Positions 1-64,000 of a stretch of 64,000 nucleotides of DNA are shown here, one piece after another; the first letter of the stretch is position 1, and every line of letters starts with the position of its first letter. Position numbers and translations under genes: made by a program. Source of the stretch: Leucoraja erinacea (lineage: Eukaryota); NCBI RefSeq assembly GCF_028641065.1, contig NC_073403.1, positions 10,478,001 to 10,542,000 on the forward strand, written 5' to 3'. The notes under the pieces are model-generated. The model worked only from the letters and a program-made list of their open reading frames with translations. It was not told the DNA's origin and did not search any database.

Positions 1-31
1 GACACATAGCTGGAGTAAGAAGCTGTACTAC

Positions 32-236
32 CTGTCAGCTGAATGTACTTCTCTTCCTCTGTGCTATTCAGTGCATTTTGCAGGATCTGTGCCGTGCAGA
101 TGATAACATCATTCTTCCGCACAACGTTTGCAAAATGCTCTTTAAGCTCCGAATCACCGCTGATGGGTACCACATTATACTTGGGCGTTAGGAATGGCAT
201 AAACTCATTATCATAGTGTTGATTCACCAGAGGCAC
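32..236 (-). CDS. DHX58: DHX58/LGP2 coding exon 2 (Hel1 domain); gene continues off the left edge
   Basis: AG acceptor and GTAGT donor; 205 nt translating VPLVNQHYDNEFMPFL...ISGDSELKEHFANVVRKNDVIICTAQILQNALNSTEEEKYIQLT (RIG-I-like helicase motifs), in phase with the 4782-4958 exon. Confidence 0.93.
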
Positions 237-388
237 CTATAAAATGAATGCCCATCATTGTGTTTACCATACAGATGTTTAGATTTTAATACCATTAATG
301 TTGTAAGAATTCCAGACCCTTATCATCATTTGTGTACAATTACTTATTCAAACTTAATTAATGTTAATGTTGCTCAATGTAATGTTAC

Positions 389-880
389 TCAATTTTGGGC
401 CCCATATCTGAGGAGGGATGTCCTGGCTCTGGAGAGGGTACAGAGGAGGCTTGCACGAGTGATCAGTGGAATGAGTGGGTTAATATATGATGAGCGTTTG
501 CCGGCACTGGGCCTGTACTCGCTGGTGTTTAACAGGAGGGGGGACCTCATTGAAACTTACTGAATGAGAGTGGATGAGAGTCTAGGACCCGACTAGCCTC
601 AGAATTAAAGGACGTGCCTTCAGGAGGGAGATGAGGAGGAATTTATTTAGGCAGATGGTGGTGAATCTGTGGAATTCTCTGCCACAGAAAGCTGTGGAGG
701 CCGTCAATGGATATTTTTAAGGCAGTGATAGATATATTCTAGATTAGTATGGGTGTCAGGGGTTATCGGGAGAAGGCAGAAGAAAGGGGTTAGGAGGGAA
801 ATATAGATCAGCCATGATTGAATGATGGAGTAAACTTGATGGGCTGAATGGCCTAATTCTGCCCCTATCACTTATGACCT
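389..880 (+). mobile_element. CR1-type LINE 3' fragment
   Basis: QFWAPYLRRDVLALERVQRR...LGLYSL...RGDLIETY ORF2 C-terminus plus conserved 3'UTR. Confidence 0.85.
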
Positions 881-3800
881 ATCTTTTCCTAGATGATTTC
901 ACCAATTTTACTTAACTCTATGGATTTTTTTAGGACCAACAGGAGGAAGAAGGAAATAGGAATAGGAGGGTGACAATGTTTATCATATCATCTTTGCCAA
1001 TCAATTTGACCATGCCGAAGAATTTTATATCAACTTTCTTTTCTTTTCTAAATGTTCCCTTCGTACCCAAAGATCTACTTGATTTAATCTTGAATACACG
1101 TATCAACTGCTTGGACAAAGAATTTCAAAATTTATAGTATTTTAATGGTTGTTTCTCCCAATTTGTCATTAATGCATGACCTTTAACCTAAGATTATGAA
1201 CCATATTCAACTAATCAGGAAAAACTAACACTCATCACCCAATTTGACATACTCTCCAAGCATCAAATAAATTTAGTAGAACCAATTTATAAATCTAATT
1301 AATTAATTGGCAATAATCAGTGATATTAAATAATGAGGATAGATGAATAAATGGATAGATGGCCAATTAAATGGATAACTAGTTAAATAAATAAAAATAT
1401 TATTGATTGATGATTTATTACATTTACTTAATTTTATAAATTTAATAAATCCAATTAATTTCCAATAAACAACAACCCAATAAACTGCAGTTAATATCAT
1501 ATTTTTCTGAACATAAATTGTAATGAAAATCCATAAACAATGGCTGGAAGCCAACAATATAATTGAGTGCTGGAAATACTTAAGATTGCAGGCAACATCA
1601 GTGGAGAGAAAACATAGTTAACATTTCAGTTCAAAGAAAAATCATTGATCCAAAAATAGAACTCTTCTTTCTCTCTCCATTGATACTGTCTGGCTTTACT
1701 TAGTACTTCCAGCATTTTGTAATACATTATTTAAAAAAAAGCAGAACTATTTAACTCAACTCTCATCCTAAGAATTAATCTAATGGATTCACCAAGATCA
1801 TTTTGCTGCTGGGCTCAAGATTACATTTCAGAACTAACATTTCATCTGGAATTGTTAGCTGCAAGCAATGAAGAGACGATGGAATAATAATCTTCACCAC
1901 TACAGGGGATTTATTGCATTCAACCAAAACAATGGAGTGATGCAACACAAAGACAAAGTCATCCCTATGGGAGAGTTTCAGGCCAGGATAAATGTAATTA
2001 TTTTAACCCACAATTATTCACTTCACAGCAGCCTTAATGGATATTGCATAGCATTAGAAGCTTCAATCAGAAATTTCAATGGTAAGTATTCCTTTTCACT
2101 ATGATGGAATACTTTAAAGCTACGGGCAATTTAGAAATGCATGAAAAATCCAACCCCACCAATCATATAAAACATACAAACATCACCCAGTAGCTGTATA
2201 TTTTTAAACTGTGTCGAAAATATGGAACTTTTTAGTATATTAGAACATTTTCTCCCAAACATTATTCTTCATTCGAAAACTTGGTATGAACATACTGAGA
2301 ATGTCTTGTGTCATCATTCACTGAGCTAGATCTAAATAAACTCTTAAAGGCTTAACATTAATTTCTCCCTGTGCAAGGAGCTGCTCTCTCAGTATCACAA
2401 CATTTAAGAAATTGACACCAAAACAGACACACTAACACCCGTAATCAAATGGCAAGAGTACATAGTTGAGAACAATGGGTGTCCCCAAATAACATTGAAA
2501 TACACCTTTAAAAATGCTGTTCCAAATAAGCATTAGAAAATCTATCACACATTAGTTTTTTGTTTATATTTGTTCATGAAATCTATGCCTCATTGGCAAG
2601 GCTGGTCAATGTCCATGCTCTCTTAAAGTTACTCTGTGACATGCAAGGTCATCTAAGAAAAGCAACCATGTTAATGGGCTTGCCAGACCAGGTGAGTGGC
2701 ATATTTCCTGTCCTGAAGCTATCAGTGAACAAAACTGTTTTACAACACCTGTAATAAACTCATAATCACTCCCACTAGCTTTCACCCGGTTTATTTAATT
2801 CCCTGAATTCAAGTACCCCAACCGCCATGGTGGGGTTTGAACCCATGTCACCAGCACAAAATGCTTTTCTTTATTAGACTGTTGCTTCTAATATTTCTGA
2901 AGCAAAATATTAAAATTATCATAGATACTCCAGGTTCTCCTGTCTATGCATGTAATCTTAATCTCTATTCCCTGGAGGCCTTCCAGTAAATCCTCTCTGT
3001 GCCATTGCTCCTTTCTCTCCTAATGTAAGCAGCCGGAATCGCTGTCATCAGCATGCCACCTGCACTCGTCACTAACAAACATGCCAATAGCAGTCCAAGG
3101 CAAAAATGAGCTGCAGGTATCGGAAATCAGAAATGAAAACAGAAACCGGTGAAAATAGCAAGTAAGGCAGCATCTTTGGAGTCAACATTTCATGCTGATC
3201 ACCTTTCATTAGGACACCAGATATCTTAACTTAATGCACCACCAAGAAAAAAGAGTGCTCTGGCAGAGGGGGCGCCAAGAATGAAGAGGGAACCGGTGGG
3301 CTGCCTGCGACCATGCTTAATAGATAGTCCAGTTCTTCGCTGCGAGGAGATAAGATTGTACAAAGAACTTTTAAAACTTTGTTGGCACCACAAACGTGGC
3401 AACTCTTTGTGTACTACCTCGGTGAAGTCTGCTGTGTGAATTTACTGGACTGTGTGCAAAAACAAATAATTTCACTGTACCTAGGTACATGTGGCAAAGT
3501 TACATTGAACATTGAATTCATTGTATCTGACGATGTCAATTGATGGGAGGTCCCATCTCAAAATCATGTGATCTTGAATGGTGACAGGGCCATGTATGAT
3601 GCCATGCCATCACGCGAAGTGTTTTGAAAGAACAATACCACTCGGTGAAAAGTATTGAGCAGCACCTGACACACAGTCAGACAACTCCAAAATTTGATTA
3701 GGCGTTTAAAGATTTCAAACTTTACTCAAAAATGTATGTATGTATATTTAAAAAACACATTTGTTGATTAGAAGTATTGAATCAAATTTAGTTTGAAAAC

Positions 3801-4039
3801 AGCATACTAACTTATTCTCACACATCTCCTACTCAACAGGTCCACTTTATTCAAAGGAGTGAGCTCACTGCTCCTGTGCCAAGTCTAATGACTTCTGTTC
3901 AACTGTTTGGGAATTGGAACTGGTCTACGCTCTGTCACTGAGTGGAGCCAACTCTACAGCACCCATGAGAAATTGCTGGTGAAGTTAATCCAGCAAATCT
4001 GGGAACTCCATTCTCTAAACTTGGTGACACACCGAGGGT

Positions 4040-4625
4040 CACTGGTTATAGAGTCAGAGTTGTGCAGCATCGGAACAGGCCCTTCAGCCCACTGCATTTA
4101 TGTCGAACATTGTGCCTAATATACTAATCCTTCTTGCCTGCATTAATTTTATATCCCTCTATGCCTTAATAAAAAAAGGAACTGCGGATATTGATTTATA
4201 CCAAAGATAGACACAAAATGCTGGAGTAACTCAGCGGGTCAGGCAGCATCTCTGGTGAAAATGGATGGGTGACATTTCAGGGTGCCGAACGAGATGTCAC
4301 CAACCCATTTTCTCCAGCGATGCTGCCTGACCCGCTGAGTTACTCCAGCATTTTGTCTCTATCCTTCTATGCCTTGCTTTTCTAGTAACTGTCCAGATGC
4401 CTCTTAGCTGTTGTTACTGATTTTGCCTCCACACCTCCTCAGGTGGTTCATTCTAGGTATCAACCACTCTGTGTGAAATAAATTAGCCCTTAGATTTCCT
4501 TTAAACCTCCTCCCTCTCATCTTAAACCTATGCCTTCTGGTTTTAGACATCCCTACCATGGTAAACAGACTCTGGCTAATCACCCTTAGGATGCTTACCA
4601 TCATTTCATATACCTCAACCATGCC
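4040..4625 (-). mobile_element. CR1-type LINE 3' fragment, interrupted by the fold-back element
   Basis: ORF 4404-4622 (VEVYEMM...SKTRRHRFKMRGRRFKGNLR) resembles the CR1 ORF2 C-terminus. Confidence 0.7.
4207..4363. repeat. fold-back element made of two inverted Penelope-type terminal repeats
   Basis: ~60 bp arms AGACACAAAATGCTGGAGTAACTCAGCGGGTCAGGCAGCATC... and the reverse complement; same sequence as the 3' tail of the 50255-51282 element. Confidence 0.75.
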
Positions 4626-4781
4626 ACCTCACCACCTCCTTTGTTGCACAGATAATGTCCACCATCTCCCCACAAGTTCTAACCCAGGAAGTTGCTTGGC
4701 CAGACAATACCACTGCTTTCAATAACACCGACTTACCAACACATGGTTTAAAGCATTAACATGGGGACTGCAGTATCTTAC

Positions 4782-4958
4782 CTTGTTTACAAGAACAACC
4801 ACTTTGCCTTGACCTTTCTTTTGGTCCAGATGGTGCCTGGCAACAAACACAGCTGCCCGTGTCTTGCCTGCACCTGTCGGGAGCCAAATGATGATATTTT
4901 TCCCCTCGAGGGCAGGTTGCACCACCTCCCACTGATAGTCACGCAAATCAATTTGCAT
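4782..4958 (-). CDS. DHX58: DHX58/LGP2 first coding exon (Q motif, Walker A)
   Basis: [39 protein letters not shown]...VVLVNK; no CARD seen upstream; acceptor at 4966-4967, GTAAG donor at 4781; adjacent to KAT2A as in human. Confidence 0.95.
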
Positions 4959-5832
4959 TTTGTATCTGCAAAACCAAAAACAATTAACCCTGCTATCATC
5001 TTGTATCCAAAATAACCTATTGATTTAGCTTAATCAATTTATCAACAGTTTGCCAAGAAAAATATCTGATGTTTTTTCCTATCACTTTCATTTGCTGCTG
5101 AAGAGGTGAGGTTTGGATCATTAGCTTAGAATCTAGAAGCAGCGAGGATGTGAAAGTTGATGGGAACATCAGCAAGAACTCAAACTTAATGGGATTGAAG
5201 TGTGAGGAGAATATGAAAGAGCTAGTACCTTAAAGCTTGGCTGTGAGTTCATGATAGAGATACTGAGGAGATGGGAAATCAATTATGGAGAGTCAGTGCA
5301 ATGATAGAAATTATGGATCATAAACAATGGCACAAGCTGCATCTGCGAAGGTTATGTAAAGACTCAAAGTCTAATTCTGAATCTTCATTGGCATTGTTCA
5401 TATTCATTCAGAGAGGGGAAAGACATCTACTTTTTAAGCTCTGTTTGTATAACTAACATGGCTTTATTCTTAAAACATTGTATCAGATTTTCATTAGCTA
5501 AAATAAATGAAAATGAAAACAGAGCAGTTAATGTAACAGCTGACAGACATTGGCAGCTCTACATCTAAATGGCAAATCTGTGCAATTTGACCTTCTTCAT
5601 ATTTCCCTACGGTATTCAGCAAAATGAAACATAACAATTTTGAAACAAATGATTCAGTCAAAGAATCTTCCCTATTCTCTTAGTTTACCATGACACAGAT
5701 CTATCATAGAAAAGGGTCAAATTTAACTATCAAGATAAAAACCTTGCTCAGTGCAATGGTTGTAAAACAAACATTGAGAAGTTCCAGGCTGATAAATTAT
5801 TCCAATACTAAATGTAAACCACATCTGCCACA

Positions 5833-6285
5833 CAAGAATGATCCCAGGAATGAGTTGGTTAACATATGATGAGTGTTTGACGTCACTGGGCCTGTACTCA
5901 CAGGAGTTTAGAAGGATGAGGAGGGACTTCATTGAAACTTACCAAATAGTGAAAGTCTTGGATAGAGTGGATGTGGAGAGGATGTTTCCACTAGTGGGAG
6001 AGTCTAGGACTAGAGCTCATAGCCTCAAAATTAAAGGACGTTCCTTTAGGAAGGAGATGAGGAGGGATTTCTTTAGTGTGAAGGTGGTGAATCGAAAGGC
6101 TGTGGAGGCCAAGTCAGCAGATATTTTTAAGACTGAGATAGATTCCTGATTAGTACGGGTGTCAGGGGTTATAGGGAGAAGGCAGGAGAATGGGATTAGG
6201 AGGGAGAGATGGATCAACCAGGATTGAATGGTGCTGCAGACTTGATGGGCGGAATGAGCTATTTCTACTACTATAACTTATGACC
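5833..6285 (+). mobile_element. CR1-type LINE 3' fragment
   Basis: IPGMSWLTYDECLTSLGLYSQEFRRMRRDFIETY...; same family as 389-880. Confidence 0.85.
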
Positions 6286-6859
6286 TAAGTGAGTGAATTA
6301 CATAGTGACTGAAGTTATTAGTTTGGAATTATGCACCAACAGCTCAAAAAAATATGCATCACAGTGTTTCCAGACGTCCTTTTAATTAGGATTAAATTCC
6401 CTCAACAAAAATGATAGTGATTTAGCAAGCTGCTTTTGCTGCTGCCATGTTGTTTATTAGTATTGTCAGTGCAAGACAAGTACTAAACCAACCAAAGGAC
6501 CATTAAAGTCCTGTTTGACAAGAACAGGACATGTCCTCTGCAAGAAATCCTAATACAGATGCTTGATGAAGATACTGTAAACATAGTTCTCTTCAAACAT
6601 AGCCTATCATTTTGACCGACCGAGTTAACTATTCTGCAAAATCATTACCACAGCAATATTACATAAATCGGAAAACAATGAATTTGGTCTCATTACTGTC
6701 ACTACAAATTCCAAAATTGATTTTAAAACTTAGTGAAATTCACTGATGATTCATTGGAAAATATTGCATCACAGTGGTACAGCATATTTTACAGAACATG
6801 TAAGAACATGTTAGAGCACCAGTCAGTGCCAAGTTATCACATTTACAGTTTATCACAGT

Positions 6860-7160
6860 TTATTGTAGAGATATAGCATGGAAACGGACCCTTCGGCCCA
6901 CGCCAACCATCGATCACAAGTTCACCCTAGTCCTACATACTCCCACTTTCTCTTCCAATCCCTATACACTAGGGGCAATTTACAGAGGCCAATTAACCTA
7001 CAAATCCGCACGTCTTTGGGATGTTGCAGGACACTTGAGCACCTGGAGGAAACCCACGTGGTCACAAGGAGAACGCGCAAACTCCACACAGACAGCACCC
7101 GAGGTCAGTATCGAACCCAGGTCTCCAGTGCTGTGAGGCAGTGGCTCCACCAGCTGTGCC
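6860..7160 (-). mobile_element. tRNA-derived SINE (HE1-like)
   Basis: B-box GGTTCGATAC on minus strand; body matches the SINE at 47065-47378. Confidence 0.75.
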
Positions 7161-8385
7161 TTTGGAAAAGATTTAAACTGACACGCTGACACCACTAAGC
7201 CAGCTTTACGTTCCTGATATCCATTCGGTCATCCTGATTATTAAATACATCTTGGGGATGATTAGGTGAGTACAGATTAGGGTTGGGCTCTGACATGCAT
7301 ACACAACCCGATACATAGACACATAGACAATAGGTGCAGGAGTAGGCCATTCGGCCCTTCGAGCCAGCACCGCCTTTCAATGTGATCATGGTTGATCATC
7401 CACAATCAGTACCCCGTTCCCTTGGCTCTGTCTGAAGAAGGGTCTCGACACGAAACGCCACCCATTCCTCTCCAGAGATGCTACCTGTCCCACTGAGTTA
7501 CTCCTGCATTTTGTGTCTACCTTTTCTCCAGAGATGCTGCCTGACCCGCTGAGTTACTCTAGCATTTTGTGTCTATCTAAAGTAGAAACCAAACTTGGGC
7601 ATTAGTGTTTTGTCTCATCCCAAAATAGATTTATATAGTGTGTTTGTCTGTCTCTTTTGTGGAATCCATATCTGCAATTAGCTTCTTAAAATTATTTTTT
7701 GTACTATTATTAATTATTTTCTCTTCCAGGGGAAAGGGCAACAATAGATATAGAAGGTACTTAGGACAAATGAATGGAAAATATAGTATGCAGAAAGCAA
7801 TGATAATCAAGGAAATGTGGAGCTCACAATGGTCCATTGTTGGCTGTGGGATAGGTGATAACGAGTTAATAAAGACAGTGGAACTCAACAGGACGACAGT
7901 AAAACTAGTATGATGACTTGGGTGGGGGAGGGACAGAGAGTGAGGGATGCAAGGGCTACTTGAAGTTAGAGAAATCAAGTTTCATACCGCTGGGTTGTCA
8001 GCTGCCCATGCAAAATATAGATTCCTACATCATAGTTGGAAATAATTGCACATAGCAAGCTCCTGCAGTCAACAGTGTGTTAATCACATAACCCGCCCTT
8101 TGGTTACATTTAGTGATCGTTAAATGTTAAGTCAACATACTCGAGAAAACTTTCCTGATCCTCTTCACAATAATTCTCTAGGATGTTTTAGATGCATCAG
8201 ACAGGAGCAGAGTCAAATACAGCACCTCCGATGGTGCAGAGCCCCCTCAGACACTGGCACCACCAGCCTAGACTTTTGTGCTCAAACCTCACAAGTGAAC
8301 TTGAAATAAGTGAATTTAAAAAATGTATCAGCAGAATCCCCATCTAATATGCTAGCACGGTTAATGAATTAAATACCCAACTCAC

Positions 8386-8490
8386 CAAGAAGCCTTCTTG
8401 CTCTTCTCTGAGCAGTGGATGAGGAAGTAGCATCATCTGATTCTGTTTTGGCTTTTAAATGAAATGCATAGGTTTTGTTCTGTTCTCTCC
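8386..8490 (-). other. DHX58: candidate non-coding first exon of DHX58
   Basis: TTG|GTGAGT donor at 8385, just downstream of an ISRE; the ATG exon starts with an acceptor so an upstream exon must exist; 5' boundary approximate. Confidence 0.55.
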
Positions 8491-8495
8491 GGAAT

Positions 8496-8508
8496 AGAAA
8501 CTGAAACT
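8496..8508 (-). promoter_or_regulatory. ISRE (interferon-stimulated response element)
   Basis: AGTTTCAGTTTCT on minus strand matches AGTTTCNNTTTCY; located upstream of interferon-inducible DHX58. Confidence 0.7.
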
Positions 8509-8815
8509 GCATCAAGGGCCCTGAAAAGGGGTATAATGACTGCCAACAGAAACTAAATGTTCAACATTTGTCAACAAGTAACAAAAGATTTGTTCCGTAG
8601 CAGTGACTTTAAATGCTGACTAAAACATTTGCTAATTTCAGCATGAAGTGCTATGTTACAATAGACAATAGGTGTAGGAGTAGGCCATTCGGCCCTTTGA
8701 GCCAGCACTGTGATCATGGCTGATCATCCACAATCAGTACCCTGTTCCTGCCTTTTCCCCATATCCCTTGACTCTGCTATCTTTAAGAACGCTATCTACA
8801 GGGCCCTCCATAATG

Positions 8816-10145
8816 CAGGGCTGCCAACAAGGGAGAGAGTGAGAGGGGAAGAGAGTGAGAGGGGAGAGAGAGAGGGTGAGAGGAGAGAGAGCGGATGAGA
8901 GGGGGAAGAGAGAGAAAGTCTCTGTCGAATTCGCCCAGGTGACCGGCATGGATCAGGCTGTGGCTCGGTGCATCCTGGAGGACAACCAGTGGCTGCTGGA
9001 AGTAAGTACCGAGCACTGGGTAGAAACGTTGGAAGGTAGTGGACTTCAAATGGGGGTGGTTGGTGAAAGCATCCTGCTTGCCTGCTAGATTTTCACTTAC
9101 TGTAACTGCAGGAAAATTGTTTCCGATGTTGGGGGCATTCAGAGTTTAAGAATAAAGGGGGGGGGGGGCAGTTAAGACTGAGATGAGGACAAACTTTCTT
9201 CACATAGAGAGTTGTGAATCTGTGGAATTCTCTGCCACAGAAGGCAGTGCAGGCCAATTCACTGGATGTTTTCAAGAGAGTTACATTTAGTTCTTGGGGC
9301 TAACGACATCAAGGGATATGGGGAAAAAACAGGAAAGAGGTACTGATTTTAGATGAATAGCCATGATCATATTGAATGGCAGTGCTGGCTCGAAGGGCCG
9401 AATGGCCTATTCCTGCACCTATTTTCTATGTATCTATGCTTGAGTATATGACAATAAAGCTCGATCACTTGATTTTGAAGCATTCATGCATGGTGGAGGT
9501 ATAATGTAGTCATAGAGTGATACAGTGTGAAAACAGGCCCTTCGATGCAACTTGCCCACACCCGCCAACATGTCCCAGCTACGCCACCTGCTTTTGGTCC
9601 ATATCTCCAAACCTGTCCTATCCATGTATCAGTCTAACTTTTTCTTAAATGTTGGGATGGTCCCTGCCTCAACTACCTCCTCTGGCAGCTTGTTCCATAC
9701 ACCCATCACCCTTTGTGTGGATAAAGTTACCCCTTAAAAAGTTACCTCTTAAAAATACTTCATACAAAAAACATTAAAATCATACTTCTACAGTGCACTA
9801 AAATATGATTTTAATACATCAAATTTCAAAAGGTTCCTACCCTTCTTCCACACCCTCTCCCCACTCGGTTGCTCCACTCCCTCACCGGGTACCCCCCAAG
9901 GCCAGTGATCACACAGCCTCCCCCCTTTCAAAAACGCTCCAATCCAATTTAAAGCATATATATTGCATTCAAGTGTAAGTTATAAGACTCGCTACAGTAT
10001 GCACCATATTGCACAATTTCAAGCTGAAAAATGCAAATGTTCCGTACCAAATGGAGGGGGCACCCCCCCGGGTCGCGATGCTCCCTCAGGCTTGGTCTCT
10101 CGCAAATTTTTCACTCCCAACTCTCACCCAATGTTGGCAGCCCTG
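8816..10145. mobile_element. non-autonomous TIR DNA element (possibly hAT-related) with 6-bp TSD, carrying a gene fragment
   Basis: perfect 14-bp TIR CAGGGCTGCCAACA/TGTTGGCAGCCCTG; TSD ATAATG at 8810-8815 and 10146-10151. Confidence 0.88.
8895..9007 (+). pseudogene. captured TDP2-like exon 1 fragment (UBA-like domain) with splice donor
   Basis: VEFAQVTGMDQAVARCILEDNQWLLE|GTAAGT resembles the recalled TDP2 N-terminus VEFASVASCDAAVAQCFLAENDWEME. Confidence 0.7.
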
Positions 10146-11758
10146 ATAATGTTTGGGACAAGGTCCCATCATTTATTTATTTGCCTCCGTGCTCCACAAT
10201 TTGAGATTTGTAATAGAAAAAAAAACACGTGGTTAAAGTGCACAGTGTCAGATTTTATTAAAGGGCATTTTTATACATTTTGGTTTCACCATTTAGAAAT
10301 TACATCAGTGTTTATACTTAGTCCCCCCATTTCAGGGCACCATGATGTTTGGGACACATGGCATCACAGGTCTTTGTAATTGCTCAGGTGTGCTTAATTG
10401 CCTCCTTATTGCAGGTATAAGAGAGCTCTCAGCATCTAATCTTTCCTCCAGTCTTTCCATCACCTTTGGAAACTCTTATTGCTGTTTATCAACATGAGGA
10501 CCAAAGTTGTGCCAATGAAAGTCAAATAAGCCATTATGAGACTGAGAAACAAGAATAAAACTGTTAGAGACAAACCGTAGGCTTACCAAAATCAACTATT
10601 TGGAACATCATTTAGAAGAAAGAGAGCACTGGTGAGCTTACTAATCGCAAAGGGACTGGCAGGCCAAGGAAGATCTCCACAGCTGATCACAGAATTCTCT
10701 GTATAATATAGAAAAATCCCCAAACACCTATCCGACAGATCATAAAAACTTTTCAGGAGTTAGGTGTTGATTTGTCAATGACCACTGTCCGCAGAAGACT
10801 TCATAAACTTACAGAGGCTGCACTGCAAGATGCAAACCACTGGTTAGCCGCAAAAATAGGATGGCCCAGTTACAGTTTGCCAAGAAGTACTTAAAAAAGG
10901 AACCACGGTTCTGGAAAAAGGTCTTGTGGACAGACGAGACAAAGATTAACTTATATCAGAGTGATAGCAAGAGCAAAGTATGGAGGAGAGAAGGAACTGC
11001 CCAATATCCAAAGCATACCACCTCATCTGTGAGGTAGTGGGGGTGTTATGGCCTGGGCATGTATGGCTGCTGAAGGTACTGGCTCACTTTTCATTGATGA
11101 TACAACTGCTGATGGTAGTAGCAACATGAATTCTGAAGTATATAGACACATCCTATATGCTCAAGTTCAAACAAATGCCTCAAAGCTCATTGGTTCATTC
11201 CACAGCAAGACAATGATTCCTAACATACTGCTAAAGCAACAAAGGAGTTTTTCAAAGTTAAATAATAGTCAATTATTGAGTGGCCAAGTCAATCATCCGA
11301 TCCGAACACAATTGAGCATGCCTTTTATATGCTGAAGATAAAACTGAAGGGGACTAGCCCCCAAAACAAGCATAAACTAAAGATGGCTGCAATACAGGCC
11401 TGGCAGTGCATCACCAGAAAAGACACCCAGCAACTGGTGATGTCTGAATTGCAGACTTCAAGCAGTCATTGCATGCAAAGGATATGAAACAAAACATTAA
11501 ACATGACTTACTTTCATTTACATGACATTGCTGTGTCCCAAATGTTATGGTGCCCTGAAATGGGGGGGACTATGTATAAACACTGCTGTAATTTCCACAT
11601 GGTGAAACCAAAATGTATAAATATGGCCTTTATTAAAATCTGACAATGTGCACTTTAACCAAGTGATTTTTTTTTCTATTACAAACTCAAATTGTGGGGA
11701 ACAGTGGCAAATAAACAAATGACGGGTCTTTGTCCAAAACATTATGGAGGGCACTGTA

Positions 11759-12655
11759 CCTAAAGAAGCTTTTACTATTCTCCTTTATATTCTTGGCTAG
11801 CTTACCTTCGTACCTCATCTTTTCTCCCCGTATTGCCTTTTTAGTTATCTTCTGTTGCTCTTTAAAATTTCCGCAATCCTCTGGCTTCCCGCTCATCTTT
11901 GTTATGTTATACTTCTTTTATTTTTATACTGTTCTTGACTTCCCTCGTCAGCCATGGTCGCCCCTTACTCCCCTTAGAATTTTTCTTCCTCTTTGGAATG
12001 AACTGATCCTGCACCTTCTGTATTAATCCCAGAAATACCTACTATTGTTGTTCCACTGACATCCCTGGTAGGTCCTCTTTCCAGTCAATTTTGACCAGCG
12101 CCTCCCTCTTGCCTCCATAGTCCCCTTTGCTCAACTGCAATACTGGCACTTCTGATTTTCCATTCTCCCTCTTAAATTGTAGATTCAAACATATTATGGT
12201 CACTACCTCCTAATGGCTCCTTTCCCTGATCAAATCCGGTTAATTGCACACAAAATTCAGAATTACCTTCTCCCTCGTAGGCTCCAGTACAAGCTGCTCT
12301 AAGAATCTATCTCAGAGACACTCCACAAACTCCCTATCTTGGGGTCCAGTACCAACCTGATTTTCCCAGTCTACCTGCATGTTGAAATCTCCCATAACCA
12401 CCGTAGCATTACCTTTGCTACATGCCAATTTTAACTCTTGATTCAACTTGCACCCTATATCCAGGCTACTGTTTGGGGACCTGTAGATAATAACTCCCAT
12501 TAGGGATTGTTTACCCTTACAATTCCTCAGCTCTATCCATACTGACTCTACATCTACTGATTCTTTGTCACCCCTCGCAAGTGATTGAATTTCATTCCTT
12601 ACCAACAGAGCTACCCCACCCCCTCTGCCCACCTGTCTGTCTTTTCGATACCTAA
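11759..12655 (-). mobile_element. CR1 LINE ORF2 fragment (AP endonuclease region)
   Basis: RKDRQVGRGGGVALLV...VESVWIEL...IYRSPNS...VVMGDFN and LAKNIKENSKSFFRY. Confidence 0.9.
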
Positions 12656-12958
12656 TGATCAACAGAACCAATGGCTTTAGTGAACTCAATAAAGGTCACA
12701 TAAGTTCTCTGTAACCTTCTTGTATGTTTTCATGCAATGGGGAGTATGTCTGTCATGTCTCCATCCGGTGCACAGAAGTAAATGTAATTGCATAATAGCT
12801 TCTTCCCTGTTGTTATCAGACTCTTAGACAGAGTTCCCATATGTTAAGAATGTAATCCTGATCTTCCAATCTGCCTTGCTGAGGCCTTTGCACATTTTAT
12901 CTGCACTTTCTCTGTAGCTGTAACACTAAGTTTTGCACTCTTTACGGGAAAATCATTT

Positions 12959-12964
12959 TTTATT
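12959..12964 (-). terminator. candidate KAT2A polyadenylation signal
   Basis: AATAAA on minus strand ~1.3 kb after the stop codon, at the end of an AT-rich, repeat-poor 3'UTR-like stretch. Confidence 0.5.
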
Positions 12965-14272
12965 TAAAAACAAACATGGTATATACTTTTCACAGCTTAA
13001 TGGGCAAGCCTCTGAGGTGGAAGTTGACCATTTGGCATAAATAAACATTTGGATACTTAACATGTTGTTGAGGGAATTAGGGCCAACAACAAAGGTAGAA
13101 ATAATACTTAATCTAGTTTTCCACATTTTTGCAGGCTAAAACTAAAACATCTCGTAATGTAAACTCCAATGAATTTGAATTAAATTCATGAAAATGAAAA
13201 TCCAAATAAAGTTCAAATTAATTGCTAAATATTTAAGAATTCTTAAACATTAAATAACCTTACACTCAAGTCGTAGAAAGCAAAAAAAAAAAAAAAAAAA
13301 TCAAAAAATCTCCACCAAAATCACAATCATTTGTTTCGGTTAATCTTAATGATAAAGATATTGATATTTTAACTGTTCATATTTAAATTATCAAGGAGTT
13401 CCTTACAACTATTTTATAAATTTCAATGAATGTTCATAGTAAATGCTTGTGCATTGTTGAAGACCGTTGTCGACATGATCATATGTGCAATTACATTTAC
13501 TGCGTTACCAGATATTATAAAAGCACATTGCCTGAGTAATAGACTAATAAGTAAAACAAAATGTGCATTATTACTGAACCCATCATATCGCCCATGTGCT
13601 ATGCATTTTACTTTGTATGCAAAAAAGGGCAATTTTTCTGTGAGAAATAAGAATTACAATTCTGGAGTGAATTTACTGCTGTATTTATTTACACAAGCAA
13701 AATGTTACAGCAGACGTACAAAATGCAACTCAGTTTAAAAAAATTACAAAAACTGAAAGTAGTCAGGCATCATCGCAACATGCCCTCATTGTTTACTGCC
13801 AGGCAATGCTTTGAAGTCACAGACTCCACAGAGTGAAAGTGAGAAGCTCACTGTGGTGTGTGTTTTGGTGAAAGAATCTGCTTTGTACAAGTTCCATTAT
13901 TGATTTCAGTGTCACAATTGCAACTTGGTGATTATTTGTATGACGCACATCATCCTTGTCAAGACCATGGATCACCTGATGTGCAGGCTGAGCATGTAAT
14001 GTCTCAATTACTCGAGTACTTTTGACAGTAGAAACTGCATGCAATGAGATGGAGACTTCAACAGTTAACACTGGGACACTCTGAATCTTTGTAAAGAAAA
14101 CAATGCACTGTGGGTACCAATGGCCAGCCCATGCAACTACCATAATGGCATTCAAACAAATGATCCCATTTACTGCACAGACTGAATTACAGATTAGTAG
14201 TTTATCCTGCTATCTTCACAGTCTGTCAGATTTGAACGTCCAAGCTTTCATCCATCTCATTCACAAATGTTT

Positions 14273-14466
14273 TCACTTGTCCAAAAGCCCCATTTCTTTA
14301 ATCTTGAAGTAGAAAAATTTCTCCAGCATGTTGGCACATTTGCAGTACTCGCTTTCAGGGGGGTTATATTCACGGCAATTTGTGATGATACGTTGAACAT
14401 CAGCAATAAATAACTTCTTGGAAACATAGTAGCGATTCTTCAGCCGGTCACTCATACTCTTTAGGT
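14273..14466 (-). CDS. KAT2A: KAT2A exon 18 (bromodomain C-term, stop)
   Basis: [64 protein letters not shown]; CAG acceptor. Confidence 0.97.
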
Positions 14467-15676
14467 CTGAAGCAACAATGAGAAACAACATAGGATTCTT
14501 TAGCCCACGGAAGGAATTTGGTTTGCAATTTACTCAAAACAGAGGGAGCAAGGAAATCTAAAAATGGCAAATAATTGAATTTACCATCACAATTACAGAC
14601 TAAGTGTGCTGAATGGCCATCTTTCGTGATTCGCCTCCCCACTTTTGCATCTTATGCAAGATGGCAATTTTTTGTAATATTAAATGATACACTTATTAAT
14701 GTTGAATTCACTGATCTACATTACAGGTGGAAATTTACATTTTTAGATCGTCAGTCTGCCTTATTTTGGATGGATGATTTATTAAAGGTTTTCAGGAAGT
14801 TGTGACTAGAGAATTGATTATAGATCCCACAGCAATAACTGCATGAAAATGACATCCAAGCCAAATTCTCTCTTTATAAAAGCATGGAATAAGCTAATCA
14901 AAAGATATGGTATCCATCAGAATAGACTGTGGCTCAAATTCAATTAACAAGAGTGGAATGAAAATGTGTTAAACTTACAGACTAACTTTTTAGAGTCACA
15001 GCATTACTGTGTACCCAAACAGACCCTTCAGCCCAACTGGTCCATGCTAACCAAGTTGCCTATTTGATTCAGTTCAATGCATTTGGCTCATATCCCTCTA
15101 AACCTTTGCAATCCATATACCTGGTCAAATGTTTTTTAAACATTGTAATTGTACCCATATCTATAGCTTCCTCTGACAATCATTCCATATAACCACTACC
15201 CTTTCTGCAAAAAGGTTGCCCATCACTTCTTTTTAAATCTTTCTATTCTATGCTCCCTTGTTTTAGACTTCCCTACCCTGGGCAAAAGACTGACCATTCA
15301 ATATGTCCATGCCCCTCAAGATTTTAAGGTCTTTAAGGTCAGCCTTCAACCTCCTATGCTCCAGGGGAAATAGACCTAGCCTATGTTGTCCCTCCTTATA
15401 ACTCAAATCCTTCATTCCCAGTAACATCTTTGTGAGCTTTTTTGCACCATTTCCAGCTTAATAACTGATGTCTTTCCCTTAGCTCTTATATTAATAGACC
15501 TGTTTTCCCCAGCTAATTAAAGTTGGGTTAAGAAAGAATCAACTGCGGTCCTTGATGAGCATTGGTACATAAACTAACTTTACTATTGTTCAAACATTAA
15601 TCTGGCCAAATCAAATAGTTAATTAAAAATGCTCCTTTATAACAAAGATGAATGAGCTAACATTAATTAAACATAC

Positions 15677-15761
15677 CAATTGGAAATCGAATAATTTCAT
15701 AATAATCTGGAGCCTCAGACTTCTTCACTGGTTCCATGAAAGGCCAGGCACTAGGATGGCT
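15677..15761 (-). CDS. KAT2A: KAT2A exon 17 (bromodomain)
   Basis: SHPSAWPFMEPVKKSEAPDYYEIIRFPI; 85 nt, AG/GT. Confidence 0.97.
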
Positions 15762-17219
15762 CTGTTGAAAAAAGTTGAGGTACACAAGGTAGCCAATAAA
15801 GGAATGAAATAAGGATAATTTAAGTAACACAGTTAGGCTTCCATTCAATACCATAGTGAAGATGCAAACAGCTTGTAACTCCCTACATTGCAAGTTCAAA
15901 TCACAGCAGAACTACTACTGGGGTGTACCCAGAGAAGCTGGTGCTTGCCTATGGGAACAACATCTAATATATCATAGGGTGTGTTATATCTAATGTATTT
16001 GTTCTGGGATTCAGGAAACTGAACACAGGTGGTGTCCAGAGATTACAATATTCTCCTCACCATCTCAACCAGAGTGTATGAGAATATGAAGACGTGGGGG
16101 TACTTTGGGATTGAAAGGGGTTAAAGTATTCTGTCTCTTGGAGATCATGGGATACTTAGTGGCCGATTGAAATAAAGTTTCACATTCTTTGCAGTGACAT
16201 CATCATTCCTGTAAAACATGTGATATTTGATGCTGTTATGATTGGCTGAGGTATTATGCTGTGCATGGCTGTGATTGGGTGGAAAGACCGTCCCCACCTA
16301 CCTAACCAGTGATATTTTGATTGATGATGATTATACTGTGGTGACTGGTTTAATAGGTTACTGTCTATTGTAGGGGACTGCCCATTGTATTAACCATATA
16401 CATCTATATGTTCGTTCCTCTGTTCTGGCACATGCTGTCCTGTTCTCCATGATGAGTGTTAAAGTTTCAGCAGGGAGAAATGGAAGCAATGTCACCATGG
16501 TGGAGTAAAAGGATTTTACAGAATCAAGAATCTGTTTTTACTGAACCAGACGCAGGGGTGCAAAAACCGGAATTAACATGAACACCCAAAGAGTCAGAGA
16601 CATGTTGAAGTTTTGCATTCAAAATCTATCACTTTAAAACTGTTGCACTATAACACGACATTGCTGGTGGTGTACTCCAGTTAATGTATTTGCAGCCCAG
16701 AGGTTAACAGAATCATGCATACAGTCAAAGAATTTTAACTGATTTACTGCATCAGTGATATATTTAACTGCTTGATCTGTCCACTACCAATTCAGCATTG
16801 AAAATATATATCTTATTTATTTTATGAATCCATTAAGTCAGAGATACAAAATAGAAACAAGCCCTTCGGTCTACTGTGACATTCCACCGATCACCCATTT
16901 ACATTAGGCCCTTTTTCATTCTCCCCACATTTTTAATCAACTTGCGCAAGATGCTACCATACACCAATAAATGGAGGGGGAAGGTGGGGGAGGCATGGGG
17001 CAATTTACAGCGCTAATTAACCCACCACCCACATGCATTTGAGCTACAAGAAAACCAGAATAGAAACTGGAAGAAACCTATACAATCACAGCAAGAATGT
17101 GTAAACTCCATTCAGCAGCAGAGGTCAGGATTGAACTTGGGTCTTTGATGCTGACAGGCAGTGACTCTACTAGTTGCGCTACCATGTTGCCCATATTCAC
17201 CCAATTCAAAATCTGATTG

Positions 17220-17280
17220 TACAAGTGGAATTTTATGACACATTAGAAAATGTCTAATGTGTCATAAAATTCCACTTGTA
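17220..17280. repeat. perfect 28-bp inverted repeat with 5-nt loop
   Basis: TACAAGTGGAATTTTATGACACATTAGA-AAATG-TCTAATGTGTCATAAAATTCCACTTGTA. Confidence 0.95.
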
Positions 17281-17402
17281 AATTGAAAATGTCTAATCAA
17301 CGTCAGAAGCCTAGAAGTCAACTGCAGAGCTGTTGTTTTTACACATCAAGAAAATTATACAACCATGTGCCAGGTACATCTCTAGCATACTGTTCTCACA
17401 AC

Positions 17403-17466
17403 CTTTATTTGTGCCAGAAGGTTTTTCAAGGAATTGTGCAGCTGGTCTGGGTCCTTCAATTCTTTT
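17403..17466 (-). CDS. KAT2A: KAT2A exon 16
   Basis: KELKDPDQLHNSLKNLLAQIK; 64 nt, donor GTTGTG. Confidence 0.93.
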
Positions 17467-18462
17467 CTGGAATACAAATACAGTAGAAATTAAGAAATTA
17501 ATGAGAATGTATATTAGCGTAAACAATTTTCACTGTTATAATATGAAAGATGTATAAGTGACTGACAGGTGGGGTCTTGATTCAAGCAGGAGAAATCATG
17601 TTATTTTGCCATTTATCCATAGGATTCATTTATTTAGTCAACTTTAAAATGCTGATTGACTGAACAAGAAATAAATCTTTCTTTTATGGCCGATTTGAAA
17701 AACCACCACAGTAATATTGCATCGAAATTGAAACCTCTCACTTTCTTGCACCGCTTTCACTTTCAAATGTCAATAAGCTCAATGTAAATATTTAGGAAAC
17801 AGTAAAACAACCCGTTTAAGTAATTCTTACAGGTCCAGCTCTTCATTGTAGGACATAAACATAATGCCACTTTGCAATGCACTATGCCACACTACAATGC
17901 ACTATGATGCACTACAATGCTGATAACTGTTTACTGCACTCTGCATGTTTCCTTTGCTCTATCTACTTGGACTTTGAAACAATTGTATATATACACAAGG
18001 TATATTTGGATAGTGTACAAAAAAGCTTTTCATTGTACCTTGATGACAGGTGACAATAAACAAACCTAAAACTAATTCTTAAATTTAAATGTAATTCATT
18101 AAAAAACGCCTGGGAAATATTCAAAATTAAAATGCAAAAAAAGTTTACATACATTTAAAAATAGATAGATTAATAGAGGACCAGATAAATTAAATTCTTC
18201 ATTAATGAATGCTCCTCTATCAAAAGTGGGAGAATTCATTGCCCACAGCACCGCTCTCCCCTTCTGTGCACCTGCAACAATGAAGTGGCCACGCCAGTTT
18301 ATAACAGGACTTGGATGATAAACTGTAATTAATATTAACCATTGAAGTGCTAGGTAATGATCACTCCCAAGAGAGAGCCCTGCCTTTTCTTTGACCTTCA
18401 GCAACACCAACAAGCCTCCAACCATCAACATATTCTGAACTCAAAAGTGAAGTGTACCAAAT

Positions 18463-19057
18463 TGTAGGGGCTTGAAGAAAACTGATGCGGTCAGGTTATT
18501 AAAAAGAGATCGTTAACTGCTTGGGAACAGTTTCACTATACACGGTGGCAAAGATCAGCGTGTGTAACAACTGATAGGAGGAGCTTGGACATCACTGCAA
18601 ACAATGGCCCCTTCATGGTGTGAGGTGCTTGATATATCCTAATCATTCTAAATAAATAAGGACGCCTGTTTTTGAGTAATGTGTTCTGTGTGAAAGTTGT
18701 TAGTTGAATGTCCCATGTATTTTGTCTCTAGTCATGTTCAGTCTTTAGTGTTTTATTTTTATCTACATAGTTTCTTTGTTTTGTTAGTTATAATGTGTTC
18801 AGTTTTTAGTTAAGGTCTGCAGATATTGTCATGCTTTGTTTTGATGCAATATAACTATTGTGCCATGTTCAGTCTTTAGTCTTTTAGTTTTTACATAGTT
18901 TCTTCGTTTTGTTGGTTATGACGTGTTCAGTTTTTAGTTAAGGTCTGCAGATATTGTCATGCTTTGTTTTGATGCAATATAACTATCGTGCTTGAATAAA
19001 AGTTTTTAAATGCTAGTTCAGGACTCGGCAAATCATTGAGAATTCAGTGATCCTACA
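18463..19057 (+). mobile_element. solo LTR with an internal ~130-bp tandem duplication
   Basis: TGTAGG...CCTACA termini, near-TSD CAAAT/TAAAT, AATAAA near 18995, duplicated unit 18733-18863 / 18864-18991. Confidence 0.75.
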
Positions 19058-19491
19058 TAAATTAAATTTAACATTCTGGTTGTAAAAACAAAATTAAAAA
19101 AATATAAAATATATATTTAAAAAATTGGGCACTACTGTCAAATCCCATGTAGGAGGTGTTTCCTCTATCATCAGAGTGAGGCCATGTACAAACTGGAGGA
19201 ACACCACCTCATATTCCACCTGGGTAGCTTATAACCCAACTGTATGAACAATGAATTATCTGATTTTAGGTCATCTCTAACAACCCTCCCTCCCCTACAC
19301 TCCCCTGTGCCTCACCTGGTCTCACACCCATTTCTCCCCTCACCCTATACTTCCTCCTCTAGCTTCATAAGTTGCAAATGATTTTTTAACATTAAAATTC
19401 AGAAATACTTTGCATTTATTTTAATCCCTAATTTCAACCTACCAATCTCAAGTTATCTTGATATAATCGAGCCTTCAACAAATGTTCTTAC

Positions 19492-19528
19492 CCTTTATCT
19501 TTGCCACTGGGTTTCCATCCAGTTTCCT
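19492..19528 (-). CDS. KAT2A: KAT2A exon 15 (37-nt mini-exon)
   Basis: (Q)ETGWKPSGKDK(G); TAG acceptor, GTAAG donor; phases fit both neighbours. Confidence 0.93.
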
Positions 19529-19619
19529 CTATTGGAAGGAAAGGACAATTATTTCAGTTTGGGTTAATGATTTAAAATGTAACTTTGAAAATACAACATT
19601 CAAAGGAGCTGATGTAGAA

Positions 19620-20290
19620 AAGGCTTCATGGTTCTTGGCATCCACATCAATAGCAACCTAACCTGGTCCTTTCACAATAATGCAGCAAGCAATAAAGCAC
19701 ATCTGCATTTTTTTTTTACTTTCTCAGGCGTCTGGGAAGATTCAAGATTTGGCACGTCCACAAGGATTCTCTTGAATTTATCCAGAAGAGCTATTGAAAA
19801 TAATTTGAGGAATGTATATCTCAGCCTGATATGGCAATTGCTCTTTGTTTGACCACCTCAACCTCCATAGAGATAGAGTGTACACATACACCAGTCCCTC
19901 GCAGACTTGTCACTTCACTGTATCCAGTCCATCTTCATGGTGTATTTGCATCAGGTAGACTGAAAGTATTGACAAGGATGCCCGTCACCCAGGCCATTCC
20001 CTTGTCTTTCCTCTACTTTCTGGCAATATATACGGATGCTTGAAAGCCTGGAGGTCAAAACTTAAGAAATAACCTCTCCATGGCAATCAAGCACCTGAAC
20101 CAATAACCTTTCCCAGAGAAGTTGCTACACACGCTTACTTTCAACTCTACCTCCTTTATTCTGTTATTGCACCATTCTGCTGTGTTCCATTTATCATTGT
20201 ATTTATTGCTGTATTATTGAGTTTACTGTTTACTTGACAGGGTGTTTCATTGCACGCTAGTGTATATGACAATAAACTACACCAATCAGA
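19620..20290 (+). mobile_element. Rex1/Babar-like LINE 3' fragment (decayed)
   Basis: VLGIHINSNLTWS...NKAH...FGTSTRILLN...AIEN resembles the Rex1 C-terminus; TGACAATAAA tail also seen near 18055. Confidence 0.65.
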
Positions 20291-21181
20291 ATCTTAAGTC
20301 CATGATGATCATTTTCCCCTTTTCCCTTGCTACCACATTTCAATTCAATAAAGATATTGAATTGAACTGTGAATTGAGCCCGAGCAACTGTGACGTGAAC
20401 AGGAGTTTACCAAGTTGCACAGGCTGCAAGGATGCAGTCATTTCTTTTGTAATTGACCTTTTTAAATATTAATAATAGTGATAAATAGAGGTAAACAATT
20501 GTGTACAACTGAAGTTGAAGTATTGCAAGTGAGCATGCTTCAATATTTTATTAATTGAATAATTAGCACTAATTTTCCATGACGGAAAAGGTTTCAATAA
20601 ACTGATTTCTGCATGAAATTACACATGGAACAAATCCCTAAATTACTGTCAATATCTTGGCATATTGATGGATAACAATAAATCTGCCATTAATTAAGAT
20701 GCTGGAGAACAATATTCACAATGGAAGTTGGTAGACTTGTAAATCCTACAAGTCACCAATAGGTGGAGCTTACTTCAAAGCCTGCAAAGCACAAGGATAC
20801 TCTGCTGCATGCATAAGTAAGTTGGCAATTCCAGTGGCAAGCCTCATATTTGGAAGAAATTTGTGAGATTTTTTTTTTTAAATGGATATTTGCAAAATGT
20901 TTAATTTGCTGCTATATTTAAGAGGGAGTTAGATGTGGCCCTTGTGGCTTAAGGGATCAGGGGGTATGGAGAGAAGGCTCCAGGATACCGAGTTGGATGA
21001 TCAGCCATGATCATATTGAATGGCGGTGCAGACTCGAAGGGCCGAATGGCCTACTCCTGCACCTATTTGTTTGGGTGCATCCGTTAATTTATGTGATTTA
21101 AATGAAGTTGTTGGGCTCAAAAAGGTAGAAATTCATTTCACACTAAAGCATAAAAAAAGGCATTATTAGATGTTACCATTA

Positions 21182-21367
21182 CAGGGTCTCCCCAGTTTAC
21201 GAACACCCAACTTATGGACAACCCATACATATGAACAAGCATTTGGGAGACTAGCGGGATGAATTTGCTGCAGGGCTGCAGCCATATTCTGTCACGTAGG
21301 AACTCAGTACACAGCAATATCGTTGTATATTACAAAGAATTCCGTATGTATGAGTTAGAGACCCTGG
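21182..21367. mobile_element. Tc1/pogo-type MITE remnant
   Basis: TA|CAGGGTCTC...GAGACCCTG inverted termini with TTACGAAC-like subterminal motifs. Confidence 0.45.
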
Positions 21368-21729
21368 TTTAACTACACGCTACCATTGGTTGACTTATAT
21401 TTTTATTTAAATATATTGCTGGACACATTTGGGACATGCAAGCTGTTCGGTTATCAAATATTTCTCAGGAACAGAACCCTTTATTACCTGGAGAAGACCG
21501 GTACAAAAAATGCCTCAAATTTAAATCCAGAATGTAGAAACAAAGAACTGCAGATGCTGGTTACAGGGTCTTGGCCTGAACTGTCACATTATCTGGTTCT
21601 CCAGATTTGCTGCTTGGCCTGCTGAGTTACTCCTGCACGTTGTATTTTTCAAATTTAAATCCATTGCAGTCAATAAATACATAAGGCGGGGAAAGGGTAA
21701 CTAGAGAGAGTGGGACCAAATGGGTCAAT

Positions 21730-22915
21730 GAGGGCAGAACTGTAGATGTTGTGTACATGGATTTCAGTGTAGCATTCGACAAGGTTCCGCATGGTAGGCT
21801 GCTCTGGAAGGTTAGATCGCATGGGATCCAAGGAGAGATAGCTGAATGGATAGTAAATTGGTTCCATGGAAGGAAGCAGAGGGTGATGGTGGAAGGTTGC
21901 TTCTCAGACTGGAGGCCTGTGACTAGTGGTGTGCCTCAGGGTTCAGTGCTGGGCCAGTTACTGTTTTCATCTACATCAATGATTTGGATGAGAACATACA
22001 GGGCAAGATTAGCAAGTTTGCTGATGAGACAAAAATGAGTGGTTTTGCAGATAGTGAAGATGGTTGTGAAAGATTGCAGCAGGATCTGGAATCGATTGGC
22101 CAGGTGGACAAAGGAATGGTTGATGGATTTTAATACAGAGAAGTGTGAGGTGTTGTATTTTGGGACGTCAAACAAGGGCTGGACCTACACAGTAAATGGT
22201 AAGCTTCTGGGGGGGTGGTGTAGAGCAGAGGGATCTAGGACTAGCGGGGCATGTGTCCCTGAAGGCCGAGTCGCAGGTAGGTAAGGTGGTCAAAAAGGCT
22301 TTTGGCACTTTGGCTTTCATCAGTCAGAGTACCGAGTATAGACGTTGGGAGGTCATGTTGCAGTTGTACAAGACATTGGTGAGACCGCATTCAGAATATT
22401 GTGTTCAGTTCTGGGCACCATGTTATAGGAAAGATATTGTAAAGCTTGAAAGGGTTCAGAAAAGATTTATGAGGATGTTGCCAGGACAAGAGGGTGTGAG
22501 CTATAGGGAGAGGTTGAGTAGGCTGGGTCTCTATTCCACGGAGTGCAGGAGGATTAGGGATGATCTTACAGAGGTGTACAAAATCATGAGAGGAATAGAT
22601 CGGGTAGATGCACAGTCTCTTGCCCAGAGTAGGGGAAGCGAGGACCAGTGGACATAGGTTCAAAGTGAAGGGGAAAAGATTTAATAGGAATCCAAGGGAT
22701 AACCTTTTCACACAAAGAGTGGTGGGTATATGGAACAAGCTGCCAGAGAAAGAAGTTGAAGCTGGGATTAAACCATTATTTAAGAAACAGTTAGATAGGA
22801 ACATGGATAGGACAGGTTTGGACGGATATGGACCAAGCGCAGGCAAGTGGTATAGCTGGGACATTGTTGGCCGGTGTCAGCAAATTGGGCCGAAGGGCCT
22901 GTTTCCACACTGTGC
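21730..22915 (+). mobile_element. CR1 LINE RT/3' fragment
   Basis: YMDFSVAFDKVPHGRLL...VTSGVPQGSVLG...SKFAD...LYKTLVRPHSEYCVQFW, frameshifted. Confidence 0.93.
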
Positions 22916-24002
22916 CCTAATAATTTTAAATACCAAAGGATGAATATACACAGGCAACTGGCCCAACGATGGCCTGCTGGTGCCACCTCTCAAGGCTAAT
23001 TTCTAAAGCAGAATATAACCTTCAAGGGAATGAAAGCACGAAAGCTTTGCCAAAACTAATTTCCTAATTTTCATTGAAATAAACATGTTCCCATGACCCA
23101 TATTCAGGTCCAAAACATGGTTTAAATGGACTGATATCTTATTTTCATATCAACATTTAAAAAGTGGTGTTCATATCTATCTGATAACAATTAAAAAGAA
23201 ACACGGTCCACAAATCCAAGTTCATTGTGAAGTCAAAAGCAATTTTCCCAAGCTGTGTAAACAATGTTTACCGGAAGGCTGATTAGGCAAATACCATTCT
23301 CAGTCTTGATGACAAGTCAGTGACTTTGATCTGGATCGGGTCACTGCGAGAGTGAAATGAGATCAGCAAGATTTAGGATTGTCCTGTATAGTCCGAGATG
23401 TGTGTCACCAATGATCAACAAGAAACGCAGCTGTTCTGAATGAGGCAGACAGCTGAAAAAGACAGACTATAAAAATTACTGGTTCACAATAAGATTAAGT
23501 TTTAGAAGAATGAGAGGTTATCACACTGAAACATAATATTTGTTGGAGCTTGAAAGACTGATGCAAAGAGGATGCATTCACTGACTGTGACCAGGGGCTG
23601 CAGTTAAAATTATGGGCATGTCATTTTGCACATGCACAAGGAAAATGTCATCATTCAGTGCGTGGAGAATATTTTTGGAACACTCTCCCCTTAAGGGCTG
23701 TGGATGCTTAAAATTGATATCAAGGCATATCTGGAGAAAAATGGTGCTGAAATAGCTAGACTTTTATGACCAGTAGACCATGCTCCAAGCATCAGATGGC
23801 CTATTCTGGCTGCCATTTATGGTCTTGATTTTGAAACATTACTCAATGATAATCTGCATATAAATAGGCCATACATTCGTGCATGGTATTTACCGTGTAC
23901 TTCTGGAGTAAATATATACCATAACCATTACATTCTCATATTCAATGTACCTTCAGTACTTCAATGCATTCTTTATTCACTCTTCCGAAATGGAATACTT
24001 AC

Positions 24003-24117
24003 GAATTCCAGGTATACTCTCTATGGGTATCTGCCGAACTCCTTCCTTGAAGCAGGTGAGGCCTGGGTAAACCTTCCGGATCTGTGCTTGTTTTCTCTCG
24101 ATCAGCTTCTTTATTAT
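24003..24117 (-). CDS. KAT2A: KAT2A exon 14
   Basis: [38 protein letters not shown]; 115 nt. Confidence 0.97.
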
Positions 24118-24347
24118 CTGAACTCAAAATAGAAATTTATTACTTCACTTGCAGTGGACGGTAGATATTTAGTACTGGTTCTTTTGGGACAACCGATTCA
24201 CATTGTGCTAAAAAAATAAAATAAACTTTTCCATGTTCTGTGCTGTCCAGCAAGTGAAGCATTATGTCGCTAAGCCAGTTTCACTAGACTGGAACCCAAT
24301 TCGTTTTTGAGTGGTGAAAGCGTTATTTAAAGTTATTGCCGTAATCA

Positions 24348-24677
<330 letters not shown>

Positions 24678-24680
24678 CTA

Positions 24681-24842
<162 letters not shown>

Positions 24843-24918
24843 TTATTTATTTATTTAATGTTCTATGCATTTATTGATGCTTATTATGGGTGTATGACAT
24901 TAAATGAAAACTGTACTG

Positions 24919-24952
<34 letters not shown>

Positions 24953-25992
24953 CAGGCACTCCGCGACTTGCATAATAGGTGAGTAACGTAAACTCATACT
25001 TAAACAATCCACAGTAGGTCCCTTTTCTTGAATGACGTGTTATTGCAAAGGGAGGAGGGCTTCCCATCAGCTTCATAGCTATAAAAGCGCTGCCCGTGCT
25101 CGCTGCTCTTCCAGTTTTGGCCACTTGCAACTCCTGGCTGAGTCACCGACATCTTACTCATTGTGCACCACTGAGCACCTTCTTCATCAGCTGCTGCTCC
25201 GCCCAGTTGACGTAGCTGTTGTGCGGCTCACATTGTAAACCCTGGCCAAAAGCGATTTCTTCATGCTGCTGCCTCCAACAAGATGCGCATAGTTATCGTG
25301 GGGCTCCCTCCCCCCTCAACAGCCACGGTGACCAAGTTCATCCTGTCAGTGGCAGCGGCCTGAAGAGACCACTGTGAAATACCGTGTATTTCCTTTAGAT
25401 CTAACAACAAAGCATCCTCCACTCTCCCAACCATAAAATCCCATTCACTTTTGTGATCAATGGACCAATACACACCTACTGCTGCAATCAGAGGTAATCG
25501 CTCTCACTCCCCCACTATGCCCAGCAACATTCCTAGATTGCAGCCTTGTGACGCACCAGAAAAAAAAAATACCCGTGGGTAGGAACACAACAAAATACTT
25601 TTTAAAGAATCTTGTGGTTAAATCTGTAGGCATTCAAGAAACACATCCTTTACAGTTTTCCAACCTCACCTCATTCTATTTTAGTAGGCAACATGTAACA
25701 AAAATATCATTTTTAGTTATAAAACAAACTATGAAAGGCCAATAAATATGTTTAAAGGATGAAACCCTTCAAACAACCTTCATATCATTTTTTGCTGACT
25801 ATAAATGGAGAAAAATGCTTCATGAAGAATTAATTGCAACACCCAGATTTAAGGATAACATGAGCTTGACCAAAAGAAAACGGAAGCAATTAGCATTTGG
25901 ACAAATTCTGCCTCTAACTTTGAAGGTTCATCTCTGTACATGCCGATAACTGCTGAGTTTTGTATATCATTACAAATCACAGATATGCACTA

Positions 25993-26190
<198 letters not shown>

Positions 26191-26563
26191 TTACTAAAAC
26201 ATTACAACATGTATTCAGAAAACTCGCGATTTCAAAACAATTATTTGCCAAGCTTACACCAGTAACAGTGAAATATTCACCAATTTGTGTGTTTTTGAGA
26301 AATTTAATCTCAAATTATATGTTTTAAACCGTAATTATACTCATACTGTCCAGTATGTGTCACATTCTTTTTGCTGTCAGCTAATGTTTGGTACTGGTTA
26401 AAATGGCAGCAAGTCCAGAACTTCCATGTAAAACATAGGAAACCCCAAAGTTAACAAATTTTGTTGTGATATAACATATGTAATATGTTCTTCCACTGAA
26501 CTCCCTGCAACAGAACTGCATCACAAACATATAAATTGAAAAAAATTTGGCTGCACACTACTA

Positions 26564-27052
<489 letters not shown>

Positions 27053-28194
27053 TTAAAAGAACTGCAGTGTTAATACAGCCTAATTTAAGCAATTAGCATT
27101 GGTTTATTATTGTCATGTGAACAGAGATACAGTGAACAACTGTGTACTGAGATACAGTGAAGAACTGCAGATGCTGGCTTATATTGAAGATAGACACAAA
27201 ATGCTGGAGAAACTCAGCGGGACAGGCAGCAACTCTGGATAAAGAAGGGTCTCGACTCGAAACGTCACCCATTCCTTCTCTCCAGAGATGCTGCCTGTCC
27301 CGCTGAGTTACTCTAGCATTTTGTGTCTATCTACAGTGAACAACTGTTTTGCATGGTATGCACGCAAATCATATCATATGAAAACAACAGCGATAGGAAA
27401 CAGAGCGCAAAATAAGGTTATAGCTACAGAGAAGGGGCAGATAAAAACAAGTGCAAAATCGCCAACGAGGTCAATTGGGAGATCATCCTTTACATACGAG
27501 CAGGTCCAGCCCGCCCGCCGCAGAACCGGGAAGCGTGCCTGTAGTAGGGCCGAGGCTCATCTCCTGCTTGTCCCTGAAGACCGGGAACTGGAGGGTGGAG
27601 AGAGTCGGCGACAGCAGAGGATGCTGGACAAAGGTCCAGTAAGGAGAACTGGGGGTGTCCCTTCCTTGCCCTCAAAGCCGGCTGTGGGCATGAAGGCTGA
27701 GCAAGGAGAGAACCAATGGTTCACTGGCGATCCGAATGGAAGCGGCGGCGACTGCAACGGACGTTCATAGCAAGCTGCAGCTGGGACTTTGAAAATGGTG
27801 ACTATTACACATGAACGCAGTGGAATACAATACTTATTGGGATTGTACTTATGTAGGGCAATAATCTTACTGATCGGAATGCAATAAATGAATTCCACTG
27901 CACCTTGGTACATGTGATAATAAAAGAACCATTAACCACCTAGGAACTTTAAGCTCTCGTCCATCTCCACTTCTGCACCATTAAAGCAGACTGGGGTGTG
28001 TACTTGTAAATAAATATTTGGGAAACAGGTTATGTTGCATCAATTTATCTTTTGCTAAGCAACAAACAACTCACATCCTGAATCAGAATTTCCTACAATT
28101 TTTCTTCCCCCACCCCAAGTAAAACATGGAAGACATACAAAAAAGTAAAGTATCTTGAATGTCAATAATTGCAAAGATTCATCCAGGACATCTG

Positions 28195-28843
28195 TAGAAA
28201 CATAGAAACATAGAAATTAGGTACAGGAGTAGGCCATTCGGCCCTTCGAGCCTGCACCGCCATTCAATATGATCATGGCTAATCATCCAACTCAGTATCT
28301 TGTACCTGCCTTCTCTCCATACCCTCGGATCCCCTTAGCCACAACGGCCACATCTAACTCCCTCTTAAATATAGCCAATGAACTGGCCTCGACTACCCTC
28401 TGCGGCAGAGAGTTCCAGAGATTCACCACTCTTTGTGTGAAAAAGGTTCTTCTCATCTCGGTTTTTAAAGGATTTCCCCCTTATCCTTAAGCTGTGAACC
28501 CTTGTCCTGGACTTCCCCAACATCGGGAGCAATCTTCCTGCATCTAGCCTGTCCAACCCCTTAAGAATTTTGTAAGTTTCTATAAGATCCCCTCTCAATC
28601 TCCTAAATTCTAGAGAGTATAAACCAAGTCTATCCAGTCTTTCTTCATAAGACAGTCCTGACATCCCAGGAATCAGTCTGGTGAACCTTCTCTGCACTCC
28701 CTCTATGGCAATAATGTCCTTCGTCAGATTTGGAGACCAAAACTGTACGCAATACTCCAGGTGTGGTCTCACCAAGACCCTGTACAACTGCAGTAGAACC
28801 TCCCTGCTCAAATACTCAAATCCTTTCGCTATCAAAGCTAACA
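28195..28843 (-). mobile_element. young CR1 LINE 3' fragment
   Basis: ORF 28365-28844 [19 protein letters not shown]...; (TTTCTATG)n tail on the minus strand. Confidence 0.93.
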
Positions 28844-28965
28844 TAATTAACTCGGTGATGGTGCTAGCGATAGTGGCCTGGTGCTCGTCAGTGGGGTCCT
28901 GCCATAGTCCACATCAAATGACTAGTAGCATGCATTTTAATCATTTAAATTAAAAATTAACCCAC

Positions 28966-29102
28966 CTCTGGACCTAACATAGCTGCTGGATCTGTGATTG
29001 TCAGCATTACTTCATTAACCAGCTCCATAGGAATGTCACCCATCACTCGCATTCTTTTTGCATCTTCTAGGGTCATGGTGTCAGGCAGCTTCCTTTTCTC
29101 TC
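28966..29102 (-). CDS. KAT2A: KAT2A exon 9
   Basis: GEKRKLPDTMTLEDAKRMRVMGDIPMELVNEVMLTITDPAAMLGPE; 137 nt. Confidence 0.96.
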
Positions 29103-29659
29103 CTGTAAAGTACAATACACCAACTAAAAGTATTCAACATTAATACATTTTGTCCCAGTTGGTCAGCTGAGCCACGGTTCACAATTATTTCACTGCCACA
29201 CGAGATATGTGATTTTTAGTCTTGAAAGGATATTATGTACAAACTGGATTGGGATCAGTTCAATGCTTCCAGCAACGAAACACATGAGGTTGCAGGGCAG
29301 TGGGCTCTGGCACAGCCCTTGCCACCATCAAATGCATTAAAAGGTAGTGCAGCCTTAGAAGGTGGCATCCATCAACAAGAATTACTACCATCTGATCCAT
29401 GCCCTCTTCTCACTGCTTTCATCTTGCAGGAGGTACAGAAGTCTGAATTGGCACACGGCTCTTTAAAGGAATATTGCTTTCTTATAATTATCAGGTTCTT
29501 GAACTAACCCACACAACCCTAATCCTACCTTGTCTAACTTCAATCAACACAACCTGGGGTCTCAGGATGAAGGTGAGGGAGGCGGTATAGGGACCCCAGG
29601 TTGTGTGGATTGAAGTTAGACAAGATAGGATTAGGGTTGTGTGAGTTAGTTGCCCTCTT

Positions 29660-30000
29660 TACCACCATCCAGGGATCCCAGCAATCGATCCAGCTGAGAC
29701 AGAGGTTCACGTCCACCTCCTCTAATCTCATCTACTGCATCCGGTGTTCCTGAAGTGGCCTCCTATACATCGGCAAGACCAACTGTGGACTCTGCCATCG
29801 TTTCGCCGAACACTTGCACTCGATCTGCCAAGGCCTACTGGATGCTAACCATTTTAACTCTTCTTCCTATATTGAGCTTTCTGTCCTGGGCCTCCTCCAT
29901 TGCCAGATCGAGGCCGCAGGCAAACTGAAGGGACACCTCATATCATATTCCACTAACAACACAAAGGTATGAACATTGAGTTCTCCAAATTTTCTCCACC
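29660..30000 (+). mobile_element. Penelope-like GIY-YIG fragment
   Basis: QRFTSTSSNLIYCIRC...LYIGKT; matches 50740-51070. Confidence 0.75.
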
Positions 30001-31232
30001 CACACCCACCCCCCACTTCTTCCCCCACCCACCTCCCCCCTTGCACCCGACCTGGAATCACGCCTATTTCTCCCCTCCTACATTCCTTCCTCTAGCTTCA
30101 CAATTCTCAGCCCGTCAATCCTTTTGACTCGCACCTCCTGTCTTTTCATCTCTGTCCTTTGTTCCACCATTTGCCTATCAAAATTTCCCCATCACCAATT
30201 TCAAACTATTACCTGCCAGGCCATGCACTGCCCCTCCCAGCTTTTTGCACTAAAAAACACAAATTACCCCATTAAAATGTCATTCATTATTCTCTATGTT
30301 TTAGGAGCAGAATATGGTGAGCTATCCTAAACATGTTAAAATATTTAGTAAATATGTTAACATATTTAGGAAAATAAAACAAATATTTCTTGAAGAATAA
30401 GAGTTTGAGTTATCCTGGCTCTATGTCATATTATTGAATTGCACTTGCAAAGACCATGGAATAAGTCAATTCAATATCCTTTTCAGGAGAGGAAAATCAT
30501 TCGCAGATGGGACTGGTAAAAGGAGGGAATAGTCAGAAGTCTTGGTCCCCATTATTAGCCGTGTTGGAAATTTTAGGTAGTACAAGGGAAAGGGCAGATA
30601 TCGTGCCGTGCACACTGCCAAAAGTTAGAGCAATTTCTATGTAGCCAGCAGGCACTACAGATACTGGAATCCTGTGCAAAAATACAAAATGTTGGAGTAG
30701 CTCAATGTGTCAGACATCATCTCTGGACAACATAGAGAGTCTGAAGGGTCCCAATCAAAAACTTTGCCTATCCATGTTCCCCAGAGATACTGCTAGACCT
30801 TATTCCAGCACTTTGATTTATTTGGAACAAGTTTTGTGGCTGCCCTGGAAGGCAATCATAGTAACTCTAATGTAATACAAAGAGAACCCAAAAGTTCATT
30901 TGTAGACAGAAGGAACTGCAGATGTTGGTCTACAAAAAAGACACAAAGTGCTGGAGTATCTCACTGAGTCCGGCAGCATCTCTTTCACCTTCCACCCATA
31001 TTCCTTCTTCTGGCTTCACATTCTGTGCCTCTTCCATCCTTATCTCACTTTGTCTTTCGTCTCGGTGGCATGGTGGCGTTGTGGCAAACAGACTTATAGC
31101 GCCAGAGACCCGGGTTCAATCCTGACTACGGGTACTTGTCTGTGCGGAGCTTGTACGTTCTCCACGGGACCTGCATTTCCTCCCACAGCCCAAAGACGTA
31201 CAGGTTGAAAGGTTAATTGGCTTGGTATAAAA

Positions 31233-31385
31233 NNNNNNNNNNNNNNNNNNNNNNNNNNNNNNNNNNNNNNNNNNNNNNNNNNNNNNNNNNNNNNNNNNNN
31301 NNNNNNNNNNNNNNNNNNNNNNNNNNNNNNNNNNNNNNNNNNNNNNNNNNNNNNNNNNNNNNNNNNNNNNNNNNNNNNNNNNNNN
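31233..31385. other. assembly gap (153 N) inside an HE1-like SINE (~31070-31445)
   Basis: run of N; both flanks are collinear with the SINE at 47065-47378. Confidence 0.98.
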
Positions 31386-32257
31386 GCTGGTCGGTGCAGA
31401 CATTGTGGGCCGAAGGGCCTGCTTCCGCAGTTTCTCTAAACAGATTACCCATCCATCTGCCAATGATCTCCCTCATTTGTTTCTACCTTTCACCTGCCCC
31501 CACCACTCTTCCAGCTTTTGCCCCTCTACTATAAACAGTCTGAAGAAGTATTCCAACCCAAAGCGTCGCCTTTCTATGTTCTCCAGAGATACCAACCTGA
31601 CCCGCTGAGTTACTCCAGCACTTAGCTTCTTCCAGAAGTTAATTTCTTGGCGACTTGTATTTTCTCTACCATCAGCATTCCAAATCTAGCCCTCATGTCA
31701 GTACACTTAAGCAGAACATTTCTGAACCATGGTGTATTTTGCAGTAGTATAAATATTTTCATAAAATAGAATGTCGATTACCAATAAAACATATGTATAA
31801 ACAGAGGACTGATGCCATCAAGTGTCAAAGATGCATTATTACAATTTTTGGGGGAAATAAAAACCAAATATTAGAGGCAACTTGGTTAAATCTTGCATAT
31901 TTCGGTAAGCCTTTATCAACGTCGTTTGTTACACGATATTTCATATCCATTTGTTCAATTAAATGGCAGATGCTTACTCAACAAGTACCAAGCATTCCAA
32001 ACTGACACAGATTCTCATCAATTTAAATAACCTTCCAATTCAAAGACTGACTTATGCTAAGTGGGTGTCGCCTAATTGAAATAGAACAAACTTTATAAAA
32101 AACATTCCAAGCAGATGCGACACTACTGAAAGAATTATATCATTATTTTATATGAAAAGTACAAGTAATGTAATCGCATTACAATGCTTTAAAATTGTCC
32201 AGCTCTAATATCAGATTTGAAAACATTACTTACAGATTACAGCAATGCAGCAATTAC

Positions 32258-32368
32258 CTGATGCTGGCTCAGAAAGTCCCATGTCAACACTGATGGAAGC
32301 TGGACTTGAGGTACTATTGATGCTTCTGCTTGATGGAGGGTTACTAGGCACTGGAGATGGAGTAACGG
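32258..32368 (-). CDS. KAT2A: KAT2A exon 8 (low-complexity linker)
   Basis: AVTPSPVPSNPPSSRSINSTSSPASISVDMGLSEPAS; 111 nt, CAG/GTAAT, phase 1-1 fits. Confidence 0.88.
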
Positions 32369-33265
32369 CTGAAAGCAAAATAACAGTATTATTTTCCTAA
32401 ATACAAAGTTTCATACACCCTGCATTAAAGCAAACAAAGTAATGTAACATGACCTGTTGACCAACATACATCAAGAGGATCCCACGCTCAAAACATTTAT
32501 TTTTTATTTTTTAAATGACAATATTTTTTAATATTTGCAGTGCAGTTGTATTTTCAAATTAATATGTACAACGTACATTAATCCTTTAAGGACTGAAGCA
32601 GCATTAAACTACTAATTTTAAATCTGCTATATGAATATCAGGCATAAGTAAATATTCAAAAAAAAAAAAAACTGTAGATGATAGAAATCTAACAAAAACA
32701 ATATACTGGAAATATTCGGTATTTCAAAACCATAACGGAGGAAGAGAAAACAATTAACGTTACAGTTCAAAGAGAAAAAGAAAATATTAATACAATCAGG
32801 AAGAACAACAAAGAAGAATAGGAGGGAGAGAGCATGTGGGCAAGGGAGCAGAATCAGGCCTGGACAACAAAAATAAAAAATTAAAAGCACAGGCAATTAT
32901 ACGGATATTAATGATTTTTGTACTCAGGGCAAGGTTTGTTGATACTGAGGAATTCAACCAATTCTCATATCAGGCATGCAAAATCAATGCACTGTTAAAG
33001 TTCCTTTTAATCTGAATTAAGATTGTTTCATTGCCTCCCATGGATGAGCACCCTCTTTCTACAGCAAGACATTTTCAATTTCACACACCAGTTATCTCAT
33101 GTTATCACTAAATGGGATTACCAGCCCGTGCTGAATTAGGAACAATTTCATGCTTCAGCCCATGAACTGAAACCTCAGGGTACCAGGTAAACTTTCACTG
33201 TCTGGATCTCCACAGAATCTGACAAACATATACCTACAATGACTATTAACACAAGAGTCAGCTAC

Positions 33266-33372
33266 CTGTCTGTTGTCCCAGTTGCACTCCTTCTGAAGCA
33301 GATAAAGTGAAATCAGAATCCCATATTGGCGAATTCAGCCCATAAATCTCTTCCTCCAGCATAGACAGAAAC
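33266..33372 (-). CDS. KAT2A: KAT2A exon 7
   Basis: FLSMLEEEIYGLNSPIWDSDFTLSASEGVQLGQQT; 107 nt. Confidence 0.95.
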
Positions 33373-34096
33373 CTACGCAAATAAATTGAAATGGCTGATG
33401 AAACGGAGCAAACACCAGCGATAGCAAAGCTATAACAATGTTAAGTTAAAATCATACATCACGTTAAAAAGGTTTAAAAGTACAGTTCAATGTAAAAACA
33501 TCTAAAGTTAAGAAGGCTGGTTACAAGAGAAATTTAGAACAATGATACAGTCAAGATTATACAGAAATTGGCTGGTTTGGAACAGGTACATTTCAGAGCA
33601 GAGCATCAAATAATCCAAACATTAACATATTTTATATCGACAAGAATACAGAATTGTTATATTTTCCAGAAGTAGTATTTTTAATAAAACGCGTCCTGGG
33701 GAGATAAACCAGGTCACAGACTTTTCACTGCGTGTATTTCATGCAATTAAAAAGATTACTGCTGGAGTAGATGTGCATTCAGGGAGCAATACCAAGTCCC
33801 CTTGATTCTGTCTTACAATTACTTCTGTCAAGAAATGCGTGCACTAGGTACCGGAAGCCCGCATACTAATTATTTCCCAAGATATGGCTGTTTATGCCAG
33901 CTCTTTCCAAATTTGTTTAGTTCAAGCATCTTGAAAATTGAGAGATTGGTGGGGGGGTGGGGGGAGGAAAGAGGAGAAAATGTTAGAGGCTGCTTCAAAG
34001 AAAAACTGTTCTGCTGCAGCTGCCTCTATAATAGTGCCAGATATTGCTTCTTTCATAAGCAAATGCTACATCAGAATTGAGGCATTAACCTCTTAC

Positions 34097-34288
34097 TTTG
34101 GAAAGTGGGTCAGAATAAGCGTTCGTTTTTCAGGCATCAGTTTATCCTTCTCCACTCTGAACTTCTCGAGTAGCTGACGTCGGGTTACTGTGAAGATGGA
34201 ACGAAGTAGCGTCCGTCCGAAGACATGTGTGGTTTCATACCGCGGAAGGCTGTCACAGCTTTGTGGTACATGACAGTAGCACAGCCAC
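34097..34288 (-). CDS. KAT2A: KAT2A exon 6 (PCAF-N domain)
   Basis: WLCYCHVPQSCDSLPRYETTHVFGRTLLRSIFTVTRRQLLEKFRVEKDKLMPEKRTLILTHFPK; 192 nt. Confidence 0.97.
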
Positions 34289-36322
34289 CTAGAATACAAA
34301 CAAGTTCACAAAGTATTACTCTTTAGACTTTGGACATAAATATGAGGAAAATCAACATGAACAATTTTGCAGTGCATTCAGGATTATTATTTTTTTAATT
34401 TTGCAAGTGACAAACATAGTAAAAGCTTGTGGTGGGTGCCTGGATGCACTGCTAGGGGGAGTGGTGGAAGCAGATCCAATAGCAATATTTAAGAGGCATT
34501 TACACATGGCATGGATAGCAAAGGTTTAGAGGGATATGGGAAGAATATAAGGCACTGGGCTTACTTTGTTAGTATGGATAAATTAGCTGACAGATTGAAA
34601 GTTGTAACTAGCACAAATTATTGTTGCACCCTCAACTAGTTACAATCTATATTAGTGAGTTGAACAAAAGGACCAGGTACATAATAGCCAAATTTATTGA
34701 TGATTCAAAACTAGATGGGAACGCAGGTCATGGAGGATAGAGAGTCTGCAAAAGGAATATTACTATGTTAAGAAAATGGAAAAGTATTCGTTTGGTGGTA
34801 TAGAATGTGATGAAAATGCAAGGTTATCCAATTTGGTAATGGGTGTGAAAGAAGACTGGCACCCTGCATTTTTCACAGAGGTTACGTGCTTGAAATGCAG
34901 CTCATGAATCAAAAAGTGCGCAACTTTAACATATGCCAGACACCACACGCAACTACACCGTCATATGGTGCCAGGCAAAAAATTGAGCGTGTTATTTCAA
35001 AAATAGGAGCACATAAATTAAACTTCGATAGGAATTAAACAAGTGCATTATTCTAAAAACGCATAAATCAAACACACATAAAACACGAAGTGTCTATTAT
35101 TAAAAAGGAACAAGACCACAGGATGCAATTGTCACAAAGTGATCTGGAGGTCTTCAAGTACAAACACAAAGTACACACGCAGCTACATCCAACAATTAGA
35201 AAGTCAAATAGAATGCAAGTCTTCTATTAAAAAAAGGGAATGGAGTTTAAAAATTGAGAAATCTTGCTACAACTCTGCATTTTAGGCAGTCCATCCAGAT
35301 ATAGAATAATTTGCTACCATTCCATTTCAATCGGTTCCATTGGCTTCCCATGTGATTTAGGAGGGGTCAGCTATCTTGTTTTTCAAGCCAGTTCTTCGTG
35401 ACCAGTGAAAAATCTTCCCTTCATCTGCCCTGTCAAGCACTGTAAGCTGTTTCAATTAGATCACCTCCCATTCTTAAAAACCCATAAGAATATCCTCTAC
35501 ATAATCTCTTATTACATTGCAAAGCCGCCACACCAGCAACAAGTAATGATCACTCTGCTCCCTCTATGTTGAGTTTATGCTTTCTCAGGAGACCTAGGTC
35601 GTACACTCAATGTGTAATCTCACCAACATTGTACAGTTGTAGTAGAACATTTTTTGTTTTAAAATCCTGCTGCAAAGGACAATGTATCATCCACCTTCTA
35701 TCATCAGCCACTTGAAAACCAATGGAAGCAAATCATCCTCAAATCGCACAAAGTGGCGCAGCTGAAATTGCTTACTTCACCTTCATGTTAGTTTTCAATA
35801 GCTCCCAACGTGTGCATAGAAGCTCCATAGATTTGAGACTGGACAGTTTCAGAAGACATAATATTTCCTTCCTCCTTCTGTGCGAGACCACCACAGGGGT
35901 TCATACTGCATCTGCTTACCAAGCTAAGGCTACCAAGAAGGATTTAAGATACTATGCCTCAGATGACAAAATCTTGTACTTATTTTCCAGTGATCATGCC
36001 CATTGGGGTTTAGACATTCCCATCTCAAATTAATTGTGGCAGAATCAACACAATTTCTGACTTCAATCAGTTGCAACGAAAAAAGAGACTCATTATTTGG
36101 CAACCTAAATCAAAGCAGCACAACAATAAATCCTACTGAAACCATAAATGTTGTAATGTAATAAGGACTTTACAGTACACGAGTGTTAAAAAGGACTGCT
36201 GGCATCTTAATGCATTCATAAAGTTTCTTTCCCTTACATCAACATTCCTGTTTGACAAAACAAATATGAAAGTAAAACCAGCAATAGCACCCTCATAAAC
36301 CAACCTCTAACGCTTCCAATAC

Positions 36323-36504
36323 CTGGTATAATTAACTTTGTATGCATCAACATCTTCATTCTGCGACCTCTGCCGGAATTGTGATGGAGTTTCCAGCTTC
36401 CAGTAGTTCAAACAGAGGAGAAACATTTTGGAAAGTTCAAACATAGTTTGCTTTTCTTTGGCAGGAATGTGACTGAATTTGTACTGAACAAAATTTAGAA
36501 TTCC
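36323..36504 (-). CDS. KAT2A: KAT2A exon 5
   Basis: GILNFVQYKFSHIPAKEKQTMFELSKMFLLCLNYWKLETPSQFRQRSQNEDVDAYKVNYTR; 182 nt. Confidence 0.97.
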
Positions 36505-37297
36505 CTGAGAGAAACAGAACATTAAAGATTTACATTTGTGGCACATTTATGTTCAATATTTATTCTTATGTCTTCCTCTAAAATATATTTTTCCTTTGTT
36601 TCCTGTAAAATGGCCCATTGCACATCATCTAGTGAAATTGTTAGGCTCATTGTGGCCAATTTCAACTTCTGAGACTCCTGGCAGATTGAATAAATTGATT
36701 GCCAGCAAGAAAATATAAATGGAGCTATTTTATACCCAGGGCTCATTTATATTGTGCCATTCATCTGAAAGCTTCAGATCGTCTCCCAACACAGACTGAT
36801 ACAAAAGTGTCTAGCTTAACATCTGCTTGTATAGCAACCACGTAAATATCTGGGTGATATCAGGGTAGTAAACACAAATTATGAATATAAACCCAATTTC
36901 AGAGACCCAAGCACTTAATCAAGCCAGACTGCTCGGTGCACATCCAAATGGTATCAGTTTCAACCTCAAGGAGGTAAAAACATCAGCAAATGCTTCAGCA
37001 AGGTTTACTGCCCTTGGTTAGTTAAATTTCACCCAGGTAACTAGATATTGAACCAAACAATATACAAATTTAGAAATTTGTTGCAGAAAGAAACAATAAA
37101 GAGTGGTTTTTTTTCTCAAAGGTTTATCCTCCAAAATATGAAGCAACTTTTAGATTATCGCATCTTTATCATAGTGCCGATCTTTTAATCATAACTTATT
37201 TATGTTGCTCCTTTTCAATGTGGACATAAATGTAATAAGGATTGTCTTCTCTACTTACAATTGAATCTCACTTAAGCTTCCAGTGTTAAAATCTCAC

Positions 37298-37387
37298 CTG
37301 CTCTATACTTGGTTTATCAAAGGGGGGGCTTCCCAACTTTCCTTCCACGACAGGACGTATCATTTGCAAGATGCATTTCCGTAAAAG
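37298..37387 (-). CDS. KAT2A: KAT2A exon 4
   Basis: LLRKCILQMIRPVVEGKLGSPPFDKPSIEQ; 90 nt. Confidence 0.96.
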
Positions 37388-38254
37388 CTAACAAGAGAGA
37401 AAACGTGTCAGCTTCTTAACTTAATTCAACATATTGAAGAAAAATAGAATGGAACAGTTTCAGTCTGAAGCATACATTATATTCAGATTTTTGCTATTGT
37501 TCTACATTTTGCATGACTTTCAAGTTCCCTCAAGAAACTGAATTGTAACAAGATCAAACACAAATTGCCCATTCCTCACAGTATAGTAACAGATTAATAA
37601 ACACACAGATTAGGTAATAGGCTGATCAGGCCATTGATGAATTTGTCCCAATTCATTTGCGTTCCAGAATCAAAGTCAACTATCCCTCAAATTGGAATTT
37701 GCCATATTTAAAAAAAGGTTAAGCACCGTTTTTCAAAAACTTAATTGCCTTTATTTCTAACCCATTGCACAATCTATGGCCTTCATGACAGAAGATTTGA
37801 GATTTAAATTATGGGTGACAGAATAATGTCAATGGTCCTCAAATCATGAATCTGATTCAAAATGTACCATTGGTATGAAAATCCTCGCTCATCATTTTTC
37901 CCCATAGATAATAGCATCTTGTTCGTCTCCTAATTACGAAAACTATTTTAATCTCTCATTAAGAATTTGACTTTAAGATGCGGACAAATACTACTCAAAA
38001 TTAGATTTAAATTAAACATCAATTAAATTAAATTAAACATGAGACCCGTCTCATTTGCTTTCGAGGTCTATCCAACCATCAGAAATTCCAAATCTGTTAT
38101 CTCAAACGAATTCTGCTCATTGCATTCTTGCTTTCATTTAATTTTATTACATGGTTTGGCAATAATGTTCTGGAGTTATTGGATTGAAAATTATGAATTG
38201 AACCAAGATATGAGCACATTATCTAGGTTGTAATATCAATATAATATGGTATGG

Positions 38255-38371
38255 TTCCGGTGGGCGGCGCGACTCTCGTCAGCAGCGGCCTCTGCAGTCT
38301 GTCCGTTTTTTATTATCTTCTGTCTAAGTTTTTATGTAGTTTTTGTTAATTTTGTTGGGGTGTGTGTGTGT

Positions 38372-38406
<35 letters not shown>

Positions 38407-39140
38407 ACTTTTTAAATCTCTCCCTGCACGGGAGACCCGACCTTTTCTCGTCGGGTTTCCGTTATCGTTGGGGCTGCAACGAGGAGCGGCCTCCAACAGG
38501 AAGAGACTGGGGACTCTGGTGCCGACGACTCACCGTCGCCGTCGCGGGGCTGGCCGAGTCCGGAGCGGGTGGAGCGGTGGAGGAGCGCTGCTGCTGCTGC
38601 TGCTGCTGCTGCGGCCGACCGGAGAGTCGGAGGCTTCAACGGCAGGTCTGTGGACGGCGGCACCGGGAGCCCGCGGGTCCCTGGAGGGAGACCGCTTTTC
38701 AGGGCTCTCGCAACGGCGACTTCCCCCGCCCGAGTTGCGGGGTCGAAGAGCTCCTGGAGCGGGGCCTACATCACTGCCCCGCGCGGCTTGGAATGGCCGC
38801 AGGACTCTGCGAGCGCACGCCGGGGGCTCTAACATCAAGACCCGGTGTGCGACCTCGCACCACCCGGCGTGGCTTTAATGGCCGCGGGACAATCGCCATC
38901 GCCAGCCGGGGGCTTTGACTTTGACTCTGACATCGGGGGGGGGGGGGGGGGGGGGGGGGAGGGGGAGTGCAGTGGAGAGATAAGTTTATTTGGCCTTCCA
39001 TCACAGCAATGTGATGGATGTTTATGTAAATTATGTTGTGTCTTGGGTCTATTTGTTTGTAATGTATGGCTGCAGAAACGGCATTTCGTTTGGACCTCAA
39101 GGGGTCCAAATGACAATTAAATGTATCTTGTATCTTGTAT
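38255..39140 (+). mobile_element. GC-rich non-autonomous retroelement with poly-G runs, (CTG)8 and a LINE-like tail
   Basis: CpG-rich body in an AT-rich intron; ends ...CAAATGACAATTAAA(TGTATCT)n. Confidence 0.6.
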
Positions 39141-40005
39141 TGGTTTATTATTGTCACATGTACCAAGAGACATTGAGAAGCTTTGTTTACTTGCTATCCA
39201 GTGATATCAAACTACCGAGTACAATCAAGCCAAACACAAGAACAAAGAGGGAAATATCAGTGCGAAATATGGTATTACAGCATTACAGAGAAAGTACAGA
39301 TTAGAGAGACAGTTACAGAGAAAATACAGGTGAAAGTACAAGCTCCGTGGTGAGGTATGAATGCTAGAATCTCCAAGACTCATCCCCTCTGACATCTAGG
39401 CAAAAACTCATTATAACATCTACAGATAAACTATTATAGAGTCAGAGAGAATGAATCAGCATTGAAACATTGTTAGTTATATCGCTGTATAAATATATAG
39501 TTCATCTCAACAAATCCCAGAGATAAAAGCAAGTATTTGGTCATTTATTATTGCTGTTTGTGGGACTTTGCCATTTGAGCATATCACCTTGCTTTATATC
39601 AGTAACTACACTTCGAAAAGGAACTTCAAGTACTTTCTGCATTGAAAAAAAATATCTGGGCCATCCCACACCTTCTCCCCGAAATAAAAACTAAGTGCAA
39701 TAGTACATGCTCACTCAAAGCAATTTTAAGATTTCAAAAAAATTCAGGGACCAAGGGTTTATTTTAGTCCATAAACTTTAATCTATTAGTTCATTTATAT
39801 TTTTTCTATATACTCAAGCCAAATGTTGCAACACACTGTTGTCACTGCAGCATTTCCTCTAGATATAGCAAAGGAAGCATGTCAAATGTCACCACTCATG
39901 GCTTTGCAAATGCTATATTTAACATAGGAAATATAGAACTACTGCTTCAAGTTCTCAGATCAAGATGAACTAAATCATTGACATTTTTTTTAAAATTAAA
40001 CTTAC

Positions 40006-40151
40006 TTTGAAAAGATAAAAATACACTTGTTTTGTATCAGTGTCCTCCTCTTTGTGAACGGACATGAACAGATTCTCCACATCCACCACCATCCCAAGCA
40101 GTCGGTTAATCTCATCTTCTGAAACATTATCCAGGTGAGAAACATGGTCCG
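40006..40151 (-). CDS. KAT2A: KAT2A exon 3
   Basis: ADHVSHLDNVSEDEINRLLGMVVDVENLFMSVHKEEDTDTKQVYFYLFK; 146 nt. Confidence 0.97.
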
Positions 40152-41461
40152 CTAATGATCAAACAAATCACACAAACATAACAAATCCAAACATTAAAAG
40201 CTAAAAAATGAGTTAATTATTTTAAAACTAGATCTTATTTCTAAAACAACTTCAATATCAGGTTGATTTGCAGCTTTTGGAATGCAATCATCTCGGCTCC
40301 AGGCCATCCTCGGGATAATGTAATGGGCCCCAAACATCATCAGATGCTTCATCAATTAATTCCCTTCCACCATACGATCTGAAGTAAGGATCTTCAATGA
40401 CGAGTGCACAATGTTCATTTTCATTTGCAAACATTCAGCAGCCCAAAAGGTTTAGCCAATAATGAGGCCTAATAAGTTGTGTAGGCAACAACGATCTCTA
40501 ACAATCCTCAGAATATCACCAAAGATCAGAAACTCAATTGGACTAGCAACATGAATATTCACTGGAGCTATAAAAATGATCAGAGGATGGATATTCTGTC
40601 AGAAGTGAATAACTTCCAGTCGCTCAAAGTCTTCCTGCCACCTACAAGGCAGAAACCAAGAGTATGATGAAATGCTCCCCAATTTCTTGAACAAGAGCAG
40701 CTCCAACAATATTTAAAAAGCTCAACTCCACCCAGGACAAAGTATCCAAATTGACTAAAACTGCATGCACCACCTAAACATTAATTAATCCCCACCTACC
40801 GTGTACTGTGGAATCTATGGACCATCTAATAAATGCACTGGTTACTGATCCAGCCACCTCCTGAAACAGAGCAGTACAAGTGCTTCCGTGTTTGGGAACA
40901 CAAACTGGTTTGTTCGCCCCACCCCATTCTGATTGGAAATATCTCACCATTTTCACCATTTCATCAATTCCACCATGTTTAATTCCTGGAGCCCACTTCC
41001 CAACTGCATTGTGGACGTATTTTCACCAGAATGACTGTAGTAGTTCAAGGCAGCAGCTAATCATCTTCTCGGGGGGGGGGATTATGGATGGGCAATAACA
41101 TGCTGGCCTTGCCACTGTTGCTCAAGCTCAAAAAACTGAATGAGTTTAAAAATAATTGTGCAGCATCTTTGATTCAGCAAAGACCATTATCATGTTCCAG
41201 GAAGTTACCAAATTTTGATACACTGCCTCAAATGGAGATACTAGAAGAGTAGCCATTTTTTTGTATGCACCTTCAAAGAGAGGTGAAAATATTTAACAAT
41301 TAAATTCTGGAGTGAGTAGTCAAAGTTTTATTCCATAACATAGGTTTTAGGGTTAACCCTATTCCCAGGATTGTCTAGACATCTGTCAAATTACTGCATC
41401 AACCGATTCCCTCAATAAGTTTAAGCGTCAAGGTGAAATCTCAATCTCCAAAGATATTTAC

Positions 41462-41585
41462 CCAACGTGTGGCCACAACTGCGACAGGGTTCACTTAGGC
41501 TGGCAGCTGGCTGCTGAATATCCATTCTTGGGGCCGTAGGAGGGTTGGGATTTTTCCAGCCATTACATTTGCAGGTATCGTTAGC
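41462..41585 (-). CDS. KAT2A: KAT2A exon 2
   Basis: ANDTCKCNGWKNPNPPTAPRMDIQQPAASLSEPCRSCGHTL; 124 nt. Confidence 0.97.
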
Positions 41586-41778
41586 CTAGAGAGAAATGAG
41601 ATTTAAAATAATACATTTTCATCAAACACAAGTCAGACCAATATATTATATATTCCAAACATATCATACATTATAAAACACATCATTCATTATAAAAAGA
41701 TAGAGAGGAACACACTCTGCTGTTTTTCACCTCTGGAAAAGTAGCTGAAACAAATTAGTAAGATATCATAATTATATT

Positions 41779-41930
41779 GCTCAGCGGGTGAGGCAGCATC
41801 TCTGGAAAGAAGGAATGGGCTAAGTTTCCGGTCGAGACCCTTCTTCAGACTGATCAGTCTGAAGAAGGGTCTCGACACGAAACGCCGCCCATTCCTTCTC
41901 TCCAGAGATGCTGCCTCACCCGCTGAGTTA
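41779..41930. repeat. palindromic head-to-head Penelope terminal repeats
   Basis: ~75-bp arms symmetric about TGATCA at 41851-41856. Confidence 0.85.
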
Positions 41931-44199
41931 CTCCAGCATTTTATGTCGACCATCGATTTAAACTAGCATCTGCAGTTCTTTCTTACACAAAACTATATTG
42001 CTGGTATATTATTAATTTAATAACAAGTTTCCTTAAAGTTTAAAAATACAATAGTTATTCTTGCAATTTAATGTGCTGCATTTTACTCTGCAGGTGTTTA
42101 TTTTGTCAAATGCCAATAAATCAAAACTGTCCGACTTTAAAACATGCCCTAATTCTGTAGTTTCACTCTGCCCTACTGTGACAACCCCAAAGATTTTCCC
42201 AAATAAAGTTTCCGCTCTTGCCCCGCCTCCAAGAACATGCATTCCATCAGCGCATGTCCCATTCATTAACTGCACCTGGTTTCTAGGTTTCTCCCCCTGG
42301 TTTCTCAGGGAATGTTTGTGGTCACCGTGCTCTGCTTCACTCCTATCCCTAAGGACCTCCTCCGCTGTTCCTGTTCAATTCTGATTTATTTTATTGGCCT
42401 CTGGACTCTGCTCTTTTCACCCCAAAGTAAAGATGGTTGCTCACATTCCATTCCACATAACAGTCTGTGATTGCTCCGCAGGATTTTGCTGATGGACACC
42501 TTTATTCTGTGGTGCAATGGGGACTTTCCCTTCCTTTACCCAGTACAGTTATAGAAACATAGAACATAGGTGCAGGAGTAGATCATTCGGCCCGTCGAGC
42601 CAGCACCACCATTCAATATGATCATGGCTGATCATGCAAAATTAGTACCCCGTTCCTGCTTTCATCCCATATCCCATGATTCCGTTAGCCCAAAGAGATA
42701 TATCTAATTCTCTCTTGAAAATTGCACTGGACACTATTTTGTTTCACTGGGACAAACACACCATCTAATTTTGTACATATAGCCTCATTTCCACAAATAC
42801 CCCTCCTAAACACACTAAAGCCCATTTACACCATTCATTTAAATTTGAAATGTAGATATTCCTAAATCTTAAATGTTTCAATTTTATATTACTACAATAC
42901 TCCCCAAGCTCCCCTGGTAATTCATGTAAAATCCTGAAAATCTGGGATTATTTATGTGGACCTAAACGTAGATGGAGAGCAAATTTTCCAAACATCTTGC
43001 TCAATTTACATTTCAACCAAAAGCAGATTTTCAACTTAATCAATTAATTGTTATATGCAAACTTTTACTGTGTACAAACTGGCTGCCACATCTTCCTCAA
43101 ATACAATTGACAATGCTCCAATACATTGTTATGGTGTGCAAAAAAAGTAAATCGTCTCTTTTAGATTATCTTTTGCTGTTAAATAAATTCCTCAAATAAA
43201 CTCCAACGAATTTAAATTAATAACAACGTTATTTTTCTGCCACCTCAAAACCATAGCAAAATGCAATTTAGTACAATGAAAATCAATAACATTTACAACT
43301 TTAAATGGACAAAGTCATTTTAGAAAAGTTAAATTGTCTTTTCTCCCTCAGTATGAAGGAAGAAACTACAGATGCTGGATTAAACCAAAGATAGACACAA
43401 AACGTTGGAGCGGGTCAGGCTGCATCTCTGGAGAAAAGGAATCAGTCTGAAGAAGGGTCTCGGCCCGAAACGTCTACTTTCTCCCTCAGTGTTCACTTTT
43501 TTTCAGTCTTGTACAATTAATAATTTGTCTTCTTTCCTTTTACAATTGCCCTGAACTATGCTCCTTTATGTGTCTTTTGTGCACCTGCAGGATATCCATC
43601 TTTGTCTGATTGCTAAAAAGAGACACAGATTTACTTTTTTTTTTAAATGCATTTAAAATTCCTACCCATGAAATAATAGGTATACAAAAAAAAAACTAGG
43701 TTTTAGAAAACTAAAGATATTGGAAGGCTCATGACATGACGCGCAATAAAATAACACAATCTTTGTGTTCTCCCATATGTTGTACATATCATATTCTGTC
43801 TGAACAAGGGTCACAACGCAAAACATCACCTATTCACGGCCTCCACGGATGCCGCCTGATCTACCGTTACTCCAGCACTGTGTCCTTTTGTGTATTAACT
43901 GGCATCTGCAGTTCCTTGTTTCTCCATATCTCCTGATTGACAGCCCCTCAAATTACAACATTCTTTGTTTAATGTCATTTTATTCAGCATCAGCCAGAAT
44001 ATCCAAAAATACAGCAACAGAAAAAAATGGCCCAAGTATGGACTGCAAATAAATAAATATGATATTAAATTTAAAGGAAAAGCAGCAAGGTTGACAGTAA
44101 AAGCAGGATTGAAAATATTTCATAATTCAGCAAAAGGCATTCAAGAATTTGGTTAAGAAAGGGAAAGTAAAATAAGGGAACAAATCTCAGAAACACAGA

Positions 44200-45215
44200 C
44201 TAAGAGCTTCTATAGGTATGCAAGAAGAATCGATAGAGGGAAAACTATAGATGGAGTGTATTTAGATTTTCAGAAGGCATTTGATAAGGTGCCATACAAA
44301 AGCTGATGCACAAGACAAGGGATTGATGTATTGAGGGAATTGTGTTAGCAAGAAGATTGGTTATAGGATAAAAGAAAGAGAGGGGATAAATGTTTTTTTT
44401 TCCAGGCTAGAGCGATAGAATAGCGAAGTGCCCCATAGGTCAGTTATGACCCTCAATATTTTACATTTATATTAAAGACATGAAGAAGGGAAGAGTACAA
44501 GATATTCACTTTTGCTGATAGTACGGAAATAGCAGATAGGGCATATTGCAATGAGGATAATGAAAACTGTGCAACAGGACACAAATAGGTTGAGCAAGTA
44601 ATTGAAAGCCTGACAAACTAAGTTTAATGTGGAAAAGTGTACATACACTTAAATAAGAATGTAACGGCAAACCATTTTCTGAATAGAGAAAGGCTGCAGA
44701 TGAGTAAAGTACTGAGAAATATACTGTTTGCAAGCACAAATCATAAAGTTATCAGGCTGGTGCAGAAAGTAGTCACAAAGGCATATTGGGTTTATTGCAA
44801 GGATATTGGAACTTAGAAATAGGAAAGTATAGCCACAATTGTCTACAGTACTCAAGGCGAGTCCACACCTTGAGTACTGTAAACAGCTTTGGTCTCTTTA
44901 TTTAAGAATGAATATTTTGAATTGGAGGCAGACATGAAGAGATTAATTAGGCCAATTCAAGTGAGGTTTACACTATCATGAGCAGCTAATGAATCTCAGA
45001 GAGTGGTAGCGGTGTGGAATGAGCTTCCAGTGGAAGTGGTGGAGGCAGGTTCATTGGTATCATTTAAAAATGAATTGGATAGGCATATGGATGAGAAGGG
45101 AATGGAGGGTTATGGTATGAGTGCAGGCAGGTGGGACTAAGGGGAAAAACAAATTTGTTCGGCACGGACTTGTAGGGCCGAGATGGCCTGTTTCCGTGCT
45201 GTAATTGTTATATGG
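44200..45215 (+). mobile_element. decayed CR1 RT fragments
   Basis: VYLDFQKAFDKVP remnants and a CR1 3'UTR. Confidence 0.7.
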
Positions 45216-45579
45216 TTATATGGTTAATGAAATTAGATCTATATGCGAGCCCAGGTGGAGCCCTGTGCTGTACCCGTTTTTCGTCTCCCACCTACATTCC
45301 TTCCTCTGGCTTCACAATTCACAACTCTTCTATCCTTATTTCACACCTTTTGTCTTTTCATCTCTGGCCTCTGCCAATCAAAAAACCCTCACCCATCATT
45401 TGCCAGGCTTTGTCATGCCCCTTCTCGCTTCCAGGTTTCCTTTCCCCCCAACCCCCACCCGTGTCAGTCTGAAGAAGGATCCCAGCACAAAACTTCACAA
45501 TCCACGTGCTCCAGAGATGCAGCTTGTCCCACTGAGTTGTCCGAGCTATGCATCTTTTTTTGAAAACCAGTATCAGCAA

Positions 45580-48000
45580 TTACCTGGAAGATCGCAGAAC
45601 AGCAGCAGCCAGACCAGTGAGTGAAAGGATTGGCTGAAGGAAGGCTTTCTCCTAGGCGAGTAAAGTTCAGGAGGTTTAAAAAGAGCGCCAAGAGTCAGCC
45701 CGGGGCAATTACTTGGAAGATCGCAGAGCAGCAGCAGCCAGACCAGCAAGTGAGTGGATTGGCTGAGTCATCCTAATTAGTTGAGTGGATAGTTGACTTG
45801 ATTAGATAAAATTAAGTTCAGGACTATGGAAGCGGCATTATTGAAGGTGAGGTAAAGTGCGAGCCTTTCGCTCAGTGAGGAGGGTGATGGAAGGAGGCTA
45901 CACTTGCATTGGTTGTACGGTTATTTTAATATAAATAATTAAACTGGTGATAGCAGGAATGTTATTGTAGTGCATTTGTTGCAGGATGTGGGAAGTCAGG
46001 GCCACTACACCTGTGGGAACTGTGTCCAGATGCAGCTCCTCAAGGACCGAGTTAGGGAACAGGAGCAGCAGCTGGATGGCCTGTGGTCCATCTGGGATGA
46101 CAAAAGCTTCCTGGACAGGACCTACAGTCAGTTTGTCATTCCAAGACTGCAGGAGGTGCGATGGGTAGAGACAGAAAGAAAGGGGATGAAGCGAGTGCAG
46201 GAGACTTCAGTGGAAGTACCTCTTGAAAACAGGTACTGGGAGCTGTCGGGTCAGACGACGCTTCCAGTCTGGGCGGCGGACAGGTCTGTGACTCTAATAC
46301 TAGCGCTGAGACTCGACTGGCGAAACTGACATCAGGCAGAGCCATAATGGTGAGCGACTCCATTGTACGAAGGTGCGGACAGGAGGAAGGTGTTGCCTCC
46401 CTGGTGGGTCCAAGATGTCTCAGACCGACAAGAACATCCTTGAGTGGAAAGGTGAACAGCGGAAGTAGTTGTGCATGTAGGCACAAATGACTTGGGTAAG
46501 AAGAGGTAGGAGGTTCTGCAACGCGAGCATAGAGAACTAGGTAGGAGGCTGAAAAGCAGGACTTCTAGGATGGTTATCTCTGGGCTGCTTCCAGTACCTT
46601 ATGCTCATGAGGGTAGGAACAGGGAGATAGGGGATCTGAATGTGTGGCTCAGAAGTTGGTGCAGGGGGCCAGGGATTTAGATTTCTAGATGACTGGAATC
46701 TCTTCTGGGGCAGAGGTGACCTGTGCAAAAGAGTCGGGTTGCATCTTAATTGGAAGGGGACTGACATTCTGGCAGGCAAGTTTGGGGGGGGGGGGGTTAA
46801 ATGTGACATCTCTAAGTTTGCAGATGACACAAAGCTGGGTGGCAGTGTGAGCTGCGAGGAGGATGCTATGAGGCTGCAGGGTGACTTGGATAGATTGAGT
46901 GAGCATGGCAGATGCAGCATAATGTGGATAAATGTGAGGTTATCCATTTTGGTGGCAAAAACAGGAAGGCAGATTATTATCTGAACGGTGTCAGATTAGG
47001 AGAAGGGGAGGTACAACTAAACCTGGATGTGCTTGTACATCAGTCACTGAAAGTAAGCATGCAGATCACGGTGGCGCAGCGGTAGAGTTGCTGCCTTGCA
47101 GCGAATGCAGCGCTGGAGACCCAGGTTCGATCCTGACTACGGGTGCTGTCGGTACAGTTTGTACGTTCTCCCCGTGATCTGCATGTGTTTTCTCCGAGAT
47201 CTTCGGTTTCCTCCCACACACCAAAGACGTACATGTTTGTAGGTTAATTGGCTTGGTAAATGTAAAAATTGTCCCTAGTGGGTGTAGGATAGTGTAAATG
47301 TGCGGGGATCGCTGGTCGGCGTGGACCCGGTGGGCCGAAGGGCCTGTTTCCTTGCTGTATTTCTAAACTGAAACTAAAGGTACAGCAGGCTGTGGAGAAA
47401 GCCAATGGCATGTTGGGCTTCATTGCGATAGGATTTGAGTTTAGGAGCAAGGAGGTCCTAATGCAGTTGTACAGGGCCCTGGAGTATTGTGTGCGATTTT
47501 GGTCTCCTAATTTGAGGAAGGACATTATTGCTTTTGATGGAGTGCAGCGTAGGTTCACCAGATTAATTCCCGGGATGGTGGGACCAACCTATGATGAAAG
47601 AATGGATCAACTAGGCTTGCATTCACTGGAATTTAGAAGGATGAGAGGGTATCTTATAGAAACATATAAAATTCTAAAAGGATTGGACAAGTTGGATGCA
47701 GGAAAAATTTTCCCGATGTTGGGGGAGTCCACAACCAGCGTTCACAGTTTAAGAATAAGGGGAAGGCCGTTTAGGACTGAGATGAGGAAAAACGTTTTCA
47801 CCCAGATTTGTGAATCTGTGGAATTCTCTGCCACAGAAGGCAGTGGAGGCCAATTCACTGGGTGTTTGCAAGAGAGTTAGATTTGGCTTTTAGGTCTAGG
47901 GGAATCAAGGGGTATGGTGAAAAAGCTAGAAAGGGATACTGATTTTGGATGATCGAAGGGCCAAATGGCCTACTCCTGCACCTATTTTCTATGTTTCTAT
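45580..48000 (+). mobile_element. CR1 LINE: ORF1 (Zn finger + SGNH esterase) joined at a poly-G to the RT C-terminus and 3'UTR
   Basis: CGNCVQMQLLKDRVRE; GFRFLDDWNLFWGRGDLCKRVGLHLN; CDISKFADDTKLGG; LEYCVRFWSP. Confidence 0.85.
47065..47378 (+). mobile_element. full-length tRNA-derived SINE (HE1-like) inserted in CR1
   Basis: A-box TGGCGCAGCGG, B-box GGTTCGATCC, LINE-like 3' end and (AAACT)n tail; CR1 sequence resumes on both sides. Confidence 0.88.
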
Positions 48001-49840
48001 CTGCAGTTCCTTGTTTCTAAAATGTACATTGACCTTTACGGCAAAAGGCTTCAAGTAAAAGGGCAAAAACGTCTTCCTAATATCATGCAGAGCTTTGTTA
48101 AATCATATTCAGACTATTGCATAAATCTTTTGCCTTAAAAAGATTGTTGCTGTAGGAGTGCAGTAAAGATTCACCAGAATGTTTCTGAATGGCAAGTCAG
48201 TCATATGATGAGATTGAGTAGGTTGTGCTTCTTTGTAGTTTAGAAAAGGAAGAGGTGACCTCAAGTAAACAAAATTCTTAGAGCTCAATAGGAAAAACAT
48301 GAGAAGGATGTTTTCGCCAGGCTGCACAGTCTTTACCCAGAGTGGGGTAAGTCAAGAACCAGAGGACATAGGTTTAAGGTGAGAGGGGAAAGATTTAAGA
48401 AAAAGGATCAACTTTTTCCACGCAGAGGGTGGTGGGTATATGGAGTGAACTGCCAGAGGGGATAGTTGGTGCAGGTACTATAACAATGTTTAAAAGGCAT
48501 TTGGACAGGTACATTGATAGGAAAGGATTGGAGGAATATGGGCCAAATGCAGGCAGGTGGGACTGGTATAGATGGGATATCTTGGTTAACATGGGCAAAT
48601 TGGGCCAAATAGCCTGTTTCTGTACTGCATGACTGTTTCCCCAGGCGTAATCTGGAATATGAGGGGGGTGGGGGTGGGAGGAAGAGGGGCTCAGAGTCTG
48701 AAAAAAATAGGGCAGGCCATTGGAGACTGAAAAGAGCAATTTCTTCATTCACATGATGAATGTTTGTAATTCTCTTCCAAAGTGATAACGTGCAGGTAGC
48801 GATTAGTTTAACTTGGCATCATATCCAGCACATATATTGTAGGGTAAAAAGCCTGTTCCTGCGCTGTACTGTTCTATGGGAGAGGGCAACGGAAACACAT
48901 TCATTCACTACATTGAAAACCAATGTAAGAATAATCAATGAATGTTAGGATTGGGCAGAAAATGGCATTGAGGTACCATGATCTTGTTGAACAGTGAAGC
49001 ATGTGCAAGAAATAAATGACCTATTCCAGCTCCCACTTCTTAAACTCTTTATCTCTCCCCAGGCTACATACTCAAGTTAAATTTAATAGCACAAAGAAAA
49101 GACCAGACTAAATCCAGGAAGTCTAAAATTAAAGCAGAAAATACAAATAATACTGATCAGGTCAGTACAATTCTATGAAAGTAGAGTTAACAGTTAAAAC
49201 CCAACGTCTTTCCAATTACCATTGATATCCACAACTTCCAGTAGCATTGAACCATTCCGCAAATCCTATGCCCTCTGTTCTTTCCAAATACATCCAAATA
49301 CTTCCCACCTTTACTGCAAATAAATGACTGCAGGCTGAAAACATCCTTTAAATATCTCCTTCACGTCGTCTCATTCCAATTTCTAAAACACACTCCAGCA
49401 TCTGTGCTTCAATCGGTCACCTTTTACCTGTTGGTACATTTAAGTCATGTTCAAGTATGTTATTTTTATTCATCATGACAAGAAATTCAGAGGCGACAAA
49501 TTTGCTGAATGCTTTGTCTAGCCACAGTAACTCTCTTGAGCCACAACACAACGTTAAAACAACGTTTTTGTCCGTGCCCCGTGTTGAATGCAGCCTCTCC
49601 TACTTTACCCGGTGGCCAGTCTTCATGTGTGATCTCTGGGTTATTGTGGGAGTGGCAGTAACTGAGTAATGGAGGAAGGAAGCTTTTCATTCACCACATG
49701 GAAACAGTTCAATTCTTGAATGATCACTGTGTCACCTTGTTAGTGAAAAGATATTGAATTGGGACCTAGCCCGAGTCTGCAGAGGCAGGATGATGATGAG
49801 GAGGAGGAGTCGTCCAGCCGGGCACACACTCTGCTCTTAC

Positions 49841-50092
49841 CTTGCACGCCGAGAAAATCCCCAGTTTCTCCAATTTCTTGGCCCGTGGGAAAGCGCGGAC
49901 CTGGGCCTTGCGCTGAACCGAGCGTTGCTGGCTGCTGCTGGCACCGGGCCGGGCAGGGTCGGCCGGGCTCGGGGCGGCGGGAGAGGCCGCCGTTTGCGAC
50001 GGGAAAGGCGCTTGAGCCCGGCCTTGCGAGGCTTGCGCTGCCTCAGCCATCACCGTGCCCCCCTCTGCCATGGAAACCACCGAGGACGCCAT
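49841..50092 (-). CDS. KAT2A: KAT2A exon 1 (start could be 50092, 50071 or 50050)
   Basis: ...QQRSVQRKAQVRAFPRAKKLEKLGIFSACK|GTAAG in a CpG-rich region; the 18 exons sum to 2427 nt in frame; KAT2A rather than KAT2B from QRKAQVR, EKFFYFK and DHX58 adjacency. Confidence 0.93.
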
Positions 50093-50192
50093 TGCACATG
50101 CGCGCCGGGTGCACCTTGGGAGATGTAGTCATTGCTTTGTCGGTGGGGGCAATGCGCATGCGTATTGACGTGGGCATCTTGGGAAATGTAGT
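50093..50192. promoter_or_regulatory. KAT2A proximal promoter: two ZNF143/SBS and two NRF1-like motifs
   Basis: GCACCTTGGGAGATGTAGT (50111-50129), GCATCTTGGGAAATGTAGT (50174-50192), TGCACATGCGCG, TGCGCATGCGTA (50153-50164). Confidence 0.75.
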
Positions 50193-50254
50193 GTGCAAGA
50201 TGGAATTGCAGATGCGGGTTTACACCATAGAAAGGCACAAAAAGCTGGAGTAAC

Positions 50255-51282
50255 TCCACCCCCTATTCCCAATTCCTCCGCCTACGCCGCATCTGCTCCC
50301 AGGATGAGACGTTCTACACCAGGGCATTGGAAATGTCCTCGCTCTTCAGGGGACGGGGATTCCCCTCCTCCAACATAGATGAGGCTCGCACCAGGGTCTC
50401 TTCCATACCCCGCAACACTGCTCTCTCTCCCCATCCCCGCACTCGCAACAAGGTCAGAGTCCCCCTAGTCCTCACCTTTCACCCCACCAGCTGGCAAATA
50501 CAACAAATCATCCTCCGCCATTTTCGCCACCTCCAACGTGACCCCGCCACTCGCCACATCTTCCCATCTCCCCCCATGTCTGCCTTCCGCAAAGACCGCT
50601 CCCTCCGCAACTCCCTTGTCAATTCTTCCCTTCCCACCCATACCACCCCCTCCCCGGGCACTTTCCGTTGCAACCGCAAGAAATGCAACATCTGTCCCTT
50701 TACCTCCCCCCTCGACTGCATTCAAGGACCCAAGCAGTCATTCCAAGTGCGACAAAGGTTCACCTGTATCTCCTCCAACCTCATCTACTGCATCCACTGC
50801 TCTAGATGCCAGCTGATTTACATCGGTGAGACTAAGCGGAGGTTGGGCGATCGTTTCACCGAACACCTCCGCTCAGTCCGCAAGTACCTATCTGAACTCC
50901 CGGTGGCTCAGCACTTCAACTCCCCCTCCCATTCCCAATCCGACCTCTCTGCCCTGGGTCTCCTCCATTGCCAGAGTGAGCAACACCGGAAATTGGAGGA
51001 ACAGCACCTCGTATTCCGCCTGGGTTGCTTGCGTCCGGTTGGCATGAACATTGAATTCTCCCAATTTTGCTAGCCTTTGCTGTCTCCTCCCCTTCCTTAA
51101 CCCTCGAGCTGTCTCCTCCCATCCCCCCTGCCCTCGGGCTCCTCCTCCTCCCTTTTTCCTTCCTTCACCCCCCCCTCACCCCCCATCAGTCTGAAGAAGG
51201 GTTTCGGCCCGAAACGTCACCTATTTCCTTCGCTCCATAGATGCTGCTGCACCCGCTGAGTTTCTCCAGCATTTTTGTGTAC
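50255..51282 (+). mobile_element. 5'-truncated Penelope-like element with intact GIY-YIG endonuclease frame
   Basis: ORF 50327-51073: RVPLVLTFHP...CNRKKCNIC...FTCISSNLIYCIHCSRCQLIYIGETKRRLGDRFTEH...VAQHFN; inverted piece of its own tail at ~50200-50255. Confidence 0.93.
51191..51218 (+). ncRNA. minimal hammerhead-ribozyme-like core in Penelope terminus
   Basis: CTGAAGA-AGGG-TTTCGG-CCC-GAAA-C-GTC; near-identical intact core at 43447-43474. Confidence 0.55.
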
Positions 51283-51539
51283 CTACCTACATTAACTAAC
51301 TAACTGGTACATCTTGTACTAGAGAGTCAGGGGACTATCCTGACTCTCAGTCTGATGACTCTCATTCGGAAGAAGCGTCTCGACCAAAAATGTCATCTAT
51401 GTTCTCTAGAGATGCTGCATGAACCAACATCTGGCAGTCCCTTCCTACACAGAGGCAGACAAAGGCATACAGTCAGTGAAATGAATCAGGACAGTGAAAC
51501 TAGTCGGATAATTAGGGTGAGGGGAGGACGGAGATAGAA

Positions 51540-51900
51540 GTGATGTAAGGGTTACTTGAAGTTCGAGAAGTCAAAAAACCGCAGAATTGTAAACTGCCCA
51601 AGCGAAATATTAAGTGCTGTTCCCCCAACTTGCGTTTGGCCTCACTGTCAGTGGAGGAGGCCCAGGACAGAGAGGTCTGTGTGGGAATGGGAGGGGGAGT
51701 TAAAGTGTTGAGCAATCAGGTAGGTTTAGGCAGACGCAGACTGAGCGGAGGTGTTCAGCGAAACGATCGCCGAGCCTGCGCTTGGTCTGGCCGATATGTA
51801 GGAGTCTACACCTGGAACAGCGGAGGCAGTAGATGAGGTTGGAGGAGGTGCAAGTGAACCTCTGCCTCATCTGACAAGACTGTCGGGGTCCCTGGACCAA
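51540..51900 (-). mobile_element. second Penelope-like GIY-YIG fragment
   Basis: QRFTCTSSNLIYCLRCSRCRLLHIGQTKRRLGDRFAEHLRSV. Confidence 0.88.
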
Positions 51901-52046
51901 AGATCCTATAGCAATAGGATATTTGCCCTGGACAGAGTGTAGAGGGGAAGGTATAGGGACAGGTGCTGCACGCAAAGATCCGCTATAAGATCTTTGGTTG
52001 CACGGTCATGTACAAGAGACAACAGCGCGCCGGCGTCCCGCCCACG

Positions 52047-52310
52047 GCAGTTTGGGATATGTAGTCCATCACTTCTTAAAGCGCTACAAACGAATTAAAA
52101 CTCACTTCTTGTTCACAGTTTAATTAAAGCTAGTTAAGCACATCTAATGTTTGTGCTTTAAGCAAAAAAAATAATAATGGATAGATGAGGACTTTAATTT
52201 GATTTGCAAGGCATTGTGGGTGTTGTAGTTTGACGGTTGGCATCGGGGCGCGTGCGCACACTTGCGAAGTTGACGACGTCGAGCCGAAGTTCGTTGGGAG
52301 CTTTTCCTAA
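52047..52310 (+). promoter_or_regulatory. RPL41 promoter: two ZNF143/SBS motifs, NRF1-like motif, TOP/TCT-like pyrimidine initiator
   Basis: GCAGTTTGGGATATGTAGT (52047-52065), GCATTGTGGGTGTTGTAGT (52211-52229), GCGCGTGCGCA, CTTTTCCT at 52301-52308 starting 16 nt before the ATG. Confidence 0.75.
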
Positions 52311-52316
52311 CCGACC

Positions 52317-52328
52317 ATGAGGGCCAAG
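52317..52328 (+). CDS. RPL41: ribosomal protein L41 (eL41/eS32) exon 1: MRAK
   Basis: ACC-ATG AGG GCC AAG|GTGAGT consensus donor. Confidence 0.95.
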
Positions 52329-52649
52329 GTGAGTGAACAGTAACTGACAGAAAAATGATGGAATAGAATCCGGTCATTATGATAAAATAAGTGCTGAGTA
52401 ATCAATTTGAGGGGGAAATGTGTTTTCTTTTTACTTTTTGCCCGTCGTATCCATTTTGAGGGCCGCGACCACGCAGTGGGTTCTTGTTCTGACCTGTTGA
52501 TCGATAAACAGTAGGTGCTGGGGGAGAAACTGCGATCGACCGCACTTCAGGCACGATTCCACCTCGCTCAGCAATTCAAACTTTACTGTTAAACGATCCC
52601 ATCAACTTTTCTGCAACACGCGGTCGACCGTCACCTCCAGCACTTCCTC

Positions 52650-52812
52650 CCTGCACCCGCTGAGTTTCTCCAGCTTTTCTGTGTAACCTTCCTGCACCCG
52701 CTGAGTTTCTCCAGCTTTTCTGTGTAACCTTCCTGCACCCGCTGAGTTTCTCCAGCTTTTTGTGTAACCTTCCTGCACCCGCTGAGTTTCTCCAGCTTTT
52801 CTGTGTAACCTT
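52650..52812 (+). repeat. 41-bp tandem repeat x4 derived from the Penelope terminal repeat
   Basis: CCTGCACCCGCTGAGTTTCTCCAGCTTTTCTGTGTAACCTT units. Confidence 0.9.
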
Positions 52813-53977
52813 CGATTCTCCAGCATCTGCAGTTCCCTCTTTAACACTCCCTCAGAGTTTGTCGCTTTACAGGAGGCTGAAATGTTGAGTGAAAAACAAC
52901 CTGCTGTATGAACTAATTGGGTCAGGCTGCATCAATTGATATCACATTGATGGTCACAATATTATGATGGATAAAGGCTGTTAACACTATCCGAGAGCCT
53001 ACACCACTCTGGTCACGCTCTCGTAGAATCTGACAACATGGACACGGACCCCTCGCCCTTAGGCCCAACTTGCTCGTACATGTCCCATCTACTCGTCTCA
53101 CCTGCCTGCGTTTGGCTCATATCCCTCTAAATCTATCCCATCCATGCACCCGTCTAACTTTCTCTTAAACGTTGTGAATGTACCTGCCTTCTCTGGTAAC
53201 TCGTCCAATACACCCACCGCCCTTTGTGTAGAAAAGGTTACCCCTCGGGTTCCTACTAAATCTCCCTTCCTCACTTTAAACCTATGTTTCAGCCTATCCT
53301 CGGTTCCCCTACTCTGGGCAAGAGGCTGTGCATTTATTTATCCGATCTATTCCTCTCATAATTTTGTACACCTTTATCAGATCACCCTCAACCTCCTGCA
53401 AGGACGATCTTGCCACTTATATTGTGAAGACGGTACAGGAGGAGTCTGAGGAGGTTCAAGATCCTCAGATCCAAGAACAGTTTAATTAACCATCAGGATA
53501 TTGACCTCTGCCATTCACCACAACCCTACCTTGGCAACTATGATCTGCTTTGTTTTGGTTGCACTACATGCTTATGGTCTGGTGACCTAATATTTGTGTG
53601 TTGGTTTTATTATCATATGTCCTGAAACGGAATAGTGCAGAGCCCCCAGTTCCACATAGTTTGGAACCTATTTGGTGGTTGTAATATATGGAATGTACAA
53701 TCTGAACAATCATGGAAACAGAGACTACATTTATTATTGTAGGTTAGATGATGGATTTATATATATTTTTCTCTTGATTGTACCATAAGAGTGCTAAGAG
53801 AAAGTTATTTAATTTTACACAGGAGGATGCCAAGATAAAGTTATTTCATTTTACTGAATGTGTGTATGGAACTGCTATTTATTGGATATTACGTTAAACT
53901 TTATTTTGATTCTAAAATAATACAAGAGTAAATGTGCCAACTTTCTACTAAAACTAATTGATTTATTTCTTCTACAG

Positions 53978-54000
53978 TGGAGGAAGAAAAGGATGCGGAG
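53978..54000 (+). CDS. RPL41: RPL41 exon 2 (23 nt): WRKKRMR(R)
   Basis: branch-like ACTAAT, TTTATTTCTTCTACAG|TGG AGG AAG AAA AGG ATG CGG AG|GTCTGT. Confidence 0.95.
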
Positions 54001-54408
54001 GTCTGTATGTCTTTTACTTTTTTCCAGCTCTTTATTAAACTTAATAATACACTTAAAAATGGTGAAATCTGGTTCAGGTTTTCATTCAATCATTCATTAA
54101 TATATTTAAGCATATGTTTTGAGACATAAATTTGATTTGAAATAACTGCCTGCTTGACATTTTTCAAAAGATTGTGCGTTTTATTGAAATGTTTCCTGCC
54201 ATTTCCATTCAACATTAAGGGAAATTTGCATAATTTATGTAGATTGGTTATTGCATGTGACCAATCATAGTAGAGTAGTATCATTAACCCCACCTTACTG
54301 TATGCTTTATATTAGCATCCACTTCCTACATTAAGTAGCCTTGGAAGCGATAGTGATGAATTAACAACTAACAACCTGCTGTACCACTATACTATGTGTT
54401 ACAATTAA

Positions 54409-56390
54409 ACATAGAAACATAGAAAATAGGTGCAGGAGTAGGCCTGCACCGCCATTCAATATGATCATGGCTGATCATCCAACTCGGTATCCTGTGAAAA
54501 GGTTACTTTTATAACTACTAAACAGGTTCGCTCCTTAATAAACAGACACCACACAAACTGTTTGGTAGACCAGTTCAAACCTTTACTTATTATCGGCCGA
54601 TGGAAGGAAGCGAGAATTCCAGTCAAGTGACCAATGTAGACACTTAACTGTGCTCAGCCACCTTCCCTGAACAACAGAATTATATTGCATTTTATAGTGT
54701 TTCTTTGTCACCTTAGCACATTCCACAGACGTTAGTCATGGTCAGAGGTACAGGAAAAGGTTTCTACAGAATGCATCACATCAAAGGCATTTTGTCACAT
54801 GGTACAAGATATATTAATAATAATAATAATAATAATAACTTTATTTGTTAAGCACCTTAAAAACAACCAAAGCTGACCAAAGTGCTGTACAGAAAAAAGA
54901 AAACAAGCAAGACATCATAAAACAGGCAGAACAACAGAACATACAACTAACACGAGGCGCATAAATTACATACAAAAATCCAAACAATAAATTAAAAAAC
55001 ATAAAACACGAGTACGAACAACGCAGCAAAACCAAGCAAATAAAGCTAATAAACAAAACACATGGTGGCCATTCTTCAGGTTTTACAGCTAGACATTTTT
55101 ATCTTTCATACAATCCCGACACAGCAAAGGCACGGTCCCCTCTCTTCTTCTTTGGCTCACCTCGGAGCCTGATCATCTGACCTGAGAGGCGGGGAGGGCA
55201 CTAAGGGTGAAGAAGCTTAGGTAGGACGGGGCAAGACCACTTAGGGATTACTTAAAAGAATTTTAAAACGAATCCTATACTGAATCAAAGTGGAGAGAGT
55301 AAAAGGTGAGAAACATGATCTGCTTCGTTACCAGTCCGAACAGCCATTCTGTACCATCTGGATGGGCGAAGGACATACAGGACACTAATCCAGCCGGGTG
55401 GTAACAAAGGCGTGGATTACTCTACTTCAAAATCGATTTTTGCCAGCTGACTCTTTAGCCCTCCAGTCAAATCTAAGCTCAGGGTCCACTTATCCCCACT
55501 TGATGTTAGGTTTGAGACAATATTTTTACCTCATATTAAAAACATTGGCCATTGGGTTTACGACATTTTATCTTTCTATCTCTCACACCGTCCCTCAACC
55601 TGAGGCACTTGGTTTAGCATCTACTTTGAGACTCAAAGAGATGTAGCAGCTCTCGTAACCTCCTCCCTCGCTAGCCCAGACTTCAAAGCCATGACTTAGC
55701 TCCTTCTCTACTTATATTGGGAGACAATATTTTTTTAGTATTTATTATCTCACACACCGCAACCTGAGGCAAGCCTAATTTGAGACTAAATATAAGCTGT
55801 AAGCTAGCCCAGAAGCCAATTTAATATCTTCTTATATTTTTAACTAAAATTCAGCTTCATCACCTGTATCTGCCTTCTCTCCATACCCCCTGATCCCTTT
55901 AGCCACAAGGGCCACATCTAACTCCCTCTTAACTATAGCCAATGAACTGGCCTTAACTACCTTCTGTGGCAGAGAATTCCAGAGATTCACCACTCTCTGT
56001 GTGAAAAATGTTTTCCTCATCTCGGTCCTAAAAGATTTCCCCCTTATCCTTAAACTGTGACCCCTTGTTCTGGACTTCCCCAACGTCGGGAACAATCTTC
56101 CTGCATCTAGCCTGTCCAACCCCTTAAGAATTTTGTAAGTTTCTATAAGATCCCCCCTCAATCTTCTAAATTCTAGCGAGTACAAACCGAGTCTATCCAG
56201 TCTTTCTTCATATGAAAGTCCTGACATCCCAGGAATCAGTCTGGTGTACCTTCACTGTACTCCCTCTATGGCAAGAATGTCATTCCTCAGATTAGGAGAC
56301 CAAAACTGTACGCAATACTCCAGGTGTGGTCTCACCAAGACCCTGTACAACTGCAGTAGAACCTCCCTGCTCCTATACTCAAATCCCAAA
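54409..56390 (-). mobile_element. young CR1 3' fragment inserted in the 5' LTR, itself interrupted
   Basis: tail at 54409-54494, body 55863-56385 nearly identical to the copy at 28300-28825. Confidence 0.9.
54495..55862. mobile_element. TG...CA solo-LTR-like insert with 4-bp TSD, containing an L2-like 3' end
   Basis: CCTG duplicated at 54491-54494 and 55863-55866; (AAT)n tail and minus-strand RGDRAFAV-like L2 remnant at ~54815-55400. Confidence 0.6.
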
Positions 56391-56523
56391 GACACATAAA
56401 GATGACTTTGAACTCCAGACCTGTGTAACATAATAATTTACATGGTGTCAGTCAGCGTGAAGTAACCCACTTCGTCCGTATATCGGGTTTTATTTGTGTT
56501 TTATCAGTTCCATTTGTATCACT

Positions 56524-57390
56524 ATGGCTGAATCGTACCGCAAGCCAGCGCAGCTCATCTTTGATTCAGACATCGGGGAACGATGGAGGCTATTCGAAAT
56601 CGAGTACGAACACTATATCAACATCGTCTATCGTAATGAACCAGATGCTGTCAAAGCTTTGATTCTACTAAACCTGGCAGGACCTGAGGCTCTGATGAGA
56701 GCACAGACTTTTGACTTCGCGCCAGCGGTTCTCGACGACAACAATCAGGTAGTTGTACCTGCTGAGACTATGCGTGACCCTAATGTTTTACTGCGTAAAT
56801 TCAGGGAACTATGCGACCCACCCTTTAACCGTATCTTAAAAAGAGGAAAATTCTTCGCGAGACACCAGCTTCCCGATGAGCCTGTGGAAAGATTTATTTG
56901 TGATTTGAAAGATATGGCTCTGCAATGCCACTTCGGGGTTATGTCCAACAAATTAATCAGGGACATGCTTGTCATTGGCATGACTGATCAAAACCTAAAG
57001 ATTAAGTTGCTGCAGAATGCTGACTTAACCCTTGAACAAGCTGTGCATGCCTGCCGTACGTCAGAGATTGTGGCTACACTTAGTGACCAGGTTGACACTC
57101 AGAAAAAGAGTATAAACTTGACGGGTTTCAACAAACGCCCAACCACGACAGCTAACAGAAGATTTATGAACGAACCGCCGCAAACGGCTAACCGGGGATT
57201 TATCAATGAGCCGCCGCAAAGATGTCCGAATTGTAACTATTTCCACAACAAGGGACGAATGTTCTGTCCTGCGAACGGCAAACCATGTAACTACTGCAAG
57301 AAAATGAATCACTTCGCCGTTGCCTGCAGGTCCCTTGGGAACAGACCTTCCAGCTCAGCGTCTAATCTGCACCTGTTGCAACAAGACTAA
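56524..57390 (+). CDS. retrotransposon Gag with CCHC zinc knuckle (intact frame)
   Basis: MAESYRKP...FFARHQLPDEPVERFICDLK...LIRDMLVIG...LTLEQAV...CPANGKPCNYCKKMNHFAVAC. Confidence 0.85.
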   Translation: MAESYRKPAQLIFDSDIGERWRLFEIEYEHYINIVYRNEPDAVKALILLNLAGPEALMRAQTFDFAPAVLDDNNQVVVPAETMRDPNVLLRKFRELCDPPFNRILKRGKFFARHQLPDEPVERFICDLKDMALQCHFGVMSNKLIRDMLVIGMTDQNLKIKLLQNADLTLEQAVHACRTSEIVATLSDQVDTQKKSINLTGFNKRPTTTANRRFMNEPPQTANRGFINEPPQRCPNCNYFHNKGRMFCPANGKPCNYCKKMNHFAVACRSLGNRPSSSASNLHLLQQD

Positions 57391-58400
57391 ACATTTCCAG
57401 ACACACAGGACCAGCTCGAAGCTGCCCATGAGGATGATCCAATTAGCGCATATGAAGAGTCCACTGTGCGCACACACTCCTACACTCCGCTGGTATGCTT
57501 TCGGATCCATCTGTATCGATGTTCATTAACAATAAACCTGTGAAGGCCAAATTGGAAGCTGGTGCCACAGGTGTTTAAACCAGCCGCGGTCCAGAAGTGC
57601 ATCGAGGAGAAACACAACATCCGGAAACGATCCTATGACAAATCCAATAAACCACTGAAGCTACTGCTGCAGGGTCAAGTCGTCCGTCTGCAGACTACTC
57701 TGGGACATTCCCGTCTAGGTTTCGTTGTCGGCCCGTGCCAAGGAACCCCACTCCTACCTTGTCAACGTCGATGGTGCCCTGCACAGATGGAGCCGCCAAA
57801 ACTTGCTGCTTGTAAAAGAACCCCGTCCACCACCAGCCGATCCTTTTGCTCCACCTCTGCTGTTCAACCCGTCTGCTGCTGCCACTATCACTAGTCCAAG
57901 CATGTCCCGTTCTCTGCCACGACCGGCGATCCCGTCTAACAACAACACTACCTCTCCCGCATGCTCATCCTACCGGTCGCCTATAGCGTCCCCAGCTGCC
58001 TTCTCCCTTCTGGGTTCACTGCCTCCCTCCCCCACTAATTCTTCTGGTACATGGGGAGAGGGGTTGGTTCGCACGCGTTCGGGTCTTATTAGTAGACCGC
58101 CTGATAACGGCGAGTACGTTTAAATTTACGCTTACCCGTGCGTTATTATATTCGCTCTTTATGGGGACGGATGTAGATTGGTTATTGCATGTGAACCAAT
58201 CATAGTAGAGTAGCATCATTAACCCCACCTTACTGTGTGCTTTATATTAACACCCACTTCCTACATTAAGTAGTCTTGGAAGCGGTAGTGATGAATTAAC
58301 AACTAACAACCTGCTGTACCACTATACTATGTGTTACAATTAAAGATGACTTTAAACTCTAGACCTGTGTAACATAATCATTTTAAATTTATATTAGTAA

Positions 58401-59476
58401 CTAGACCAAGTGCAGATCTGTTCCCCCAACGTGCGGTTGTGGGGGGGGGGGGGGGGGGGGGGCGGGCGGCATGCAGCGTCACACACACTGACTACCCCCC
58501 CCCCCCCCACCACGCACTCACGCTAATTACCCCCCTTGATATTATATTGATATTATTAATTTGCTCCTTTTACCCCATAAACACCCTATCTACTGACGCA
58601 TAGCCCCCAACTTGCAGTCACACCTAGAGAGGGGGGGGGGTAGAGAGTGGGGGGGAGAGAGATGGGGCAGAGAGAGAGGAGGGTGAGAGTGAGGGGGGTG
58701 CTGATAGGGGGGTGAGGGGGGGAGAGGTGGGGAGCAGTGAGGGGGAGGTAGGGTGGAGGGAAAGAGGGGGAGAGAGGGTGTGCTGAGAGGGGAGGGGGAG
58801 AGGTGGGCAGCAGGAAGGGGGAGGGGTTAGGGGAGTGTGGGGGAGGGGGGGGGGAGGGGAGGTGGGGGGGAGAGGAGGGGGGGGAGAAAAAGGGGAGAGG
58901 GGGAGAAAAAGAGGGTAGAGAGTAAAGGAGGGGGGAGAAAAAGAGGGGGAGAGGAGAGGAGAGGAGAGAGGGGGAGAACCTAAAAAACATTTTAGAACCA
59001 AAAAAGACACATTCTGCAAGCATTGTAGAACCAAAAGAGACACTTTTTGCAAACATTTTAGAACCAATAGACACTTTTTGCAAACATTTTAGAACCAATA
59101 GACACATTCTGCAAGCGTTTTAGAACCAATAAGGCCACTTACGTTTGAGTAGACATGTGTTCAGTGTTATTCACAGTTCAGAGAAACGTGACCCTCTGCT
59201 TTCCTCCATCTTGACGAGACTATGAGGCACACCACTTCTTGGTTTTATAGTCCCTCCCCCCTGCCGCCAGCAGGGGCAGCAGGGAGAATGGGAAATTTTG
59301 TAAAAACATTAATATCTGTCATTTTTCATCGACGTGAAAAATCATCAGCACACATACGGCGGAGGGGGGCTCTGAGCAAGATGGCCAAAAATGACGGCCG
59401 TAGGTGGCGCCGTTCTCTCGGAAATTGCAGCACAGATGGCCAAAACCGGTCAAGAACAGACTTTTAGTAATATAGA
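58401..59476 (-). mobile_element. non-autonomous Helitron
   Basis: minus strand A|TCTATATTACT...GGTCTAG|T, subterminal hairpin CCCCCAAC-GTGCG-GTTGTGGGGG, no TSD; internal GA-rich tract and ~30-bp tandem repeats (58985-59130). Confidence 0.75.
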
Positions 59477-60533
59477 TAGATAGATACTTAGAATGTTTGT
59501 AGCTATTTACAATGTCTTTCATGACAAAGCTTTCACTATAAGCTTAAAGATAAAGTATATTTTTGCACCCTTCCCCACCCAAATGGTCTGATATTAGTAT
59601 TCCAGTAACAGTAAGCCCTTGGGTACTTAATAACGGAATGAGGCAAGTTTAGTTGAACAGACGAATGTTGTGATCAATCCATTGATAACCATGATGTGGT
59701 GTATCGACCCAAAACATCGATAATTCCTCTCCCTGACAGATGATGCTCAACCGGCTGAGTTCCTCTAGATTGTTTGTTGCTCCAGATTCCACCATCTGCA
59801 GTCTCTTGTGTCTCTGTTATTTCACATTTTTCTCTGCTTTACCATTTTTATGTAAGTTGCAAGCTTTAATATCTGCACTCCTCAGAGGTGTACAGCTATA
59901 TAAAAAAACATTTAGATAGAGGAGTGGTTAGGTCAGTACAATGACCAAAAACAATTTGAAAGAATAGGACACGTTCTTAGAGATTTATAAGCACGTAAAC
60001 AATATCAGTAGAGACAAATAAAATTCTGAAATGTCTGTATTGCTGTTGATAACAGGTGAACATGCAATAGATAAATACCTGGAATATCCCATTTTATCCC
60101 AGTATTTCATAGTCATCAAATCCAGCATTTGAGCACAAAGTATTTTCTATTTTGGCTTTTATGTGGTATTTTGTTTAGAAAGAATGTAAAACAAAACTGT
60201 GATGTAGTAAATACCATTGCTTCTCTGCCACCCTTAGACTCAACTCTTTTTTCTGTCTAATGACTTCAACTTGTTCCATCGCTTAACCTTATCCAGTTTT
60301 AATCCCAAAGCATTAGGAACTTGCTTTCACTTGACTAGCTGTGTAGTTCCAGCATTTGTTTTCATTGCATAAAATGGTTCATGGAGGACGATAAAGATTT
60401 TATCCACTTTGCAGCATATAAACATTATTATACATTTTTGCCAAAAGAATTTAAACTTTATTGCTGTCTGCATAATTTTTGTAAATGCACATGGCAGCCT
60501 GTGATTTATTTTTAACTTTCTATTCCTGAATAG

Positions 60534-60576
60534 ACTGAAGCGCAAGCGGAGGAAGATGAGGGCGAGGTCAAAGTGA
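60534..60576 (+). CDS. RPL41: RPL41 exon 3: (R)[13 protein letters not shown]
   Basis: pyrimidine tract + TAG|A CTG AAG CGC AAG CGG AGG AAG ATG AGG GCG AGG TCA AAG TGA; spliced product is the canonical 25-aa length. Confidence 0.95.
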
Positions 60577-60719
60577 AACCTTGTTTATGACTGCAGTGAT
60601 TGGCAGCTGCTTTACAGTTCAACTTCAGTGGTTAATGGATGATTTTCAAGCTTGTGTTCTTCAGAGACTCTTTGTGTATTGGTTATTCAACTTTTATGAA
60701 TTGTTGGTTTTGGTATAAC

Positions 60720-60725
60720 AATAAA
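60720..60725 (+). terminator. RPL41 polyadenylation signal
   Basis: AATAAA ~145 nt after the stop codon. Confidence 0.7.
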
Positions 60726-63700
60726 ATTGTTTTAAAAATCTGATGTGCAGTGTAAGGAATAGCTACATTGCTATGACATTTGTGAATTTTCTCATTTATA
60801 ATGATGCCAAAGTAAGGTGATTTTTTGCCATTTCTATCTGGAACAAAAAAATGTTTTTCATTTTTTGATATTCTGGTAACTATTGGATCAGGCTGTGCCT
60901 TGCCTTGTTTAATGGTTTATAGATTCAAATTTCTTGCCCAATGGCAATCCTTTTCTCAACAGAAGGAAGATTGGGAATTATGAATGTTTATAATTTTCTG
61001 TGTCAGTGGATTATGGATGCTTAGTCGCTGAACTGAATTGCATGGCATTGTTCAATACACTTTTCAGCTGTTGAGGAATTTGAAATAAGGTTTGGTTGAT
61101 GGTGTGGAGCTATAGTCCAATCTCAAATGGAGAGCAGGCTGAAGGTTAGCAAGTTTTAAATGTTAATATCATGCCGTTTATTATTTCCCTATGCCTAGAC
61201 ATTGATCTGAAAGGTCAAACTAGATAGATATCAGGAATACATTGATGTGCCTCCTGTTGTAAAGAGTTGCCCTATTTAGAAAATAGGTGCAGGAGTAGGC
61301 CATTCGGCCCTTTGAGCCAGCACTGCTGAATTTTGCATTATGAATTTGTATCCTTATCGATGGACACTTCTGATTGGAGTTCTCCAGCTGGGTTAACAGT
61401 ATTCAATGTGACGGGTTTACTTGGGCAGTTGAACAAGTGTGCTTTTACCTGTTATGGTAAATTCCATGTACAGCGTCACAGTAGACACTGAATTGCATGA
61501 AAGGGGTTAATCAAATGCTGTTTTGTGTCAATCAAATTAATCTTTATCTGCCGTTAAGTGACCCATTTTATTCAACTTTTTTTGTAGGCAGGAATGAAAA
61601 AACACAATGTCAATATTTCCTTTTTTGTTCAGATATTGTGGGAATTTTCAGTGAATATGGAAAGTGTAATCAGTGGTGGGGTGCATCTTTTAATCCCCAT
61701 GTTGAGATTGTGACTTTGTGTGAAATATTTCCAAAGGTATTGTCAGATATTTTATCTATTGCATTACATTTCTTTTTAAATTTTCATAATTTTTGATGAG
61801 CTGTGGTTGTCAATATAGCTGGTGGGTAATAGAATCCCTAACCACTTCTAGAAACATAATGGGACTTTGATCACGCTACAACTTCCAAAATATATTTTAT
61901 TTTGCCCATTCTAAACTGGAATAAAGAGAAAATTTCAACTACAATTGAATCACATTGAATGTGATTCAACTGTCTTGTTGCATAAAATTTCTCACAAGTG
62001 CAGTACAAATGGTACAATTGATTTTTGGCAACAGAGTATAACATGCAGTGGGATTCCACGTGTGCATTTGGTGCAAACTACTGCTGGTGAATATAAATGC
62101 TGTTGGAATCAGACAACAACCTGTGTTATTTCTGCCAAAAAAGGATGAATCATAAGGAGCCATTTGACCGATTTTCATATTGAATTAATATTGTTTCTTT
62201 TTGCAACAATAGCAGATAGCAAGCCTCCAATACATGCAAGTGATCGAATTATAAGATTACAATGTTGCCCCTAACGATATCGCACAATGTCCATTGTTAA
62301 AGCTTTTTCCTTACTGGTTTCAAACCTGCAGCCTAAAATCTCATTAAAAGCAAAACTTATTGGGCTGTTTAACTGCTGAGGAAGCAGGTGATGGTTTGGC
62401 TCTAACTTTCAGTGGAGTGAGACAAAAGATGAACAGCAGTAGACAGAAAATGCTGGAGTAATTCAGCGGGACAAGCAGCATCACTGGAGAGAAGGAATGG
62501 GTGAAGTTTCGGGTTGAGACCCTTCTCACAGCAGTGTTGCTGATAGAGTTATATGAAATTACAAGTTGCATAGATAGTTTAAAAAAAAAAATCCACATAG
62601 AGATATAATCTTAATCTGGGGGTTAAGGCAAATTACTCAAGTTTTAGAAGGGATCTGAAGTAGACCATTTTCATCCAGAGTGTTGTTGAAATATGGAGTG
62701 CACTATCTTTGCGGATGGTGAAAACGCATGCACACCATTTAAGTATCTAGAAGCAGGTAAATTTGTATACGGTGACTGGATCAAATAAACTTGATTAATA
62801 AAAACAAGCACAGTATGGAAACAGGCCCCCTCTATTCTATAACACTCCACAGAACCTCAACGTTCACTGTGAAAGTCCTATCCTGGTTTGACTTCCCAAA
62901 ATGTAATGCGTTACACTTATCCGAACCAAACTTAATTTGCCCTTGGCCCACTACTTAGCTGATCAAGATTTTACTGTGATTCTTGATAATCTTGACTGTC
63001 TACCTATTCCAGTGCCATATGCAAACTTGGCAACCCTGCCTTGCACATTCTCATCCAAATCACCAATATAGATGACTTCATACTTGATGGGTGTCATAGA
63101 TATGACAGCCCCCTGTTTCTATGCGTTACACTATTTTGCACTGAATCAAATAAATGTCCCAAGTTGCAAGTTGCATCAGGAACGTCAAATATTTAAATGA
63201 TGATTGGATGTTGATGAAGACTAGTGAAAATTAAGCTTAAAATATTCAACAAAAATAGCTCAAAAGCAGATGATGTACCAGATTGTACATTAGTTTTCAT
63301 GACATTTCATCCGGCATTGGCTCTTAATACTAATTACTGTTCTGTACTGTGTAATGCAACATAATTTCAGGATTCACAATGTTTGACACAATAATGCTTA
63401 AATACCATTAACCTTTTCAAAATGTCCTGCTTGAAGTATCGCAGTCATTATGTTCTGAATCCGTGATCCAGTCGTCTAAATTAATAATTAGGAGCCAGGA
63501 TTATTCTTCCAAAGTAGTAGATTTTTTCCTTCATTTCATCTAAAGGAATTAATTAGCAATGGTAGGCTGGTTTTGTAATGATGAAGGAATCTATCCGAAC
63601 ATCCGTCGAGTTTATTTATATCCTTAAGAAAAACAAGCATGCACCCTTCACTATGTAAGGTACATTAATAATTCCACACCCACATCAATGTGATTAACTT

Positions 63701-64000
63701 TAAAACTCTTCTATGAAATAGCCTTGTATGACAATCCAAGAGTAATGAGAGATGGGCAATGAATTGCCATTGCCGCCTATTTCCAATCAATGAATCAACA
63801 AGACACGATGTTGACAACTTTTATGAATGACAATTGAAGCAATGATAGAACAGTTATTCTGACATGACTAATGCTGATCTATTTTTAGTTACTGCTGGGT
63901 GTGGATTGCAAAGTAAAGCGCGAAATATAACATTGATGGGGGTGAAGTCACACCGAGTCTGAAATTGGTTGGTGGCACCGCCTGGTACAATGAGCCAAGT

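What the first reader, a model, noticed from the sequence alone, without database searches (positions are those of the whole stretch)
8816..10145. TIR transposon carrying a TDP2-like exon with its splice donor (Pack-type gene capture)
Seen: a 1.33-kb element with perfect 14-bp TIRs and a 6-bp TSD contains VEFAQVTGMDQAVARCILEDNQWLLE followed directly by GTAAGT and intron-like sequence. Restoring 2 nt at ~8924 gives ERESLCVEF. Known (from recall): the TDP2 N-terminal UBA-like domain reads LLCVEFASVASCDAAVAQCFLAENDWEME, with the first intron about here. Inference: DNA-level capture of exon 1 plus intron start of a DNA-repair gene, then mobilised as a unit, since the element landed inside a Tc1 TIR. 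It would be a portable UBA-like exon with a donor site.
Basis: partly seen in the sequence, partly recalled or inferred. Interest (0 to 1): 0.75.

Follow-up and report, generated by a model that had tools for sequence, protein, structure and literature searches.

The report
Skate transposon family spreading TDP2 exon
A short jumping DNA element in a skate-like fish carries part of the first exon and intron of the DNA-repair gene TDP2, and sequencing depth in related genomes suggests it likely spread this piece to hundreds of sites, against the handful of copies reported for such gene-carrying elements in animals.

Summary
8816-10145 has perfect 14-bp TIRs and a 6-bp TSD and sits inside the left TIR of a dead Tc1, between KAT2A and DHX58 of a skate-like genome. 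It holds about 29 codons from the end of TDP2 exon 1 and the true donor: skate TDP2 proteins splice exactly there, and three genomic ORFs read on into the same intron letters. New here: it is not a one-off capture. In contigs of two whole-genome-sized runs from related organisms, summed depth over the TDP2 piece is 3,000-25,000 times single-contig depth and similar to that over the spacer and right arm. That means at least about 100-400 copies, probably 500-2,000. Known animal multicopy Pack-TIRs have a handful. Corrections: the exon encodes only two of the UBA helices, and this copy has no ATG and a frameshift. An acceptor-like site 110 nt downstream, at the junction with a LINE 3' end, may use up the donor, and it makes RNA-level capture a real rival. 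Superfamily (hAT6-like) rests on TSD length alone. The parental DNA locus, other copies' flanks and left ends, and expression were not seen.

The parts
8810..8815 (.). Left target-site duplication (6 bp), positions 12-17 of the Tc1 left TIR
8816..8829 (+). Left TIR, 14 bp perfect (23 of 26 out to 8840)
8830..8915 (+). GA-rich low-complexity tract (89% purine over 8816-8915); not TDP2-like; whether other copies share it was not tested
   Evidence: depth at 8885-8935 is 5-7% of the next bin in all 4 runs, but the 2-nt deletion and the tool's filter can also cause that
8909..9001 (+). 3' part of TDP2 coding exon 1 (about 29-31 codons; UBA helices 1-2), with a 2-nt deletion near 8924; left junction inside GA-rich microhomology
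9002..9111 (+). TDP2 intron-1 sequence, GTAAGT donor at 9002; ends in an acceptor-like pyrimidine tract and CAG at 9111 (possibly the whole 110-nt intron)
   Evidence: read-through ORFs P0001, P0004, P0003 match the first 28 codons; acceptor score 7.2, top 2.2% of AG sites, true acceptors 4.4-12.4
9107..9438 (+). 3' end of a CR1-type LINE in sense orientation with its tail; homology starts at TGCAG overlapping the acceptor-like site; small internal deletion near 9137
   Evidence: 'CR1-type' is a recalled label
9439..9507 (.). 69-bp spacer, present at family-level depth; origin unknown
   Evidence: (sites 9451, 9459)
9508..9735 (-). Second LINE 3' fragment, antisense, with family-shared deletions; 15-bp tandem duplication 9723-9755 at its junction with the arm
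9736..10131 (.). Transposon arm (about 400 bp), high copy, no other copy in the window
10132..10145 (-). Right TIR
10146..10151 (.). Right target-site duplication
8799..11756 (+). Host element: decayed Tc1 (TA at 8797-8798 and 11757-11758; TIRs about 213 bp, 185 of 209 aligned columns identical; broken transposase frames)
   Evidence: (HTH_Tnp_Tc3_2, E 2e-4, below cut-off)
14276..50092 (-). Context: KAT2A, 18 coding exons, ends about 4.1 kb from the element
4722..5024 (-). Context: frame holding a 5' coding exon of DHX58 (LGP2)

Best explanation
The 1.33-kb stretch is a non-coding cut-and-paste transposon with 14-bp ends and a 6-bp target duplication that carries the end of TDP2 exon 1 and its intron, and it is likely one decayed member of a family that a transposase working in trans (likely hAT6-type) copied to hundreds or a few thousand sites in skate-like genomes. 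Shown: ends, TSD, insertion into the Tc1 TIR, TDP2 identity, true donor, high and similar summed depth of exon, intron, spacer and arm in other genomes, and other copies sharing two of the internal junctions. Inferred: (1) the TDP2 piece entered one founder element once, most likely by microhomology-guided template switching from the TDP2 locus or its pre-mRNA (GA-rich overlap on the left, TGCAG overlap with a LINE on the right); (2) the two LINE relics were already in the founder, since their junctions are shared; (3) the loaded founder then amplified; (4) this copy landed in the Tc1 TIR and has decayed neutrally. The cargo is most likely a passenger: an incomplete UBA, no start codon in this copy, and a donor that would tend to splice to the acceptor-like site 110 nt on, giving 24 LINE-derived codons and a stop.
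For: Summed contig depth over bins 8936-9139: X1 386k-623k, X4 169k-269k, X12 7.2k-10.0k, X15 206-565. Single long contigs: 18-23 for 4 of 8 listed X1 pieces and 20-24 for 5 of 8 listed X4 pieces. A base can be counted at most 31 times per copy in a k=31 graph (my reasoning). So the median of 11 element-specific sites gives at least 412 copies in X1 and 288 in X4, or 206 and 144 if 22 is a heterozygous depth; the lowest single site gives 310 and 98. A simulation of unsimplified unitigs gives 138k-251k for 500 copies at 1-3% divergence and 373k-589k for 2,000 copies at 3-6%, so about 500-2,000 in X1. All 14 element-specific sites move together across runs: X15/X1 is 0.0002-0.0018 against 0.012-0.088 for 12 LINE and Tc1 sites. 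Other copies bridge junctions with 31 or more letters each side: LINE-a tail/spacer (X1 pieces 4, 5), spacer/LINE-b (X1 5, 6; X15 20), LINE-b/arm (X4 28; X12 14) (table 8). At the 4 listed sites that change a residue, the majority letter gives the residue of P0001, so the deep contigs are TDP2-like. L001 holds an unrelated 456-bp element with the same terminal 11-13 bp and its own 6-bp TSD; hAT6 is defined by 6-bp TSDs (PMC12730594, passages). No other TDP2 exon is in the 64-kb window.
Against: No contig spans the element. None of the 32 listed pieces bridges the TDP2-intron/LINE junction (9107-9111) or a TIR with a new flank, so linkage of the TDP2 piece to the arm in other copies is inferred from depth, and distinct TSDs were not seen. 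The tool states that depth is no copy number; my conversion is a bound plus a simple star-tree simulation without indels or bubble removal. X4/X1 is 0.32-0.41 at the 5 TDP2 sites but 0.51-0.81 at the 9 spacer and arm sites, so some copies may lack the TDP2 part. X12/X1 overlaps slightly with LINE sites, and X12 gives a bound of only 16-32 copies. The runs are coded organisms and the best holds 0.61 of the words: the count is for relatives, not shown for the window's own genome (none held). 4 of the 22 listed runs were laid, and the stretch laid began at 8885, so the left TIR was not examined. No transposase is present, so the superfamily is unproven.
Confidence: 0.75

Rival explanations
1. RNA-level origin of the cargo (compatible with later amplification by the DNA transposon). 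A LINE reverse transcriptase started at the LINE tail (9438), switched at the TGCAG overlap to unspliced TDP2 pre-mRNA, and the chimera was inserted into the founder element.
For: TDP2 piece and LINE 3' end are both sense, tail intact; LINE homology starts exactly at TGCAG 9107-9111, which also looks like an intron end. 15 of 17 human mRNA/LINE-1 5' chimeras are sense, mostly with first exons (bioRxiv 10.1101/2025.02.02.635956, passages).
Against: The intron is retained, whereas those human chimeras carry spliced exons. 5'-truncated LINEs often join their target at short microhomologies (my knowledge), so a LINE lying in a longer parental intron explains the same junction. Part of the acceptor score comes from the LINE's own CAG.
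Confidence: 0.35
2. The TDP2-LINE piece is a SINE-like retroposon (TDP2 head, LINE tail) amplified on its own; one copy fell into an ordinary high-copy MITE, and the equal depths are coincidence.
For: Head-plus-LINE-tail layout; no contig links the TDP2 piece to the arm; TDP2 sites and arm sites differ about two-fold in X4/X1.
Against: The junction behind the LINE tail is shared: the 69-bp spacer stands at 295k-354k in X1, as deep as the TDP2 sites (211k-554k), and is bridged by other contigs. Independent retro-insertions would each have a new 3' flank. All element sites share the same drop in X15 and X12.
Confidence: 0.12
3. Single or few-copy Pack-TIR made by gap filling after insertion, as for most animal Pack-TIRs.
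For: This is the common case: only 4 of 281 unique animal Pack-TIRs were multicopy (PMC8277862).
Against: Ten copies could give at most about 6,800 summed depth in X1 (22 x 31 x 10); 211k-554k is seen at the 5 TDP2 sites. No parental TDP2 lies within the window.
Confidence: 0.07
4. The TDP2 piece serves the element or the host (promoter, exon trap or dominant-negative UBA) and was selected for.
For: Bat Helitrons with promoters or first exon/intron reached higher copy numbers (4,690-5,505) than those with other gene parts (PMC4224331, section 13). Genomic ORFs P0001, P0003, P0004 and P0146 hold a full exon 1 from its ATG, and some look decayed (P0004: 3 of 26 exon changes against 0 of 28 in the intron read-through relative to P0001; UBA_4 falls below cut-off in P0003 and P0004), so a longer form of the family may exist.
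Against: Those ORFs may be the real TDP2 gene or pseudogenes of other rays; their DNA could not be fetched. This copy has a frameshift, no ATG and an incomplete UBA.
Confidence: 0.15

Closest known systems
Multicopy animal Pack-TIRs, e.g. Pack-hAT-N8_XT carrying CAPSL 5' UTR in Xenopus tropicalis and Ssk-FB4 in Drosophila (Tan et al. 2021, PMC8277862; main text parts 1-4 of 10 read, supplements searched by term)
   Same: Non-autonomous TIR element with TSD, 200-300 bp of GC-rich 5' host gene sequence inside, parent not nearby, microhomology at breakpoints, hAT-like ends.
   Different: Those families have about 3-4 loci each; here depth points to hundreds or more, shared by several organisms. 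The only cartilaginous fish in that survey, elephant shark, had 0 Pack-TIRs. Their pipeline needs a cargo-free consensus, so a family whose consensus already holds the cargo could be missed (my inference).
HelibatN3 Helitrons of vesper bats carrying NUBPL promoter, 6 codons and a splice donor (PMC4778049, passages; PMC4224331, abstract and section 13)
   Same: 5' part of a housekeeping gene with its first donor amplified to high copy number in a vertebrate lineage.
   Different: Helitron (rolling circle, no TIR or TSD) against a TIR element with a 6-bp TSD. Promoter and exon-trap activity are shown for HelibatN3; here this copy has no promoter or ATG and a possible internal acceptor.
hAT6 group of hAT transposons (Kapitonov and Jurka 2007, known to me only through passages of PMC12730594)
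   Same: 6-bp TSD; short TIRs.
   Different: No transposase here; no autonomous partner found; TIR not compared with hAT6 entries (Repbase and Dfam not available).
Plant Pack-MULEs (as described in the introduction of PMC8277862)
   Same: Gene fragments with introns carried between TIRs, a third multicopy.
   Different: Different superfamily and kingdom; here one cargo appears to be amplified massively.

Membership tests
Pack-TIR (Tan et al. 2021) | TIR-transposon ends on both sides with a TSD | tested here: met
Pack-TIR (Tan et al. 2021) | Internal sequence derived from a host, non-TE locus | tested here: met
   TDP2 exon 1 by protein match and exon boundary
Pack-TIR (Tan et al. 2021) | Parental DNA copy identified in the same genome | not testable with these tools
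   no genome held; two single-depth contigs with long unmatched 5' parts (X4 piece 25, X12 piece 9) may be the gene, but their letters are not given
Pack-TIR (Tan et al. 2021) | Cargo-free consensus element of the same family | not testable with these tools
   only a distant relative with the same termini, L001, was found
Multicopy Pack-TIR | Several loaded copies | tested here: met
   depth bound and shared junctions; indirect for the TDP2-to-arm link
Multicopy Pack-TIR | Distinct TSDs at the several copies | tested here: inconclusive
   no listed contig or loose end shows a flank beyond 10145 other than Tc1; tables were cut
hAT6 | 6-bp TSD | tested here: met
   window and L001
hAT6 | hAT transposase in the Blackjack-related lineage | not testable with these tools
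   element is non-coding; no Pfam transposase inside it; no autonomous partner among the 3 loci
IS3EU (also 6-bp TSD) | TIRs over 30 bp ending TAYGG..CCRTA | tested here: not met
   definition; termini here are CAGGG, 14-26 bp
TDP2 UBA domain | Match to TDP2/UBA_4 profile above cut-off | tested here: met
TDP2 UBA domain | Complete helical bundle with the helix-3 aromatic residue | tested here: not met
   profile positions 6-30 of 43 only; full skate TDP2 covers 2-39; role of F62
HelibatN3-type promoter/exon trap (works-like test) | Promoter and ATG upstream of the donor | tested here: not met
   GA tract replaces the first ~55 codons in this copy; other copies untested
HelibatN3-type promoter/exon trap (works-like test) | Donor splices to host acceptors | not testable with these tools
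   no raw RNA reads available

The most novel reading that the evidence does not exclude
The family's long form carries the whole TDP2 first exon with its ATG and CpG-rich promoter, and a hAT6-type transposon has scattered hundreds to thousands of promoter-exon-donor cassettes through skate genomes: a cut-and-paste counterpart of bat HelibatN3. Some copies start chimeric transcripts or rewire neighbours; this one lies about 310 bp from a likely interferon-responsive DHX58 promoter, head to head.
Probability: 0.2. Interest if true: 0.8.

Novelty: new variant of a known kind. Interest (0 to 1): 0.6.

Why it matters
The one broad survey of animals found gene capture by TIR transposons to be almost always single-copy and independent of transposition, with no case in a cartilaginous fish. 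A family that amplified one captured coding exon and donor to hundreds or more copies in a vertebrate is two to three orders of magnitude beyond the reported multicopy cases. It suggests that high-copy Pack elements hide inside repeat libraries as ordinary consensus sequences. With many dated copies and a known parent it would allow direct tests of capture mechanism (DNA or RNA template), of neutral decay, and of whether 5' gene pieces favour amplification as in bat Helitrons. In practice, TDP2 exon-1 probes, primers and read mapping in skates would be confounded.

Tried and rejected
Window self-BLAST found only the LINE parts, no second copy. An exact 30-nt exon pattern found 0 matches in metagenome and viral contigs. 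The TIR pattern gave 3 metagenome loci; 2 (L002, L003) are chance matches in bacterial-type coding DNA and were dropped. Protein searches gave few relatives: 3 of 10 candidates, 3 of 15, 2 representatives of which P0147 is an unrelated repeat protein. No TDP2-exon fusion to another protein appeared, which is weak evidence given length limits and the shortness of repeat contigs. ESM Atlas gave only generic UBA clusters at 0.85 or less. No RNA holder listed; X15 is only guessed to be RNA and is contigs, so nothing on expression follows. No Rfam family in 8400-11900. Earlier-findings look-ups by sequence, place and the first word set were blank. Other UBA-like sources (p47, TAP-C) rejected: far weaker scores, and skate TDP2 differs at only 3 of 26 residues. 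Assembly artefact rejected: TSD, TIRs and independent bridging contigs. Horizontal transfer considered, because P0001 equals the family majority over 54 codons, but not supported: P0001 is also only 1 of 26 residues from both named skate TDP2 proteins, and their intron sequences are unknown. A bacterial promoter scan was irrelevant. Paper searches: 'skate TDP2 transposon' 0 papers; 'elasmobranch, DNA transposon, gene fragment, captur' 0; listings showed no skate Pack element; the little skate genome paper has 0 mentions of TDP2 or hAT in its main text (PMC10115646, term search; its supplements not searched). Repbase and Dfam could not be searched and may already list the family without noting its cargo.

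Full report
Setting. The window is from a cartilaginous fish, most likely a skate or close ray. It encodes KAT2A on the minus strand (50092-14276; a 65-residue exon frame is 100% identical to shark, ray and chimaera KAT2A; exons mapped) and a 5' coding exon of DHX58 near 4722-5024. The closest named proteins to the captured peptide are TDP2 of Leucoraja erinacea and Amblyraja radiata. No genome is held for the window. The element lies between the two genes, about 4.1 kb past the KAT2A stop.

Anatomy. The ends are perfect 14-bp inverted repeats, 23 of 26 with one gap, flanked by ATAATG on both sides. The site is positions 12-17 of the left TIR of a Tc1 (8799-11756), and the Tc1's right TIR shows the empty state. 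Inside, in order: an 85-bp GA-rich tract; about 29-31 codons of TDP2 exon 1 with a 2-nt deletion near 8924; GTAAGT and 110 nt of intron; a sense LINE 3' end (9107-9438); a 69-bp spacer; an antisense LINE 3' fragment (9508-9735); and a 400-bp arm. An independent element in L001 has the same terminal 11-13 bp and its own 6-bp TSD, so 6 bp is a property of these ends. hAT6 is defined by 6-bp TSDs; IS3EU, the other 6-bp group named in that paper, has different termini (PMC12730594, passages). Without a transposase the label stays 'hAT6-like'.

The cargo is TDP2. The 26-residue peptide's best PDB hit is the TDP2 UBA (E 5.5e-4), it passes the Pfam UBA_4 cut-off, and it differs from each named skate TDP2 at 3 of 26 residues. 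Those proteins continue with exon 2 exactly where the window reads GTAAGT, while genomic ORFs P0001, P0004 and P0003 read on into the same intron letters (3, 3 and 9 differences in 28 codons). So the donor is the real exon-1 donor and the letters after it are TDP2 intron 1. No other TDP2 exon is in the window. The piece is not a whole domain: it covers profile positions 6-30 of 43 and lacks helix 3 with the aromatic residue critical for ubiquitin binding (PMC5137425, passages).

It is a high-copy family. I laid contigs of 4 of the 22 listed runs (coded organisms A, B, E, F) on 8885-10400 at 85% likeness. Summed depth over the TDP2 exon and intron bins is 386k-623k in X1 and 169k-269k in X4, where the commonest depth of long single contigs is about 22. 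The spacer bin (553k, 344k) and arm bins 9752-10057 (170k-418k, 144k-275k) are at the same level; the bins 8885-8935, 9140-9190 and 10058-10108, where this copy has indels or a homopolymer, are lower. The tool warns that summed depth is no copy number, because short overlapping contigs count a base many times. That factor cannot exceed 31 for k=31. From 11 element-specific sites (chosen from the 40 listed; sites mixed with LINE or next to indels were left out) the bound is 412 copies in X1 and 288 in X4, halved if 22 is heterozygous depth; the lowest site gives 310 and 98; X12 gives 16-32. A simulation puts X1 at about 500-2,000 copies. The majority letters at the listed exon and intron sites give the residues of P0001, so the deep signal is TDP2-derived. 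All 14 element-specific sites fall together in X15 relative to X1 (0.0002-0.0018), apart from 12 LINE and Tc1 sites (0.012-0.088). Contigs of other copies bridge the LINE-a/spacer, spacer/LINE-b and LINE-b/arm junctions (table 8). The counts of change types against the window are nearly identical in all four runs, so the differences are private to this copy and the family is shared.

What is not shown. No listed contig bridges the intron/LINE junction, spans the element, or shows another flank, and the tables are cut. The TDP2 sites are about half as deep relative to the arm in X4 as in X1, so cargo-less or deleted copies may exist. The left TIR and most of the GA tract were outside the stretch laid. 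The best run holds 0.61 of the words, so this exact copy, and perhaps this species, is not among the runs. Two single-depth contigs (X4 piece 25, X12 piece 9) match 8919-9061 and 8926-9061 at 87-89% and go on for about 230-240 unmatched letters, apparently upstream; they may be the TDP2 gene or long copies.

How the cargo got in. The left junction falls in GA-rich letters shared by tract and exon. The right junction is sharper: LINE homology starts at TGCAG 9107-9111, and the same letters close a pyrimidine tract that scores as an acceptor (7.2; top 2.2% of AG sites; the 17 KAT2A acceptors score 4.4-12.4). I recall, without a call, that human TDP2 intron 1 is short. If 9111 is the true intron end, the founder took the whole intron and was joined to the LINE at the splice site, by DNA template switching of the kind proposed for Pack-TIRs (PMC8277862) or by a reverse-transcriptase switch onto pre-mRNA (compare bioRxiv 10.1101/2025.02.02.635956, passages). 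If not, the LINEs are ordinary intron relics captured with the exon. I put DNA-templated at about 0.6 and RNA-templated at about 0.35. Either way the shared junctions say the assembly happened once, before amplification; then a transposase in trans moved the unit, as the TSD and the break of the Tc1 TIR show for this copy. The Tc1 TIRs are 88.5% alike while the element's TIRs and TSD are perfect, which fits the nesting order.

Function. Most likely none for this copy: no ATG of exon 1, a frameshift, an incomplete UBA, and a donor with a candidate acceptor 110 nt away that would add 24 LINE-derived codons and a stop. The open possibility is a long form. P0001, P0003, P0004 and P0146 hold exon 1 from its ATG, differ from the two named skate proteins by a shared indel, and in part look decayed. 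They could be long copies or the genes of other rays. The locus is also suggestive: a single ISRE-like motif at 8497-8508 (27 of 100 shuffles have one, so weak alone; motif recalled) and a minus-strand GTGAGT donor near 8385 suggest the DHX58 promoter lies about 310 bp from the element, head to head.

Comparison and verdict. It works like a multicopy Pack-TIR and meets the tested features of that class; parental locus and distinct TSDs are untested. Tan et al. found 370 Pack-TIRs in 100 animals, 4 multicopy families of about three copies, and none in elephant shark. High-copy carriage of a first exon and donor is known in vertebrates from bat Helitrons, not, in my searches, from TIR elements or from skates; Repbase and Dfam were not searchable. 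Verdict: real, a new variant of a known kind, notable for scale rather than mechanism. Interest 0.6.

Noticed in passing
window 8385-8508 (minus strand): ISRE-like GAAACTGAAACT (only match in the window; 27 of 100 shuffles have one) and a GTGAGT donor about 110 bp further on: likely promoter and first non-coding exon of DHX58, about 290 bp from the nested Tc1 and 310 bp from the element.
   Followed up: partly
L001 1252-1707: 456-bp MITE with the same termini and a 6-bp TSD (TGTCAG) in an AT-rich, animal-like record of the metagenome collection; one end resembles the element's right end over 34 bp (82%).
   Followed up: partly
window 8661-8798 and 11759-12700: The Tc1 is flanked on the left by a minus-strand LINE 3' end and on the right by minus-strand LINE sequence that includes an endonuclease frame (12315-12695, Pfam Exo_endo_phos); the two do not join directly, so LINE sequence between them may have been deleted next to the Tc1.
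   Followed up: no
window 10392-10414: Acceptor-like site (score 7.7, top 1.8% of AG sites) inside the Tc1, upstream of its transposase start near 10492 and on the same strand as the TDP2 donor.
   Followed up: no
P0001, P0003, P0004, P0146: Four unnamed genomic ORFs with full TDP2 exon 1 share an indel that the Leucoraja and Amblyraja proteins lack; two change the Glu of the EF motif, which is Glu in human and worm TDP2, to Lys. Long family copies, pseudogenes or genes of other rays.
   Followed up: partly
window 50231-51073 (+): 280-codon frame with a GIY-YIG domain (E 6e-4, below cut-off), Penelope-like by recall, starting about 140 bp upstream of the KAT2A start codon and pointing away from it.
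   Followed up: partly
window 56461-57390 (+): 309-codon open frame without Pfam match; looks like a gag-type protein of an LTR retrotransposon by recall.
   Followed up: no
window near 31231-31390: Run of N (153 N in the window in all), an assembly gap inside a KAT2A intron.
   Followed up: no
bins 10211-10312: Run X4 is 1.7-2.9 times deeper than X1 at Tc1 sites 10245 and 10293 but not elsewhere, hinting at a Tc1 subfamily expanded in organism B.
   Followed up: no

What the first reader, a model, noticed from the sequence alone, without database searches (positions are those of the whole stretch)
52317..60725. Hidden three-exon RPL41 gene next to KAT2A: candidate retained 2R ohnolog
Seen: micro-exons of 12, 23 and 43 coding nt with proper splice sites splice to [25 protein letters not shown], with a TOP-like initiator and a polyA signal. 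Having introns, it is not a retrocopy. Known (from recall): human RPL41 lies at 12q13 near ERBB3/RAB5B, whereas KAT2A-DHX58-RAB5C lie in the paralogous 17q21 region; human has Q22 while yeast and fly have A22, as here. Inference: this is a second RPL41 ohnolog lost in mammals, or evidence of reciprocal loss. Ribosomal protein ohnologs are rarely retained, and a 25-codon gene is easily missed by annotation.
Basis: partly seen in the sequence, partly recalled or inferred. Interest (0 to 1): 0.85.

Follow-up and report, generated by a model that had tools for sequence, protein, structure and literature searches.

The report
Expressed RPL41 gene beside KAT2A
A real, spliced and expressed gene for the tiny ribosomal protein eL41 lies next to KAT2A in a cartilaginous fish, not beside ERBB3 as in humans, perhaps because the two lineages kept different ancient duplicates.

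Summary
Three micro-exons on the + strand (coding 52317-52328, 53978-54000, 60534-60576) have GT-AG introns and together give the 25-residue eL41/RPL41 product quoted in the finding. Poly(A) RNA-seq from two related organisms covers only exon 3 and its 3'UTR. In 54 of 72 reads (X21) and 88 of 135 reads (X24), the part of the read that runs past the exon-3 acceptor spells the end of exon 1 followed by exon 2. Both predicted junctions are therefore read directly.

The gene lies head-to-head with KAT2A. The local order is DHX58, KAT2A, RPL41, and the host is a chondrichthyan, probably a batoid.

Papers place human RPL41 at 12q13 with RAB5B and ERBB3. They give the human 17q21 order as LGP2, GCN5L2, HspB9, RAB5C, with no RPL41. 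A position inside the paralogous block favours a 2R positional paralogue over a random move.

The scan had noted the KAT2A-RPL41 pair before, on this same window (s1-909466), not on other DNA.

The parts
52000..52600 (.). CpG-rich promoter region of RPL41, separate from the KAT2A exon-1 CpG island at about 49800-50200
   Evidence: CpG observed/expected is 1.06-1.21 in the 200-nt bins from 52000 to 52599, against mostly below 0.9 in the neighbouring bins
52301..52328 (+). Exon 1: inferred 16-nt 5'UTR starting at a C followed by pyrimidines (CTTTTCCT), then the start codon and 3 more codons (coding 52317-52328)
   Evidence: Sequence. The last 9 letters are read in 54 X21 and 88 X24 RNA reads joined to exon 2. 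The 5' end is inferred from the X21 median loose-end length of 48 and was not read directly.
52329..53977 (+). Intron 1 (1649 nt, phase 0), GTGAGT ... pyrimidine tract, AG
   Evidence: It is absent from the loose-end consensus of the RNA reads.
53978..54000 (+). Exon 2, a 23-nt micro-exon
   Evidence: Sequence. It is read in full in RNA loose ends of X21, X24 and the X1 contig.
54001..54004 (+). Four letters (GTCT) kept by a minor alternative donor (next letters GTATGT); this shifts the frame
   Evidence: Seen in 3 X24 reads, against 88 with the main donor, and in one X1 contig. Sequence.
54001..60533 (+). Intron 2 (6533 nt, phase 2), filled with transposon remains (LINE-tail ORF 55847-56251 on the minus strand, gag-like ORF 56461-57387 on the plus strand)
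   Evidence: Neither RNA run shows depth at 60200-60523. The ORFs have no Pfam hit.
60534..60740 (+). Exon 3: the last 14 codons including the stop (to 60576), then a 3'UTR of about 165 nt with AATAAA at 60720-60725 and a transcript end near 60740
   Evidence: RNA depth is confined to 60524-60766 in X21 and X24, X21 is stranded for a + RNA, and an X1 contig covers 60534-60689. The AATAAA at 60720 is the only such signal.
49781..50092 (-). First coding exon of KAT2A, the head-to-head neighbour (start codon about 2.2 kb from the RPL41 start); the rest of KAT2A runs down to 14276
   Evidence: tblastn of chondrichthyan KAT2A proteins gives 15 HSPs from 50092 to 14276. The last exon contains a bromodomain, Pfam E=4e-11.

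Best explanation
This is a working gene for ribosomal protein eL41 (RPL41) in a cartilaginous fish, probably a batoid. Transcription starts at a pyrimidine-rich, TATA-less, CpG-rich promoter about 2.2 kb from the KAT2A start, on the opposite strand. Two introns of 1.6 and 6.5 kb are removed at the predicted GT-AG sites. The roughly 260-nt mRNA is polyadenylated about 15-20 nt after the single AATAAA and encodes the 25-residue basic peptide of the large ribosomal subunit. These steps are shown, apart from the exact first base.

The following is inferred. The gene sits inside the block DHX58, KAT2A, [RPL41], hsp30/HSPB9, which is collinear with human 17q21. Bony vertebrates carry RPL41 in the paralogous 12q13 block (RAB5B, ERBB3, RPL41). 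The most economical reading is that both positions descend from one pre-2R position near a RAB5/KAT2 pair, and that this lineage kept the 17q21-type copy while bony vertebrates kept the 12q13-type copy. Whether this fish also keeps a 12q13-type copy is unknown.
For: Gene and expression:
- Exons, splice sites and reading frame.
- RNA depth only on exon 3. 54 of 72 laid X21 reads and 88 of 135 laid X24 reads carry exon 1 plus exon 2 letters in front of the exon-3 acceptor. Strand fits a + RNA. Transcripts end just after the poly(A) signal.
- The same exon 3 is present in a DNA contig of a third related organism, X15.

Position:
- KAT2A and DHX58 lie on the minus strand to the left.
- An hsp30 pair is noted 4.7 kb beyond the window end (scan note s1-909467, unchecked).

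Human maps:
- 17q21 order LGP2; GCN5L2; HspB9; RAB5C (PMC1523211 table).
- 12q13 interval with RAB5B, SUOX, IKZF4, RPS26, ERBB3, RPL41, MYL6, SMARCC2 (PMC2909911 passages).

Other vertebrates:
- A database gene model fuses RAB5C and KAT2A in an eel, so they are adjacent there too.
- The tilapia survey states that RPL41a/b lie in synteny conserved with other vertebrates, and that 3R duplicates of RPL41 have persisted. Long survival of two RPL41 copies after a genome duplication is therefore possible (PMC7072992 passages).
- A Fugu synteny paper holds RPL41 together with WNT1, WNT10B, ARF3, ERBB3 and 12q13, and holds none of GCN5L2, GCN5 or RAB5C (search listings only).
- Differential ohnolog loss between cartilaginous and bony vertebrates ('hidden paralogy') is described for other genes (listing and abstracts).

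That 12q13 and 17q21 are 2R paralogons (HOXC/HOXB, ERBB3/ERBB2, RAB5B/RAB5C, STAT2-6/STAT3-5) is established knowledge that I recall; no call tested it.
Against: - No search of this genome for another RPL41 was possible.
I do not know whether sharks, chimaeras or any bony fish share the KAT2A-linked position.
- The RPL41 synteny figure of the tilapia paper (Figure S2) is a supplement I could not see.
- The Fugu evidence is co-occurrence of words only, not a read passage.
- A 25-residue protein allows no gene tree.
- The tilapia survey lists only RPL3, RPL7, RPL22 and RPS27 as retaining 2R duplicates.
- Read counts are modest: about 10 reads per million records in both RNA runs. That could mean another, stronger copy exists. 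However, the tool drops human-like reads, and very short mRNAs are under-sampled, so this is inconclusive.
Confidence: 0.55

Rival explanations
1. Relocated orthologue. There has only ever been one retained RPL41 since soon after 2R. In the line leading to this fish (or, conversely, in the bony-vertebrate stem) the small gene was moved by a chromosomal rearrangement or DNA-level transposition. Its landing in the paralogous block would be coincidence.
For: The gene is tiny and self-contained with its own promoter. The KAT2A-RPL41 spacer and both introns are full of mobile-element remains: a Penelope-like GIY-YIG ORF at 50231-51070, a gag-like ORF and LINE tails. Surveys report one RPL41 in tetrapods and gar, and no retained 2R RPL41 pair (PMC7072992).
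Against: The insertion point lies inside a block otherwise collinear with human 17q21 (and note s1-909467). It is also close to where RAB5C is expected, mirroring RPL41's closeness to RAB5B in human. By my rough estimate, a random move would land in such a place well under 1% of the time. No footprint of a move (flanking duplication, co-transferred 12q13-type sequence) was seen in the window, though I made no dedicated search for one.
Confidence: 0.3
2. Two copies retained. This fish has both the KAT2A-linked and an ERBB3/PA2G4-linked RPL41, and mammals lost the first.
For: RPL41 duplicates have survived more than one genome duplication elsewhere: tilapia RPL41a/b, Atlantic halibut, and more copies in carp and salmon (PMC7072992 passages). 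Read counts at this locus are modest for a ribosomal protein gene.
Against: Nothing in any call shows a second copy. The scan's notes on this genome mention RPL41 only in this window: 1 finding for the word, with no note for ERBB3, PA2G4 or RAB5C. Those notes cover only 954 windows. The read depth is unreliable because of read filtering and the short transcript.
Confidence: 0.12
3. Non-functional or artefactual: a decaying duplicate, transcriptional noise, or a misassembly that joins RPL41 to KAT2A.
For: The assembly join was not checked with long reads. A 4-nt alternative donor gives a frame-shifted minor mRNA.
Against: The frame is intact and the splice sites are canonical. 142 spliced reads were seen in two organisms. 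There are no differences between organisms A and C in the 43 coding letters of exon 3, nor in the 30-letter exon-1/exon-2 consensus, while the 3'UTR shows 3 substitutions and one 4-nt deletion. Both flanks are collinear with human 17q21.
Confidence: 0.03

Closest known systems
Vertebrate RPL41 / eL41 gene (human 12q13.2; tilapia RPL41a and RPL41b)
   Same: It encodes a 25-residue basic product from a small intron-containing gene with a pyrimidine-rich start and one poly(A) signal. The tilapia genes also encode 25 residues (PMC7072992 table).
   Different: The neighbourhood differs: KAT2A/DHX58 here, against RAB5B-ERBB3-RPL41-MYL6 in human. Three exons are seen here, and the X21 median loose-end length of 48 argues against a further upstream exon. 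The tilapia genes are listed with 4 exons. The gene spans 8.4 kb here, against 0.9-1.9 kb in tilapia. The residue-22 difference from human is recalled, not tested.
Ribosomal protein gene pairs retained from 2R (RPL3, RPL7, RPL22 and RPS27 families, as listed in PMC7072992)
   Same: If the 2R reading is right, this is another ribosomal protein gene whose two 2R copies both survived for some time.
   Different: In those families both copies coexist in one genome and have diverged. Here only one copy is seen, and the two lineages would each hold a different one. The proteins would be nearly identical.
Hidden paralogy (differential ohnolog loss) between cartilaginous and bony vertebrates, e.g. the Nodal/Lefty, globin and Kazald studies in the listing
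   Same: Genes that pass as one-to-one orthologues sit in different 2R paralogons in different gnathostome lineages.
   Different: Those cases rest on gene trees plus synteny across many species. Here a tree is impossible (25 residues), and synteny is known for one chondrichthyan window only.

Membership tests
eL41 / RPL41 ribosomal protein gene | Open frame of 25 codons giving a very basic Arg/Lys-rich peptide | tested here: met
   the three slices give 78 nt and a 25-residue product plus stop, identical to the peptide quoted in the finding.
eL41 / RPL41 ribosomal protein gene | Significant match to the family profile (Pfam Ribosomal_L41) or to eL41 chains of solved ribosomes | not tested
   The exon peptides (4, 7 and 13 residues) are below the 20-residue minimum of the profile and PDB tools. 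The identity with eL41 rests on recall of the family sequence.
eL41 / RPL41 ribosomal protein gene | Transcribed, spliced and polyadenylated as an mRNA | tested here: met
   poly(A)/oligo-dT RNA reads lie only on exon 3, and 54 reads (X21) plus 88 reads (X24) carry exon 1 and exon 2 letters at the acceptor.
eL41 / RPL41 ribosomal protein gene | Product incorporated in the 60S subunit | not testable with these tools
   Needs proteomics or a ribosome structure from this species.
TOP mRNA (5' terminal oligopyrimidine) | Transcript starts with C followed by an unbroken run of 4-15 pyrimidines | tested here: inconclusive
   CTTTTCCT starts 16 nt before the ATG. The X21 median loose-end length of 48 letters fits a 5' end there. 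The X24 median of 56 is longer, possibly because of library adapter letters. The first base itself was not displayed.
2R ohnolog of the ERBB3-linked RPL41 | Lies in a chromosome block paralogous to the block that holds the other copy | tested here: met
   The window order DHX58, KAT2A, RPL41 compares with human 17q21 LGP2, GCN5L2, HspB9, RAB5C and human 12q13 RAB5B ... ERBB3, RPL41. The 12q13/17q21 paralogy itself is established knowledge that I recall.
2R ohnolog of the ERBB3-linked RPL41 | The other copy, or its empty or decayed site, is identified in the same genome or lineage | not testable with these tools
2R ohnolog of the ERBB3-linked RPL41 | Outgroups (amphioxus, cyclostomes) show one gene in the undivided ancestral block, and the duplication dates to 2R | not tested
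   No outgroup DNA was reachable, and a 25-residue protein gives no datable tree.

The most novel reading that the evidence does not exclude
The eL41 genes of cartilaginous and bony vertebrates are not orthologues but 2R paralogues. Both copies survived until the two lineages split. This batoid lineage then kept the copy in the HOXB-type block (beside KAT2A), and bony vertebrates kept the copy in the HOXC-type block (beside ERBB3/PA2G4). The loss of the HOXC-side copy might be tied to the known reorganisation of the HoxC region in elasmobranchs (abstract of PMC13097845 as listed). A bolder sub-case is that this fish still has both copies and so two sources of eL41.
Probability: 0.4. Interest if true: 0.55.

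Novelty: new member of a known kind. Interest (0 to 1): 0.38.

Why it matters
As a gene it is ordinary: every eukaryote needs eL41. The value is comparative. Ribosomal protein genes are treated as textbook single-copy orthologues. A case where two gnathostome branches kept different 2R copies would be a clean, easily checked example of hidden paralogy in a dosage-sensitive housekeeping gene. It would also place an RPL41 gene next to the KAT2/RAB5 pair in the pre-duplication vertebrate ancestor. In practice, it reminds annotators that a 25-codon gene split into 12-, 23- and 43-nt coding pieces over 8 kb can only be placed with RNA evidence.

Tried and rejected
- Rfam scan of the whole window at gathering thresholds gave 0 matches, so no snoRNA or other known RNA is hosted in the RPL41 introns.
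- I planned to read the DNA upstream of KAT2A in stingray, gar, bichir, frog, bird, turtle and teleosts. No cross-species locus was read.
- Scan notes: the word RPL41 appears only in this window. ERBB3, PA2G4 and RAB5C appear in no note. 'ribosomal protein ohnolog' returned only an unrelated RPL9 note. A look-up by exon-3 sequence was blank.
  - RPL41+KAT2A: 7 papers, none about linkage.
  - RPL41+ohnolog: 2 papers, both on yeast.
  - rpl41+synteny: 8 papers, two useful.
  - A six-term search that showed the Fugu paper holds RPL41 and ERBB3 but none of GCN5L2, GCN5, RAB5C or PA2G4.
  - A badly built six-term shark search that did not force rpl41.
  - rpl41+shark: 4 papers, all irrelevant.
  - Adjacency phrases such as 'kat2a rpl41' and 'pa2g4 rpl41': 0 papers.
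  - Hidden paralogy + cartilaginous: 29 papers.
  - rpl41+fugu: 3 papers.
  - The Fugu wnt1-region terms.
  On these searches, I found nothing in print on an RPL41-KAT2A linkage.
- Only the abstract and references of the Fugu synteny paper (PMC2447035) are held. Gellner and Brenner 1999 (PMC310722) is not held.
- Figure S2 and Table S2 of PMC7072992, which may show RPL41 synteny and copy numbers, are supplements that I could not see.
- Expression level as a test for a second copy was rejected as unreliable. The tool filters human-like reads, and the mRNA is only about 260 nt.
- Selection test between organisms A and C: 0 differences in 73 coding letters, against 3 substitutions and 1 indel in about 164 UTR letters. 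At the UTR rate, about 1.8 differences would be expected in the coding letters, so this is not significant (my arithmetic).
- No RAB5C exon lies in the window: residues 1-280 of P0010 give no HSP.

Full report
**What is in the sequence.**
On the + strand the window holds an ATG at 52317 followed by three codons and a GTGAGT donor. A 23-nt exon lies at 53978-54000, behind a pyrimidine tract and AG. A third exon starts at 60534, also behind a pyrimidine tract and AG, and runs 43 nt to a stop at 60574-60576. A script that joined the three slices gave a 78-nt frame and the 25-residue product quoted in the finding. The exon-2 and exon-3 peptides each occur once in the six-frame translation of the 64 kb. 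The only AATAAA or ATTAAA between 60577 and 61000 is at 60720. Sixteen letters before the ATG the sequence reads CTTTTCCT. The 200-nt bins from 52000 to 52599 have CpG observed/expected of 1.06-1.21, forming a small CpG island separate from the one over KAT2A exon 1. The whole window gave no Rfam match at gathering thresholds.

**RNA evidence.**
The look-up of sequencing runs listed 24 runs under coded names. My single read-laying run went to 60200-61000, meaning exon 3 and its flanks. Exon 2 and exon 3 cannot both fit within the 6,000-letter limit, and reads anchored in the roughly 200-nt exon 3 show the upstream exons as loose ends.

- Reads laid: the stranded poly(A) run X21 (organism C) laid 72 reads of 7,335,232 records read. 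The oligo-dT run X24 (organism A) laid 135 of 12,895,792.
- Depth: in both runs, depth is zero from 60200 to 60523, rises at the 60524-60550 bin, and falls to about zero in the 60740-60766 bin.
- Strand: all X21 pairs have the first mate on the minus strand. The tool says this is the usual sign of a + strand RNA.
- Junctions: 54 X21 reads and 88 X24 reads have a loose end just before 60532. Its 30-letter consensus (agreement 0.99 and 1) is the last 9 letters of exon 1 followed by the first 21 letters of exon 2. The two remaining exon-2 letters, AG, fit the intron end as well, which is why the loose end starts at 60532 rather than 60534.
- Conclusion: both predicted junctions, 52328/53978 and 54000/60534, are read in the same molecules. 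Table 5 of the output shows no 'joints', because exons 1 and 2 were outside the laid stretch.
- 5' end: the X21 median loose-end length of 48 fits a 5' end about 15-16 nt before the ATG, at the pyrimidine run. It argues against a further upstream exon. The X24 median of 56 is somewhat longer, and I cannot say why; library adapter letters are one possibility.
- Minor form: 3 X24 reads and one X1 contig keep four extra letters after exon 2 by using the next GT (54005). This shifts the frame.

**Which organism.**
125 of the 135 X24 reads are at least 99% alike and show no listed differences, so the window is most likely organism A. X21 (organism C) differs at 60628, 60670 and 60694 and lacks 4 letters at 60671, all in the 3'UTR. 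A DNA contig of X15 (organism B) spans the whole stretch with one substitution and several indels in the flank. The locus therefore exists in three related organisms.

To place them, I aligned KAT2A proteins from the database to the window.
- Over all exons, identity is 83% for stingray and devil ray, 81-82% for six sharks, 79.6% for the chimaera, and 74-78% for seven bony vertebrates.
- In the variable first exon it is 78-79% for the two batoids, 60-68% for the sharks and 55% for the chimaera.
- Only 15 of the 32 cluster members were listed, and I compared 11 of those 15.
- The host is a chondrichthyan, probably a batoid outside the stingray group. That last step is inference.

**Neighbourhood.**
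- KAT2A occupies 50092 down to 14276 on the minus strand, with 15 tblastn HSPs. Its last exon holds a bromodomain at Pfam E=4e-11.
- DHX58 exons lie at 4761-4955 and 33-236 on the minus strand. The first has DEAD/ResIII Pfam hits.
- Between the KAT2A start and the RPL41 start lie about 2.2 kb with Penelope-like ORFs. The Pfam GIY-YIG hit has E=5.8e-4, below the curated cutoff. This agrees with scan note s1-909466.
- No RAB5C exon is in the window.
- Scan note s1-909467 reports an inverted hsp30 pair 4.7 kb beyond the window end. I could not check it.

**Comparison with what is published.**
- A human 17q21 gene list reads LGP2; GCN5L2; HspB9; RAB5C; KCNH4; HCRT... STAT5B; STAT5A; STAT3 (PMC1523211, table passage). 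This is the same order as the window, but without RPL41 between KAT2A and the small heat-shock gene.
- Human RPL41 lies in the 12q13 interval with RAB5B, SUOX, IKZF4, RPS26, ERBB3, MYL6 and SMARCC2 (PMC2909911, passages).
- The tilapia survey of ribosomal protein genes states several things (PMC7072992, passages). Tilapia has RPL41a and RPL41b as 3R duplicates. [quoted passage not shown] The duplicates lie in synteny conserved with other vertebrates. The genes with retained 2R duplicates are RPL3, RPL7, RPL22 and RPS27. Its 13 species include no cartilaginous fish, and its RPL41 synteny is in a supplement I could not open.
- A Fugu-human synteny paper holds RPL41 (3 times) together with WNT1, WNT10B, ARF3, ERBB3 and 12q13, and holds none of GCN5L2, GCN5, RAB5C or PA2G4 (search listings only). 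This fits my recollection that the Fugu wnt1 region of Gellner and Brenner 1999 contains RPL41, but that paper is not held.
- A database model that fuses RAB5C and KAT2A in an eel shows those two genes are adjacent in a teleost.
- The ten searches found nothing in print on RPL41 beside KAT2A.

**Interpretation.**
- Shown: this is a functional-looking, expressed RPL41 gene with introns, so it is not a retrocopy.
- Inferred: the evolutionary reading. 12q13 and 17q21 are 2R paralogons; this is established knowledge that I recall (HOXC/HOXB, ERBB3/ERBB2, RAB5B/RAB5C, STAT genes). In human, RPL41 lies a few genes from RAB5B. Here it lies inside the block that holds RAB5C in human and eel. By my rough estimate, a chance relocation would land this close to a RAB5 paralogue in a paralogous block well under 1% of the time. 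Differential retention of 2R copies predicts exactly this position.
- Supporting context: RPL41 duplicates have survived since 3R in teleosts, so survival of two copies from 2R to the chondrichthyan-osteichthyan split is not far-fetched. Hidden paralogy between these lineages is known for other genes (listing and abstracts).
- My estimates: about 0.55 that the gene is a 2R positional paralogue of the ERBB3-linked gene, about 0.3 that it is a relocated orthologue, and about 0.03 that it is an artefact or dead copy. Nothing in my calls shows a second copy, and nothing excludes one.

**Limits.**
- The single-exon peptides are too short for those tools. Calling the product eL41 therefore rests on the well-known family sequence, which I recall, and on the finding's own text.
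- The comparison of residue 22 with human, yeast and fly was not tested.
- Whether public annotation already lists this gene could not be checked, so 'hidden' is unverified.
- Read depth says little about rank among ribosomal protein genes, because the tool filters human-like reads and the mRNA is very short.

**Verdict.**
The gene is an ordinary eL41 gene. Its position is the interesting part, and it is best, though not securely, explained by 2R paralogy.

Noticed in passing
window 54001-54006: A second donor 4 nt downstream of the exon-2 donor (GTCT kept, then GTATGT) is used in 3 X24 reads, against 88 with the main donor, and in one X1 contig. It is not seen among the 54 X21 reads. It shifts the frame and would replace the basic C-terminal half with an acidic tail.
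   Followed up: partly
window 50231-51070 (+) and 51703-52005 (-): Two ORF remains of Penelope-like elements with a GIY-YIG motif (Pfam E=5.8e-4, below the curated cutoff, for the first; no hit for the second) fill most of the spacer between the KAT2A and RPL41 starts. This agrees with scan note s1-909466.
   Followed up: partly
window 56461-57387 (+): A 309-residue open frame in RPL41 intron 2 has two Cys-His knuckle-like motifs near its end and looks like a retroelement gag. It has no Pfam hit at E<=0.01. A LINE-tail ORF lies next to it at 55847-56251 (-), and a near-copy of that tail lies at 28368-28913 (-) in a KAT2A intron.
   Followed up: partly
window 58589-59119 (-): Pro/Ser-rich low-complexity open frames in all three frames of the minus strand, in a stretch with 0 CpG in 400 nt (58600-58999) despite 61-66% G+C. 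Probably a simple-repeat block.
   Followed up: no
database proteins P0010, P0151, P0167, P0227: Public gene models that merge neighbours: RAB5C+KAT2A (Synaphobranchus kaupii), KAT2A+DHX58 (Aldrovandia affinis, Umbra pygmaea), and a small heat-shock protein+KAT2A (source without organism name). They are annotation errors, but they serve as evidence of adjacency in those species.
   Followed up: partly
window 60628-60694: Organism C (X21) differs from the window by G>T at 60628 (46 of 46 reads), C>A at 60670 (14 of 16), a 4-nt deletion at 60671 (14 of 16) and T>A at 60694 (15 of 15). All lie in the RPL41 3'UTR. Organism A (X24) shows none of these.
   Followed up: yes
window 31233-31385: A run of 153 N inside a KAT2A intron.
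   Followed up: no
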